64,000 nucleotides of DNA, taken from NCBI GenBank assembly GCA_963717525.1, contig OY970343.1, forward strand, positions 192,001 to 256,000, written 5' to 3'. The notes beneath the pieces are model-generated. The model saw only the letters and a program-made list of their open reading frames with translations, did not search any database and was not told where the DNA came from. Below, one piece after another: positions 1 through 64,000 of this stretch. A program made the position numbers and the translations under genes. Origin of the DNA: an uncultured Methanoregulaceae archaeon (GTDB lineage Archaea > Halobacteriota > Methanomicrobia > Methanomicrobiales > Methanospirillaceae). Within the stretch, counting starts at the first letter, position 1; each line of letters starts with the position of its first letter.

Positions 1-79
1 AAACACTCTTCGCCACGATGAGAATTGCAACACGATTTGGACAACGGCGACAATCCTGTACTGCCGGTGAACCCATATC

Positions 80-86
80 TTAAATA
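80..86 (+). promoter_or_regulatory. Probable archaeal TATA box for the rpl44e operon
   Basis: TTAAATA about 57 nt upstream of the rpl44e ATG. Confidence 0.5.
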
Positions 87-142
87 TGAACCTTAGCCAA
101 TAATATTGGGATTCAATATCCAGTACATTCGGTGAAAACATC

Positions 143-421
143 ATGAAGATGCCAGTGAAATTCAAAACCTACTGTCCTTTTTGCAGGAATCACCAGATCC
201 ATGAGGTGGAGAAGGTCAAGAAAAGCAAGACAACCGGCCTCCACTGGATCGACCGCCAGAAGGAACGCAGAGGAAAAGTGGGCAACATGGGCAAGTTCTC
301 GAAAGTCCCTGGTGGCGACAAGCCCACAAAGAAGATTAACGTCAGGTACCGCTGCACAACGTGTGGGAAAGCACACCTGCGCAAAGGCTACCGGGTCGCG
401 AAGTTTGAGTTGACGGAGTGA
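143..421 (+). CDS. rpl44e: 50S ribosomal protein L44e
   Basis: [13 protein letters not shown]...[11 protein letters not shown] zinc-ribbon pattern; conserved L44e-S27e-aIF2a-Nop10 order. Confidence 0.96.
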
Positions 422-426
422 GAAAC

Positions 427-615
427 ATGGTACGTGAAGCACGAGCGAACCGGAGCAGTTTTTTAAAGGTAAAGTGCCCGGACTGCGATAACGAGCAGAC
501 GGTCTTTTCTAAGGCGAGCACGACCGTAAAATGTGTTGTCTGCGGACGCGATCTCGCGACACCGGCGGGCGGAAAAGCGAACTTAAAGGCTGAGATCATC
601 TCAGAGTTCAAGTGA
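427..615 (+). CDS. rps27e: 30S ribosomal protein S27e
   Basis: FLKVKCPDCDNEQTVF...KCVVCG...PAGGKA. Confidence 0.96.
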   Translation: MVREARANRSSFLKVKCPDCDNEQTVFSKASTTVKCVVCGRDLATPAGGKANLKAEIISEFK

Positions 616-623
616 GCCATCAC

Positions 624-1422
624 ATGCCGGACAGGGACAGGGAATGGCCACAGGAATCGGAACTGGTAGTTTGTACCGTAGAAAACGTCAAGGATTTTGT
701 CGCGTTCGTATCGCTTGACGAATACGGTGGCAGGCAGGGACTCATCCCCATCTCTGAAATTGCAACCGGGTGGATAAAGTATATCCGTGACCACATCCGC
801 GAGGGCCAGAAAATTGTCTGCAAGGTCCTCAATGTCGACCGGAACCGGGGTCACATCGATCTTTCTTTAAAGGATGTCAACGAGCACCAGCGCCGCGAGA
901 AGATCCGCGAGTGGAAGAACGAGTCCAAGGCGCGCAAGTGGATCGGCTTTGTCGCAGAGAAGTCCGGTGAACCCGCAACGGCGATAGAAGATGCAATCCT
1001 CGATAAGTATGGCGAGCTGTATGCGGTGTTTGAAGATGTCGTCACCGACAGCGATGCGACGATCAGGAAGCTGGGGCTCTCCAAAAAGGCCGGCGAAGCA
1101 CTGATTCATATCGCTCACGAGAGCGTCAAGATCCCCAAGGTTGAAGTAACCGGCCAGCTGGTCCTGATGTCTGCAGAACCTGACGGAGTTATGGTGATAC
1201 GCAATGCCTTAAAAAAGGCAAGCGAAGCCAAGACTGCCGGAGCAGACATCGAGTCTGCTGTACCTGGGCGCACCGATCTACCGAATCAAGGTGACAGCAT
1301 CCGATTACAAGAAAGCCGAAAAAGCGCTTGAAAAAGCAGCCAACGCCGCTGTTTCTGTCCTTGAAAAGGCAGGCGGCGAAGGCAAACTCATAAAGAAACC
1401 CAAGTCCGGGAAGAGCCAATGA
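624..1422 (+). CDS. eif2a: Translation initiation factor aIF-2 alpha; +1 frameshift at ~1254, probably a sequencing error
   Basis: S1 domain WPQESELVVCTV...ISEIATGWIKYIRD; the +1 frame after 1254 gives LLYLGAPIYRIKVTASDYKKAEKAL and ends at a TGA overlapping the nop10 ATG. Confidence 0.93.
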
Positions 1423-1583
1423 GCGGAAGAATCCGACGCTGCAGCACAGATCATATCTATACCCTTTCTCTGCAGTGTCCCGTGTGCGGTCAGCCAACAT
1501 CAGTCGCCCACCCGGCACGTTTTTCGGTACAGGACCGTTTCGGCAGGTACCGGAGGATAGCAAAGGACAAGGCTGCGCAATGA
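1419..1583 (+). CDS. nop10: H/ACA RNP protein Nop10 (absent from the ORF track)
   Basis: Manual translation MSGRIRRCSTDHIYTLSLQCPVCGQPTSVAHPARFSVQDRFGRYRR..; ATGA overlaps at both ends. Confidence 0.92.
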   Translation: MSGRIRRCSTDHIYTLSLQCPVCGQPTSVAHPARFSVQDRFGRYRRIAKDKAAQ

Positions 1584-2335
1584 TCGACGATATCAGTATC
1601 CGGTACTGCGATACTTTTGATAAGGCCCTTACTGACCCGATCCTGATCGGGGGTCTGCCTGGTATCGGGCAGGTAGGAAAACTTGTTGCAGAGTACATGA
1701 TCCACATGCTCGGCGCGGAAAAAGTCGGGGAGATCCACGCGATCTATCTCCCTCCGCAGGTTATAATTGAGGAAAACGGTGTCGCCAGGCTGCCACGCAA
1801 CGAGATCTACCTTTATAAGGCGGCGAATCGGCATCTTGTTTTTCTGGTCGGCGATTTCCAGAGCACTTCAAACGAGGGGCACTACCTTATGACGGATGCA
1901 TATCTTGATATCGCCGTGGAACTGGGGGTAAAACGCATCTACACGCTCGGGGGGTTTGGCGTCGGCCACCTCGTCTATACACCCCGGGTTTTTGGCGCCA
2001 CGAACCGTGTAGAGCTCAAGGCTGAAATAATGGATGCGGGCGTGACATTTGACCGCGATGAGCCGGGCGGTGGGATCTTAGGCGCGGCCGGTCTCCTCCT
2101 TGGAATGGGGAGCATGAGAGGGATCGATGCCATCTGCCTGATGGGCGAGACGAGCGGGTATGTCGTCGATCCTATGAGCGCCGCAAGCGTTCTTACGGCT
2201 CTCTCAAAACTTATCGCGGTGCCTGTCGATCCCACCCAGCTTAATGACCGTGCAGCTGAGATGGAAAAGGTCGTGCAGAGACTCCTCGAAAACGCACAGA
2301 GCCAGCACGATGAAGAGCTGAGCTATATCGGCTGA
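1580..2335 (+). CDS. Proteasome assembly chaperone (PAC2) family protein
   Basis: LIGGLPGIGQVGKL...YTLGGFG...CLMGETSGY..DP; usual position after nop10. Confidence 0.9.
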   Translation: MIDDISIRYCDTFDKALTDPILIGGLPGIGQVGKLVAEYMIHMLGAEKVGEIHAIYLPPQVIIEENGVARLPRNEIYLYKAANRHLVFLVGDFQSTSNEGHYLMTDAYLDIAVELGVKRIYTLGGFGVGHLVYTPRVFGATNRVELKAEIMDAGVTFDRDEPGGGILGAAGLLLGMGSMRGIDAICLMGETSGYVVDPMSAASVLTALSKLIAVPVDPTQLNDRAAEMEKVVQRLLENAQSQHDEELSYIG

Positions 2336-2492
2336 CGATCCTTTTTTGCTCCGTCTGACCGCACCGATCTCTTCTTTCACCGGCACGCGTGCTTATCTTA
2401 CCCTCTCTGCTGCGATTCATATCAGTTTGTTTTATAAACCTATGCTGTCCTGATTATACATTGCATAAATATACTAGCGCTGGTGCCCCCGT

Positions 2493-3881
2493 ATGCTCTC
2501 CGTAATGGTTGTCGATGATGATCCCGCAATCCTTGATGTCACCCGGCTCGTACTGGAGCGTTCGCACGAGATCTCCGTCCGGCCGGTCAGCTCGTCCCGG
2601 GAAGCTCTTGACGTGCTCCAGAAGAGCAGTTTTGATGCTATCGTCCTCGATTACGATCTGCCGGAGATCAACGGCATTGAATTCTTAAAGATCATCCGGG
2701 GCAAAGGGGACGTGACCCCGGTTATTATCTTCACCGGTGTCGGCAGGGAAAATGCCGCAATCGCCGCACTCAACAACGGTGCCAACTTCTTCCTGAAAAA
2801 AGGCGAGAATATGGAGATGCCGTTTATCGAACTGCGACGGATGATCCGGCACGCGGTTGAGCAGCGGTTCATGGGAAAGGCCAAAGGCCTGTCCCGGAAG
2901 ATCGTCTTTGATTTGGTCAACTTCTCTCTTGACGCCGAGTTCGCTATCGATCCCGAGGGAAATGTCCTTGCATGGAACAGGACCATGGAGCAGTTGACCG
3001 GTGTCCCTTCGCAGACGTTACTGGATAAAGGAAATTCCGCCTATGCAGAGCCTTTTTTTGGCAAACGACAGAAAATGCTCATTGACATGGTCTTCTTCTC
3101 TGAGGATGCCATACGGAAAGCCCGGTACATGGTCATCAACAGGGAGAAGAACGGTCCCGCGGTAGCGGTCACCCGGGCACGAAAGGCGGACGGGACGGAA
3201 TGGACGCTCTGGATGAAGGCGACCCCGCTCTTCGATAACCACGGTGAGTTTATCGCAGCTGCATGTATTGTACGGGATGTCACCACCACGTTCAAAGATG
3301 TCAGTATAGAAGAGGAATCGCCGGTCGCGGCCTCCTCGACTCCTTCGGCTGCAGAAGGCGAGGCTGCTTCGTTGGGCGGCAGTTTTATCAACCGGATCCT
3401 TGGCAAAGCGATGGTGCAGTACAAGGAAGGCGTCAACCTCTACGCCCGCAACCGGAATTACCGGGGGGCCATCGAAGCGTTCGAACGGGCGATCGAGATT
3501 GACCCGAAACTCCCCTATGTCTGGAACGACCGGGGTATCTGTATTCGGACGCTGGGGGATTATGATGAGGCGCTCAAGTCGTTCCTGCGTGCGGTGGAAC
3601 TGGCCCCGGGGAATGTCGAGATCCTGTACGAGCTTGGGGAGACTCTCGAACAGATGGGCGTCCTGCAGATGAACAACAAGTATCTTGAAGCGGCAGTGGA
3701 GACCTTCAAGATGGTGGTCAGTCTCCTGCCCAACAACATGGATTCCTGGAACCATATCGGCATCTGCTTAAAGGAACTGGGGAGACCTGAGGAGTCGAAG
3801 TTCTATTTTGACCGGTCCCGGGATATCCGGCTCTGGAAGAAGGATACACCCGTTCCGAGGAAACGAAACGAGTATCTCTGA
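2493..3881 (+). CDS. Response regulator with REC-PAS-TPR architecture
   Basis: VVDDD...LDYDLPEINGIEFL...FLKK; PAS WNRTMEQLTG; C-terminal TPRs (AIEAFERAIEIDPK, WNDRG). Confidence 0.85.
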   Translation: MLSVMVVDDDPAILDVTRLVLERSHEISVRPVSSSREALDVLQKSSFDAIVLDYDLPEINGIEFLKIIRGKGDVTPVIIFTGVGRENAAIAALNNGANFFLKKGENMEMPFIELRRMIRHAVEQRFMGKAKGLSRKIVFDLVNFSLDAEFAIDPEGNVLAWNRTMEQLTGVPSQTLLDKGNSAYAEPFFGKRQKMLIDMVFFSEDAIRKARYMVINREKNGPAVAVTRARKADGTEWTLWMKATPLFDNHGEFIAAACIVRDVTTTFKDVSIEEESPVAASSTPSAAEGEAASLGGSFINRILGKAMVQYKEGVNLYARNRNYRGAIEAFERAIEIDPKLPYVWNDRGICIRTLGDYDEALKSFLRAVELAPGNVEILYELGETLEQMGVLQMNNKYLEAAVETFKMVVSLLPNNMDSWNHIGICLKELGRPEESKFYFDRSRDIRLWKKDTPVPRKRNEYL

Positions 3882-3970
3882 TTATAAGGTACCTCGGGTG
3901 CGGGAAAATTCCGGGAACCCGGAAGCGCATCCCTCTTATATATTTGCACGGCGTAATCAGGAAGGAAATC

Positions 3971-5092
3971 ATGCTTGCAAATGCCGATTTGCATATCCAT
4001 TCGCCTTTTTCGATGGCAGTCTCCGGCGCGATGCGTCCGGAAAAACTTCTTATCGCGTCTAAAGTCAAAGGCCTGCATGTACTTGGCACCGGTGACGCCA
4101 TGCACCCGGCTTGGCAACAGGAATGGAAACCGTTCCTTGAAAATATGCAGGAGATCTGCGTTGTCCCGACTGGGGAGATCGAGGACGATCACCGGGTCCA
4201 TCATCTGGTCCTTGCCGAGGAGTTCGGCCAATTTGACCAGCTCCGCGATCTTCTTGCGCCAAAAAGCAGGAGTATCGGAACGAACGGCCGCCCCCACGTG
4301 TACCTTTCCGGGGAAATCATCGCAGAGCATGCGCATGAGGTCGGGGCCCTCATCGGCCCGGCCCATGCGTTTACTCCATGGACCGCGCTCTTTGCGTACC
4401 ATGATTCGGTTGCCGGCTGTTATGGCGACGAAAAGATCGACCTTCTCGAACTGGGACTCTCAGCGGACAGCTCCTATGGTGCCAGTATCCCGGATCTATC
4501 GGGAGTCCCTTTTCTCTCAAACTCAGATGCCCACAGCCCGCAGCTGGAGAAGATCGGCCGCGAGTTCAACCGGATACAGGTTTCCGGCCACCTGTCAGTA
4601 CGCAATGTACTTGACTGCATCAGGGCCGGCGAGATCACGATGAATGCCGGTTTTTTCCCGGAAGAAGGGAAGTACAACCGTACTGCCTGCGTCCGCTGTT
4701 TTACCCAGTACTCCCTTGAAGAGGCGCAGCAGCACAACTGGCGCTGCCCCGCCGATGGCGGCCTCATCAAGAAGGGTGTCTCTGACCGGGCCCGTGAACT
4801 TTCACGCGGTACACCCGGGCCGCGCCCGCCCTACCTCCACATCGTCCCGCTCGGGCAGATTATTCAGACCCTTGAAGGCGCCTCGTCTCCCCATACGAAG
4901 AAATGCCGGGCGATCTACGATGCGTTCATCATGGCGTTCGAAAACGAGATTGATATCCTCGTCTCGGCCCCGCTTCCCGAGATCCGGGCAGTTCATCCCG
5001 GGGTCGCAGATGCGATCTCGGCCTTGCGGGAAAACCGCGTGATCCTCCACCCCGGCGGCGGGGGAAAGTTCGGCACGTTCTCTCTTAAATGA
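3971..5092 (+). CDS. PHP-domain endonuclease Q family protein
   Basis: ADLHIHSPFS, GTGD, GPAHAFTPW, ELGLSAD, SNSDAHS, EGKY..C..C, GGGGKFG. Confidence 0.88.
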   Translation: MLANADLHIHSPFSMAVSGAMRPEKLLIASKVKGLHVLGTGDAMHPAWQQEWKPFLENMQEICVVPTGEIEDDHRVHHLVLAEEFGQFDQLRDLLAPKSRSIGTNGRPHVYLSGEIIAEHAHEVGALIGPAHAFTPWTALFAYHDSVAGCYGDEKIDLLELGLSADSSYGASIPDLSGVPFLSNSDAHSPQLEKIGREFNRIQVSGHLSVRNVLDCIRAGEITMNAGFFPEEGKYNRTACVRCFTQYSLEEAQQHNWRCPADGGLIKKGVSDRARELSRGTPGPRPPYLHIVPLGQIIQTLEGASSPHTKKCRAIYDAFIMAFENEIDILVSAPLPEIRAVHPGVADAISALRENRVILHPGGGGKFGTFSLK

Positions 5093-5157
5093 TTTTTTCA
5101 AATGCGTTCGCCATTCCGCACCGGACGAGAGGGGATCCTGTAAAAAAGATGGTGGGG

Positions 5158-6633
5158 TTACATATCGAAGTAGAGGTGGAACTCCCACGGGTGGGGGCGG
5201 AGACGGATAGCGTCGATCTCTGCCCGTTTGTACTCGATCCAGACATCGATGACATCCGGCGTGAATACGCCGCCTTCGAGCAGGAACTTGTGGTCTGCTT
5301 CCAGGGCATCGATGGCCTGTTCGAGTGAACCAGGTACTGTCGGGATCTTCTTTGCTGCCTTGCTCTCGAGCTCGTAGGTGTTTCCTTCGAACGGCTGGCC
5401 GGGATCGATCTTCTTTTTGACACCATCGATACCTGCCATCAACAGTGCTGAGAACGAAAGGTAAGGGTTACACATCGGATCCGGCGGCCGGAACTCGATC
5501 CGTTTTGACTTAGGGTTCTCCGAGTACATCGGGATACGGACTGCGGCCGACCGGTTCCTCAGGGAGTACACGAGGTTGACCGGCGCCTCGTAGCCTGGCA
5601 CGAGACGCTTGTAGGAGTTGGTGGACGGGGCACAGAACGCCATGAGCGCATTCGCGTGCTTGAGGAGACCGCCGATGTAATGCTTCGCGGTCTGGCTGAT
5701 CATCCCATAGCCCTTCGCATCAAAGAACAGGTTCTTGCCATTCTTCCAGATCGACTGGTGGGTGTGCATACCAGACCCGTTATCGCCAAAGAGCGGCTTT
5801 GGCATAAACGTCGCCACCATGCCGAACTGCAGGGCCATGTTCTTGACGATATATTTGTACATCATACAGTTGTCCGCCATTTTTACGAGCGGGCTGTACC
5901 TCATATCGATCTCATTCTGGCCGGCGGTCGCCACTTCGTGGTGGTGCACCTCGACCGGAATTCCCGTCTCGATCATCTTGTTGATGATGTGGCTCCTGAC
6001 GTCCTGAAGCGAGTCATGCGGGGGCACCGGGAAATAGCCCTCCTTGTGGCGCGGCTTGTATCCGAGATTGGGCTGTTCGTCGCGCCCCGAGTTCCAGATA
6101 CCCTCAACCGAGTCCACCGAGTAGAATCCCTGGTTGACGGTCTGGGAGTACCTGACGTCATCGAAAAGGAAGAACTCGTACTCCGGTCCCCAGAAACTTT
6201 CATCAGCAATGCCGGTCGCTTTGAGGTACTGCTCTGCTTTCTGGGCGATATACCGCGGGTCACGGGTATATGCAACCTTTGTCACCGGGTCAAAGACGTT
6301 GCAGATGATGGAAAGAGTGGGGACTTCACAGACCGGGTCAGCGACTGCTGTCGAAGCGTCCGGATGCAGTATCATGTCCGATTCCTGGATTTTCTGGAAT
6401 CCCCGGATCGATGAACCATCAAATCCGATCCCTTCGGCCCAGATGCCGGCATGAGGATCGGCATCCTTGACGAGCTCTGATGCCGGTATGGAGAAATGCT
6501 GCCAGAGGCCCGGCAGGTCATTGAACTTAAAATCAACGATCCGGATATTCTTCTTTTTGATAAGAGTACTAATCGAGCTGATCTGGTCTTTTGTCACGCC
6601 CGCCATCCTGGTGCTCTTGCTCTTTTGAACCAT
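5158..6633 (-). CDS. glnA: Glutamine synthetase type I (GSI-beta-like)
   Basis: FDGSSIRG, HHHEVATAGQNE, TFMPKPLFGDNGSGMH, NSYKRLVPGYEAP, NRSAAVRIP, RIEFR. Confidence 0.97.
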   Translation of the reverse strand: MVQKSKSTRMAGVTKDQISSISTLIKKKNIRIVDFKFNDLPGLWQHFSIPASELVKDADPHAGIWAEGIGFDGSSIRGFQKIQESDMILHPDASTAVADPVCEVPTLSIICNVFDPVTKVAYTRDPRYIAQKAEQYLKATGIADESFWGPEYEFFLFDDVRYSQTVNQGFYSVDSVEGIWNSGRDEQPNLGYKPRHKEGYFPVPPHDSLQDVRSHIINKMIETGIPVEVHHHEVATAGQNEIDMRYSPLVKMADNCMMYKYIVKNMALQFGMVATFMPKPLFGDNGSGMHTHQSIWKNGKNLFFDAKGYGMISQTAKHYIGGLLKHANALMAFCAPSTNSYKRLVPGYEAPVNLVYSLRNRSAAVRIPMYSENPKSKRIEFRPPDPMCNPYLSFSALLMAGIDGVKKKIDPGQPFEGNTYELESKAAKKIPTVPGSLEQAIDALEADHKFLLEGGVFTPDVIDVWIEYKRAEIDAIRLRPHPWEFHLYFDM

Positions 6634-6722
6634 GTAGTCACCTGTTCCTACCGGCAGGCATGTGCAAGCATGATTGAATAGTCCATACCCTCGTGAGACT
6701 CACGCGCGATACCTGCAGGCAA

Positions 6723-6740
6723 TAGGAAGAGTATTTCCTA
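6723..6740. promoter_or_regulatory. NrpR-type nitrogen operator upstream of glnA
   Basis: TAGGAA-GAGTAT-TTCCTA matches GGAA-N6-TTCC and lies just downstream of a minus-strand TATA box TTTAAATA (6748-6755). Confidence 0.85.
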
Positions 6741-6908
6741 CTAATAATATTTAAACATAGGTTGTTGTTTTTCCCGCCCGTTCTCCCGGATCCATAAACG
6801 CGATCCTGCCGCCCGATGCCGTCATCGTGGCTCCGGGTACATGCAGTTCGTCCTGCCCGTGGCTGTCCGTAAAGATTAATGAAACCGGCCTCCAACATAT
6901 TCTCCAGA

Positions 6909-7085
6909 ATGCTTAACGTACACCGGGATGTCTGCGGGTATTGCGGATGCTGTGTGTCAGTCTGCCCCGAAGGTGCACTTGAACTGATCGACGCATACCT
7001 TTCTGTTGAAGAGAACTGTACGAGCTGCGGTATCTGCGCCAAGGTCTGTCCTCTTGGTGCGCTGGAGGTCGTGCATGAAAAGTAA
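6909..7085 (+). CDS. 2x[4Fe-4S] ferredoxin, likely electron donor to the adjacent reductase
   Basis: [12 protein letters not shown] and [12 protein letters not shown]; overlaps the GGR start. Confidence 0.9.
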
Positions 7086-8271
7086 ATACGAAGTCCTCGT
7101 TGTCGGTGGCGGTCCTGCCGGCGCGCTTGCTGCCCGGACTGCGGCAGAGAAAGGGCTCTCGGTCTGCCTTGTGGAAAAGCGTCCCGCGATCGGTGCTCCC
7201 GTCCGCTGTGCCGAAGGAATTGGTAAGGAGGCACTCGCTGAGTTCATTGCACCCGATCCACGCTGGATCTCCGCAGAGATGACCGGTGCGGGCATTGTTG
7301 CACCCGATGGTTTTGAGATGACGCTTGAGTCCTCCCTGGCCGGCGGTAAAGTCGGGTACATCCTCGACCGCAAGGTCTTTGACCGGGAACTGGTCTGGCA
7401 GGCAGCAGATGCCGGGGCGGATGTCTATGTCAAGACCCGGGCCTCCGCACCGATCATGCACGAGGGCCGGCTCAAGGGAGCGCAGGTCGAGTACTGCGGT
7501 AATTCGGCAAAGGTCATGGCCGATGTCGTGATCGCGGCCGATGGTGTTGAGTCGAAGTTTGGCAAGTGGTGCGGCATCGACACAACCGTCCCGGTAAGAG
7601 AGATCATGAGCTCGGTGCAGTATGTCATGACCGATATCGACATCAACCCGCATGCCACGATCTTCTACCTGGGTAACGAGGTTGCACCCGAAGGGTACCT
7701 CTGGGTCTTCCCCAAGGGAAAACGGGCTGCAAATGTTGGTATCGGCATCTCCGGCAGGAAGAGTGGCAAGGGGCACCGGGCCAAGGACTACCTTGACCGG
7801 TTCGTGAAGCAGAAGTTCCCGCATGGCAAAACTATAGAATGCATCGTTGGCGGGGTCTCGGTCTGCCGGCCACTGGAATGCACGGTCGCAGACCACCTGA
7901 TGCTCGTGGGCGACGCGGCACGGGTGGTTGACCCGCTCACGGGCGGCGGCATTTACAACGCAATGTACACCGGCAGGCTCGCGGCAGAGGTCGCGGCAGA
8001 CTGTATCGCAAAAGGCGACCTGTCCAAGAAAGCGCTGATGGTCTACGACCAGGAATGGCGAGCATCCAAGATGGGAAAGAGCATCGAGCGCAACTACCAT
8101 ATCAAGGAATACCTGATCAAGCAGCCGGATGAAAAACTCAACGCCATCATCCATTCGGTCTCGAAGCTCGACTTAAAAGAGTTCTCGACACTTACATTAA
8201 TAAAAGAGTTATTGAAAGTTAACCCGAAACTGCTCGTGGAGCTCGGGGCGCTTGCCGCCTCACTCCGCTGA
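7075..8271 (+). CDS. Digeranylgeranylglycerophospholipid (geranylgeranyl) reductase
   Basis: [11 protein letters not shown] motif, [30 protein letters not shown]. Confidence 0.92.
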
Positions 8272-8377
8272 TTTTTTCAACTGTTTGTTAAGAAGCCGCT
8301 GGCAGTCCTCCGCTGCTTCTTTCTTTGCCGGTTACCAGCATCGCCATTGAAATAATTTGTGTATAAACCTTTATACT

Positions 8378-9019
8378 GTGATCTGCGGGGTTGACGAAGC
8401 CGGAAAAGGTTCGGTCTTGGGGCCTATGGTGGTTGCTGCGGTAGGAGTTCGATCCGCAGATATTTTTTCCGATCTTGGCGTTAAGGATTCAAAGCAACTT
8501 GCGATACAGGAGAGGGAACGGCTTTTTGTTCTCATCAAAAAACGCTGCAGGGTTGCCACAGTCGTGATTCCTGCTGAGGAGATTGATTCTCTACGGTGCG
8601 AGATGACGATGAACTCCTGTGTCGCCCGGGCCCACGCAGAAGTCATCCAAAAACTTGCCCCCAGAACCGCGTATGTCGATGCCTGCGATGTCAACCCGTT
8701 CCGGTACGCGGAGACGGTCCGAAGCCATCTTATAGTTCCCTGCGAGATCGTATCCGAGCACCACGCTGATAGTACATACCCCGTAGTCTCAGCTGCAAGC
8801 ATCATTGCAAAAGTTACCCGCGACCGGGAGATCGCAAAACTCGCAAAAAAATACGGTACTATCGGGAGCGGTTACCCCTCCGACCCTGTGACCATCGCGT
8901 ACCTTTCCGCGTATATTGACGAGCATCACTCGCCCCCGCCCATTGCCCGGAGAAGCTGGAAGACGGTGAGCGCGATGCTTGCAAAAAAATCTCAGAGCAA
9001 CCTCTCTGCTTTTTTCTAG
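8378..9019 (+). CDS. rnhB: Ribonuclease HII
   Basis: GVDEAGKGSVLGP, DSK, VSAASIIAKV.RD, GSGYPSDP; C-terminal PIP-like QSNLSAFF. Confidence 0.95.
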   Translation: MICGVDEAGKGSVLGPMVVAAVGVRSADIFSDLGVKDSKQLAIQERERLFVLIKKRCRVATVVIPAEEIDSLRCEMTMNSCVARAHAEVIQKLAPRTAYVDACDVNPFRYAETVRSHLIVPCEIVSEHHADSTYPVVSAASIIAKVTRDREIAKLAKKYGTIGSGYPSDPVTIAYLSAYIDEHHSPPPIARRSWKTVSAMLAKKSQSNLSAFF

Positions 9020-9091
9020 GAACCGTGGTGCAATTTTTCATTGAATGCCTCACCATTGCCTTAATGTGGTTATCCAGTCCATGAAGTACAG

Positions 9092-10387
9092 ATGGACTGG
9101 CTCCTTATCCTGATTGCCCTTGTGGCAATCTACGCCATCTCTGCGTATTTTATCTATAGGAAAAAACTCTGGACCGATCACATTATCTTCTACGGCCCGA
9201 TTATGGCGATCAAGACCGCCCGGGTAAAATTTTTCGATAAATTCACGGCGGTACGGAGCTTTTTTAAGGTCTACGGCACAGTCGGGGTCATCGTAGTTAT
9301 CATTGTCTCGGTCTTCATGACCGTGATGCTTTTTGTCTCGATCCGTTATACACTGATTGTCAGGCCGGAGCCGACCGGGATCTACGAGCCCCAGAATATC
9401 CTTCTGCTCCCGGGGATCAACGACTACGTCCCGTCCACCTTTGCGGTCTGGTTTGCGTTCTTTTTAACAATCGTGGTCCACGAGTTCGGCCATGCGATCC
9501 TCTGCCGGGTGGAAGAGATCAAAGTCAAAGGAATGGGCGTACTCCTTGCCGTGATCCCGATCGGCTTTTTTGTCGAACCTGATGAGGAAGAACTCGAAAA
9601 GACCAAAGGTATGCCCAAGGTGCGGATGTTCGGTGCCGGGATCACCAACAACCTTGTCGTGGGCTTCTCCTGTTTCGTACTGCTGATCCTGCTTTTTGGC
9701 ATAGTAGTGCCGGCTACCCAGCCGGCGATCCATGGGATTTACCAGGGATATCCGGCGGACAATGCAAGTGTACCGCAGGGCTCCGTGGTGACCGCCATCA
9801 ACGGAATTCCGGTTGCAAGCCGGGCAGATGTCTCTACGCTTCTCAATACGACAAAGCCCGGGGATAAGATCACCCTTACTGCGGAGAAAGGCGGGGTGTC
9901 GTCCGATTACACACTCACGCTTGCTCCATGGCCGGCGGAGTATGGTACCAACCAGACGAGCGGGTTCATGGGAGTTGAGTATTATGACGGGGGCGCGGTA
10001 AAGGAGGCCGTCGGGACGATGCTTTCCCCGGTCGGTTTCTTTGAATTTTTGATCGTTCCCTTTGCAAGCGGTGACGGGCTGCAGTACCTGCGCATACTCG
10101 CGTTCGATTCTCCGGACACCACGTACTATCAGGTGCCATTTGCCGGGTTCTGGGACGTGATCCACCTCCTCTTCTGGTGTGCGTGGATCAACATCAACGT
10201 GGGACTCTTCAACGCGATCCCGATGATCCCGCTGGACGGCGGCTACATCCTCAAGGAAGGGGTGGACCGGCTGCTTGACCGGCGTGGGCTTATAAAATAT
10301 TCCGGGTACGTGGTCGGAGCGGTCAGCTACGTGATGATAGTTGTCCTGATATCCCTCATCCTTCTGCCATACCTGCTACACATGTGA
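9092..10387 (+). CDS. Site-2 protease (M50) with PDZ-like insert
   Basis: HEFGH and NAIPMIPLDGG motifs, several TM segments. Confidence 0.92.
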   Translation: MDWLLILIALVAIYAISAYFIYRKKLWTDHIIFYGPIMAIKTARVKFFDKFTAVRSFFKVYGTVGVIVVIIVSVFMTVMLFVSIRYTLIVRPEPTGIYEPQNILLLPGINDYVPSTFAVWFAFFLTIVVHEFGHAILCRVEEIKVKGMGVLLAVIPIGFFVEPDEEELEKTKGMPKVRMFGAGITNNLVVGFSCFVLLILLFGIVVPATQPAIHGIYQGYPADNASVPQGSVVTAINGIPVASRADVSTLLNTTKPGDKITLTAEKGGVSSDYTLTLAPWPAEYGTNQTSGFMGVEYYDGGAVKEAVGTMLSPVGFFEFLIVPFASGDGLQYLRILAFDSPDTTYYQVPFAGFWDVIHLLFWCAWININVGLFNAIPMIPLDGGYILKEGVDRLLDRRGLIKYSGYVVGAVSYVMIVVLISLILLPYLLHM

Positions 10388-10732
10388 GTGCCGAAAAAAA
10401 CCGGTCTTATTTTTCCATTGCCTTCCACAATGTCACTCAATGGTCTGCCGGTAACGAAAAACATGTTTAATTTTTTTAATCTCCAAAATGCGCGTTTATA
10501 GTGCTATTTTGATATTTCTTAAAAACAAGTTCAAATGCATTTCCGCGGCAGATCGGTTCAGGGATCGATGATTATCCCTTCCCCTTTTCCGGGTTGGTGG
10601 AGGGCGGCTGATAAGAACTTTTTATACCGGTTAAAATGGGTATTTTTTAAAAATAATCGTTTAAATCCGTGCCAGCTGGTTCGTGAATTGTTCGGTACAG
10701 CAGTATCTCAAAAAAGGCGTTATCTGGCCCTC

Positions 10733-11776
10733 CTAATCACGAATCCCTGCCACCAACTTTGCACGTGCATATTCGGCAGGATCGATCCCCCGGGACTGGT
10801 TTACCACCGATTCTAGGGCCACTGGCGCGATCCGGTTTCCCCGGACTCCGACCATGCAACCGAAGTTTCTGGTGTGGATCTGGTCTACTGCCGCTATCCC
10901 GAGGCGGGTGGCAAGGATCCGGTCCTGGGCAGTCGGGCTCCCCCCCCGTTGGACGTGACCGAGCACGGTCACCCGCGTTTCGATCCCCATCCTCCGTTCC
11001 AGTTCTTTTCCCAGAAAATTTCCGATACCGACAAATTTTTCGTGGCCGCATTCATCCCGGTCGCATTCCGGTATTGTTGTGCCGGCAATATCCTCGTGGC
11101 GCGTCCCCTCGGCCACGACAACAATCGAGAATTTTTTCCCTGCACGATGCCGTGCATCGAGGGACTGGCAGATCTCCTCCATGGATACGCGCACTTCCGG
11201 CACGAGAATCTGATCTGCACCTCCGGCCATGCCGGCCGCAAGCGCGATCCGGCCGGACCTGCGCCCCATCACTTCGAGTACCATGATCCGGTGATGAGAT
11301 TCTGCGGTGGTATGGAGACGGTCGATGGCCTCGGTGACCGTAGAGACCGCCGTGTCAAATCCTATGGTGACATCAGTCCCGAAAATATCGTTATCTATTG
11401 TCTTGGGGATCCCCACCAGAGGGACACCCCGGGATGATACTTCGTGTGCGGCGCGGAGTGTGCCATCGCCTCCGATAACCACGAGGGCATCGATGCCCTG
11501 CGTACTAATCGTACGCTTGAGGGATTTGATATCGTCGGAATTTTTCAACGGGTCGGTGCGGGAGGACCCAAGGATCGTCCCTCCCCACGAGATTATCCCG
11601 GAGATTGCATGATCCGAAAGCGGTACGGTATCGTTTGTGATAAGGCCCTGCCACCCGTTCCGTATCCCAATGACTTTCAATCCGCTTGCGATCCCGCTGC
11701 GCACGACCGCCCGAATTGCCGCATTGAGGCCGGGGCAGTCCCCTCCCCCGGTCAACACGCCGATTTTTCCTGTCAT
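10733..11776 (-). CDS. pfkA: 6-phosphofructokinase, PfkA family
   Basis: TGGGDCPGLN, GGTILGSSR, GGDGT, PKTIDND, EVMGR, LGHVQRGG. Confidence 0.92.
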   Translation of the reverse strand: MTGKIGVLTGGGDCPGLNAAIRAVVRSGIASGLKVIGIRNGWQGLITNDTVPLSDHAISGIISWGGTILGSSRTDPLKNSDDIKSLKRTISTQGIDALVVIGGDGTLRAAHEVSSRGVPLVGIPKTIDNDIFGTDVTIGFDTAVSTVTEAIDRLHTTAESHHRIMVLEVMGRRSGRIALAAGMAGGADQILVPEVRVSMEEICQSLDARHRAGKKFSIVVVAEGTRHEDIAGTTIPECDRDECGHEKFVGIGNFLGKELERRMGIETRVTVLGHVQRGGSPTAQDRILATRLGIAAVDQIHTRNFGCMVGVRGNRIAPVALESVVNQSRGIDPAEYARAKLVAGIRD

Positions 11777-12004
11777 GACCCTCCTCACTGTGCTGGTATG
11801 TGCATTTCGCAGGAGAATATAATGATATTTTGTATACAGCCACAGGCTCCGGCTTGCGGATTATACCGGGAACATCGCGGTTACATGAGTTCCTGATGCA
11901 GGGTCTTCCTATGTAATGAACGACAATGGGGTGCCGTTATTCTTTCAGGGTGGAGAAGGGGGGAAGAAAAGAGCGCCCAGTACCGGTACTCCTTCCCGGT
12001 AATC

Positions 12005-12860
12005 TTATTCCCGGAGCAACGCGATCTTGGACCCGACCGGGACACCGGCTTCATGCGCGACTGGCTGGCATTTTGCCGCCATCAGGAACGCAACGGGAGG
12101 GAGGTCATCCCGTTCAAAAAGAGATTCAAAATTTGCCATTCCTTTTGCGATGACAGACCGTACAGTGTGAAAGGGCGTCTTTGAGGGCGGGCGTTGCCTT
12201 TTCAGGATAGATCCCGATCTCGGCGCTCTCGCAGTTTGTGGTGAGACAATCGACAATACGGTCAAGCCCGAGCATTCTCGCATCATCAAGGGTCGCATCG
12301 TTGAGCGCCGGCCGGGCCTTTACTGCGAGCGTGACATGGGAGCCCCGGGATTTCAGGAACTGGATCAGGAGCCGGTCAAAGACGATCTCCCCGCAGTTGT
12401 CACTGAGGTAGACAACCCTTCCTGTCAGCGGGAGGATCCGTTCAGTGTCATCGATCACCAGCCCTTTTGCGAATTCCTGCCGGAAGAATGTGGAAAAATT
12501 GGTTGTTACCGTATGCCCCTTGACGCCGTAATCAAACGTATTCCCGATCACCGAGGCAAGTACAAAGTCCCGGAAGCTGGAAATGCGGGGCCTGACTTCC
12601 CTGCACACGGCGATTGCTTCTGCATTTCCCTGATCCTTGAGCTCCCGGAACGGATCAGGAGTGTTGAGCATCTCGTACGCTTGACGATGGACGTGGCTTG
12701 CGATCTGGGGATGGCTTAACTGAGTATTTTTCAAAGATAAAAGAAGATGGCGGCAGGAGTCCATGGTCCGTTGTGTCGTCAGGGAATCGGCCCCGGCCAG
12801 CCTGCACTCGAGCTGTACCCGGGAGATAAGGCAATCGATGCATGAGTCCGTAATCTTCAC
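12005..12860 (-). CDS. DUF89/ARMT1-like damage-control phosphatase; +1 frameshift at ~12157
   Basis: C..C N-terminus, GNTFDYG, DNCGEI.FD, LNDAT; C-terminal VIAKGMANFESL..AKC lies in the next frame. Confidence 0.85.
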
Positions 12861-12891
12861 GGTACAACACCACAAAAACAAAGTTTGAAAA

Positions 12892-12965
12892 TGGGGCCAT
12901 CGCGATTTGAACGCGAGTCAGAAGACCCCCAGTCTCCTAGGATGGCCAGGCTACCCTATGGCCCC
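12892..12965 (-). tRNA. tRNA-Pro(GGG)
   Basis: Reverse complement GGGGCCATAGGGTAGCCTGGCCATCCTAGGAGA-CTGGGGG-TCTTCTGACTCGCGTTCAAATCGCGATGGCCCCA folds as a cloverleaf. Confidence 0.93.
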
Positions 12966-13056
12966 GCGGTCTTACTATTCGCTCATATTCCATATCTATC
13001 TTGTTATCCAAGAAAAAGAGAATCATTATTATCCCTTGTGGGGGGGGGGTCGATCC

Positions 13057-13254
13057 TTAGAGGTTGCTGCGCTTGAACTCCTCGACCTTCTGGATCAGGC
13101 TGTCAAGCTCATGATCTGTGATCTTAATCTTTCCTTCGATAGCATTGATCTCGGTCAGGAGCTGCCGGATACGGACATACATCAGGTACATGATGAACTG
13201 CTGGACAACGATCACTGCGCCGAATAATACCACCATGTAACTTTCAAATGCCAT
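13057..13254 (-). CDS. Small membrane-anchored coiled-coil hypothetical protein (65 aa)
   Basis: N-terminal TM helix followed by a heptad-like segment. Confidence 0.65.
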   Translation of the reverse strand: MAFESYMVVLFGAVIVVQQFIMYLMYVRIRQLLTEINAIEGKIKITDHELDSLIQKVEEFKRSNL

Positions 13255-13680
13255 GTGTTCATTCCCGGCGTCCGGGCCCTTCTGATATACGGCTCTGCAA
13301 TCCGCCTACAACCCGCAGCACGTTCTCCTGTCTTGTAAGGCAGGTACAGTGTTTTTCTTCTTTTCCTATAACAGAATTTCCCTTCACCGGCCCGGATAAT
13401 GAAAAATCCCGGGGCTGTGAAATCCTGCGTGAGGCCATTTGTACGACTGTCCCACCAACTGCGATTATCCCACCCCGCTTACTGGTGTAAAAAAACCGGG
13501 ATTTTTATCGGGCCCGGTTTAATTACGGCAGAAGCGGGGTACACATTCTCCGGAACCAGTAGAGCTGGCGTTACTTTCCCGGTAAAGGGATAAATTGACC
13601 CGAAATAAAAAAGATATGTATATATGGTGTCACCAGTTATTATGAAATACAGCGGATAGTGCGCCACAGGAGCCACGGGC

Positions 13681-14040
13681 ATGCTAAAGGATAAAATTGC
13701 GGCATTTGTCGAAAAAATACGAGCGGTCGAAGGGGTGACCGCATGCGCCCTTGTTTCACGTGATGGCATCATTGCCGGGAAATATTTTGACCGTGATCTT
13801 AACGAACCATGGTTTGGCGCTCTCGCTGCCACTATTCTTGCATCCGCTGAGTCGGCAGGAAATCTTATCGGCATGAAATCCCTCGGGACTGTCTCGATCT
13901 TCGGGGCAGATTCATCCATTCTTATCATGGGCGCAGGGGAGCATTTCCTTGTCGCCGCGCTCATAAAAGGCGGCGCACAGCAAAAAGATGCGTGTTTGCG
14001 GATTCATGCCCTCGCTGCAGAAATTGGGCAGGTGATGTAA
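13681..14040 (+). CDS. Roadblock/LC7 (MglB-like) domain protein
   Basis: VEGVTACALVSRDGIIA...FGALAATILASAE. Confidence 0.85.
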   Translation: MLKDKIAAFVEKIRAVEGVTACALVSRDGIIAGKYFDRDLNEPWFGALAATILASAESAGNLIGMKSLGTVSIFGADSSILIMGAGEHFLVAALIKGGAQQKDACLRIHALAAEIGQVM

Positions 14041-14670
14041 TTGTATACAATTCTTGTAGTGGATGACAGTCCCTTTATTGTCGATGTCTTTGTCACGATG
14101 CTTGAACGGGGGGGATACCGCACCGTGGCCGCATATGGCGGTGAGGAGTGTCTGGGGATCCTGAAAACCGTGACTCCGGATCTCATCCTCCTTGATATCA
14201 TGATGGAGCCGATGGACGGATGGGAGACGCTGGAGAAGATCAAGGAGAACCCGGCGACGAAGGATATCCCCGTGCTCATGCTCACGGCAAAACAGCTGAC
14301 CCCAACAGAGGCGGAGGAATATGGAATCTTTATCGAGGATTACGTCCTCAAGCCCATCACTCACCGTGAGCTTTACGATGCGATCGAGCATGTGCTCGGC
14401 CGGCGGCAGACCCTCAGGACCGACATGGACCGGGCCCGGCAATCCGGGGTTGATTTTGATATTGTCAACGAATACGCCCTGCTCTCGAAAAGCATTGATG
14501 TCAATAAACGCCTGATGAAGATCCTCGAAACGACCTACAATTTTAATGATTCAAAAATCCGGATCAGCGATGATATCTCACGGGCGTTAAAAAACATGGA
14601 TACCAACATCAAGTTCCAGGAAGCCCGGCTCCTGCAAATTAAAGGAGAACTGGCCGGGAAGATCCAGTGA
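14041..14670 (+). CDS. Response regulator (REC plus helical C-terminus)
   Basis: ILVVDD, LLDIMMEPMDGWE, MLTAK, VLKP; TTG start directly after the roadblock stop. Confidence 0.9.
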   Translation: MYTILVVDDSPFIVDVFVTMLERGGYRTVAAYGGEECLGILKTVTPDLILLDIMMEPMDGWETLEKIKENPATKDIPVLMLTAKQLTPTEAEEYGIFIEDYVLKPITHRELYDAIEHVLGRRQTLRTDMDRARQSGVDFDIVNEYALLSKSIDVNKRLMKILETTYNFNDSKIRISDDISRALKNMDTNIKFQEARLLQIKGELAGKIQ

Positions 14671-14814
14671 GGGTTCACGCTGGGGGACAAAGAGCAACAC
14701 CAATAAACATTTGAATAATATTGCCCCCATCTAATAGTTATACGGCATTGGCTCCCTGCGCCTTTGGTAATTGATGTACCCTGCATGTAAATCCACGGAT
14801 GATGGAGATTTTGT

Positions 14815-15462
14815 ATGAATGCGACTATCCTGATTGTTGACGATAGCCCGTTCATCGTGGATGGACTTGCGGCTATTCTTTCCCGTAAAGAGTACACACC
14901 CGTCTGTGCCAATGGTGGGGAAGAATGTCTTTCGATCCTCAAGACCGTGACTCCGGATCTTATCCTCCTTGACATCATGATGGAGCCGATGGACGGGTGG
15001 GAGACCCTTGAAAAGATCCGGGAGAACCCGGCCACAAAAGATATCCCGGTCCTGATGTTCTCGGCAAAGAAGATCACTCCTGCCGAAGCCCGGGAGCACA
15101 GCATGAGCATCGATGACTTTGTCTCAAAACCGGTAAGCCCCTCGCAGCTTCTTGAATCGATCCAACGGATTTTCTCCCGCAGGAACGAACTCCTGCTGGA
15201 ACGGCTTGCTGCACAGGACAAAGGTATTGACGCGGCGATGATCGATGAATATACTGCTCTCCGCAAAAATATCGAGGTCGACCGGAACCTGCTTGCAGTG
15301 CTGCGTGCATCGAGCGGGATGGACGTTCCCGGCCGCAATGTCCCCCATGAGGATGTCGATGCGATCCGGAACCTGGAAGATAAGGTATACAAAGAGAAAC
15401 AGCGGTTGCAAGAGATCCACATCCTGCTCGAAAAAATGCCCGAACTCATGCAGGGAAATTGA
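14815..15462 (+). CDS. Response regulator, paralog of 14041-14670
   Basis: ILIVDD, LLDIMMEPMDGWE, FVSKP. Confidence 0.9.
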   Translation: MNATILIVDDSPFIVDGLAAILSRKEYTPVCANGGEECLSILKTVTPDLILLDIMMEPMDGWETLEKIRENPATKDIPVLMFSAKKITPAEAREHSMSIDDFVSKPVSPSQLLESIQRIFSRRNELLLERLAAQDKGIDAAMIDEYTALRKNIEVDRNLLAVLRASSGMDVPGRNVPHEDVDAIRNLEDKVYKEKQRLQEIHILLEKMPELMQGN

Positions 15463-15532
15463 GTCCAGATAATTAGAGGTAACATTTAAATATTTTTCTT
15501 GCATTGTTATAATGCTGTACATCTTATTCCCG

Positions 15533-15606
15533 GGGTTCGTAACTCAGTTCGGTAGAGCGCCTGGCTTTTAACCAGGTGGTCGGGGGTTCAAATCCCTCCG
15601 GGCCCG
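15533..15606 (+). tRNA. tRNA-Lys(TTT)
   Basis: GGGTTCG..CCTGG-CTTTTAA-CCAGG..GGTTCAAATCC..CGGGCCCG; TATA TTTAAATA at 15485-15492; one D-stem mismatch. Confidence 0.93.
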
Positions 15607-15682
15607 TTACCACGACCAATCGTGGATTTTTTGCGGTGATGCATCTGAGAGGCAATCGTTTCAACTTTAAGGGGGTTTTTCA

Positions 15683-15934
15683 TTGAGCACCAAACTGAAT
15701 GTGTTGAGCCACGTAATGGTGCCGGATCACCAGCTCATGAGCGAGGAGGAGGTATCAGCGCTGCTCTCCCGTTACCATATTACTACGGAACAATTACCAA
15801 AAATCTACCATGACGATCCTGCTGTAAAAGCGATCGACGCAAAAGTCGATGACGTTATACGGATTATCCGGAAGAGTCATACCGCCGGCAGGGCCGAAGC
15901 GTACCGACTTGTTATCAGGAGACCCAAAAAATAA
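15683..15934 (+). CDS. rpoH: RNA polymerase subunit H (Rpo5)
   Basis: HVMVPDH...[12 protein letters not shown]...[15 protein letters not shown]. Confidence 0.96.
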
Positions 15935-15943
15935 GGGCCGGGG

Positions 15944-17513
15944 TTGGTCTATCTGATTGACAGAAGCGTTTTATCGAGGGCATACTTTGCACGGGAGCAT
16001 GTTGCGCGCCACCAGCTTGACTCCTTTAATTATTTCCTGACAGAAAATCTTCAGAAAGTGGTCAATGAACAGAAGATCATCGAGACCGACATCGAGAACC
16101 GGGGCAGGAACAATGATCCGGTCTGGGTCGAACTCGGCAATATCGAAGTAAAAAAACCACTCGTGCGTGAGGCAGACGGATCGCAGGGCGAACTGTATCC
16201 GAGCGAAGCGCGCCTGCGCAACCTCACCTATGCGGCTCCGATCCAGCTCGGTTTGACGCTTGTGCATGGGGAGGACCGGCAGGAGCCGATCGTCACGACC
16301 ATCGGGCAGCTGCCCATCATGGTCGGGTCGGTCGCCTGCAATCTGTACGGCATGAGCGATGATGAGCGCGTCTCACACGGGGAGGACGCGTTTGACCCGG
16401 GCGCTTATTTCATTGTGAATGGTACCGAGCGCGTGCTCATGACCCTTGAGGATCTTGCCTCAAACAAGATCATGACCGAGTTCACCGAGCGATACAACGA
16501 GCGTATCTACGTTGCAAAAGTATTCTCGCAGTTCCGGGGATACCGTGCGCTCGTGGTTGTCGAACGCAACAAGAAGAACCTCCTTGAGGTTTCGTTCCCC
16601 TCTGTCGCCGGGCACCTGAAATTCGTCGACCTGATGCGTGCACTGGGCATGACCAACGACCAGGAGGTCGTGAACGCGGTCTCAACAGATGAGGATATCC
16701 TCACCTTCATGATGCAGAACCTCGAAGAGAGCGAATGCGACTCTGTCGAGGGTGGCGTCATGTACGTGGGGAAGAAACTCGCCCCCAACCAGACCAAGGA
16801 TTACCAGAAGAAACGCGCCGAGTTCGTACTTGACAACTACCTGCTCCCGCATCTCAACTATGCGCTGCCCGGCGACCCTCAAGGAAGGCGACGAGGGCTA
16901 TGCTGAGGCAGTCGCCTCTGTCCGGCTCGCAAAGGCCCACTTCCTCGGCCGCATGGCCGAGGCCTGTTTCGATCTTGTCCTGAACAAGCGCAGGATCGAT
17001 GACAAGGATCATTACTCCAACAAGAGGCTCAAGCTTGCGGGCGACCTCATGGAGGATCTCTTCCGTATTTCGCTCAACCGTCTGACCCGGGACATCAAGT
17101 ACCAGCTCGAGCGGGCGAGCATGCGGCACCGCGACCTTTCGATTGCAACGGCAGTGAGGGCCGATGTGCTCACAGAAAGGCTGCTCCACCCGCTTGCCAC
17201 CGGTAACTGGGTGGGCGGGAGGACCGGTGTCTCCCAGCTTCTTGACCGGGTCGATCACATGGCCGTACTCTCGCACCTGCGCCGCGTCATCTCCCCACTC
17301 TCGCGTTCCCAGCCTCATTTCGAGGCCCGTGACCTGCACCCGACCCAGTGGGGCCGGATCTGCCCGAGCGAAACTCCTGAAGGGCCGAACTGCGGCCTCG
17401 TGAAAAACTTCGCGCAGATGGTCGAGATCAGCAAGGGTGTCAACGATGAAGAGGAGATCATGCGCATCCTGCATTCTCTCGATGTCGAGCACATCCGGGG
17501 TGAGGCAAAATGA
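15944..17513 (+). CDS. rpoB2: RNA polymerase subunit B''; +1 frameshift at ~16870
   Basis: [21 protein letters not shown]; second frame carries [11 protein letters not shown] and [16 protein letters not shown]. Confidence 0.95.
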
Positions 17514-19324
17514 AGAAGTCACGCGTATTCGTTGACGGGGCCCTGATTGGCCTTGTCGACGATCCTAAAACCCTTGTCGATAATATTCGTTCCATGCGCC
17601 GGCAGGGGGCCATCTCGTCCGAGGTCAATGTCTCGTTCAAGGACTTCAACGGCGATGTGGTTCTCCTCACCGACCGCGGCCGTGCACGCCGTCCCCTGAT
17701 CGTCCTCAAAGACGGCAAGACCCTTATCAGTGACGAGGATATCAAGAAACTCGCTAAAGGTGAGATTGACTTCTCACATTTCGTGCAGCGGGGTCTGATC
17801 GAGTTCGTAGATGCCGAGGAAGAAGAAGACCTCTTCATTGCCATGAACCCTGCCAATATCACGCCGGCACACACACACCTCGAGATCGACCCCTCGCTGA
17901 TCCTTGGGATCGGTGCGGCGCACGTCCCGTTCCCGGAGCACAATGCAAGTCCGCGTGTGACGATGGGTGCAGGGATGGTCAAGCAGGCGCTCGGGTTTGG
18001 CGCGGCAAACATGAAGCTCCGTCCCGATACCCGGGGCCACCTGCTTCACTATGTACAAAAGCCGCTCACCCATACCCAGACATCAGAGCTCATCGGGTCG
18101 GACGACAGGCCTGCCGGGCAGAACTTCGTGGTTGCCATCCTCTCGTATGAAGGCTATAACATCGAAGATGCGCTCATCTTCAACAAGGCCTCGATCGACC
18201 GGGGTCTCGGGCGCTCGCACTTTTTCAGGACTTACGAAGGCGAAGAGCGCCGGTACCCGGGCGGCCAGATCGACCGGATAGAAGTGCCGGATGAGGACGT
18301 AAGCGGTGCCCACGGTGCGGAGTCGTACAAGAACCTCGATGAGGACGGCGTGATTAACCCCGAAACGATCGTCGCGGAAAAAGATGTCCTGATAGGGAAG
18401 ACCTCGCCGCCACGTTTTCTCGAAGAACCCTCCGGCGAGCTCATTGCCGTAGAGAAGCGCCGCGACACGTCGGTCACGATGCGCAGTAACGAGCATGGCA
18501 TCGTGGACACGGTCATTATCACCGAAGGCGAGAACAGCTCGCGTCTCGTCAAGGTACGGACCCGCGACCTGCGGGTGCCGGAGATCGGTGACAAGTTCGC
18601 GTCAAGGCACGGGCAGAAAGGGGTCATCGGCCTCATCTCAAACCAGGAGGACATGCCCTTTACCGAGAGCGGGCTCTCGCCCGATCTCGTCATCAACCCC
18701 CACGCGATCCCGAGCCGCATGACCATCGGGCACATGCTCGAGATGATCGGCGGCAAGGTCGGGGCACTCGAAGGCCGGCGCATCAACGGCACCGCATTTT
18801 CCGGCGAGAGCGAGGCCGACCTCCGCGCATCGCTCAAGAGCCTCGGGTACTCGCACACCGGCCGTGAAGTGATGTACGATGGTATCACCGGCAAAGCGTT
18901 CAAGGCTGATATCTACATCGGCGTGATCTACTACCAGAAACTGTACCATATGGTTTCCTCCAAGATGCACGCCCGGTCCCGTGGGCCGGTACAGGTGCTT
19001 ACCCGCCAACCGACCGAAGGCCGTGCCCGTGAAGGAGGTCTTCGGTTCGGTGAGATGGAGCGTGATGTCATGATCGGCCACGGTGCCGCCATGGCCTTGA
19101 AGGAGCGGCTGCTCGACGAATCGGACAAGGTCCAGGAATATGTCTGTGCCCACTGCGGGATGGTGGCGATGCTTGACCGCAAGCGTAACATGACCCGGTG
19201 CCTTGCCTGCGGCAATGAGACCGATATCTACCCGGTCGAGATGAGCTACGCATTCAAGCTCCTGCTGGATGAGATGAAGAGCATGGGGATAGCACCCCGC
19301 CTGAGATTAGAGGACGTCGTATAG
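17510..19324 (+). CDS. rpoB1: RNA polymerase subunit B'
   Basis: [39 protein letters not shown]. Confidence 0.97.
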
Positions 19325-19334
19325 GAGGTGCGTC

Positions 19335-23153
<3,819 letters not shown>

Positions 23154-23197
23154 CGACAAAACCAAAAATAACCAACCAAATTTAAGGAGAATTGCAG

Positions 23198-23491
23198 ATG
23201 GATTTTAATGCTTCATTAAGAAGAGCGATCAAGACCGGAAATGTCATTCTCGGTCAGAACAACACGGAAAAATGCATAAAAGAGGGCAAGGCCCAGATGG
23301 TCGTCGTGGCGGCAAACTGCCCGGAGAACTTTAAAAACCAGCTTGGCAGCTATGAAAACCTCTTCATCCATACGTTTGAGGGTTCAAGCGTGGCGCTCGG
23401 CAAAGCCTGTGGTAAACCGTTCATGGTGAGCACGCTCGCCATTGTCAGCCCCGGCGAGTCAGATATTCTCTCCCTGAAGAGGACGGCATGA
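23198..23491 (+). CDS. rpl30e: 50S ribosomal protein L30e
   Basis: AIKTGNVILG...LGKACGKPF...GESDIL. Confidence 0.95.
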   Translation: MDFNASLRRAIKTGNVILGQNNTEKCIKEGKAQMVVVAANCPENFKNQLGSYENLFIHTFEGSSVALGKACGKPFMVSTLAIVSPGESDILSLKRTA

Positions 23492-23492
23492 T

Positions 23493-23963
23493 ATGGTCGA
23501 AGTCAAGCTGACCGAAGACTGCATGCGCCTGATCTCCCAGTTCGAGTCGCTGACCGGGGCAGGAAGCCGCGACTGTGTCATCGATGAAAGGAACGAGAGA
23601 CTCATCTTTGTCGTCAACCCCGGGGACATGGGGCTTGCGATCGGCAAAAAGGGTGCGTCCATCAAGAAGGCGTCCGAAGTGATGGGAAAGAAGATCGAGG
23701 TTGTTGAGTATAACAGCAACCCCGAGCAGTTCCTGAAAAACTGTTTCCTCCCGGCACAGGTGACCAGTATCGTCTTTACCGGTGAACCGGGTGCACAGGC
23801 AGCCACGGTTGAAGTCCGTGACGAGGACCGGGGCATTGCTATCGGTAAAGATGGCAAGAATATCTTCAAGGCAAAGAAACTGGCCCTGCGTCAGCACAAC
23901 ATCGTGGACGTGCAGATCCTCCAGAAGCCGGCGGACAGCGAAGAATCCGCTGCCATGCAGTAA
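23493..23963 (+). CDS. nusA: Archaeal NusA-like KH protein
   Basis: GLAIGKKG and GIAIGKDGKNI KH motifs; position after L30e. Confidence 0.93.
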   Translation: MVEVKLTEDCMRLISQFESLTGAGSRDCVIDERNERLIFVVNPGDMGLAIGKKGASIKKASEVMGKKIEVVEYNSNPEQFLKNCFLPAQVTSIVFTGEPGAQAATVEVRDEDRGIAIGKDGKNIFKAKKLALRQHNIVDVQILQKPADSEESAAMQ

Positions 23964-24074
23964 CCTCCTTTTTTCGTGGTAACCCGTTTTTCGGTCATAT
24001 CCCCACCAGTCGCTATCGGCTTTGGCCAGTTAAGGATCGTATCCCTTCATTTGTTACGGGGAAAAAGAGAACGA

Positions 24075-24149
24075 CGGGCCTGGGGGGATTTGAACCCCCG
24101 ACATCCGGGTTAGAAGCCCGGCGCTATGTCCAAGCTAAGCCACAAGCCC
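24075..24149 (-). tRNA. tRNA-Arg(TCT)
   Basis: Reverse complement GGGCTTGTGGCTTAGCTTGGACATAGCGCCGGG-CTTCTAA-CCCGGATGTCGGGGGTTCAAATCCCCCCAGGCCCG. Confidence 0.94.
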
Positions 24150-24312
24150 ACGTGGTGCCTCTTAGATTCGTGTTCCGGGCTAATTAATCTGTGTCATGAC
24201 CCGGTGAGTTTCTGATCACTCCTTATTGCCGGGGCCTGAAGGGCCGCATCCCGCTCAGTCAACGAGTTTGTGTAATAAAAAAGAAAACCGGTGTGAGATA
24301 CCTGCATGACCT

Positions 24313-24711
24313 TCAACCGGCATGATAGCATGAGGACTTGAGCACTTCTACCTGGGTAGGATCACAGAGACCTTTATGGAAAACTCCTTTTACCAACGAC
24401 GAGGAGCAGTATTTCACCTGAACCCGGGCTGACATTCGTTCCCGTTCCTCGTAATAAACGCCCTGTGAGTACTCCACGATCCGTTTCATGGAGATCACTG
24501 ACGAGAGAAGATCGACGCAGATCCCGGTGTCCCCCGGGCCTAGGTCTTCGATATCGGTTGAGGTCATGAAGATACGGACCTTGGGCCCGGGTTCGACACC
24601 GGCGATTGTTACAATGTTATGGGTACTCTGAAGTTCGATGGTGCGGGGTCTCCCCGACCGGAGATCCCGGATCACTTCTGGCGATATTCCGGTTAACGCA
24701 GCGCACTTCAT
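24313..24711 (-). CDS. DUF473-like conserved archaeal protein
   Basis: ALTGIS...RTIELQSTHN...EERE pattern; directly follows the PAC2 gene. Confidence 0.75.
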   Translation of the reverse strand: MKCAALTGISPEVIRDLRSGRPRTIELQSTHNIVTIAGVEPGPKVRIFMTSTDIEDLGPGDTGICVDLLSSVISMKRIVEYSQGVYYEERERMSARVQVKYCSSSLVKGVFHKGLCDPTQVEVLKSSCYHAG

Positions 24712-24715
24712 AAGG

Positions 24716-25447
24716 TCACCCGTACATCGGCAGATCTTTTTTCGGCGTCGTGTCATCTGCGGACTGCTGAACTTCCTCGGAGATCCGGTGCATGCTCTGC
24801 TCGATCTCCTCGGCCTGCTCAAGGAGTGGCTTGACATCGAGACCGAGGTTGTACATCTTGTTGAGCACCTCGATGGTCGCCGCGGACGAGCGCGGATCCG
24901 GAGCGTTTACGGTCTCCCCAAGGAGGCCAAACCCCGGGATGCCCCGGATCTTGCATCCTGTCAGGATACTGGATGCTATACCAGAAATGCTCCCGATGGG
25001 AAGCACGAGCGTATGATCCTGGATCCGCTGGAGTGCATCAGTTGTCGTCGCCACGCCAAACACGCGCTTCTCCGATTCGTTGGTGACGATGCCGGCGATA
25101 GTGAGTACCTCCTTCGGCTTGTACTGGACGAGCCAGTCAAGGATGCCGGTCGAGATCTCGTAGCAGATCATGGGGTGGATAGGGATATCGGCAACGATGG
25201 CGGTGATATCGTTTTTCATGTACAGCCGTACGGGATCGTTTATCACGCCTTTGTTCATCATGGCAAGGGGGGGAAAGTACCGGGAGGTCATGGTGCCAAC
25301 AAGCTCGAACTCGAGCTGGTCGACCATGTACTGGAGCGCAATCGTGCCGACAAGCCCGCTCCCGGGAAACCCCATCAGCACCGCAGCGCCCTCTCCGGGT
25401 GGCGGATTTGCAAAAATCGTGAGGTCATGCGATGAGTCTGTCGTCAT
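24716..25447 (-). CDS. Proteasome assembly chaperone (PAC2) family, second paralog
   Basis: GFPGSGLVGTIA...LLGET...PDPRSSA; C-terminal MYG HbYX-like motif. Confidence 0.88.
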   Translation of the reverse strand: MTTDSSHDLTIFANPPPGEGAAVLMGFPGSGLVGTIALQYMVDQLEFELVGTMTSRYFPPLAMMNKGVINDPVRLYMKNDITAIVADIPIHPMICYEISTGILDWLVQYKPKEVLTIAGIVTNESEKRVFGVATTTDALQRIQDHTLVLPIGSISGIASSILTGCKIRGIPGFGLLGETVNAPDPRSSAATIEVLNKMYNLGLDVKPLLEQAEEIEQSMHRISEEVQQSADDTTPKKDLPMYG

Positions 25448-25482
25448 TAAGTTAACATACACGCACTACCTAAAAAAATAGT

Positions 25483-25800
25483 ATGCAGGAGTACTCCATC
25501 AAAAGAGGCCTGACAAAAGATCTCGATCAAAGAATTGTCGCTGAACTCAGGAACTGTTTCGAGGTAGAACCGGAAAAAATCGCAAACTCATACCGGATCC
25601 GGTTCGGGGCCCTGAAAAAGCTGGAGGCGACACCCGGTGCCGGGGGAAAGACCCTTCGCGTAAATACCGAGTCTGATACAGCGGCAAGCGACGAGGTCAT
25701 TATCGACACGAATAAAAGATTCAGGAAATTCCTGGACGCGGCGACTGGATTCTCCACCAAGGAACGGGTGAAGCGGGCAAAGAGCGTAGAAGGAGAATAA
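25483..25800 (+). CDS. Conserved methanogen protein (DUF5611-like)
   Basis: MQEYSIKRG...FGALK...FL..ATGF.TKER.K. Confidence 0.7.
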   Translation: MQEYSIKRGLTKDLDQRIVAELRNCFEVEPEKIANSYRIRFGALKKLEATPGAGGKTLRVNTESDTAASDEVIIDTNKRFRKFLDAATGFSTKERVKRAKSVEGE

Positions 25801-25860
25801 CCTTCCACCCCCCCGCTTTTTGCTGCCGGAGGTTTCCCGGGTGGCACGTTGCCGATGCGT

Positions 25861-26370
25861 ATGATAACTTTTCTGTGCGATCATTGTGGGAAGTGCTGTA
25901 CCAGTCTTGGGGCATATATCAGGATCGAGCGACAGCTCTCGGAGCAGGATTATTACTGCAAAAATGGCATCACCGGCGAGATATTCCCGGTGCATGTAGC
26001 ACCGGAATTTGCCGGTGAAATCGACGAGGACTTTACATCAGGTACCGCTGGTTCCCGACAGGGCTGCATCTTCCTGCGCAGGAACCCGGCAGGCCCGGGC
26101 TTTGTCTGTGCAATCTACCCGACCCGGCCCCGGCTCTGCCGGGAGTTCCGGTGTTACCACATGGTGATCTTCAATGCCCGGAGCGAGCCAGTGGGCCGGA
26201 TGGTCGGGAGAGCGGATATCCAGACTGCCGATCCCGTGCTTGCCCGGATCTGGAACGATGAGGTCAAACCCCTGCCCAGCCCGGCAACTCCCTGCTGTGA
26301 TCCAGCATGGTTGGAACGGGTCCGCGCGATCCTTACAGCGCATGGGTACCGGGAGGAGCCGGTGGGGTAA
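25861..26370 (+). CDS. YkgJ/CxxCxxCC cysteine-cluster protein
   Basis: FLCDHCGKCC, CIFL, CAIYPTRPRLCREF. Confidence 0.85.
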   Translation: MITFLCDHCGKCCTSLGAYIRIERQLSEQDYYCKNGITGEIFPVHVAPEFAGEIDEDFTSGTAGSRQGCIFLRRNPAGPGFVCAIYPTRPRLCREFRCYHMVIFNARSEPVGRMVGRADIQTADPVLARIWNDEVKPLPSPATPCCDPAWLERVRAILTAHGYREEPVG

Positions 26371-26434
26371 GGTTGGTGAAAAAAGTGTTCACCAGACAGC
26401 TGGCGTAACGGTGGATTCATTTTAAAATTTAATG

Positions 26435-26484
26435 AGGGCTCCCCGCCTCAGGGCCCCTCGCGGGGCACGGCGGGGCGAGGGAGG
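26435..26484 (+). repeat. GC-rich dispersed intergenic repeat, copy 1
   Basis: AGGGCTCCCCGCCTCAGGGCCCCTCGCGGGGCACGGCGGGGCGAGGGAGG closely matches the reverse complement of 58272-58317. Confidence 0.8.
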
Positions 26485-26716
26485 AGGTCTGCACAATTTT
26501 CCGGGAAAGCAAGAGTGCGAACCGCTTCTGCCCCGCGAAGCGGGGGACCATCACAACCCGCCAAAGCCCCATTTTGCCGACGTGCGGGGCTTGCGATGCG
26601 CCCCGCGGAAGGGCGGCGGTGGTGGCGACGGGCGTTTGTCGGTTTGTGTCAAGGACTTCAGCGAGTGGTTGTCGCCTGCTCCATCGGTCTGGTTAATAGA
26701 GATAAAAAAGAAAAAA

Positions 26717-29498
26717 TTACTCAATCACAATCGCTGGTTTGAACGGCAGGGCTGTTGCTCCCTTGGCGTGCTCGCTCGATTCCGCATCAGCGATATGGAC
26801 CGGCACGCTAAATTCGTGTTCGAGGAAAGCCTGTGCTGCTTCGAAGACCGCACGTTCATTCACCGATTCCTCTGCGAGCGGTGCGACCACCTGCGGGGGC
26901 AGGCGGTGGATGAGGGTGGTACACTGTTTTGCTGCATCAGTGGCCTCTTTGCCCCGCTTCTTCATCTCATCGTCCTTCATGATCTCCTTGATTACGGTAT
27001 TACGGTCGGTCGAACGGGCGATTGTCCTGAAGATCTCGTGCTTCCACTCCGGCGCGAGCACGATGGTGATCGATTTGGGCGTGATCTGGATCAGCTTCCT
27101 GATCGACTCGATGTCCTCCACCGTCCGGGCGAGGAGTTCCTCGGCAAGCTCTATCCTGGTGTTGACCAGTTTCTCATCCGCTACCGGCCACTCTGCAAAC
27201 GAGACCAGGTCCTTGCTGCCCATCTCCTTCCAGAGATGTTCGGCGGTAAAGGGGATAAACGGCGCAAGGAGCCGGGTCCAGACTGAGCAGAGGGTTGCAA
27301 GCTCCCTGCTCCCGTCGCAGCCCTCGGGCAGCCGGCGCCGGTACCATTTCAGGTCGGTCTCGATCCCGAACGAGGCCTCCTGGAGTGCCTGACGGGTCTG
27401 GAAGTTTTCCAGGACCGCGGTCATCTTTGCGATGTGCTCCTGGAGCCGGCTGATCAGCCAGCGGTCGATATCCTGCGGCTCGCCGCCGGCGTCCTGGATC
27501 TCCATGACTGTTGAGTAGAACCGCTCGATCTGCTTTTTCGTGGAGAGCACCAGTTCGTTTCTCCAGTCAAAGTCCTGCCAGGGCTCGGCGCTGCCGGTTA
27601 AAAACATCCTGACCGTGTCGGCGCCGAACTCGCTGACCGCATCTTCAAGGAGGAAGACGTTGCCTTTCGAGGACGACATCTTGGCGCCGTTTAAGAGGCC
27701 CATGCCAAAGACGACCATACCTTTCGGGAGCTTGTCTTTCGGGAAGATGGTGACGTGGTGAAAGATCTGGAAGGTGAGGTGGTTGGAGATGAGGTCCTTT
27801 GCCGAGAACCGGAAGTCGTACGGGTACCAGGTACAGGAACTCTTCCCGCATCGCGTCCAGTTTCTTCTTTTCGGGCAGATCCGGGGACTTCTTCCCGAGG
27901 AATATATAGTCGAAGACTGCAGGGGTGAGGAGTTTCGGGTCGATCTCACGGATTTTGTGGGCAATGGTATAATAAGCCATATAGACCGTCGAGTCGGAGA
28001 GCGGCTCGATCAGCTGGGCCGGGTCCCACGGGAACCGTGTACCAAGGCCGACACGCCGGGTGCAGGCCCAGTCCTTGAGCCAGCCGACCGTCCGGTCGAA
28101 CTCAGCACGGACCTCGGGCGGGACGAGCGCCATGTCTTTGAGGTGGTCACCTGCCTGCTGCTTCCATGCAGGATCGCTGTACTTCAGGAACCACTGGTCG
28201 TGGAGGATCTTGACTTTGACTTTGTTCCCGCACCGGCATATGACCGGACGGGTGTCAAACTCGTACATGACGACCGAATGGTACTTGTCGCACATCTCCT
28301 GCGCAACTTCCTCCCGTGCGACCCTGACGGGCTGTCCGCCATACTTCCCGAAAAGTTTTCCCTTCGAGAACTCTGCTGAGTAGATTTCTTGGGTGAGGGT
28401 GTCCATCCGGCTGTCCATCTGGTGTCGGATGCCGGCGCGCTCGACAGCGTCCTGCGCGGGAACTTCCCCGTACCCTTCGACCTTGATCAGCGGGATCGGT
28501 TTGATCTGCGTGTATTTTCCCTGCTGCTGGAGATCGCGGAGCGCGATGTAATCGAACGGTGCGTGTGCGGGCACACTCATAACCATCCCGGTTGCCATGT
28601 CGGGGTCGACAAAGTCGGCCGGGAGGATCGGGACGGTACCGCAGAGCGGGTGGGTGACGGTCTTGTCTACGAGGTCCTTTCCTTCGATCTCTTCTTGTAC
28701 CTCGACCGTGTGGTCCTGCAGCACGAGTTTTTCTGCTGCTTCCTTCGAGACGATCCATGGCTTTCCGTCAACGAGCGCCCTGACATACGTCACATTCGGG
28801 TTCGCCCAGAGGTTGGTGACCCCGTGGATCGTCTCGGGCCTGAGGGTGGCGGTGGGAATGAACGCGTCACCGTAGTGGAACATGACAAGCGTGAACTTGA
28901 TCACCTCAGCCTTGTCCCCCTCGAGAAGGTCGTGGTCGCCGACCGGGTTGTCATCGACCGTGCAGTACCGGACTGGGTGGGCCCCTTTAATCACGTGACC
29001 GGCCTCGTACAGGTGCTTCCACTGCCACTCGACGAACTTGCTGTAGGTCGGGTCGACCGTGATAAAGCGACGGCGCCAGTCAATCGAGAGACCGCACGAG
29101 GTCATTACGCGCTGGTACTCCGCAGCAAAATGCTTGACGATCGTCAGCGGTTCGGTAAATTCCGCAAGCACGTCCTGCGGGACCTTGTAGAGGTCGCGGT
29201 ACAGGTGGATAGTCTTTGGGTCGTTCCGTGCGATCCTTTTCGAGATGCCGACGACCGGTGCACCCGTGACATGGAATGCCATGGGAAAAAGCACCTGCCT
29301 GCCCCGCATCCGCCAGAACCGTGCGATCACATCGGGGACGATGTAAGTGCGGCCGTGGCCGACATGCATGGCGCCGCTCGGGTACGGGAACGCGACCGTC
29401 AGGTAAAATTTTTCACGATCTGAGGGGTTGGACTCAAACGCTCGTGCCCACTGGTCATGTGCTTCTTTTTCAAACTTGCCCAGGTCAAATTCGCTCAA
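26717..29498 (-). CDS. leuS: Leucyl-tRNA synthetase; +1 frameshift at ~27830
   Basis: [12 protein letters not shown] (HIGH), [14 protein letters not shown] and KMSSSKGN (KMSKS) lie in the second frame. Confidence 0.96.
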
Positions 29499-29551
29499 AA
29501 CCCTTCACCTTCTCCTCTCATTATGGGAATTTCTGCATTATATTACTCCGG

Positions 29552-31525
29552 TCATACCGGCCTCAGCTTGATGCTCTCGTTATTCTGGTACCGCCGGATC
29601 ATTTCCTGCGCTATACTTGAGTTCTTGGCAAGGCTGATCTCGCCGTTCTCGTTAACGGTTGCGGTGAAGAGGTACTCCTTGCCGGCAAAGACGTCCACGA
29701 TCTTGCCGCTCTGGTCCGGGGCGATTATCATGAGCTGTTTCTTATCGGTCTGGATTTTGATCCCGCCGCCAAGGGAAATCTCGCCCTCGGTTTTCACCGC
29801 CGGCTGGGCATGCTGCCGTTCAAGATCTGACCGGGGCTTGATGTCGATACCGATGCCGATCTTGTTGACAATGGCCGAGACGTTCTTGCCGCCCTTGCCG
29901 ATAGCTGCCGGGACATCCTTGTCATCGATGTATACAACCGCCTTGGTGTCGCTGATCATTTCGACATCGACGGCACCGTCCGTGTATCTCCCGATCTCGC
30001 GTTGGATCTCTTTCTCGTTAAGTTTCCAGCCGGGGCGATCTTCCGACGGTGCACGGGGGGTTGCGTCGGGGATGGATGCGAGGGAACTGCCCGGTCTGCT
30101 GGCCGGAGAGACCGGCTGGCCGCCGTTTTGGGACAAGGGTGCCTTTGCAACGGGCGCGGCAGGTGCTGCCGGGATACCGGTGAGCACCGGCATGACGATG
30201 GTCTGGCCGTCGTACCTGAAGACATCGAGCACAAGGCTGCCGGTCTCGGAGTCGGTCACGGTGGTCACGGGCCGGATGTGCATCTCGTTTCCCATGCCCT
30301 CGGGTACCTTTATGGTAAAACCGACATCGTAGATCTTCGTGACGACACCTTTTTCCAGGAACACGATGGTGTTGATGATCTGCGAGAGAACGGAGAAGTC
30401 CTCACGGTCGGAGAAGCGCTGGAGTGCGTCTTGGACGCTGTTTGCATGGATGACCCCGACCATGCCAAGGCCGGCAAGCCGCATGTCAGCAAAGACCGTA
30501 AAGTCCTCGTTCTTGCGCAACTCATCGAAGATGACAAAGTCCGGGCGAACCAGCAGGAGTACGTCAGCGGTGTTTGACATGCTGCCATCGAGCGTGGTGT
30601 ACTGCGTGATCTGGTCGGGTACCTGGAGTTCGCGGGGCGCCTCCATGGTCTTGACGACATACCCGCTGTCGGAGAGGTACGTCGCGATTCCCTGGGCAAG
30701 GGTGGTCTTTCCTGCACCGGGAGAGCCGGCGATGATGAGGCCTCTCTGGTTGGAGATAATCCGTTTCTTGATGACATCTGCCTTTGCGTAGTTGTCAAGG
30801 GTCACGTCAACAATGGGGCGGACTGCGGTGATCTCCATGCCGTCCGAGAACGGCCGGCGGGCGATCGCGATGCGCAGGGAACCGATCTGGACGACAGTGA
30901 TCCCGCGTTTCTCGATCTCGATAAATCCGTCGGGATCCCGTTTTGCCCGTTCGAGGATCTCCTGCGCGAGGTTGCGGAGCTCGTACTCGCTGACCGGCTG
31001 GTCGCGGATCTTCACGAGTTTCATGTCGTTGATGGTGCCCTTCTTTGCTGCAGGCGGGACCCGCTCTTTGAGGTAGACGGCGATCGTATGCTCGTCAAAG
31101 AACTGGTCGATCCCAAGAGGGACAAAATCAGTGATCTGGGGTTTGAGGTAGATGACGTCGAGCCCTTTTGCCCGCGCCACCTCGGCCTGCACGTTGTCGC
31201 TGGTGATGAACCGTGCAGCATTCTCAATGGCGATGTTTCGTATCATCGCGTCGATCTCGCCGCCACTTGCGAGCTTGACCTGCTCGAGCGTGGGGCGGAT
31301 GCCGGAGAACTTAAGTTCGATGGTCTTTTCCTCGGCCATCTTGCAGAGCGACTGGAGCTCATTGAGGCCCGAGAACCCGATCTCGCGCCCGTTATTTGCC
31401 TGGGCTTCGAGTTCTGCAATGACTGCCTCGGGGACGATTATTGTGGCTCCTTTGTATTCACCGGCTTTTATCATCGAGGTTATGCGCCCGTCGATGAGGA
31501 CGCTTGTATCTGGTACCAGTATCAT
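29552..31525 (-). CDS. PINA-type PIN-domain ATPase with KH domain
   Basis: VPDTSVLIDG PIN, GSPGAGKTT, FDELR, DMRLAG, AIGKGGKN KH motif. Confidence 0.9.
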   Translation of the reverse strand: MILVPDTSVLIDGRITSMIKAGEYKGATIIVPEAVIAELEAQANNGREIGFSGLNELQSLCKMAEEKTIELKFSGIRPTLEQVKLASGGEIDAMIRNIAIENAARFITSDNVQAEVARAKGLDVIYLKPQITDFVPLGIDQFFDEHTIAVYLKERVPPAAKKGTINDMKLVKIRDQPVSEYELRNLAQEILERAKRDPDGFIEIEKRGITVVQIGSLRIAIARRPFSDGMEITAVRPIVDVTLDNYAKADVIKKRIISNQRGLIIAGSPGAGKTTLAQGIATYLSDSGYVVKTMEAPRELQVPDQITQYTTLDGSMSNTADVLLLVRPDFVIFDELRKNEDFTVFADMRLAGLGMVGVIHANSVQDALQRFSDREDFSVLSQIINTIVFLEKGVVTKIYDVGFTIKVPEGMGNEMHIRPVTTVTDSETGSLVLDVFRYDGQTIVMPVLTGIPAAPAAPVAKAPLSQNGGQPVSPASRPGSSLASIPDATPRAPSEDRPGWKLNEKEIQREIGRYTDGAVDVEMISDTKAVVYIDDKDVPAAIGKGGKNVSAIVNKIGIGIDIKPRSDLERQHAQPAVKTEGEISLGGGIKIQTDKKQLMIIAPDQSGKIVDVFAGKEYLFTATVNENGEISLAKNSSIAQEMIRRYQNNESIKLRPV

Positions 31526-31800
31526 AAAATATTCTTCCTCCCATATAGTATGGTGTTGTATACTATTTGTTCAACGAATGGGTACGTTGATAGATAAAGA
31601 TATGCGGCGTTGGGGTTTATAAGGGGTTCGGGGGAGAGGGAAGACAGAATAATCCTCTTGTTCCGGTGAGTCAGGAATACCGTTTCTAAAATATATATTG
31701 AAATTATTTTGACGTTCAGGTTCAAAGTATCTCCGGAATCGTGCATTGCCTCCCGATGCGGAACATTTTCCCAATCGGTATACACGAATGAGCATCATAA

Positions 31801-32077
31801 AGTACACCGCCCGACCCCCTCACCCCCTACCCTGCTTTCTGCGCACAACCTGATACCCATTTTAGTCCTTCCGTCTCCACTCTAACGTCACAATGTTTCA
31901 GGAAAAGGATCAGGTCTGTGATCACAAATCATAGCCACATGTGTGATGGTTTCCTATAAGTACACCATCCGACCCCCTCCTATGCCTGAAAAAAATAAGA
32001 GTAAATTTCACCATTTTTACGATGAAAAAATGAAGAATTTTCAGGAAATATCAAAGGATGGGGTCGGACGGTGTACT
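31801..32077. repeat. Three copies of an 18-26 bp motif AGTACACC(G/A)(C/T)CCGACCCC, two direct and one inverted
   Basis: Copies at 31801-31820, 31959-31984 and inverted at 32052-32077; AT-rich spacer between the inverted pair. Confidence 0.85.
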
Positions 32078-32271
32078 CTGATGGGGGCATCCGGGGCCGC
32101 ATCACGACCAGGTGTGAACCCCTTCATCTGTCCCACGATGGGTGACATGGATAACTAGTTTTTCTCCTCCTTCTCCCCCCTGTTCACTGCAAATTTTTTT
32201 TCACTCATCGCCAGCATTATGGTGGCAAAAGAGGGAAGATCCTTTCATACACTAAAAGGAGGTGAGCGAGT

Positions 32272-32349
32272 ATGTTTGACTGGACTGCGTTCCTTAACAT
32301 TATCATCGCGATTCTCCAGGCCATTGTCCATGTACTGCCCGCAGCATAA
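32272..32349 (+). CDS. Putative 25-aa hydrophobic peptide MFDWTAFLNIIIAILQAIVHVLPAA
   Basis: AGGAGGTGA SD at 32257-32265 at normal spacing from the ATG; single amphipathic/TM helix; stem-loop after the stop. Confidence 0.6.
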   Translation: MFDWTAFLNIIIAILQAIVHVLPAA

Positions 32350-32703
32350 CGGGCATACGGGATCGTGGGGAACCGGATGGGTACTTCCTCCTCCGGTTAT
32401 TCGCGGGCAGGTATGAGGATGACAACCTCTCCTGCAAACTACCTTTCTCTTTCTCCTGTCTCCGGGAGATCACCACGCGTGCTGGTGAGCGTCGGTGCCA
32501 GTATGATTGGCCCCGGTCTTATGATCGTCCTGAAAGAAGCACTATTCACCATCCGGAATAAAAAAAGAAAATTCAATAAGCATGGCCAGCTGAGGTATTT
32601 AATCCTCAGAAACGAAAGGCATGCATCTCACGGTACCGTTTTTTAACGTGACACATACCGTGGGCCGCAAAAAAGTTGTAAAGGTCAGAAACGGGCGGTG
32701 AGA

Positions 32704-33334
32704 ATGTACGACAATAAAACGATGTCCCACGTGTAAGATGGACAACCCGGCGATCTACGACCGTTGCTTAAACTGCGGCACGCCCCTCCCCGAAATCACA
32801 CATCCGGGAATGGACCGGTACCTCCTCCCGGCGATCATCGTGGTCATGGTAGTTCTTGTCACCGGTTTCCTGATTATCCCCGCGCTCCACATCTCCATGG
32901 CGAGCGGAAGGGACCTTTCAACGGCGATAAACGGAGTTTCGGCAACTCCGACTCCGGTCCCCGAATATCAGATCAACCAGCCAGCCCGCGTTGGGGACCT
33001 CCAGGTCACCGTCACGGACACACGTCCCGGGGTGAATCAGTTCAACGACAAACGGTTTTACACGGTGACCCTGTCAGTACAGAATTTTAATTCCAACGAC
33101 ACATATACCCTCTCCGCAACCGATTTTACCCTTGCTGACGCCAGGGAAAACTATTATAGTTCTCTTGGGATCCAGTCGAAGCCCTCGTACGATGTACTCC
33201 CTGGTACAACCGGTGTGGTGGATCTGGTCTACATCGTCCCGCTGAGTGCGGACAAGTTGCGACTGCTGTATACGTTCCCGGCTTCCACCGCAGCGCCCGG
33301 ACAAAGCCAGACCGAAGTTGCCTTTGTCCTGTAA
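32704..33334 (+). CDS. Zinc-ribbon, TM and DUF4352-like extracellular domain protein; probable +1 slip at ~32707-32710
   Basis: CPTC...CLNCG, TM, VTLSVQN...DFTLAD...VLPG; the SD-preceded ATG at 32704 is one base out of frame with the ORF containing ATG 32738. Confidence 0.7.
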
Positions 33335-33454
33335 TGCCGGGCGCCAGGCACCGGCGATGAGGGGCATCTGTCCTAAAGATATATCGCATTTCTCCCTTGC
33401 GTGAGCCGGAAAAACAACAATGAACCTTTAATATCCGGTAACGAACCTTACTCC

Positions 33455-33838
33455 ATGCATGTCCGATCCGGTACTGTGATCCTGGTGGCCGGCGTACTCA
33501 TTCTGATGGTCGCGCTTCTCTTTGCCGCGGGCTGTTCCGGTTCGACCCCGCCATCCCCTCCCCCAACACCGGTCTATACCCCACAGACGACGATCCTTAT
33601 CGGGAGCGCCGGTGTCAATCCCCAGATCCTCGTAGTCAGCCGTGGGGTGACGGTCACGTGGCTCAACCTCGATATGGGGGTTCACATTATCACCTCTGAT
33701 GCCGCAGATCCCGATGCGTTCACCTCACCTCCCCTTACTACCAACCACCGGTACCAGTTCACGTTCACCATTCCGGGGACGTACGGATACCACAGCACGG
33801 ATAACCCGACGATAAAGGGGACGGTTATCGTCCAATGA
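33455..33838 (+). CDS. Cupredoxin-fold lipoprotein with degenerate copper ligands
   Basis: Lipobox FAAGC; VSRGVTVTWLN.D...H...FTFTIPGTYGYH...KGTVIV. Confidence 0.75.
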   Translation: MHVRSGTVILVAGVLILMVALLFAAGCSGSTPPSPPPTPVYTPQTTILIGSAGVNPQILVVSRGVTVTWLNLDMGVHIITSDAADPDAFTSPPLTTNHRYQFTFTIPGTYGYHSTDNPTIKGTVIVQ

Positions 33839-33936
33839 TGACCGGAAAACAAAAAAAATGAACGTGTTCTTTTTCCGCTCTTGTGATAAGGGGATTCTTA
33901 CATCCACTCTTCTCATGTGTCCCGGACAGGGACCAT

Positions 33937-34587
33937 CTACTTGATCTCGATCCTCTCGCCGGTCTCCATGTACTGGACATTCTCGGCCATCTTGCAGGCG
34001 TGATCGGCGCAGCGCTCCAGGTAACGGGCGATGATAATATAGTATGTTGCCTGCGTGATGGTTTTGGGATTCTCCATCATGTACGTGATCGCTTCGCGGA
34101 AGATGGAGTGGCGTAAAGCGTCGATTGCGTCGTCCCGTGCCGAAAAACCTTCGAGTTTTTTTATGTTCTCGGTCTCGTAGGCGGTGATAGCATCGTCGAT
34201 CATCGCGAGCACGTACTCTGACATGAGGGGAATACTCATCATGTTTGCTATATGGGGCCTTCCGGAAATTTCCTTTACGATCTTTGCCGTCGACTTACCA
34301 TATCTCCCGACCCGTTCTGATGCGGCGATGACCTTGAGGGAGCAGACGATTAGCCGCATGTCTTTTGCGACCGGTTGGTTCAGGGCAATCAGCTGGTAGC
34401 AGTTCTCCTCGAGCGCAACCGTCTTCTCCCGGAGCTGATCTTTCCTGGTTAATACCGTGGCCGCAAGCGCGGCATCCTGGTTGATGAACGCCTCCTGCGA
34501 ATCCTGCAGCATCGAGAAGGCATACCGGGCCATCCCCGAGACCGCTTTTTTGAGGTCTTTGAGTTCCGTGTGAAATTTGTCCGTCAT
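33937..34587 (-). CDS. phoU: Phosphate signalling protein PhoU
   Basis: ALNQPVAKDMR, ERVG, RYLERCADHA; follows pstB. Confidence 0.93.
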   Translation of the reverse strand: MTDKFHTELKDLKKAVSGMARYAFSMLQDSQEAFINQDAALAATVLTRKDQLREKTVALEENCYQLIALNQPVAKDMRLIVCSLKVIAASERVGRYGKSTAKIVKEISGRPHIANMMSIPLMSEYVLAMIDDAITAYETENIKKLEGFSARDDAIDALRHSIFREAITYMMENPKTITQATYYIIIARYLERCADHACKMAENVQYMETGERIEIK

Positions 34588-34596
34588 CTTCTCTCC

Positions 34597-35358
34597 TTAC
34601 CCGAACCGGCCGGTGATATAATTCTCGGTCAGGTCTTCTTTCGGGTGTTCGAAAATGTTTGTGGTCTTGTCAAACTCGATCAGCTTGCCAAGGTACATGA
34701 ACCCGGTGTAGTCACTGACACGGGCTGCCTGCTGCATATTGTGCGTGACAATAATGACCGTGTATTCCTCCTTGAGCATCTCGATGAGGTTCTCGATCTT
34801 TGCCGTTGCGATAGGATCGAGCGCAGAGCAGGGTTCGTCCATGAGGATCACTTCGGGTCCGACGGCAAGGGTGCGCGCGATGCAGAGCCGCTGCTGCTGG
34901 CCACCAGAGAGACCAAGGGCGGAATCGTTGAGCCGGTCCCGGACTTCGTCCCAGAGTGCGGCGTGGCGCAGGCTCTTTTCCACGATTGTGTCCAGTTCCT
35001 TCCGGTCATTGATCCCGTGGACCCGGGGGCCGTATGCGACATTCTCGTACACAGACTTGGGGAAAGGATTGGGCCGCTGGAAGACCATGCCGACCCGTTT
35101 TCGCAAGCCCACCACATCCATGCCGTTACAGAGCATGTCCTCGCGATCAAGGAGTAGTTCACCGGTGATCCTGACATGGCTGATGAGATCGTTCATCCGG
35201 TTGAAACACCGGAGCAGCGTTGATTTCCCGCACCCGGATGGCCCGATCAGTGCGGTGGTCTTCTTCTTTTCAATCTCCATGGTGATATCCTGGAGTGCAT
35301 GTTTCTCGTTATACCAGAGATTGAGGTTTTTCGTTGCAATAACAGTTGAATCGGACAT
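34597..35358 (-). CDS. pstB: Phosphate ABC transporter ATPase
   Basis: [39 protein letters not shown]. Confidence 0.96.
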
Positions 35359-35361
35359 TGA

Positions 35362-36369
35362 TTATCCCCGTGTCTTTTTTGCATAATGGTTCCGGATCAC
35401 GATCGCGACCGCGTAGAACGCCACGACCAGCATCAGGAGGACGAGCGCTGTCCCGTACTTGTTGGTCGAGGAGCCAGGTACATTGGTCGAGAGGATAAAG
35501 AGTTGGTACGGCAGTGCCATCACCGGTTGGAAGAGCGAGGTGGGCAGGAACCGCGTCGAAAAGACGACCGCGACAAACATGATCGGTGCAGTTTCGCCTG
35601 CCGCCCTGCCGATGGAAAGAATTGCGCCGGTTACGATCCCCGGGACTGCGGGTGGGATGACTACGTTACGGATCGTCTGCCACTGGGTTGCCCCAAGCGC
35701 GAGGCTGCCTTCGCGGAGGGATTGCGGAATATTCTTAAGAGACTCTTCCGTGGTACGGATCACAGTTGGCAGCACCATCAGCGCAAGGGTAATCATACCG
35801 GCTAAGAGAGAGACCCCGATGTCAAGGAAGAGCACAAGGAATGCAAAGCCAAAGAGGCCAAAGACGATTGAGGGTGTCCCGTTGAGGAGGTCGACACCGG
35901 TCCGGATCAGTTTTGTGATCCTCCCTTCCCTGGTATATTCGACAAGATAGACCGCAGCCCCGACACCCAAGGGGAGCGCAATCAGGATTGCGCCGGCGAC
36001 AAGGTACAGGGTACCGACAATCGCCGGGAAGATCCCGCCACTCCTGCCAAGATTCGTCGGCGGCTGCGTCAGGAACTCCCACGAGATCGCCGGCAGGCCG
36101 TTTATAATGATATAGCCGAGGATGATCGCAAGGATGGCAAGTACCGCAACAGCGGCCGCAACGACACAGCCAAAGGCGAAAAGCTCGATATGGCGCCGCG
36201 AGATCCGGTTCCTGCCATAATGCCAGACTGCTGCCACAAGGATGATGATGAGCGATGCCTCCCAGAGACTGATGGCAAGGAACAGGAGCGCAATGAAAAC
36301 AAGGACAGCGATCCGGGAATAGGGAAGAAGTTTCTCCTTGATCGCAAGAGAGCCGGGATATGAAGCCAT
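35362..36369 (-). CDS. pstA: Phosphate ABC permease PstA, probably the C-terminal half of a PstC-PstA fusion
   Basis: GGIFPAIVGT, PSIVFGLFG, EGSLALGAT, GRAAGETAP. Confidence 0.9.
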   Translation of the reverse strand: MASYPGSLAIKEKLLPYSRIAVLVFIALLFLAISLWEASLIIILVAAVWHYGRNRISRRHIELFAFGCVVAAAVAVLAILAIILGYIIINGLPAISWEFLTQPPTNLGRSGGIFPAIVGTLYLVAGAILIALPLGVGAAVYLVEYTREGRITKLIRTGVDLLNGTPSIVFGLFGFAFLVLFLDIGVSLLAGMITLALMVLPTVIRTTEESLKNIPQSLREGSLALGATQWQTIRNVVIPPAVPGIVTGAILSIGRAAGETAPIMFVAVVFSTRFLPTSLFQPVMALPYQLFILSTNVPGSSTNKYGTALVLLMLVVAFYAVAIVIRNHYAKKTRG

Positions 36370-37322
36370 GACCGTTTTGCCCTGCCTGCGGTTCTCCCCT
36401 CCCGGAGACGCGAGAGGATAGCAACCGCGCTCAGGTTGATAATGAGCGTGATGATGAGGAGTACCACCGCTACACCGAAGAGCGCATGGTAGTGCTCGCT
36501 TCCGATTGCCACGTCGCCTGTCTCGATACCAAGGGTACCGGTCAGGGTACGGACTGACGAGAGCATGTTCCAGATCGGGTTAGGAATGATCGCAGTATTG
36601 CCGGTCACCATGATGACCGCCATGGTCTCCCCAATAGCACGACCAATACCGAGGATGATCGCCGCCGCGATCCCGGAAAGGGCCGCCGGGACAATGACCC
36701 GGCTTATCGTCTGCCAGCGGGTAGCCCCGGTCGCAAGGGACCCTTCCCGGTATTCGATGGGAACCGAGCTGATCGCATCCTCGGAGACACTGATAATCGT
36801 GGGAAGTGTCATGATCCCAAGAAGAATCGACCCGGCAAGCCAGGTCTGCCCGCTGGGAATGTTGAACGCGATGCGGATGAAGGTGCTCAGGACGATCATA
36901 CCGAAAAACCCGTACACGACCGACGGGATGCCTGCAAGCAGTTCGGTAGCCGGCTTCAGGATGCTTTTTATCCGGGGAGAAGCGAGTTCAGAGATATAGA
37001 TTGCACAGCCAAGAGAAAGCGGGACGGCAAAGACCATGGCGCCTAAAGTAACAAGGAGCGTGTCGATGATGAGAGCGGATATCCCATATTGGGGCACTAC
37101 CTGGGCCGGAGCCCAGGTTGGCCCGAAGAGGAAATTGAGTACTCCCACGGTTTCGAAGATGGAGTAACCGTCCCGGAACAAGAAGAGCAGGATGAATGCA
37201 ACGACGATGACTGCAAAGAAGGCTGTGAATAAGAATACGGACCTGACGAATTTCTCCTTTAGACGGAGGACAATAACCGTGCTACCCGGGGATTTCCCGG
37301 CAGAACATTCAGGATGTGTAAT
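36350..37322 (-). CDS. pstC: Phosphate ABC permease PstC; both ends uncertain
   Basis: ELLAGIPSVVYGFFG, GRAIGETMAV; no stop at the pstA junction; the only in-frame candidate start near the GGAGG is ATT at 37322. Confidence 0.85.
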
Positions 37323-38331
37323 GGTGTAATCGCCTCCCTTTAGGTAAAAAAGTGAGATTTGGGATAATCCCCTTCAGCCTGTTCAGGGCGACATACCCTT
37401 GAGCTACAACAATCTGTTGGCCGGACGGGCTGAGGAGGAAATTGATGTAATCCGCGGTGAGACCGGTGGGCTGACCGTTCGTGATCATATAGAGGTCACG
37501 GTGAATCGGGTAGGTCTTGTCCTTGACGGTTGCAACAGTCGGGGCAATCAGGGTACCGTTTGCCAGCTGGATCGGGAGTGCCTTCACCGTGTTATCGAGG
37601 TAACCAATGGAGATGTACCCGATTGCATTGGGCGTCTGGGCGACTTCCTGGAGGACTGCACCGTTTGAGTTGTCCTCGTGCATGGACATGGAGTCGTTTG
37701 TGTTCAGCATCACGGACTGATCAAAGTAGGTACGGGTACCGGAGGAACTGTCACGGCCAACGAGTACGATCTGGTTGTTAGAGTTTGCCACTCCTGCCCC
37801 GGGGATGGATGACCACGAGGTGATGCTCCCGTTGTAGATCGCCTTGACCTGGTCAAGGTTGATCGATTGGATCGAGTTTGCCGGGTTGACGATGATCGCA
37901 ATGCCATCGTGGGCAATCGTGATGATATTCATGTTGCTGTCCTGTGCCATCTGGGCTGCTGAGACACTGGCAGAACTCATACCGATATCCACTTTCTGGT
38001 TGATGATCGCCTGGATACCCACGCCCGATCCACCGCCGGAGACCTGGATGTTTGCCTCAGGGTGGGCCTGCTCATAGGCATCGGCAACAGCCTGTGCGAT
38101 AGGCAGGACCGTGGTCGAACCGGTCAGGGTCAGGGTCTCAGTCTGGGCAGCAGTTGTTGGGGCGGCAGATCCGGCCTGGGTTGCTGCTGCCGTCGCGGAA
38201 GTAGTTGAAGGAACCGTGGTTGTTGATCCGTTGCTGGTACACCCGGCAACAAGAAGCGATACGATAATCAATGCCGAGAGGCATGCTGTTACCAGGAGAT
38301 ATGAACTCTGTTGGGCTTTCATGGTGTTCAT
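37309..38331 (-). CDS. pstS: Phosphate-binding lipoprotein PstS; true stop probably ~37374
   Basis: Lipobox LVAGC, GSTTVLP, GGGSGVG, GRDSSSGT, YPIHR.LY. Confidence 0.93.
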   Translation of the reverse strand: MNTMKAQQSSYLLVTACLSALIIVSLLVAGCTSNGSTTTVPSTTSATAAATQAGSAAPTTAAQTETLTLTGSTTVLPIAQAVADAYEQAHPEANIQVSGGGSGVGIQAIINQKVDIGMSSASVSAAQMAQDSNMNIITIAHDGIAIIVNPANSIQSINLDQVKAIYNGSITSWSSIPGAGVANSNNQIVLVGRDSSSGTRTYFDQSVMLNTNDSMSMHEDNSNGAVLQEVAQTPNAIGYISIGYLDNTVKALPIQLANGTLIAPTVATVKDKTYPIHRDLYMITNGQPTGLTADYINFLLSPSGQQIVVAQGYVALNRLKGIIPNLTFLPKGRRLHHYTS

Positions 38332-38456
38332 CCATGAGATTATCCCGAGTTCATATACAATTTTTCGACATAGAATATACAGATATATATGCAAACAAGA
38401 CTAACATAGAGTCAAGCATATTTATCATATCACTCTATTCGTGAGGTGGAATTAAG

Positions 38457-39491
38457 ATGGAAATACGCCGGGTACAGATGACCGGGGGGTCATCATTTGT
38501 TGTCACGCTGCCCAAAGACTGGGTCCAGGAGATGCGGATCAAGAAGAACGATCCCGTCGGGTTGATTGCGCAGCCTGACGGTACGCTGCTCGTTACGAAA
38601 AAAACCACCGATGATCCGATCCAGCGGGTCAAGGAGATCGACATCGGGCATATCACGGATCCCTCATTTCTTTTCCGGATCCTGATCGGAACTTACATCA
38701 CCGGGTTTACCGCGATCCGTATCATTTCTAAACAGCGGTTTCCGCCGTTTGTCCGGACCGTTGTCCGGGACTTCACCCAGATGACCATCGGGCAGGAAGT
38801 CGTCGAAGAGACGGACTCCCTCATCATGATAAAAGATCTTCTCAACCCGGCCGAGATGCCGTTTGACAACACCATCAAGAGAATGTTTGTCATTGTCAGG
38901 AACATGCACGAGGATGCCATCGCATCGCTCGAGACGCACAACCAGACCCTCGCCGCCGACGTGATCAACCGGGATATGGACTCGGACCGGCTCAACTGGC
39001 TGATCGCCCGCCAGACCAATATGATCATGCAGAACCCCTCCCTCTCCCGGAAGATGGAGGTCTCGGTCGGTATGGCCATGTACTACCACCTGATCAGCAA
39101 GATCATCGAGCGGATTGGCGATCACGCGGTACGGATTGCCGAGAATGCCCAGCCGGTGCTGGATGCCGACCTCGACCCGAAGATCGTGGCGGCGTTAAAG
39201 AAAGCGAGCGTCCTGTCCATGCAGATCTTTGACAAGAGTATCATCTCGTTTTTCAATGCCGATATCCGTGAGGCCCACAAGACCATCGAGTCGGTCTCGG
39301 CGCTGGAGCACATCTGCGGGGATATCAGCAACATGGCGTTCAGGCAGGAGACGATGGCGGCAATCTCGATCAGCTACATCTCGGAGAGCATCCGCAGGTC
39401 TGGAGAGTACGCCGCGGATATTTGCGAGAACGTGATCAACTATATCGTCGAGGAAGACCGGTCACTCCACCGGAAGCCTTCCGGGAAATAA
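38457..39491 (+). CDS. AbrB/MazE-PhoU phosphate uptake regulator
   Basis: MEIRRVQMTGGSSFVVTLPK.W followed by PhoU repeats (IERIGDHA); divergent from pstS. Confidence 0.9.
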   Translation: MEIRRVQMTGGSSFVVTLPKDWVQEMRIKKNDPVGLIAQPDGTLLVTKKTTDDPIQRVKEIDIGHITDPSFLFRILIGTYITGFTAIRIISKQRFPPFVRTVVRDFTQMTIGQEVVEETDSLIMIKDLLNPAEMPFDNTIKRMFVIVRNMHEDAIASLETHNQTLAADVINRDMDSDRLNWLIARQTNMIMQNPSLSRKMEVSVGMAMYYHLISKIIERIGDHAVRIAENAQPVLDADLDPKIVAALKKASVLSMQIFDKSIISFFNADIREAHKTIESVSALEHICGDISNMAFRQETMAAISISYISESIRRSGEYAADICENVINYIVEEDRSLHRKPSGK

Positions 39492-39562
39492 TCCCCCGCC
39501 GCCGGTTTTTTTTAAAACCTTTAAACCGCATTGCGGGCTCATGGCAATCGTGAATGCGATGG

Positions 39563-40511
39563 TTACTCCTTTTTGGGGCAGGTACAGGACGAATCGCACT
39601 GGCTGCACCCTTCAGGGCAGGGTTCGATATGAATCGTCAATTTTGCCCGGGGATACTCCACGAGCAGATCGGATTCGAGATGATCGGCGAGATCATGGGA
39701 CCGGGTGACCGAGATCTCCCCGGGTACAACAAGGTGGAACTCGATAAAGATATCCGGGCCGGACCGCCGCGACCGGAAGCCGTGGAACCCGTAGGTACTC
39801 GCCCGCATGTGCGCAGATGATCGCCTTGATCCTTTCCTCATCCTGCGGGGGAAGGGAATGGTCGATGATATCGGCAAACGATCGCCTCAGGAGATCGGCG
39901 GCTGCATGCAGGATCACGAGACCGACCCCGATGGCAATGAGCGGGTCCAGAATAGTATAGCCGGTGATATGGATCAGGATCAAACCGGCAAAAACCCCCA
40001 GCGAGGTGTAGATATCCGTCCGCAGGTGCCAGGCGTCACTTTCGAGGGCGATGGACTCGGTTTCCTTTGCCACCTTCATAAGGCGCGAGGAGACATACCA
40101 GTTGGCGAGCACGGATATGCCCATCACCGCGATACCAAAGGAGAGCAACCCGGGTGAAAACTCCTGTATCGGCCCGATAAGCAGCCGCAGCAGGGCTTCG
40201 GCAATAATGATGATCGCCGCACCAAAGATGAGCAGGGCCTCGACGAGACCGGAAACATCCTCGAATTTCCCGTGCCCGAACGAGTGGCCGGCATCGGGAG
40301 GCTCAGCGGATTTTTTCACCGAAAAAAAAGCGATGACCGCCGCGAGCAGGTCCATTGAAGAATGGATGGCCTCGGAGATGATGCTCACCGAGCCGATAGC
40401 AAAACCCACACCGAATTTCAGGATCACAAGGCCGGTGTTGGAGATGACCGAGAGGTGAGCGGTCTGGACTTTCACCCGGTTGGATTCTGCCTGTCTGGGA
40501 TCCTGGTTCAT
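39563..40511 (-). CDS. Cation diffusion facilitator (FieF-like); +1 frameshift at ~39794
   Basis: SEAIHS..D, HSFGHGKFE, DAWHLRTD; C-terminal SHDLADHLE..IHIEP in the next frame. Confidence 0.9.
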
Positions 40512-40576
40512 GTACATTCTCTCATGGTGGCCTGCGATACAGAAGATCAATTCAAAAAACGACCGGCGCCGGCATG

Positions 40577-40948
40577 TCAGTGCCCGGTCTTTCCGTACAC
40601 TTTTTCCGGATCAAAGACCTTATTGCTGATGATAGTCCCGTCGATGGTCCGGAAAAAACAGCTGCGGTACCCGGTATGGCAGGCAGCACCGGTCTGCTCA
40701 ACCTCGTAGATGAGGCAGTCCTCGTCACAGTCCACAAGGATCCGAAGAACCTTCTGGAAATGCCCGCTCTCCTCTCCTTTCTTCCAGAGTTTTTTGCGGC
40801 TCCTGCTGTAGTAATGGGCAAAGCCTGTGGCCGTGGTAAGGTGAACTGCCTCCTCGTTTGCATACGCCATCATGAGGACGTCCCGTGTCTTTTTGTCCTG
40901 AACGATCACCGGGATCAGTCCCCCTTCAGGGTACTTGAGGGAGAGCAT
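40577..40948 (-). CDS. hisI: Phosphoribosyl-AMP cyclohydrolase
   Basis: [33 protein letters not shown]. Confidence 0.95.
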
Positions 40949-40949
40949 G

Positions 40950-42139
40950 TCATGCACCTCCAGTGACGAATTTCATGATAGTGAACAGGAAGTCGCCAAA
41001 AAGGACGGCAGTAATAAGTCCCGCCGTGATCGGGAGGATGAACGGGACTGCATAGGAGATCCAGACGTTTCCTGCTTTTTTGTAGATCCCCAACTCTTTT
41101 TCAAACTCTTCGGGGTGTTCCCGGAGATCCTTGGTATACACCCTGCCCTCATCGGAACGCATCCGGCGCAGGGAATCCCAGAACCCTATAAATTTCCGCC
41201 CGATGTTGCCGTTTTTCTCCTCGACAAAATCTTCCATCACAAAGCCCCAGGCCTGCTGAATGTTGTCTCCTTTCACAGGGAAGCCGAAGAACATGTACTG
41301 GAGCGGGGCACGGTTCTTCTTTACTGTATTGATGATGAAAATACCCACTGGCGCCACCAGGTTGAGGATCAACGCATTGATCAGAACTGAGAACGACAGG
41401 AAATATCCCCCTAAAGGAGGGGTGCTAAGAAGAGGGATTATGGGAAATGTTGGTATGCAGAAGGCAATAAAGATGAGTGCCCACGCGTCGGCACCGCCGA
41501 ACAGGTGCATCTGCCCGAAGATATAAAAGACGCCACAGAATATGGCAGTAAATGCCATATAGATGCCGAACCCACCCCAGCCGCCGCTGCCAATCATATA
41601 GAACGACGCAATCGCGAGAATGATAACCACGAGCACGAAATACCAGCGGCTCAGCACCTCTTCAACATTCGATTCCCGCCGGGCGTCTTTTTTCGCCTGT
41701 TTTGCCTTGAGCCTGCGTTCAGGCTGTTTTGTGAATTCCCGGTAGGAGACATACCCGATTAATCCGGCGAACATCACGTACCATGGTATGAGCTGGGTCT
41801 CGGGCAGTTTTCCCGTGGAAATGGCCGGTATAATAAACCAGGATATGGCGGGGAGGGCAAGGACGACTGCCAGGTACGGGAGCCGGAACGGGTCCCGGCC
41901 TCGTGGTTGTCGAGGTAATCAGCATACAGGAAACTGGCTATCAGGGCGATATAACCGACAATGAGGCTGATATTTCCGGTCTGCTGGTAGAAGAATACCA
42001 TGCTCGCGGCGATCCCGACAATGAGCATCGGGTACCACGTCCTGAAAGGAACGCGCCGGTCCCTGATATCCAGGTACGATGCATAGATAAGGGTAACAAG
42101 AACGGCAACGGCCGAGATCACCATCGGGTAAAATATCAT
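40950..42139 (-). CDS. A24 prepilin/prearchaellin peptidase (FlaK/PibD-like); one-base deletion at ~41895
   Basis: [12 protein letters not shown] catalytic Asp, FGGADA GxGD-like motif, [14 protein letters not shown]-terminus; the two ORFs join into about 396 aa. Confidence 0.88.
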
Positions 42140-42396
42140 AAGCAGGTTTACCGTTATATCTCCTACAACTTATGCGTGGCGATGACCCCCTGTACAGGGG
42201 CGCGTTCTGGATTGGGGGGCGGGAAATCTCCCGGTCATGGGACGGAGAGGGATCAGGTGTCCGGTTATCCGCGTGGAGATACCTTTGCAAATATATAATA
42301 CACCGGTTGTGAATACATGATTGAGGGTAATTTAAGAACGATTCGGGGAAGAAGCCTCATGTTCCCGCCCCGGATTGTACAAACGAGGATTATTTC

Positions 42397-43008
42397 ATGG
42401 ATCTGCAGGAGCTTCTGGACAATATCCTGAAGGGATCGAAGTACCTGGGCACGTTTACCCTTGCCGATATGCTCATGTTTGCATCATCCCGTCACCTGCA
42501 TGCCCTTGCCGTGGCAAAAGAGGAAAACCGCCAGTTTTACCTTGCTTTCCTTAACGGTGAACCTGAAGGGGCAATCTATATAGATACCGAGGGAGCGCTT
42601 TTTGGCGACAATGCGGTCGTATATATCCGTGAGGGCAGGCAGTATGTCCTCTGCGATGTGAAACAGGAGATCATCGATGCCCTTGCCATGGGATGCCGGA
42701 TCTTTGAAAAGGGGCATATCCGGAAAAATATTACCTATTCGGTGCCGGAAATAGGGAAAAAAAGCAAGGGGATCGGGGTGGTCAGCGTGGCCGTCCTCCG
42801 GGAAAAAAACCCGCAGAACGGCGTGCGTGTATCTATCAGGAAAGACGGCAAGATCGTGGGCAGCGATGTTACCACAGGTAACGGGGAGGTCAGTTTCCGG
42901 GTGATGTACGGGGACTATACCTGTCTTGTTCAGGACCGGTCCCAGGTCGTGACGCATTTTACGATAACCTTTGACGAATCCCATACGGCCCATATCCTGG
43001 ATCTTTAA
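42397..43008 (+). CDS. Hypothetical protein: PATAN/DUF2226-like N-terminus plus beta-sandwich C-terminus
   Basis: FTLADML...FYLAFLNGE..GAIY...FGDNAV; C-terminal TTGNGEVSF..YGDY. Confidence 0.55.
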   Translation: MDLQELLDNILKGSKYLGTFTLADMLMFASSRHLHALAVAKEENRQFYLAFLNGEPEGAIYIDTEGALFGDNAVVYIREGRQYVLCDVKQEIIDALAMGCRIFEKGHIRKNITYSVPEIGKKSKGIGVVSVAVLREKNPQNGVRVSIRKDGKIVGSDVTTGNGEVSFRVMYGDYTCLVQDRSQVVTHFTITFDESHTAHILDL

Positions 43009-43118
43009 TGACCGTCTGGACCTGATGTGGCGTTTCATCTTTTTTTTACTTACCGTCGGAACTCCCGCCCGGAACCAAGACGAAATCCTTTAATTATATA
43101 ATAGCAGACTGATCGCTC

Positions 43119-44228
43119 ATGAAGATCGGACGAGAAGACTTCGAGGCGCTCATCAAGGGTGAGAAGGACATCACCCCTTATATCGAGCTTGACACAGTGG
43201 CAGGTTCCTACTCGGTTTTCGGGGTGAAAACGGCGAGCAACCCCAATTACCTGATAAAAGCCATCTACGAGATGTATGAGGGACACCTGAACAAGAAACT
43301 GGCTGTGAAGGCAGTACGTAAGCTGTTCCGGTCGGTTGGCCTGGGATCCCTTGGCCTGTACAATCTCCTGAAAAAATTCGGTATCGAACTGTCACCTGCA
43401 GATTTCCTCCTTTTAGTCTTCAAGCTCCAGCACCAGCAGGGATGGGGTGCCCCGTTCGAACTCATCGAGCAGAGTGAGAAGAGGATTGTCCTGCGCACAA
43501 AACATACCTTCGAGTCGGAGATCCTAAAAGACTGGAAGATACCGGTCTGCGGAGTTCACATGGGATGGATCGAAGGGGTAATGATGGCTGTAACCGGTAA
43601 GAACTGGTACTGTCTTGAACGCAAGTGCGTGGCAAACGGCGACGACTGCTGCGAGTTTGTTGTCGACCAGGTAGACCCCAGCTGGAAGTTCAAGGCACAG
43701 GCCGTGGTCAAAGGCGATTCTGCAATTACCGAATTTATCGACCACCGGCCTGTGGAGGGGACGATCAAGCTGATCGATGACCCGGTGGTTATGATGCCGA
43801 GGTTTGTCTTCACGTCGATGATGAACTCCCTTAAAAAGACGATGGGCGAAATGCCGGCGGGCGGGGTGAACTACCGGGCCTACATGGATATGGGTAAGGA
43901 GAACGTCGAACACTACAAGAAGATGGGTGTCACCCAGCCAAACACGCTCTCTGATATGGCGTTTACCTTTTATTCCCAGATGGGCTGGTTCCACCTGGTC
44001 AAGAGCGAATGGAACGAGGCGAAGAAGGAAAAGACCATTACTCTGGAACATACGGTTGAATCCGAGGCGTTCGGGAATACCGGAAAGAATGTCTGCTACT
44101 GTACGGCCGGTCTCCTCGCCGGGATTATCGAGGGATCGTTTGGGATCAAGGTACAGTGCCGTGAAATCAAATGCCGTTCGAAGGGAGACGAGTTCTGCGT
44201 CTTTACGGTTACCAACAAGGCTGAATAA
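43119..44228 (+). CDS. Tandem V4R (4-vinyl reductase) domain protein
   Basis: Two repeats: QGWG...CGVHMGWIEG...ERKCVANGDDCCEF and MGW...CYCTAGLLAG...EIKCRSKGDEFCVF. Confidence 0.85.
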   Translation: MKIGREDFEALIKGEKDITPYIELDTVAGSYSVFGVKTASNPNYLIKAIYEMYEGHLNKKLAVKAVRKLFRSVGLGSLGLYNLLKKFGIELSPADFLLLVFKLQHQQGWGAPFELIEQSEKRIVLRTKHTFESEILKDWKIPVCGVHMGWIEGVMMAVTGKNWYCLERKCVANGDDCCEFVVDQVDPSWKFKAQAVVKGDSAITEFIDHRPVEGTIKLIDDPVVMMPRFVFTSMMNSLKKTMGEMPAGGVNYRAYMDMGKENVEHYKKMGVTQPNTLSDMAFTFYSQMGWFHLVKSEWNEAKKEKTITLEHTVESEAFGNTGKNVCYCTAGLLAGIIEGSFGIKVQCREIKCRSKGDEFCVFTVTNKAE

Positions 44229-44467
44229 ACCGCGGAGGCAGCTCATGTGCGGCCTACACCGGCCTGCTCCCTGTTTTTCCCGCCCCTTGTTGCAGTCTTC
44301 CTGCCCGGGGATGGGAGAGACAGATTTTTTTGACTCTTTTTCTCATTGGGAGAGATGCACCGGGTGACAAACAGGAGCCGCGAAAGATTTTTATAAAAAA
44401 GAAAAATCTATCTTTAAATACTCTTATCTCGTATTGTTAAAACGGAATATTCATCCCGGTGAAAGCC

Positions 44468-45259
44468 ATGGCCTCGCCAGTCCAGATCCTGATTGTGGAA
44501 GATGATGAGATCATCTCCAACCTCATTGGCGTGATCCTTGAAAAGAAAGGATATGCCGTTGCCGGCAAGGTTACGACTGGCGAAGATGCCATTATGAAGG
44601 CTGCAGAATATCAGCCGGATCTTGTCCTCATGGATATCAGTCTTGCCGGCACGCTGGATGGCATTACCGCAGCGCAATACGTTTACTCTATCTTTCGCAT
44701 CCCGGTGATCTTTCTGACCGGCCAGTGCGACGATTCAATACTCGCCCGGGCAAAGGCTGCAGAACCGTACGGATTCATTCTCAAGCCTTTTACCTCAAAC
44801 GAGATCGTATCAAACATCGAGATCGCCTTATACAACCACAGCATGCGCAAACGGTATTTTGACAAGGCCGCCCTGTGGGATATGAAGAAGATCATGGCTG
44901 CCCTCGAATCGGTGATCATAACAGACATCAAAGGCCGTATCATTTTCTTAAACCCGTATTCCTGCAGGCTGCTGGATGTCCTGGAGAAGGATGCGCTGGC
45001 ACAACCTCTCCGGAAGGTGCTAATCCTCGTAAACAAGCAGACCGGGGAACGGATCAACGACCCGGCACTAGATGTACTCCGTGACAGAATTGCAGTCAGT
45101 TATGATCTCAATACGGTCGTTGTGTCGCTCGCGAACAAGAAACGGTTCGTCGCTCTCACGGCACGCCCGGTGAAAGACGACAAGAACGACATGATCGGTG
45201 TGTCAGTTCAGATTCGTGAAAAGACCCTGACCGAGATCAAGATGGCAGAAAAGGTCTGA
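44468..45259 (+). CDS. REC-PAS response regulator
   Basis: ILIVEDD, LMDISLAG.LDG, PVIFLT, ILKPF; PAS ITDIKGRIIFLNP. Confidence 0.88.
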   Translation: MASPVQILIVEDDEIISNLIGVILEKKGYAVAGKVTTGEDAIMKAAEYQPDLVLMDISLAGTLDGITAAQYVYSIFRIPVIFLTGQCDDSILARAKAAEPYGFILKPFTSNEIVSNIEIALYNHSMRKRYFDKAALWDMKKIMAALESVIITDIKGRIIFLNPYSCRLLDVLEKDALAQPLRKVLILVNKQTGERINDPALDVLRDRIAVSYDLNTVVVSLANKKRFVALTARPVKDDKNDMIGVSVQIREKTLTEIKMAEKV

Positions 45260-45307
45260 TACAATCCCCGTTTTCTCATCCTGAAATAAAAATTATAAAA
45301 AGGATAG

Positions 45308-46108
45308 TTATTTTTTATCTGATTTCTTTTTGAAGAGTGCCTTTGAGAACCGGTCGATAAAGCCTTCACGGGGCACCTTGGCCGGGGTGTCCTCCTTATA
45401 CGCCACGCCAATGAGATCTGACGCAATCCGGTGGATTGCCTTTGATGCGGGTGAATCCGGGTAGGTAACTACAATGGGAGAACGCGCGGCTGCGGCTCTT
45501 CTCACGTTAGTATCCTCCGGGATAATTCCAAGAACTTTTACCCCGAGTACTTTTTCCATCTTACGGGAGATGACGTCGCTCTTGTCCTGGTCGACACGGT
45601 TGATGATGGATCCAAGGACATGTCCTCCGACAACTTCTGTCAGGATCTTCGTCTTGAGTGCATCGACAATAGACGACAATTCGGGATTGACCACGAGGAT
45701 AACTTCGTCGGCCACGGCAAGCGGTACGACACCATCCTTGCTGATCCCGGCAGGTGCATCGATCAAAAGGAATTCGCACCTTTTTACAATTTCAGAGAGA
45801 ACGTCCCGGATCTTGTCCGGATCTGCCTGCTGGAAGCCCTGGAGAGAGATGCCGCTCGGGATGACCTTGAGTCCGCCCGGTCCCGGGTAGATCCCATCCT
45901 CGATATTATTTTTTCCGGCAAGAATTTCGTGCAGGGTTACCGGTGCATCCTGCAATCCCAGAATCAGGCCGACATTTGCCATGCCGATATCGGCATCCAT
46001 AAGGTAGGTTTCCTTTCCCAGTTTGGCAAGCATCGTTCCGAGATTGACAGAAACGGTGGTTTTACCTGTACCTCCTTTTCCGGATGCAATTGTGTATACC
46101 TTAACCAT
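45308..46108 (-). CDS. minD: Archaeal MinD-family ATPase
   Basis: Deviant Walker A SGKGGTGKTT, DADIGMAN, IDAPAG; amphipathic C-terminus GFIDRFSKALF. Confidence 0.93.
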   Translation of the reverse strand: MVKVYTIASGKGGTGKTTVSVNLGTMLAKLGKETYLMDADIGMANVGLILGLQDAPVTLHEILAGKNNIEDGIYPGPGGLKVIPSGISLQGFQQADPDKIRDVLSEIVKRCEFLLIDAPAGISKDGVVPLAVADEVILVVNPELSSIVDALKTKILTEVVGGHVLGSIINRVDQDKSDVISRKMEKVLGVKVLGIIPEDTNVRRAAAARSPIVVTYPDSPASKAIHRIASDLIGVAYKEDTPAKVPREGFIDRFSKALFKKKSDKK

Positions 46109-46194
46109 CAAACACCTGTTGTCGTCCTGCTTATTATTATCCTCTGCAATTATACGTATTGTGGAATATTTTATTTATGTGTTTCATATTCGTG

Positions 46195-46764
46195 TTATAT
46201 CCACCAGTTTAAAATATCTTTTGTCTCTCGTACCATATCAGGATCGGGTTCCTGCACGAGAAGATCCTTTGTCTTAGCTATTCCCACCAGAAAGGATCCC
46301 TTGTGCTCAAAGCCAAACAGCATGACTCCTGGGGGTCGAGGCTGCACATTTTCCGCATACATCCCGGCGTATCGTGCAACCGCATCAGCGGAAGGTGTTT
46401 TTTGAGATGATGCGAGCAGCAGGCCATCGGAAGTGGCAAGGGTAATTTCGTCCAGTGAGTATTTTTCCGCAAGAGCCGCAAGACTCGCCCTGAGATCCGC
46501 ACTTCCCTTGAGACAGTCGATCTCCTTTGGCCGGGGAGCGGATACAAAGACCGTATCCTGATCGAAAGAGCCGTCCGGGGCGTTTAACGGGATTTTCTGT
46601 ACTCTCAGGGGAGTCCGGGACGGGTCGAGGGAAATTTTACGGGGATGGCCCTTTGCCCCGGACCGTAATTTTATGAGGACGAGTGCGGCTGCAATGCAAA
46701 AAATGACTGCAATAGCCACGCCAAGGAGCAGAATTGTATCATCGATACCAAAGAGAATCGACAT
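46195..46764 (-). CDS. Membrane-anchored hypothetical protein with a Roadblock-like C-terminus
   Basis: N-terminal TM; ITLATSDGLLLASS resembles the Roadblock strand/DG motif. Confidence 0.6.
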   Translation of the reverse strand: MSILFGIDDTILLLGVAIAVIFCIAAALVLIKLRSGAKGHPRKISLDPSRTPLRVQKIPLNAPDGSFDQDTVFVSAPRPKEIDCLKGSADLRASLAALAEKYSLDEITLATSDGLLLASSQKTPSADAVARYAGMYAENVQPRPPGVMLFGFEHKGSFLVGIAKTKDLLVQEPDPDMVRETKDILNWWI

Positions 46765-46785
46765 CTTCCCGGCACCTTCAGGTTT

Positions 46786-47495
46786 TTAGTCCTTGTCCAT
46801 CAGGTGGTCAAGGCGGAGATGTTTTACCATCGTTTTGCATTCATCCCTGATCTTATCGGTTACCTGGTCGAGGTTCATTGAATTCAGTGTGTCCAGATCA
46901 TTCTCAAAATCTGTTTTTCCGGTCTCTTTTACCGGAGCTTCCGGTTCTTTTGGCCCCGGTCTTTTATCTGCCCGGAATGATGGAGGGGGAACGGTGACAG
47001 GATTTTTCGGGCCAGCGAGGGACCGGGGGGTCTTTTCCGGTGAACGTGCCACAAGTTTTGATACTTCTTCGCTTGGGGGGGCCGGGGTTGCTCCCTGTGA
47101 CGGGCTGGTTTTTTTTGCCATTACGTGGGGAGCTGTGGGTGGCGGGGGATGTACCGCTTTCTGGGGGGGGGAGGTTCGCGGGGGGCTTTTATGACCTTCT
47201 CGGACTTGTTGAATTCCAATGATAACTGAATCTGAGCCTCATCCAGGGTCGAGAGCGCAGCATCAATGGCCTCGCCCGCATTGGACATAAGGAGGCTTTC
47301 GAGTGCGGCATCACCCTTGGACGTGGTGTACTCTGCAAGAATACACTTTCCAGATTTCAGCACAAGTGTGCAGATGCCCTCCCGGCATGAAATGCTGCAG
47401 ATCCCGGAGAAACGGCTCCGCTCAAGTTCAGCGAGGAGGTCTCCGGCCTTCTGGTTCTTCTGGATCTCGCGGAATGTACCGCGGGGCAGTTGCAT
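46786..47495 (-). CDS. DUF2226/PATAN-like protein with Pro-rich linker; frameshift in the poly-C tracts at ~47160-47190
   Basis: MQLPRG...RFSGICSI...LVLKSGKCILAE...GDAAL...QIQLSLEFN; continues into ORF 46786-47121. Confidence 0.7.
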
Positions 47496-48102
47496 GATCT
47501 CTCTAATGATTGCATTCCAGTATATAGTTTCTTTTCTGGCACCCGGAATTGTTATTCCCCCTGTAACCAGAGGTACAAATACCAGCCCCTGTCAGTAACC
47601 GGCCTTTTTACCTGGGCACTACATGGTCCTGTTGAAACTCTTCGCTATCGACATCGTTATTGGCGGAGAGGACCCTGCCTGAAAACGGTGTGAACTGGTC
47701 TTACCATTTTCTGCTAAAAAAAATCCGGGGAAATATTTTTCGGGACCGGAAAGAAGAGGTCACCTCATATCTGGCACGTGGATGTACATCCCGCTCTTTT
47801 TTTGCTGCCGACAGGTCTGCCCACCCGGATCGCGATTTTTCCGGGGAAATCCCGGCCCGCTGTTTTTGCAGGACAGTCTCTTGCCAGGCTTTTTTATTTC
47901 AACGCGTCAGGTTTGCACTGACTTTTCGCTCATAGGAGTTTTCTTGGGTGCTCTCATCCCTGCCTTTGTGGGGCCGGGGCTCTAATGGCTTTATTTTTTG
48001 TTTTTGTGGATTATACCAGCACATTCTCCGGAAAAATACCCCAATCTATTAATAGAAAAAAGACAAGAAAGTCACAATTATTAAATGGGTGAGATTGTGG
48101 TG

Positions 48103-48450
48103 ATGCTCAAGCCGTTGTTAGAGGAGTTTCTGAGAGTTGAAGGGGTATCTGCTGCAGTGGTGGTAGGAAGAGACGGGTTCGTGATCGAAAGCGCAGTGTC
48201 CGGCAAGGTAGATATCGAGGCGCTTGGCGCTATGGCCTCAACCGGCCTTGGAACATCCGAAGCGATGGGGAATACTTTGGGGAAAGGCGAGCTCTCCCAG
48301 ATGCTTGTTGAACTGGAAAAAGGGCCTATTATTCTGGCCCCCCTGTCTGCGGATGAACTGATTGCGCTGGTGGCAGATACAACAGCAAATATCGGCAGGA
48401 TTCGTTATGAATTAAAGAAGAACAAGGAAAGAATCGTCGCGGCTCTCTAG
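48103..48450 (+). CDS. Roadblock/LC7 (MglB-like) protein
   Basis: VEGVSAAVVVGRDGFVIE...EALGAMAS...QMLVELEKG...ANIGRIRYEL. Confidence 0.9.
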   Translation: MLKPLLEEFLRVEGVSAAVVVGRDGFVIESAVSGKVDIEALGAMASTGLGTSEAMGNTLGKGELSQMLVELEKGPIILAPLSADELIALVADTTANIGRIRYELKKNKERIVAAL

Positions 48451-48475
48451 ATCCATTATTTATCGGGCTATTTTT

Positions 48476-49217
48476 ATGAAACTGCCGGCAGGGACACAGG
48501 GGGGTGTCGTTCTCGATCCGAAGAATGAGGATATGGTTGAGCACCTCAGGACATTCCGGGGTGCTATCGAGATTGATACCGGCCGGGGAAAGGGATTTAT
48601 CCTCATGCGTAACGGCGAACTGGTTGCTGCATACTTCGAGGACAAAGACGGTGTTTACCGGGGGGGCGCTGCGGTACGATGTATCATGGCCACCCCGGAG
48701 AGTAACAGGAGCGAGCACCAGCAGAATTTTGTCATGAGATCTGTACAATGAGGAGGATTACGCAGAAGCGCTGGACATGTGCACTCAGGACAGTCTCTTT
48801 ATCGGGAATGCTTTGCCGGTGCATGACGCAGCTCCTTATCCTCCAAAGAGCCCCGGTGCATCCAGGTCTCCTTCCTGCATCGTAAATGAATCAACCCTTG
48901 GCAAGATCATGAGTCAGCCGGGGGTTGTTGCAGTTTCTGCATTCTATGAAGGATTTCCGGTCCTCTCCCTGGGAGAAGCGGATTTTGAGCATGTGGCAGC
49001 TAGGGCCGAGGATTTTCTTCGGGCCGGAACCGGGATAGCCCAGGATATGAACCTCGGTCAGCCCGGCCAGATAATCCTCGAAACAGCAGAGAACAAATTT
49101 ATTATCGTTCCCTGCGGAGACCTTTTTCTCTGTATTATCACCCGTGCAGATGCCCAGCTCGGTCTCATGCGGGTCCTGATCAGGAGCATCCAGAACGAAG
49201 TGGGGCGTGAAACATGA
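48476..49217 (+). CDS. DUF2226/PATAN-like plus Roadblock fusion; +1 frameshift at ~48741
   Basis: MKLPAG...FRGAIEI...GFILMRNGELVAA...GGAAV; C-terminal PGVVAVSAFYEGF...QIILET...AQLGLMR. Confidence 0.75.
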
Positions 49218-49337
49218 CCGGCCCGGTGCGGTTTATAGGGGAAGGTTTTTCCAGCATTGTGTCAGAGAATACATATAGTCCGAGATAAGAAGAATCTTTT
49301 ATAAAAATACCGGGAGCGGTTAACACCAGACAGGGGG

Positions 49338-51778
49338 ATGTTCAGATTGAAATCACATGATGATGATGAAGTCCATGACGATATAAGCACCCTTCTTAAA
49401 AAAATCCGGGGTATACAGGCACCGGAAGACGAATCGGCCGGGCCTGTTGTGGCACCACCCCCTGAAAAGAAGCCCGGGGGGAGGAATCTGATGCAGGAAG
49501 CGCTGGTGATTTTTCCGCTCTTATAAAAAAACTTGGCGTGAATAACATCGGTACACCTTTTGGGGCTGAGCCGGAACCTGCCCCCGCCAAGGATACAGCT
49601 CCCCCCGGTAAATCCCCCCTTCAAGGGGAAAAACCCGACAGTCTTTGATGACCTGCTTGAAGATCTTCCTCCATCAAAACCGTTCCGGAATCTCCTGCGC
49701 TGAGCAGCGATGATGTACGCGTAGCGCTGGGTAAGATCATGGGACAGACTGAACCTGCCCCTGCGCCCTCCACGCCTCCCGGAGAAAAACCCGTACCTCC
49801 GGCAACTGAACCCCCTAAGGAACAAACAGTTGAAATCGTTGAAGAAGATCCCCACGCACACCGGGCTTCTGAATTCTTCAAGAAAAAAAAGGCAGCAAAA
49901 AAAGGAACCGAACCCTTACCTGTTGAAGATATCGCGGTGAGCGATACGGACGAGCGGATCATCTCCGCAGACCAGATTTCCGAGTTTTCGGGACTGATCC
50001 TCCCCAAGGGAGCCACCTTCCAGATTGACGAGATTAACCTTCATGGCAGGGTAAATGCTTTCGGGAGCACCGGCACCGGTACCCTCCCCCCGGAACTTGC
50101 TGATATCTGGAAGCGGGAATTTTCGACCGCCGAATTCAAGGATTTCGAATCCGAGCTGACCCTTGAAAAGGAAAAACCAGACCAGGGTACGGCAAAGAAG
50201 TCCAGATTTGCCGCTCTTTTCAGTGCCATACGATCAGAAACCGTCGACTATGATCCCAAACTGCATGGACCTTTGGTAGATCTCTCCTTTGATTCAAAAC
50301 CCGGTGTCGAAGTGATGGAGATGTACCCGGTAAATGAACCCTTTGCCTATGTCCGGGTCATCTATGACCATGCTACCCATGAATATACCTATCAGGTTAT
50401 CGAACCTGTCCTATCAGAACCTGAAAAAGACCTGCTGAAAGAATTAAAAGAGCGCCTCTTTGAGACGCTTGATATCAATACCAAGGATATATCAAAGGAC
50501 GAAGCCCGGATTCAGCTCAGGCATTCTGTCGATGATATCCTTGCCGATTTTGGGATAAAGCTCAACCCGGTCCAGCGTGAGAAGATCCTCTATAATATGC
50601 ATAAGGATTTCCTGGGGGACGGCCTGATCGATGCGATCATGCATGACAAGTACATCGAGGATATCTCCTGCGACGGGGTCAACACACCTCTCTTTGCCTT
50701 CCATGCCAGTTACGAATCGATGAAGACCACTCTGATGTACCACAATGCAGAGGAGCTCGACTCGTTTGTCACAAAACTCGCCCAGCGTGCCGGCAAGTAC
50801 ATCTCTATTGCCGAACCTATCCTCGATGCCACCATGACCGATGGCTCCCGTATCCAGATGACCCTCGGGCAGGAAGTGACCGCCCATGGATCCACCTTCA
50901 CCATCCGTAAGTTCAAGGACGAACCGATCACCCCGACCGATCTCATCGAGTGGCACACGTTTGCCCCCCTTTCGGTTGCATACATCTGGCTTGCGGTCGA
51001 GAATGGGAAATCTGCAATCTTCGCCGGGGGAACGGCATCCGGTAAGACCACGTCGTTAAACGCGATCTCCCTTTTCATCCCCCCGATGGCGAAGATTGTC
51101 AGCCTCGAAGATACCCGTGAAGTGAAGCTCCCCCACCCCAACTGGATCCCTAGTGTAACGCGGGACTCATTTGATACGGCAGGACGCGGGGAGATTAACA
51201 TGTACGAACTCCTCCGTGCCGCGATGCGGCAGCGGCCTGAGTATATCATTGTCGGGGAAGTCCGTGGCAAGGAATGCCAGACGCTCTTCCAGGCGATGAG
51301 CACCGGCCATGTCACGTACTCCACGATCCACGCGGATTCGGTATCGAGTGTCGTCCACCGTATCGAGAACCCCCCTATGGATGTTCCGCGGAACATGCTC
51401 TCGGCACTCGATATCGTCTGTATCCAGGTACAGGCCCGGATGGGTGGAAAACGGATCCGGCGGAACAAACAGATTGTCGAGATCCTCGATATCGACCCGC
51501 GGACCAACGAACTGATCACAAACGAGGTCTTCAAGTGGCGGTCGGCGACCGATGAGATCACTTACTCGGGGAAGTCCTATATCCTTGAAGATATCATGGA
51601 GTCGCGGGGCTGGAACGAAAACCGGATGCGGGAAGAACTCAAACGCCGGCAGGAAGTGCTTGAGTGGATGCGCCTCAAGAAGATCCGGCATTACAAGGAT
51701 GTTGCCAAGATCCTTATCTCGTATTACCGGGAACCCGAAGTGGTTGTCGAGCGTGTAAGGAAGGACCTGTATGAATAG
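49338..51778 (+). CDS. Type IV pilus/T2SS assembly ATPase with long acidic, Pro-rich N-terminus (homopolymer frameshifts at ~49480-49680)
   Basis: IEDISCDG, TFTIRKF, GGTASGKTT, LEDTRE, MRQRPEYIIVGEVRG, AMSTGH..YSTIHA. Confidence 0.92.
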
Positions 51779-52694
51779 CTTTGAACGATTCTGTTTCAAC
51801 CTTCTGGGCATGCGGATGAAGGCGAGGCGTGAGCAGTACTCCCAGCTCCGGAACGACCTCATCTCTGCCCGGCTCAAAACCCCGTTTGAGGTGTATATCT
51901 CCACGGCAGTGGTCAGCTCCATCATCGTAGGTCTGGTCGCTGCGCTCGGATTGGGTCTTGTTACCTGGTTTTTAAAGATCCCCAACCTTATTCACTACAA
52001 AGGGGAGGTTCCGGCAACGATGCTCTTCCTCAACCAGTACGGTCTTTTGCTGGGGACCATTTTTGCCGTCGTCTTCTCCCTGCTGGTATTCGGAGGGATA
52101 ACGTATGCGATCTTTATTGTGTATCCCTCGGTCGAAGCCGGAAACCGGCGCCGGAATATCGATGCAAGCCTTCCCTATGCGATCAACTATATTACATCCA
52201 TGTCCACCGCCGGTATTACCCCGGCAGAGATCTTCCGCCTGCTGGGGGACAGCCCGATCTATGGTGAGAGCTCCGTGGAAGCACGGTATATCGCACGGGA
52301 GATCGACATCTTCGGGCGGGATCTTATTGATTCGCTCAGGATTGTCTCTTCGAGTACTCCCTCCCATCGGATGAAGGAGTTTTTACAGGGTGCGATGGCC
52401 AGTATTTCCAGTGGCGGTAACCTCACGGACTATTTCCGTACCAAGGCGAACCAGTACGCTCTGGAGAACCGCCAAACCCAGAAACTATTCCTGGATACGC
52501 TTGCGCTGATCTCAGAATCGTACGTGACGGCGATGGTGGCCGGCACGCTTTTTTTGATCATCCTTCAGTCGATCATGTCCGTCATTGGCGGAGATTCAAA
52601 GCCGATATTTCTCTATGTCGTCATCTATCTCATGATCCCCTTCGGCACAATGATGTTTATTATCATGATCAGTTCCATGACCCCGGAGACCTGA
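51771..52694 (+). CDS. T2SS F / PilC (TadC-like) membrane platform protein 1
   Basis: IDASLPYAINY...GRDLIDSL...TPS...SGG; overlaps the ATPase stop. Confidence 0.88.
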   Translation: MNSFERFCFNLLGMRMKARREQYSQLRNDLISARLKTPFEVYISTAVVSSIIVGLVAALGLGLVTWFLKIPNLIHYKGEVPATMLFLNQYGLLLGTIFAVVFSLLVFGGITYAIFIVYPSVEAGNRRRNIDASLPYAINYITSMSTAGITPAEIFRLLGDSPIYGESSVEARYIAREIDIFGRDLIDSLRIVSSSTPSHRMKEFLQGAMASISSGGNLTDYFRTKANQYALENRQTQKLFLDTLALISESYVTAMVAGTLFLIILQSIMSVIGGDSKPIFLYVVIYLMIPFGTMMFIIMISSMTPET

Positions 52695-52695
52695 T

Positions 52696-53742
52696 ATGGC
52701 ATTTAACGACAGATTAAAGGGCATTATCGGAAAAGAGAAGGATCCCCGCGAACAACCCCCCCCACTCCCCCGCAACGAGTTGGATTCGGTTGAAAAAGAA
52801 CTGAATGATATCACCGGGAAACTGGAGGCTGAACGGAAGAGCCAAGAAGGAATGGCACGGTTCTTAAAGCACCCGCTCAAAGTTCTGGTAGAGAAACCCG
52901 AAAATATCCTTATTGTCTGCATCCCGCTCTCATTGATCGTCTTTATCGGCGGATTTGTCTCGATGGTGAAGATGTATGGTATCCAGGTGCTTTTTAACTC
53001 AACCGTTATCGATGATTTTGCGATACTGGCGATCCTTATCTCTATAATTCCCGTTTCAGTTCTCGATTTCAGGGAACAGACCCGAGTAAAAAATCTCGAG
53101 AACGCACTCCCCAACTTCTTCCGTGACCTGGCGGGTATGAATGATTCCGGTATGACCCTGCCCAACGCCGTTCACCTTGTCGCTGGCGCAGAATATGGTA
53201 CCCTGACCCCCCATATACGGAAACTGGACAACGAGATGTCGTGGGGCGTCGGTTTCGTGGAGGGTATGTACCGGTTCGGGAAGGGCTTGGGCACACCGTT
53301 AGCCAACCGGAGTGTCGATCTGATCGCTAAGGCCAGTAAAGCCGGTGGGGATATCAGCGAAGTGCTCCGTGCAGCAGCAAATGATACTTTCGAGGTGGTC
53401 AACCTTGCACAGGAACGCCGGAATAACATGTTTATCTACGTGATCATCGTGATAGTCTCGTGGGCAGTTTTTATGTTTGTTATCGCGGTCCTCGTGAGTT
53501 CCTTTTTAAGTACCATGGCCACCGCGGGCACGGCGGCACAGATGACGGCAGCGAGCAGCAAGTTCATGGGACGCATCGATCTCCCGGCGTACAAACGGTT
53601 GTTCACCCATGCAGCGATGATCCAGGGCTTTTTTTCCGGGCTCTGCGCCGGCCAGATGGGTGAAGGGCGGGTTGTTGCCGGTCTCAAATATTCGGCAATT
53701 ATGCTGATCATATCGTGGGTTGTCTTCCGCTTCTTCATCTGA
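52696..53742 (+). CDS. T2SS F / PilC (TadC-like) membrane platform protein 2
   Basis: LPNFFRDLA...GMTLP...YGTLT...AGGDISEVL...QGFFSGL.AGQMGEG. Confidence 0.88.
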   Translation: MAFNDRLKGIIGKEKDPREQPPPLPRNELDSVEKELNDITGKLEAERKSQEGMARFLKHPLKVLVEKPENILIVCIPLSLIVFIGGFVSMVKMYGIQVLFNSTVIDDFAILAILISIIPVSVLDFREQTRVKNLENALPNFFRDLAGMNDSGMTLPNAVHLVAGAEYGTLTPHIRKLDNEMSWGVGFVEGMYRFGKGLGTPLANRSVDLIAKASKAGGDISEVLRAAANDTFEVVNLAQERRNNMFIYVIIVIVSWAVFMFVIAVLVSSFLSTMATAGTAAQMTAASSKFMGRIDLPAYKRLFTHAAMIQGFFSGLCAGQMGEGRVVAGLKYSAIMLIISWVVFRFFI

Positions 53743-53890
53743 TTTTTTTATTTTTTATCTTCTCCCATGCGGCTGGCTGCACCAGTAAAAGCCTGAACCG
53801 TTCACTTTTTCCGGTAGAGTATCTACAGGAAGGCCAGTGCCGGGGAACAAGGTAATCCGAAAAGACTAAAAAGAGAATAAAAGGAGGGAA

Positions 53891-54196
53891 TCAGGATATA
53901 TTTTCAGTGCTGTATCCTTTCAGGGAGAGGAGTTCCTTTACCCGGTCGCGGTGGTTACCCTGAAGTTCGATCGAGTTCCCTTTCACCGTTCCGCCACAGG
54001 CAAGTTTTCCTTTCATGAATTTTGAAAGATCTTCGAGGTCAATATCCGTCGGATCGAGGCCTTCTATAACCGTGACCTCTTTTCCGTAACGGCGTTTGTT
54101 GACTTTGACATTGATCCTCTGCTGTTCCTTTGCTACCTCCTCACAGATACAAAGTTCCTTGGGAAGTCCACACGTCGGGCAAATGCCACCAATCAT
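53891..54196 (-). CDS. sui1: Translation factor SUI1 (aIF1/YciH)
   Basis: [34 protein letters not shown]...IELQG.H. Confidence 0.94.
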
Positions 54197-54308
54197 TACA
54201 GCTATTTTTAAGTTCTGGTTATTTATTACTTGGCATTGTCCGGACGGTAAAACGGCGTTTATCGCATATTCCGGCACGTATCCGTTTTATGTGGGGGCAT
54301 TCAAATGA

Positions 54309-55758
54309 ATGAGTATGCCGCTCATGGTCGTGGGGACTTCGTCGCATGTGGGAAAAAGCATAACGGTGGCGGCGATCTGCCGGTGCCTGGTGCACCGGGG
54401 AATAAGCGTAGCACCGTTCAAGTCCCAGAACATGAGCCTGAACTCGTTTGTGACCGCAGATGGGGGCGAAATCGGGATAGCACAGGCAATGCAGGCCTGG
54501 GCTGCCCGGCTCTCCCCTACGACCGACATGAACCCGGTGCTGCTCAAGCCGAAAGGTGACTGCGTCTCGCAGGTGGTGCTTTTCGGCCATCCCTATAAGG
54601 ACGTCCCCATCGCGGAGTACTATGCAGAAACGCCCTTCCTTCTATCAGAGGCGGTGGCCGCGTTTGGGCGGCTTATGCAGGAGTACGGCCAGGTTGTTGC
54701 CGAAGGTGCCGGGGGAGCAGCCGAGGTCAATCTGTATGACCGTGATATCGCAAATACGCTGCTTGCAGAGGCCCTCAAAATTCCCCTGATCCTCGTGGCT
54801 GATATTGAGAGAGGGGGTGTATTTGCCCAGGTCTATGGTACCCTGAAACTGCTGCCGGAACCGATCCGGCCACTCGTCCGGGGCATCATTATCAATAAAT
54901 TCCGGGGCGATCCTGCCATCTTTGAAAGCGGAATCCGGATCATCGAGGATCTCACCGGGATTCCGGTGCTCGGCGTTGTGCCGTACTTCTCGATCCCTCT
55001 TCCCAGCGAAGACTCCCTCTCGATCGCAGACAAGGTTCACCGGGATCTCCCGGTCCGTATCGCGGTGATCCGTTTCCCCCATGTATCCAATTTCACGGAC
55101 TTCGAGCTCCTCGAACAGTACGCATCGGTGGAGTACGTGCCCTGCGGGGTGCCCCTTGCCGGCTACGACTGCATCATTCTTCCCGGCACCAAGAACACGA
55201 TCGACGATCTTGCTGCGCTGAGAGCAGCCGGCATGGACCGCGAACTGCTGGCTGCACAGGAAAACGGGGTTCCCGTCATCGGTATCTGCGGGGGGTACCA
55301 GATGCTCGGGAAGACCCTCGTGGACGAGGGGTTTGAGTCCAAAGCCGGCGTGTATCCCGGTCTTGGCCTGCTCGACTGCACCACCCGGTTCGCCTCGTAC
55401 TCCAAGAACACCACGCAGGTTCGCCGCCGGGCAGCACCGGTGCCCCCGATCCTGTCATCCATGGGTGAGGTGACCGGCTGACGAGATCCACATGGGGGTG
55501 ACGAAACCGGGTCTCGATCGCGAGGCATTCTCCGGTGACGGCCGGGTAAACGCTGACGGCCTTGTCTTTGGTACCTACATGCATGGGCTCTTCCTCAATC
55601 CGGCCGCAGCAAATGCGCTGCTCGCCTACTTGTCCGGGAAAAAAGGTCTGCCGTACACCCCGATTCCTGCCGAAGGTTCGGATCCCTACGACATGCTTGC
55701 GTGCCTGTTCGAGGAACATGTCGACATGGAAGCGATCATAACCATTCTGAACGAATAA
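54309..55758 (+). CDS. cobQ: Cobyric acid synthase; +1 frameshift at ~55479
   Basis: [44 protein letters not shown](Y)EIHMG and GTYMHGLF lie in the next frame. Confidence 0.94.
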
Positions 55759-55800
55759 CCGGAGCCAATTCAGGCAGGGGCGAAAAAGCAGATCGCCTTT

Positions 55801-56067
55801 TCACCCGATGAGGCTCGTGATGCTATGGAAGCCCTCTCCCTGTCGGTCCGCACACCGGACGGCCTGTACAGCAGAGAGATCCACCTCGCCGGTTACCCGG
55901 CATTTCACGCAGTAAGCCAGTGACGGGGATTTCACGTACTGGCCCTTTACCCTGAATTCCCGGCAGTGGATGCAGAACCGGCAGTGGTCGACCGGTTCCC
56001 GTTTGTCCGGTAAGCATTGCACCGTGCCACCTTTTACCTCAAGCTCCTGGTACGCGTCAGATCCCAT
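55801..56067 (-). CDS. Cys-rich hypothetical protein (88 aa)
   Basis: CRFCIHC and C..C motifs; AGGAG SD-like sequence upstream. Confidence 0.65.
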   Translation of the reverse strand: MGSDAYQELEVKGGTVQCLPDKREPVDHCRFCIHCREFRVKGQYVKSPSLAYCVKCRVTGEVDLSAVQAVRCADRQGEGFHSITSLIG

Positions 56068-56138
56068 TCTGCATCCTCTCCTTACTCAGAGTTTCTCGGG
56101 CACTATACTTAAAACAATTCAACGCCAACGTTTGAACC

Positions 56139-57317
56139 ATGAAGGTGTGTATCATGTGCGGGGGCGAAGGAACGCGCCTGCGCCCCCTCACATTCGAACG
56201 TCCCAAGCCCTGTATCCCGATTGTCAACCGCCCCTCTATCCAGCACCTCGTCTCACATCTCTCCAACCTGGGATTTCGCGAAGTGGTGATGACCCTTGGG
56301 TACATGGGAAAGGATATAGAGGCGGCGCTTGGCGACGGCTCGTTGTTTGGCGTCGACATCACCTATGTCCACGAGAAGACCAAGCTCGGCACTGCAGGCA
56401 GCGTACGAAACGCGAAGAAATATCTCGACGGCCAGGATTTCCTTGTTGTCGGCGGCGATCATGTGACGGACCTCAACGTCCTTGATTTCTACCGCACCCA
56501 CCAGAAGGAGAAGGCGATGATCACCATCGGGCTCATCTCAATAGATGACCCGGGTGAATATGGTATCGCCGAGATCGATATCAACTATGAAATAAAGCGG
56601 TTCAAGGAGAAGCCTGCACCCGGCGAAATATTTTCCAATCTTGCCAGTACCGGGATGTATGTCTGCAACCCGGAGATCTTCGATCACATCCCGGCAGGAA
56701 AAAAGTTTGACTTTGCACGGGATCTCTTCCCGCACCTGATGGAAGAGGGAAAATCTCTCAAGGGCTGGCTGGCCAGCGGGAACTGGACCGATGTGGGAAG
56801 CCCGCACTCCCTTCGCCAGGCGGAGCGGTGGAAATTGCAGGACATCGCGATCACCGATATCATCGGCGACCTTACCATGCACGGCGCCCGGGTGCAGGGC
56901 CCGGTTCAGCTTGGCGACTCGATCACGCTGGGGAAAAACACCCGGGTTATCGGGCCGGTGGCGATCGGCCCGGGGACGACCATCGGGAACAACGTGCTGA
57001 TCGGCCCCTACACCAGCATCGGCGAACGGTGCATCATCCGGAACAACGCAAAGATCTTCTCCTCATCGCTCTACAACCGGGCAATCATCGGGGCAAGCAC
57101 CACGATCTCGGGAAGCATTATCGACAACGACACCCATATAGGTGAAGGCTGCAGCATCGAGAACGATACCGTGATCGGCCCCCGGGTTGTTTTACGGAAC
57201 AACGTGGTGGTCCATTCGAAGACCCGGGTCTGGCCCGAGGTCGTGATCAGTGAGGGAACCATCGTAAAAGAGCATATACTCAACGACAAATTCGATCTCC
57301 GGTGTGAGGGATCGTAA
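56139..57317 (+). CDS. NDP-sugar synthase (mannose-1-phosphate guanylyltransferase-like) with hexapeptide repeats
   Basis: GGEGTRLRPLT..PKP, LGTAGSV, EKP, WTDVG; left-handed beta-helix repeats. Confidence 0.9.
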   Translation: MKVCIMCGGEGTRLRPLTFERPKPCIPIVNRPSIQHLVSHLSNLGFREVVMTLGYMGKDIEAALGDGSLFGVDITYVHEKTKLGTAGSVRNAKKYLDGQDFLVVGGDHVTDLNVLDFYRTHQKEKAMITIGLISIDDPGEYGIAEIDINYEIKRFKEKPAPGEIFSNLASTGMYVCNPEIFDHIPAGKKFDFARDLFPHLMEEGKSLKGWLASGNWTDVGSPHSLRQAERWKLQDIAITDIIGDLTMHGARVQGPVQLGDSITLGKNTRVIGPVAIGPGTTIGNNVLIGPYTSIGERCIIRNNAKIFSSSLYNRAIIGASTTISGSIIDNDTHIGEGCSIENDTVIGPRVVLRNNVVVHSKTRVWPEVVISEGTIVKEHILNDKFDLRCEGS

Positions 57318-57332
57318 AAACAGGTAACCTTT

Positions 57333-58118
57333 TTATTGCCGTTTTACCAGCCGGTGCGTGATTGCCACGAGCGGGTGGCGGGCGTAATCCAGCACCTGCA
57401 CGTCATCAAGAGTTTTCAGGTTCATCGTATTTGCGGTCCGCTCCATCCCTAACTCGATATCATCGCTGATCTCAATAATATACGCGTCAAGTGCCGTGAT
57501 GCCAAGCCTCTTTGCGGCAACCGCACGGTGGTGGCCGTCCACGAGGATCGTCCGGCCCGGCCGGCGCACCACGATGATGGGTTCGGCAAGCCCTTTCTTT
57601 ATTTCGTATATCCGGCCTTCGAGTTCGTCTTCGTAGATCTTGGACTGGGTGGGAAGGAGGTCCTTTATGGGGACGATCCCCCGGTTGAGCGCCGGGTCGA
57701 CGCCGTAGAGCTTTTTGAGCGTCGTCATGAAATTAAAAACTTTCTCCGGGGAGACGTGCTCGATCTGCGAGCGGATCACATCGGAATTGGAGATGATCCC
57801 GAGCAGGTGGTTTTTCTCGTCCACGACCGGGAGTTTCTGGATGCCGCTCCGGAAGATCACCCGGGCGGCATCGGTGATGTCCATCTCGGGATCTGCAACA
57901 ATCAGTTCGCCGGACATGGCCTGGGCAATCGTCTCCCCGGGCTTTACAAAGAGAAGGTCGCGGGCGGCGATGTATCCGACCACCTCGTCCTTGTCAAGGA
58001 CCGGGAAGCCGTCGTGTTTGGTCTGCTGGATCTTCTCAATAACCGCTTCCACCGTCCCATGGAGATCCACGCTGACAACATCATAGGTCATATAGTCCTT
58101 GACCTTTTTCTTGTCCAT
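57333..58118 (-). CDS. CBS-pair plus ParB/Srx-like domain protein
   Basis: VKDYMT..HDGFPV..IQKLPVVD CBS pair; PTQ...EPIIV...LVDGHHRAVAA. Confidence 0.88.
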   Translation of the reverse strand: MDKKKVKDYMTYDVVSVDLHGTVEAVIEKIQQTKHDGFPVLDKDEVVGYIAARDLLFVKPGETIAQAMSGELIVADPEMDITDAARVIFRSGIQKLPVVDEKNHLLGIISNSDVIRSQIEHVSPEKVFNFMTTLKKLYGVDPALNRGIVPIKDLLPTQSKIYEDELEGRIYEIKKGLAEPIIVVRRPGRTILVDGHHRAVAAKRLGITALDAYIIEISDDIELGMERTANTMNLKTLDDVQVLDYARHPLVAITHRLVKRQ

Positions 58119-58271
58119 CCGTACAGCTTCCGGCGCCCGTGACTTTAAAGGAATCGGTAAAAAAGCAGAAGAGGGTAGCAGGGGTTTATTCGATTGCGAT
58201 GGAGCTCACTGCGGGGCGCCGGAAGCATTCCGCCCCCCACATTGGGCCAATCGTTTGAATTACAAATGACA

Positions 58272-58317
58272 CCTTCCTTGCCCCGCCGTGCCTCGCGAGG
58301 GCCCTGAGGGGAGCCCT
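58272..58317 (-). repeat. GC-rich dispersed intergenic repeat, copy 2
   Basis: Reverse complement AGGGCTCCCCTCAGGGCCCTCGCGAGGCACGGCGGGGCAAGGAAGG matches 26435-26484. Confidence 0.8.
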
Positions 58318-58426
58318 TGCGCTCTTTTCCCATGATCGTGGCGCACAAAAGCAGGCTAGAACGTGGATAACTACAACGGATCGAGCCTTCCTGAAAACGA
58401 AAAAAAGTCCCGCCACTATAACCTCC

Positions 58427-58630
58427 TTACCTCCCTTTTATCTCTTTTTCCTCCTCTTCCTTCAGGTGCTTGTTTTCTACATACCGGTCAGCCACGAGGA
58501 GGGCCACACTTGCCACAGCAAAAACAAGTGCCCCCTGTTTGGTGTATTGTCTGATCACTGCAATCAGGGCCGTGATAATTACTGCATAGAGTAGGGTGTT
58601 TGTTACATGCCGTTTGTACCTGTATTTCAT
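58427..58630 (-). CDS. Small two-TM hypothetical protein (67 aa)
   Basis: Two hydrophobic segments and a charged tail; GGTGA SD upstream. Confidence 0.55.
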   Translation of the reverse strand: MKYRYKRHVTNTLLYAVIITALIAVIRQYTKQGALVFAVASVALLVADRYVENKHLKEEEEKEIKGR

Positions 58631-58918
58631 CCTGTTTCACCACGTTTTCATTCTCCATTCTCCATTATAAATGAACTTCCTCTGCCTGATATGATTCAAT
58701 CAGTGGTTTGAGGATCATGCTAATCTCTTCTTACACGTTCAAGGCCGGACCGGTCCCGCCCATCCATACGCGGGGGGGTGACCTCCACCTGCACGGGCAA
58801 AGGGGGTGGCGGGTGCTGCCGGTTTCCGGAAAAAGTAGGGAAGGGTGTACCCCCCACCTTCATCCCCCTCCAGCCCCTTCATCGCCCGGGCCGGCCGTCG
58901 GAGACTGGCCCGGGTTAG

Positions 58919-58972
58919 TTAGTTGTACATTTGACTATCAATTGTACATCTGATTATCAGATGTACATCTGA
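58919..58972. repeat. Three tandem 16-bp palindromic units with a 19-bp period, centred on TGTACA
   Basis: TTAGTTGTACATTTGA / TCAATTGTACATCTGA / TCAGATGTACATCTGA; 58943-58967 is a perfect inverted repeat. Confidence 0.85.
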
Positions 58973-59151
58973 CAACCTGGACCCACATCTGCGGTTATGA
59001 AGGGGAGGGGGGAGGTCTACCCCCCTTTTCATCAGGGACAGCCCTGCATGCTTCTCCCCTCCCGGTCGGTATGACCGCTCAACCCCGTTCTTCATCGTAT
59101 CAGAATAGTTTATGACCGTTCAACATGGATTAAATAAGGAGGATTTTAGGA

Positions 59152-59853
59152 ATGGGCACAAAAAAAAAGGCAGAGAAATCGAAGAAGTTATGGATAAAAG
59201 TACTTGCAGTCGTTGCCGGTATATTTTTTGCTGCAGTTATGGTGTTGTCAGCGATGGGATCAAGCTGGATCACCTCATTTGCCGTGATCAAGCCCGGTGA
59301 TGTGGCGGTCGTGGATTACACCCTGCGGGATGCGCAGGGAACCCCGATTATGACCTCAAACCAGCAGTTATACACGCAGCTCGCCAGCCAGGGCTCCGGG
59401 GTCCTGTACTCCAAGCAACTGACGATCACGGCAAACCAGTCCCTTGCCACCGGGGTATTCCCTGTACAGTTCTATACCTCGTCAACCGGCTGGTCGACCC
59501 AGAACCAGTTCGCCCTGTTTTCCACTGAATACAATGCTATCAGCTCGGGTATCGTGGGTCTTAAGGCCAACAGCCAGAAAACGATCTCCCTGTCAACAGC
59601 CAAACCCATGACCCAGTTCTGGTCAGCAGACCAGCTGGCAGCCAGTAACATGAGCCTTTCATCGGTCCAGATTGGCGAGCTCATCGCCCTTGGCGTTTCC
59701 AGCAGCGCCAATGCGGCGCAGGCAAACTCTACTGAGCCAGCCTATGTCAGGATCGGCGAAGTGTCTAACAAGACACCGGATGGCATCACCATCGATTTCT
59801 CCTATCCTAGTGTTGACGTTACCGTTGTATCGATCAACCAGGCATCGAGCTGA
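59152..59853 (+). CDS. Membrane-anchored protein with a degenerate FKBP-like domain
   Basis: N-terminal TM; IKPGDVAVVDYTLRD..G...GIVGLK...ITIDF. Confidence 0.6.
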   Translation: MGTKKKAEKSKKLWIKVLAVVAGIFFAAVMVLSAMGSSWITSFAVIKPGDVAVVDYTLRDAQGTPIMTSNQQLYTQLASQGSGVLYSKQLTITANQSLATGVFPVQFYTSSTGWSTQNQFALFSTEYNAISSGIVGLKANSQKTISLSTAKPMTQFWSADQLAASNMSLSSVQIGELIALGVSSSANAAQANSTEPAYVRIGEVSNKTPDGITIDFSYPSVDVTVVSINQASS

Positions 59854-60037
59854 TCCCCTTTTTTTGATTTTTTCCCGATGCAATGGTGTCGTACCCCGAC
59901 CTCATTACTGCCGGGCTGAGGTATTTACCGGTAAAGGTTTGGAAAGATTACCAGATAAGTGGTGACTCTTGTTGTTTTCCCGTTCCGACCCGCCCCGATT
60001 ACCAATGCCGGGCATCTGGCAGAGCTATAAAAAAGAC

Positions 60038-60613
60038 CTATGACCGGAACCCGTAGATACGCTTGATCCGGTGGGCGATCGTCTTCCAGCCCTCTTTTCT
60101 CATCAGCGGGCCGTCACGCAGCTTGATATGGGAGAGGGTGAACCGTTTCCCGTCGACCACGTACTTCTCGCCGACCACAAACTCATCCTCTCCCTCGCAT
60201 TCCTTATAGAGCGGGATCGTCTTCCTGCCATCATGGACGGAGATCTTCACGACAACACGGTCGATGGTCCTCGTCCAGAGAGTAGTAATCTCTCTGACCT
60301 TCGCACGCGGCAGCCTTTTTCCCCCACACTCGATCGCTGTAACTTCAACACCGTAGGCCTCGTCCCCGCATTCCGCGACCAGATGATCGTCAAGGAAACA
60401 TTCATCTTCAGGGTCAAATTCTATGGTACCGGTCAGGGAAGTTCCTTCACGGGAAACAATCGTCTTTATCACCAGCATTTCAGGTTCCTTCTCCCAAGGG
60501 ATCCGGTGGTGGTGACCGCATGCGGTACACCGGACGAGGCGGTCGCGGGACTCAGAAAGAACCTCGTGCTCGGTCTCTTCCCTGCACTCGGGACACAAAA
60601 CGGTGATAAACAT
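60038..60613 (-). CDS. HVO_0476-family zinc-finger protein
   Basis: CPEC...HEVL...VRCTACGH, TLWTR, IKRIYG. Confidence 0.8.
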   Translation of the reverse strand: MFITVLCPECREETEHEVLSESRDRLVRCTACGHHHRIPWEKEPEMLVIKTIVSREGTSLTGTIEFDPEDECFLDDHLVAECGDEAYGVEVTAIECGGKRLPRAKVREITTLWTRTIDRVVVKISVHDGRKTIPLYKECEGEDEFVVGEKYVVDGKRFTLSHIKLRDGPLMRKEGWKTIAHRIKRIYGFRS

Positions 60614-60646
60614 TGAATATGATTGGCAACCCTCACATGATAAAGC

Positions 60647-61075
60647 ATGGAGGCGCAGGAAATTATCCGGTGCCGGGGGCATCCCCACGTCCTTGGTACC
60701 CACCAGACGACATTTGAGGTGACCCGCGGGGAGCAACTCACCCACAACGGTAACTGTATCATCGGCATCGGTGCCGACAAGGGCTGCGCCGGCCTCTCTG
60801 CTGCCTTCAGAAAAATACTTGCCCACGATGACGCGGTCCTTGTGACGCGGCTTTCTACCGGGGAGGTCGAAATCGAGGTGCGATCCCGCGGATCGGCACA
60901 CCTGACTCTCGATCACCCGGCCGATCTGGTCTGGCGGCGCAGCACGTTTACCTGCGGGAGAACTATCGGCATCTGCTCAAACCAGGTCGCCGCAACGCTG
61001 CCGCGGGAACTGATCGCCCGGCTCCGGAACGGGGACGAGATGACCGTCATCTTGACCGTTACGCGTCCCGGCTGA
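60647..61075 (+). CDS. DUF371 protein
   Basis: GHPHV.GTH.TTFEVT...GNCIIG..ADK...LVWRRS. Confidence 0.85.
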   Translation: MEAQEIIRCRGHPHVLGTHQTTFEVTRGEQLTHNGNCIIGIGADKGCAGLSAAFRKILAHDDAVLVTRLSTGEVEIEVRSRGSAHLTLDHPADLVWRRSTFTCGRTIGICSNQVAATLPRELIARLRNGDEMTVILTVTRPG

Positions 61076-61244
61076 GCGTCGTAATCTTTTCTTCAGCGTC
61101 GGCAAGCAGGGTTTCGCACTGCTTCACGAGCACTGCGCCCTGTTCGTAGAGCTTCATGCTCTCGTCAAGACTCGTGCCGCCGTCCTCGATCTTTGCAATG
61201 ATCTGCCGTAACTGCTCGATCTTTTCTTCATAGGTTTCCGTCAT
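61059..61244 (-). CDS. xseB: Exodeoxyribonuclease VII small subunit
   Basis: TYEE..EQL..II.KIE.G..SLDESMKLYEQG..L...C...L..AE. Confidence 0.92.
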   Translation of the reverse strand: MTETYEEKIEQLRQIIAKIEDGGTSLDESMKLYEQGAVLVKQCETLLADAEEKITTLSRDA

Positions 61245-62502
61245 GCTCCACACGCTCCGCCACGACCCGGCTCCTGCCATCGTAAAACCGCAGGTCCAGC
61301 CGGTCGTCTTTTCTCACGGTATTCACTGATCTCACCACGATACCCTCTTTTTCCGCCACGCAGTACCCCCGGGCGAGCACCGCACGCGGGCTTCTCCCTT
61401 CCAGTGCCGTCTTCATCTCCGCAAGTACGAGGCGGTCGCGTTCGATCCGGGTCGCCAGCGCCCGTTCGAGCCGGTCAGAGAGATCTGCCGTGGCCTGCCT
61501 TTTCTCTCCAATCCTGCGACAGAACCGCTGCGGGCGGAGACGATCCCGGAGATCAGCGACCTCTTTTAGGGCCCCTGATATGCGGGCAAGCAGGGTTGCA
61601 CTCAGCTGGCACCGGAGATCCGCAAGCGCGATCCGGAGATCTTTTCTGTCAGGTACCACCAGCTCGGCCGCCGCAGAGGGGGTGGGCGCCCGCATATCGG
61701 CGGCAAGATCAGCGAGTGTTACATCCACCTCGTGACCGATGGCCGAGACGACCGGAACCGGGCAGGCCACAATTGCCCGCACGACATCGGGATGGTTGAA
61801 GGAAAAGAGATCCTCGAAACTCCCGCCACCCCGGGCAATAATCACCACGTCAACGTGCGCTGCTACACGTTCGATCGCCCGCGCAATATTAACGTGCGCA
61901 TCTTCGCCCTGGACTGCGGTGGGAGATATGACGATCTCTACCGGGAAACGACGGGCAATGACGGTACGGATATCGTGGATGACCGCCCCGGTCTCCGAGG
62001 TGACCACGCCCACCCGTGCGGGAAAGGGCGGCAGCGGGCGTTTGCGCTCCGCGGCAAAACATCCCTCCGCAGCGAGATCCTTTTTCCACCTCTCGACAAG
62101 CAGGTACTTCTCCCCGGCGCCCCCCCGGGTCATCTTTTTGACCTGCAACTGGTAGGCTCCCGCCGGCGGGTACACCCGTACCGAACCGGTGACGACGACC
62201 TCCATGCCGTCCTCCGGCGCAAAGGAAAGCCGGTCCGCATCAGACCGCCACATGACACACCTGATGACCGCCGCCGTGCTCCCGCCGCCTTTCTCAGAGA
62301 GGGAAAAATACCGGTGGCCCCGGCTGTGGTGCTTGTAGTTGGTGACTTCGCCCAGTACCCTGATGTCCTGCAACTGCCGGTCATCAAGAAGGCGTTCGAT
62401 GATACCACTGATCTCCCGGACCGTGAGCGGACTATCCGGTACCACGGGCATTTCCGGCCGTTCCTGCATTTCTGAAGGCTCGGTGCGGTAAAACCAGTCC
62501 AT
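61228..62502 (-). CDS. xseA: Exodeoxyribonuclease VII large subunit
   Basis: GEVTN, GHRYFSL, VVTS.TGAVIHD, ARGGGSFEDL..FN, SAIGHEVD, RAPTPSAAAE. Confidence 0.95.
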   Translation of the reverse strand: MDWFYRTEPSEMQERPEMPVVPDSPLTVREISGIIERLLDDRQLQDIRVLGEVTNYKHHSRGHRYFSLSEKGGGSTAAVIRCVMWRSDADRLSFAPEDGMEVVVTGSVRVYPPAGAYQLQVKKMTRGGAGEKYLLVERWKKDLAAEGCFAAERKRPLPPFPARVGVVTSETGAVIHDIRTVIARRFPVEIVISPTAVQGEDAHVNIARAIERVAAHVDVVIIARGGGSFEDLFSFNHPDVVRAIVACPVPVVSAIGHEVDVTLADLAADMRAPTPSAAAELVVPDRKDLRIALADLRCQLSATLLARISGALKEVADLRDRLRPQRFCRRIGEKRQATADLSDRLERALATRIERDRLVLAEMKTALEGRSPRAVLARGYCVAEKEGIVVRSVNTVRKDDRLDLRFYDGRSRVVAERVEHDGNL

Positions 62503-62545
62503 GAAGGAAATATTATGCATAAAGCGCTTATCAATTAGTATTATC

Positions 62546-63373
62546 ATGACCGCCTATGGTGTTTCGAGCATGTTCTTCCATGAATATACCTCCGGGGAGA
62601 TCTTCTCGAATATTTCAAAAGCGGGCCTTGACGGGATCGAGTACTGGCTGGAAACCCCGCACTTCTGGCTACGCGATCTCCCGTCTGAGGAGGTGATTGC
62701 CTGCCGGAGGGCACACCCGGAGATCTCCACGTTTTCCGTCCATACCCCGGTTCTCGACCTCAATCCCTGTTCCATTAATCCTGATGTCGCGGAAATCTCG
62801 GTTGCTTATGCCGTCCGGTCGCTCGAAATGGCGCAGGCACTCGGGGCCGGCGTCCTCACCGTCCACCCGGGCCGGCGAACAGCAAAACGCCCCCCGGGCG
62901 ATGCGGATCGCGCCCGGTTCGACCACTATATTGCAGCGCTCCGCGAGGCCGCCCTTAAGGATACGGTCACCGTTGCCATCGAGAACATGGAACCTGCCGT
63001 CAATTCCCTCATCTGCACACCCGAGCGGATGAGGGAGGTGCTCGATGCAGAACCGTGGCTCCGGTTCACGCTCGACACCTCCCATGCACTTGCGTCATCT
63101 GAAGGGACCGTGATGGAATATATCGACCTCTGCGGGGACCGGCTCGCGAACGTGCACCTCAGCCGGGCCGGTAACGGCCGGCTCCATCTCCCGCTGGACC
63201 ACAGCCAGGTGATCGCCCGAATCCTTGAATCGCTCCGTGACCACCACTACCGGGGCGCCCTGATGCTTGAGATCGATGACCTCAATTTCCCAAAACCGCT
63301 TCCGGCGGAGGAAAAGTGCGCAATCCTTGCACAAGATCTCTCGTTTATGAGGAAATGCATGGAACCGGACTAA
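62546..63373 (+). CDS. Sugar phosphate isomerase/epimerase (xylose isomerase-like TIM barrel)
   Basis: SVHTP..DLN, TVHPG, AIENM, TLDTSHA, NVHLS, HLP. Confidence 0.85.
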   Translation: MTAYGVSSMFFHEYTSGEIFSNISKAGLDGIEYWLETPHFWLRDLPSEEVIACRRAHPEISTFSVHTPVLDLNPCSINPDVAEISVAYAVRSLEMAQALGAGVLTVHPGRRTAKRPPGDADRARFDHYIAALREAALKDTVTVAIENMEPAVNSLICTPERMREVLDAEPWLRFTLDTSHALASSEGTVMEYIDLCGDRLANVHLSRAGNGRLHLPLDHSQVIARILESLRDHHYRGALMLEIDDLNFPKPLPAEEKCAILAQDLSFMRKCMEPD

Positions 63374-63484
63374 CCCCTGCCTGCCGCCGTCCGTTGGTTT
63401 TATTAAATCTCATCCCCCATATCTGCTCTGGATAACGACTATGAACCAAAGGTGCTGGCGTGCTTGTGCACGGCGTGAAAGAGG

Positions 63485-64000
63485 ATGATTGAGGACTTTT
63501 TTTATCTTCTGCTCTTTATCATCTGCATCCTGCTCTCCGCGTTTTTTTCCAGCTCGGAAGTCGCCCTGATCTCGATCACCCGGGCGAGGGTGCGGACGCT
63601 TGCAAACGACAACAAGCCCGGCGCTGCAGCCCTTGCCACGTTAAAGGAAAATCCTGATCACTTCCTGATTACCATTCTCATCGGGAATACGATCGTCAAC
63701 ATTGCCGCTGCCGCTATCGCCACCGCGATTGCGATCAGCACCTTTGGCAGCATCGGTGTCGGGATCGCCACAGGGGTCGTGGTGATCATCCTGCTGGTCT
63801 TTGGTGAGATCGGCCCGAAGATCTACGCAACCCGTGCCCCGGATACCTTCCCACGGACCATCGCCCCTATCATCCTCTTCCTCTCTCGCATCCTGTCCCC
63901 GGTCATCTGGGTTGTCGAGCGGGTAAGCCCGTCCCTCGGTGTCGGGAAGGATGCCGCCGAACCCGCGGTGACGGAGGATGAGATCAAGGAATGGATTGAC
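63485..64000 (+). CDS. CNNM/DUF21 hemolysin-family membrane protein, truncated by the window end
   Basis: Manual translation LSAFFSSSEVAL...TILIGNTIVNI...FGEIGPK...VTEDEIK. Confidence 0.88.
   Translation, partial: MIEDFFYLLLFIICILLSAFFSSSEVALISITRARVRTLANDNKPGAAALATLKENPDHFLITILIGNTIVNIAAAAIATAIAISTFGSIGVGIATGVVVIILLVFGEIGPKIYATRAPDTFPRTIAPIILFLSRILSPVIWVVERVSPSLGVGKDAAEPAVTEDEIKEWID

Follow-up and report, generated by a model that had tools for sequence, protein, structure and literature searches.

We propose, with a probability of about 0.5, that the type IV pilus locus of this uncultured Methanoregulaceae archaeon is built from two interleaved units, a pilus core and an older signalling cassette of V4R, Roadblock, PATAN-like and MinD proteins, which would gate the pili with the help of an MglA-type GTPase supplied in trans. 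The locus occupies positions 40950 to 53742 of the window, the 64,000-nucleotide stretch of DNA that was analysed, and the proposal starts from observed domains, gene order and patterns of presence and absence. The gene positions and strand arrangement given by the original prediction were borne out, the order of the locus is conserved in close relatives, and the Roadblock/PATAN-like/MinD/V4R set is conserved around the pilus motor. The order was tabulated without interpretation by Makarova 2016, whose Table S4 gives the orthologous Methanoregula boonei locus gene by gene (PMC4858521). The literature searched, mostly open-access, contained no description of the full cassette, of the V4R swap or of the co-loss of MglA, and the best 80 of 414 matches of a metagenome scan were all close relatives. 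Scans for sigma-70 promoters and terminators, models unsuited to archaea, stayed at or near chance level.

The pilus core appears to be an ordinary euryarchaeal PilB3/PilC-type assembly, in which Pfam domains confirm the prepilin peptidase, the assembly ATPase and the two PilC-like genes. The peptidase (40950..42139, minus strand) is a single gene with Peptidase_A24 and Arc_PepC_II domains. The ATPase (49338..51778, plus strand) carries Walker motifs and a T2SSE domain above the cut-off, together with PilB3_C (26 bits) and PilB3_N (19.5 bits) matches, both just below the cut-off of 27. Two PilC/TadC platform proteins with transmembrane helices and T2SSF domains above the Pfam cut-off follow on the plus strand (51771..52694 and 52696..53742), and this combination of a T2SSE ATPase with PilB3 domains and two TadC/PilC genes is that of the euryarchaeal PilB3/clade 2 type IV pili. 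The ATPase is not an archaellum motor: it scores 416 bits with FlaI against a cut-off of 550, it is accompanied by two TadC-type genes, and the block contains no archaellum genes. As predicted, the window holds neither a Pilin_N match nor MglA, and scanning it for pilin-like motifs gave none either; elsewhere in the genome there are 10 Pilin_N matches, 9 of them above the cut-off, so that the source genome has pilins in trans besides its prepilin peptidase. The remaining component would be an accessory protein, D1 (42397..43008, plus strand), which combines a PATAN/DUF2226-like N-domain with a transthyretin-like beta-sandwich (model pLDDT 85; C-domain fold Z 12.9). Its family is associated with clade 2 type IV pili but labelled a surface protein in Table S4 (PMC4858521); having no transmembrane helix, D1 looks cytoplasmic. 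Present in 94 of 111 genomes, it accompanies this PilB more constantly than any other protein, PilB lying near D1 in 11 of the 12 loci fetched.

Four of the 12 genes of the locus are frameshifted relative to a 94%-identical contig with whole copies: the peptidase (a one-base indel near 41892; the gene is whole in relatives), D2 (near 47170), D3 (near 48741) and the variable N-terminus of the ATPase (49482-49683), whose conserved part (49739-51778) is open. Such a density of frameshifts would fit a locus decaying into true pseudogenes, but we hold this to be very improbable, as the breaks are one-base indels, several of them within homopolymer runs, the housekeeping gene cobQ is likewise frameshifted relative to the same contig, and the flanking protein identity to the intact relative persists at a high level. 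The four genes are probably split by assembly indels.

The hub of the signalling cassette is a Roadblock/MglB-like protein (48103..48450, plus strand; Pfam Robl_LC7, E 7e-17), which is 66-99% identical across the order of the host and occurs in 79 of 111 genomes. It is followed by D3 (48476..49217, plus strand), whose PATAN/DUF2226-like and Roadblock halves are fused in 71 of 78 loci; the C-terminal half matches Robl_LC7 (E 4e-7) and, in a model of an intact ortholog (L045), gives a fold match of Z 17.5 with an rmsd of 1.7 over 111 residues. Compared with MglB, the Roadblock fold of the locus reaches Z 14.4. Two of the three Roadblock domains originally announced are therefore supported by domain or fold, while the third is weaker than stated. 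This single-transmembrane protein (46195..46764, minus strand) has a degenerate, probably Roadblock-like C-domain: Robl_LC7 is weakly matched by one of 18 orthologs (E 0.012) and hhalign gives 6%, and its family, arCOG03412, is labelled Roadblock in Table S4 (PMC4858521).

Three proteins had likewise been assigned a common PATAN/DUF2226-like pattern, and this stands in part. D3 and D2 (46786..47495, minus strand; an N-domain, a disordered linker and a short conserved C-helix) are homologous (hhalign 94%), whereas D1 is marginal (56% and 0.7% against the other two), and none of them reaches a Pfam cut-off. The best match to PATAN/DUF4388 (PF14332) is about 15 bits against a cut-off of 25, and a profile search with DUF2226 (PF09987) found no match in the genome. 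A joint D2 and D3 profile nevertheless retrieves a DUF2226 protein (E 1.7e-16), with sub-cut-off DUF4388 in 11 of the 57 matches scanned among 150 listed. Atlas scores for these domains are 0.83-0.89, alongside sub-threshold Pfam matches, and the leads for D1 lie at 0.83-0.86. Fold searches of the two-domain models did not place the N-domains, since the match lists were taken up by the other domain of each protein. The N-domains of D1, D2 and D3 can be likened to PATAN/DUF2226 only tentatively. In Synechocystis, PATAN binds PilB1 and PilC (10.1101/2021.06.11.447907).

The double V4R protein (43119..44228, plus strand; two Pfam V4R domains with MsvR-like cysteine sets) and the REC-PAS protein (44459..45259, plus strand; phospho-Asp of REC present) both proved to be as described. 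As inputs they fared differently: V4R is a plausible, family-specific candidate sensor, whereas REC-PAS is an optional member found in 17 of 27 close loci. The Cys/His residues of the double V4R protein are kept in 107-108 of 108 homologs, and a Cache domain is inserted in 12 of the 120 homologs among the matches listed, at this locus in L261 and L262. It matches the NCBIfam MsvR profile with E 3e-20, at 73 bits against a cut-off of 220 and over profile positions 173-236 only, and is not a full-length MsvR regulator with DNA-binding and V4R domains.

In most of the order the place of the double V4R protein is taken by a ferredoxin/V4R/MvhAG-like [NiFe]-hydrogenase cassette. In a draw of 61 genomes, the hydrogenase-linked V4R occurs in 26 and the double V4R in 20, with no overlap, and their union is exactly the 46 Roadblock genomes; exceptions outside the draw are G010 (Roadblock without double V4R) and G126 (double V4R without Roadblock). 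The two kinds of V4R protein show no significant pairwise similarity. Across 75 hydrogenase-V4R loci, the ferredoxin adjoins in 73/73, the NiFe motifs are intact in 66/66, Roadblock follows the large subunit in 63/64, and D3 comes next in 63/63. The hydrogenase, with intact L1/L2 motifs, matches chains of PDB 5odc (E 5e-114 and 3e-71), its best structural relatives being MvhA and MvhG; it is absent from the source genus (0/25). The cassette run, MinD included, recurs in 6/6 main loci from another order; the hydrogenase form is therefore probably ancestral. The double V4R is the likely sensor here and has taken over the position that the hydrogenase occupies in related families.

The locus had been called GTPase-less, and for the source organism this does not hold: a genome search found two MglA-family genes, a KaiC-GTPase fusion and an intact, short orphan GTPase of the MglA type, the latter being hardly ever retained without Roadblock. 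The short gene (G000:C1:1640443-1640973), 1.4 Mb from Roadblock, has recognizable G1 to G4 motifs (GAFGAGKST, TTTIALDYG, GTPGQERF, NKCD), the same set as in MglA Groups 2-5 (PMC4316618). It is not coupled to an mglB within four genes, and no cassette gene lies within 1.5 kb of MglA in 29 MglA loci. Among 111 genomes, 68 have Roadblock and MglA, 11 Roadblock only, 3 MglA only and 29 neither; Roadblock is thus present in 68 of the 71 genomes that carry MglA, and MglA is missing in 29 of 32 Roadblock-less genomes, although one family supplies 21 of the 29 double absences, kin are not independent, and outside that family the count is 8 of 11. A second Roadblock in the window (13681) is a less likely partner of MglA, because such a paralog stays in five genomes that lack both MglA and the cassette Roadblock. 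A complex prediction of MglA, Roadblock, the D3 Roadblock domain and GTP gave a score of 0.29 (mark 0.32), which counts neither for nor against their association. From the distribution of these genes, the switch proteins of the locus probably also use the small GTPase encoded elsewhere.

In the original prediction MinD instead takes over the nucleotide-switch role of MglA and is the target of the Roadblocks, so that pilus polarity is set without a GTPase. The MinD/FleN-family ATPase (45308..46108, minus strand) is as described, with 315 bits to TIGR01969 against a cut-off of 202, a signature-lysine P-loop and a conserved amphipathic tail (FIDRFSKALFK) whose hydrophobic moment, 0.75, is the highest of the protein; in a quick tree it lies, with support of only 82-88, close to the paralog from the second Roadblock locus. 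Of the 79 Roadblock genomes 78 encode MinD, which is also part of the cassette in the outside order, the D2-transmembrane protein-MinD run recurs as a unit beside either Roadblock locus, and ParA is reported to displace MglA in some MglA-MglB systems (bioRxiv 10.64898/2026.10.19.760177). Moreover, a GTPase-free version of the cassette does exist in three complete relatives (G027, G032 and G055, 99% complete), which have no full-length MglA-family match. We nevertheless consider this explanation improbable, since the source genome has two MglA-family genes, the short MglA, although unlinked, occurs almost exclusively in genomes that also have Roadblock, 7 Roadblock-less genomes keep MinD, and 9 loci run Roadblock-D3-D1-PilB without it; in addition, PilB3-type motors are tied to adhesion (PMC6491452).

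An alternative of greater weight, although still unlikely, is that the cassette regulates or positions something other than the pilus, originally the hydrogenase, which may be an MvhAG feeding heterodisulfide reductase, and came to lie beside the pilus genes by insertion or shared regulation. In 30 of 54 hydrogenase loci no pilus genes follow downstream, and 6/6 loci of the outside order have none in the 18 kb fetched; the pilus core stays intact without Roadblock in four loci (L170, L171, L173 and L180). The hydrogenase is most like MvhA and MvhG, and Anderson 2009 filed the Methanoculleus genes as F420-non-reducing hydrogenase (PMC2686161). Yet the family that lost the hydrogenase retains Roadblock, D3, D2 and MinD within the pilus locus (27/27 and 38/38 close loci with room), 24 of 54 hydrogenase loci carry the cassette with D1-PilB downstream on the same strand in two different gene orders, and D1 resembles the N-domains of the cassette proteins. 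Among the listed hydrogenase neighbours no mvhD/hdr gene was recognized; mvhD is reported to adjoin hdr rather than the cassette hydrogenase (PMC2686161), so that use of mvhD in trans is possible.

In the two-unit model that we favour, the V4R protein would sense a redox or ligand state and act on the Roadblock pair, formed by the 48103 protein and the Roadblock half of D3. The pair would tune the MglA-type GTPase in trans, and possibly MinD, which would work with a membrane-anchored partner; the PATAN-like domains of the adaptors D2 and D3 would then relay the state to PilB/PilC and gate where or when adhesion pili arise. The input would be the ferredoxin, V4R and hydrogenase in most of the order and in an outside order, and the double V4R in the family of the source organism, which appears to have lost the hydrogenase. 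All interactions, the direction of signalling and the pilus as target are what we infer from gene content and order.

Little is known of how archaea time the building of adhesion pili. These methanogens live syntrophically with hydrogen-producing partners, and we tentatively suggest, with the odds against it, that hydrogenotrophic methanogens possess a modular V4R-Roadblock-GTPase/MinD switch coupling H2 or redox state to surface attachment. Its ancestral sensor would be a dedicated MvhAG-like hydrogenase with a ferredoxin and V4R; the family of the source organism would have exchanged this for a double V4R responding to thiol redox or a Cache ligand, and kept both the switch and its PATAN-like output to PilB. 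If so, the orphan methanogen Group 4 MglA would gain its first function and an Mvh-type hydrogenase a sensory role, and the system would unite a Roadblock dimer and a small GTPase with a V4R/Bet3-fold protein, as in eukaryotic TRAPP-type modules. Should the input be H2 or redox, this would explain a possible regulation of attachment to hydrogen-producing partners, and hydrogenase genes at present taken for metabolic Mvh would have to be re-examined. From the profiles, partners open to experiment in cultivable genera are Roadblock, MglA, V4R, D1 and PilB.

Several known systems share parts of this arrangement. Short, uncoupled Group 4 MglA proteins of Methanoregula and Methanoculleus were tabulated by Wuichet and Sogaard-Andersen (PMC4316618), who found no conserved neighbours for Group 4, and the literature searched assigns no role to methanogen small GTPases. 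The Myxococcus xanthus MglA/MglB pair has the same Roadblock fold and a small GTPase with a GTPGQ G3 motif, and PATAN genes lie near some mglA/mglB loci; here, however, the GTPase is unlinked, lacks the Group 1 arginine finger and TVPGQ, and the partners are V4R, MinD and the hydrogenase. As with the PATAN domain of cyanobacterial PatA-type regulators (PixE/PixG), the PATAN-like domains adjoin pilus motor genes, but they are fused to Roadblock or a beta-sandwich instead of REC, and match PF14332 below threshold only. The V4R domain of the redox sensor MsvR (PMC3729527) has conserved cysteines as well, whereas the present protein has two V4R domains, no match to the MsvR N-terminus and, in some homologs, a Cache insert. 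The hydrogenase of the relatives resembles the MvhAG/VhuAG F420-non-reducing [NiFe]-hydrogenases in structure and motifs, but scores below the Vhu cut-offs and has a small ferredoxin, V4R, the Roadblocks and MinD as neighbours. Closest to the pilus core is Haloferax volcanii PilB3/PilC3 (PMC4858521, PMC6491452), which shares the PilB3_N/C domains, two PilC genes, trans pilins and an association with FleN/MinD; the locus described here differs in carrying an inserted Roadblock/PATAN-like/V4R cassette.

Every gene listed by the original prediction was found in the window by gene and domain annotation: the prepilin peptidase, PilB3-type ATPase and two PilC genes of the pilus core, together with a double V4R protein, a REC-PAS protein, MinD, a one-TM protein (46195), Roadblock 48103, and D1 (42397), D2 (47495) and D3 (48476), the three proteins predicted to share a DUF2226/PATAN-like N-domain. 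The V4R input, Roadblock 48103, D3, D2, 46195 and MinD are referred to as the cassette. The neighbourhood is conserved in close relatives: among the best 80 of 414 metagenome loci, those with room upstream all contain D2, MinD, double V4R and D1 (27/27), with the TM protein in 23/27 and REC-PAS in 17/27, and those with room downstream all contain D3 and PilB (38/38). The close homologs of the double V4R protein carry the NCBI name Methanoregula, and the M. boonei version of the locus is given gene by gene, with labels for three Roadblock, MinD, 4VR and REC-PAS, in Table S4 of Makarova 2016 (PMC4858521), whose passages on such genes state that MinD and Roadblock are frequent in T4P loci and nothing beyond. 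A description of the full cassette was not found in the literature, of which preprint supplements or subscription papers could contain one; the accessible parts of PMC3087415 and PMC13580544 do not discuss it.

Pfam identifies both 48103 and the C-terminus of D3 as Roadblocks, as does the modelled fold of an ortholog with an unbroken frame (Z 17.5, rmsd 1.7 over 111 residues; Z 14.4 against MglB), while the third domain expected, 46195, gave a weak match (Robl_LC7 at E 0.012 in 1 of 18 orthologs; hhalign 6%). At 13681-15462, beside rpoH, the window has another Roadblock, with two REC-domain genes after it; in relatives this second locus also has a second D2-TM-MinD or MinD, which the source genome lacks. 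Extra Roadblock and D3-like pairs occur in L274, L276, L277, L278, L130, L137, L141, L143 and L147, either at a separate genomic site or in the form of an inverted duplicate adjoining the peptidase. MinD scores over the TIGR01969 cut-off and has the anticipated amphipathic tail, which is conserved. The shared N-domain held for D2 with D3 (hhalign 94%) and was marginal for D1 (56% and 0.7%), whose model has a strand/helix order similar to that of a D3 ortholog. In the Atlas, D1 and D2 fall in the same unnamed clusters, with DUF2226 and PatA_N leads of 0.83-0.89; a D2+D3 profile reached a genuine member of DUF2226 (E 1.7e-16), and 11 of 57 matches chosen from the 150 listed had DUF4388 hits below the cut-off. 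Since these are sub-cut-off matches and profile and Atlas leads, 'PATAN-like' is a fair lead rather than membership. D1 has a C-terminal transthyretin-like sandwich and no predicted TM helix. Its orthologs in L034, L046 and L047 have a tandem-duplicated N-domain (about 325 aa), and D2/D3-type N-domains are fused to TIR or Fic domains in P0031 and P0052.

The system had been proposed to be GTPase-less. This does not hold: the source genome encodes a 176-residue MglA-type GTPase (C1:1640443-1640973, contig coordinates) with the motifs GAFGAGKST, TTTIALDYG, GTPGQERF and NKCD, the set given for MglA Groups 2-5 in a work that tabulates short uncoupled Group 4 genes in Methanoregula and Methanoculleus (PMC4316618), and also a KaiC-like-GTPase fusion (C1:62870-64186, L052). 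Similar long forms, with a KaiC-like N-terminus and an MglA-type domain, occur in many relatives. In a set of 111 genomes from the order, made up of the source genome and others with completeness of 92% or more, 68 have Roadblock and MglA, 11 Roadblock only, 3 MglA only and 29 neither. A single family accounts for 21 of these 29; the other 11 Roadblock-less genomes include 8 without MglA and 4 without MinD, and a different Roadblock paralog is kept in five genomes lacking both this Roadblock and MglA. Because mglA is unlinked to the cassette genes, their shared loss points to a shared function, although the genomes counted include kin, which are not independent.

Outside the source family, the order is ferredoxin, a single V4R-like gene, two [NiFe]-hydrogenase subunits and then Roadblock. 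In 75 such loci ferredoxin is adjacent in 73/73, the small subunit in 71/73, Roadblock in 63/64 (the miss, L152, has one on inspection) and D3 in 63/63, and the active-site motifs are intact in 66/66. The closest relatives of the subunits are MvhA/MvhG; the Methanoculleus pair was classed as an F420-non-reducing hydrogenase, and mvhD placed beside hdr, by Anderson 2009 (PMC2686161). The large subunit occurs in 0/25 genomes of the source genus, versus 13/13 in four other families. In one 61-genome draw, hydrogenase-linked V4R (26 genomes) and double V4R (20) never co-occurred, and together made up exactly the 46 Roadblock genomes; two exceptions, G010 and G126, were picked outside the draw. The G126 locus (L264) keeps peptidase, D1 and double V4R, with no Roadblock, MinD or PilB following within about 11 kb; MglA is kept in that genome. 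A family of another order has Roadblock in 10/10 genomes and the run ferredoxin-V4R-hydrogenase-Roadblock-D3-MinD in 6/6 main loci fetched, which makes the hydrogenase form the probable ancestral state. The input thus appears to have been swapped in the source family, by replacement rather than demonstrated descent, since the two V4R proteins show no significant pairwise similarity. By NCBIfam profile, double V4R is similar to the V4R of the redox sensor MsvR, which bears cysteines (PMC3729527), and the Cys/His sets of double V4R are kept in 107-108 of 108 homologs. A Cache domain is inserted in 12 of the 120 homologs listed, some at the same locus; sCache_3 lies within the second V4R domain in L261:3973-5500, L262:4221-5750 and P0249.

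We propose as the most likely mechanism, with a probability of about 0.5, that double V4R would be the input to a Roadblock pair, for which MglA in trans would be the partner, with MinD alongside, and that PATAN-like adaptors would pass the signal to PilB/PilC, gating adhesion pili. Adhesion is the role of PilB3-type motors in Haloferax (PMC6491452), and output of PATAN-like domains to the pilus motor is plausible because, in Synechocystis, PilB1 and PilC are binding partners of PATAN domains (10.1101/2021.06.11.447907). The least secure step is the link to the pilus, and a cassette bearing no relation to it is the leading rival reading, if a rather unlikely one. Among 54 hydrogenase loci with room, counts that reflect a sampling with many Methanoculleus rows, 15 run on along one strand into D2, MinD, D1 and PilB, 9 likewise into D1 and PilB with MinD missing, 27 have upstream MinD and no pilus genes, and 3 have neither; no pilus genes were found in 18 kb of the outside-order loci. 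D1 is spread wider, in 94 of 111 genomes; of 12 loci fetched, Roadblock-less genomes included, 11 have it close to PilB. Four further PilB/FlaI-type ATPases (C1:49913, 734602, 1151188, 2087963) and clustered pilins (C1:1141178-1154700) are encoded in the source genome, and pilC1 is split in a complete relative (L031:5453-6376).

That MinD alone is the switch, standing in for MglA as first suggested, is improbable given the GTPase and its shared loss with Roadblock; in its favour, the cassette is kept in three genomes without a full MglA-family match (G027, G032, G055), MinD is present in 78 of 79 Roadblock genomes, and ParA displaces MglA in some systems according to a preprint (10.64898/2026.10.19.760177). 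Decay of the locus in the source genome, a single contig 87% complete, is very hard to credit. Four genes of the locus are split: relative to a metagenome contig of 94% DNA identity in which the same frames are whole, one-base indels fall at 41892, 47170, 48741 and 49482-49683, with cobQ affected too, at 55480. Of 78 related loci, 71 carry D3 as a single unbroken frame. These breaks are most readily taken as assembly errors, and the frameshifted cobQ (54309-55760) and the odd tails of phosphate permease and cation-efflux genes (36102-40550) suggest many indels in the assembly.

The proposed signalling from V4R through Roadblock, MglA and MinD to the pilus may be set beside known systems. The V4R module could parallel Bet3/TRAPP, as judged from PMC10933270 and general background. 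The window system, known here from its genes, is likened in mode of action to the MglA/MglB/PATAN pilus regulators; unlike them, it has neither a coupled MglA/MglB pair nor a Pfam PATAN match over the cut-off, and it is therefore best regarded as a variant of such a regulator.
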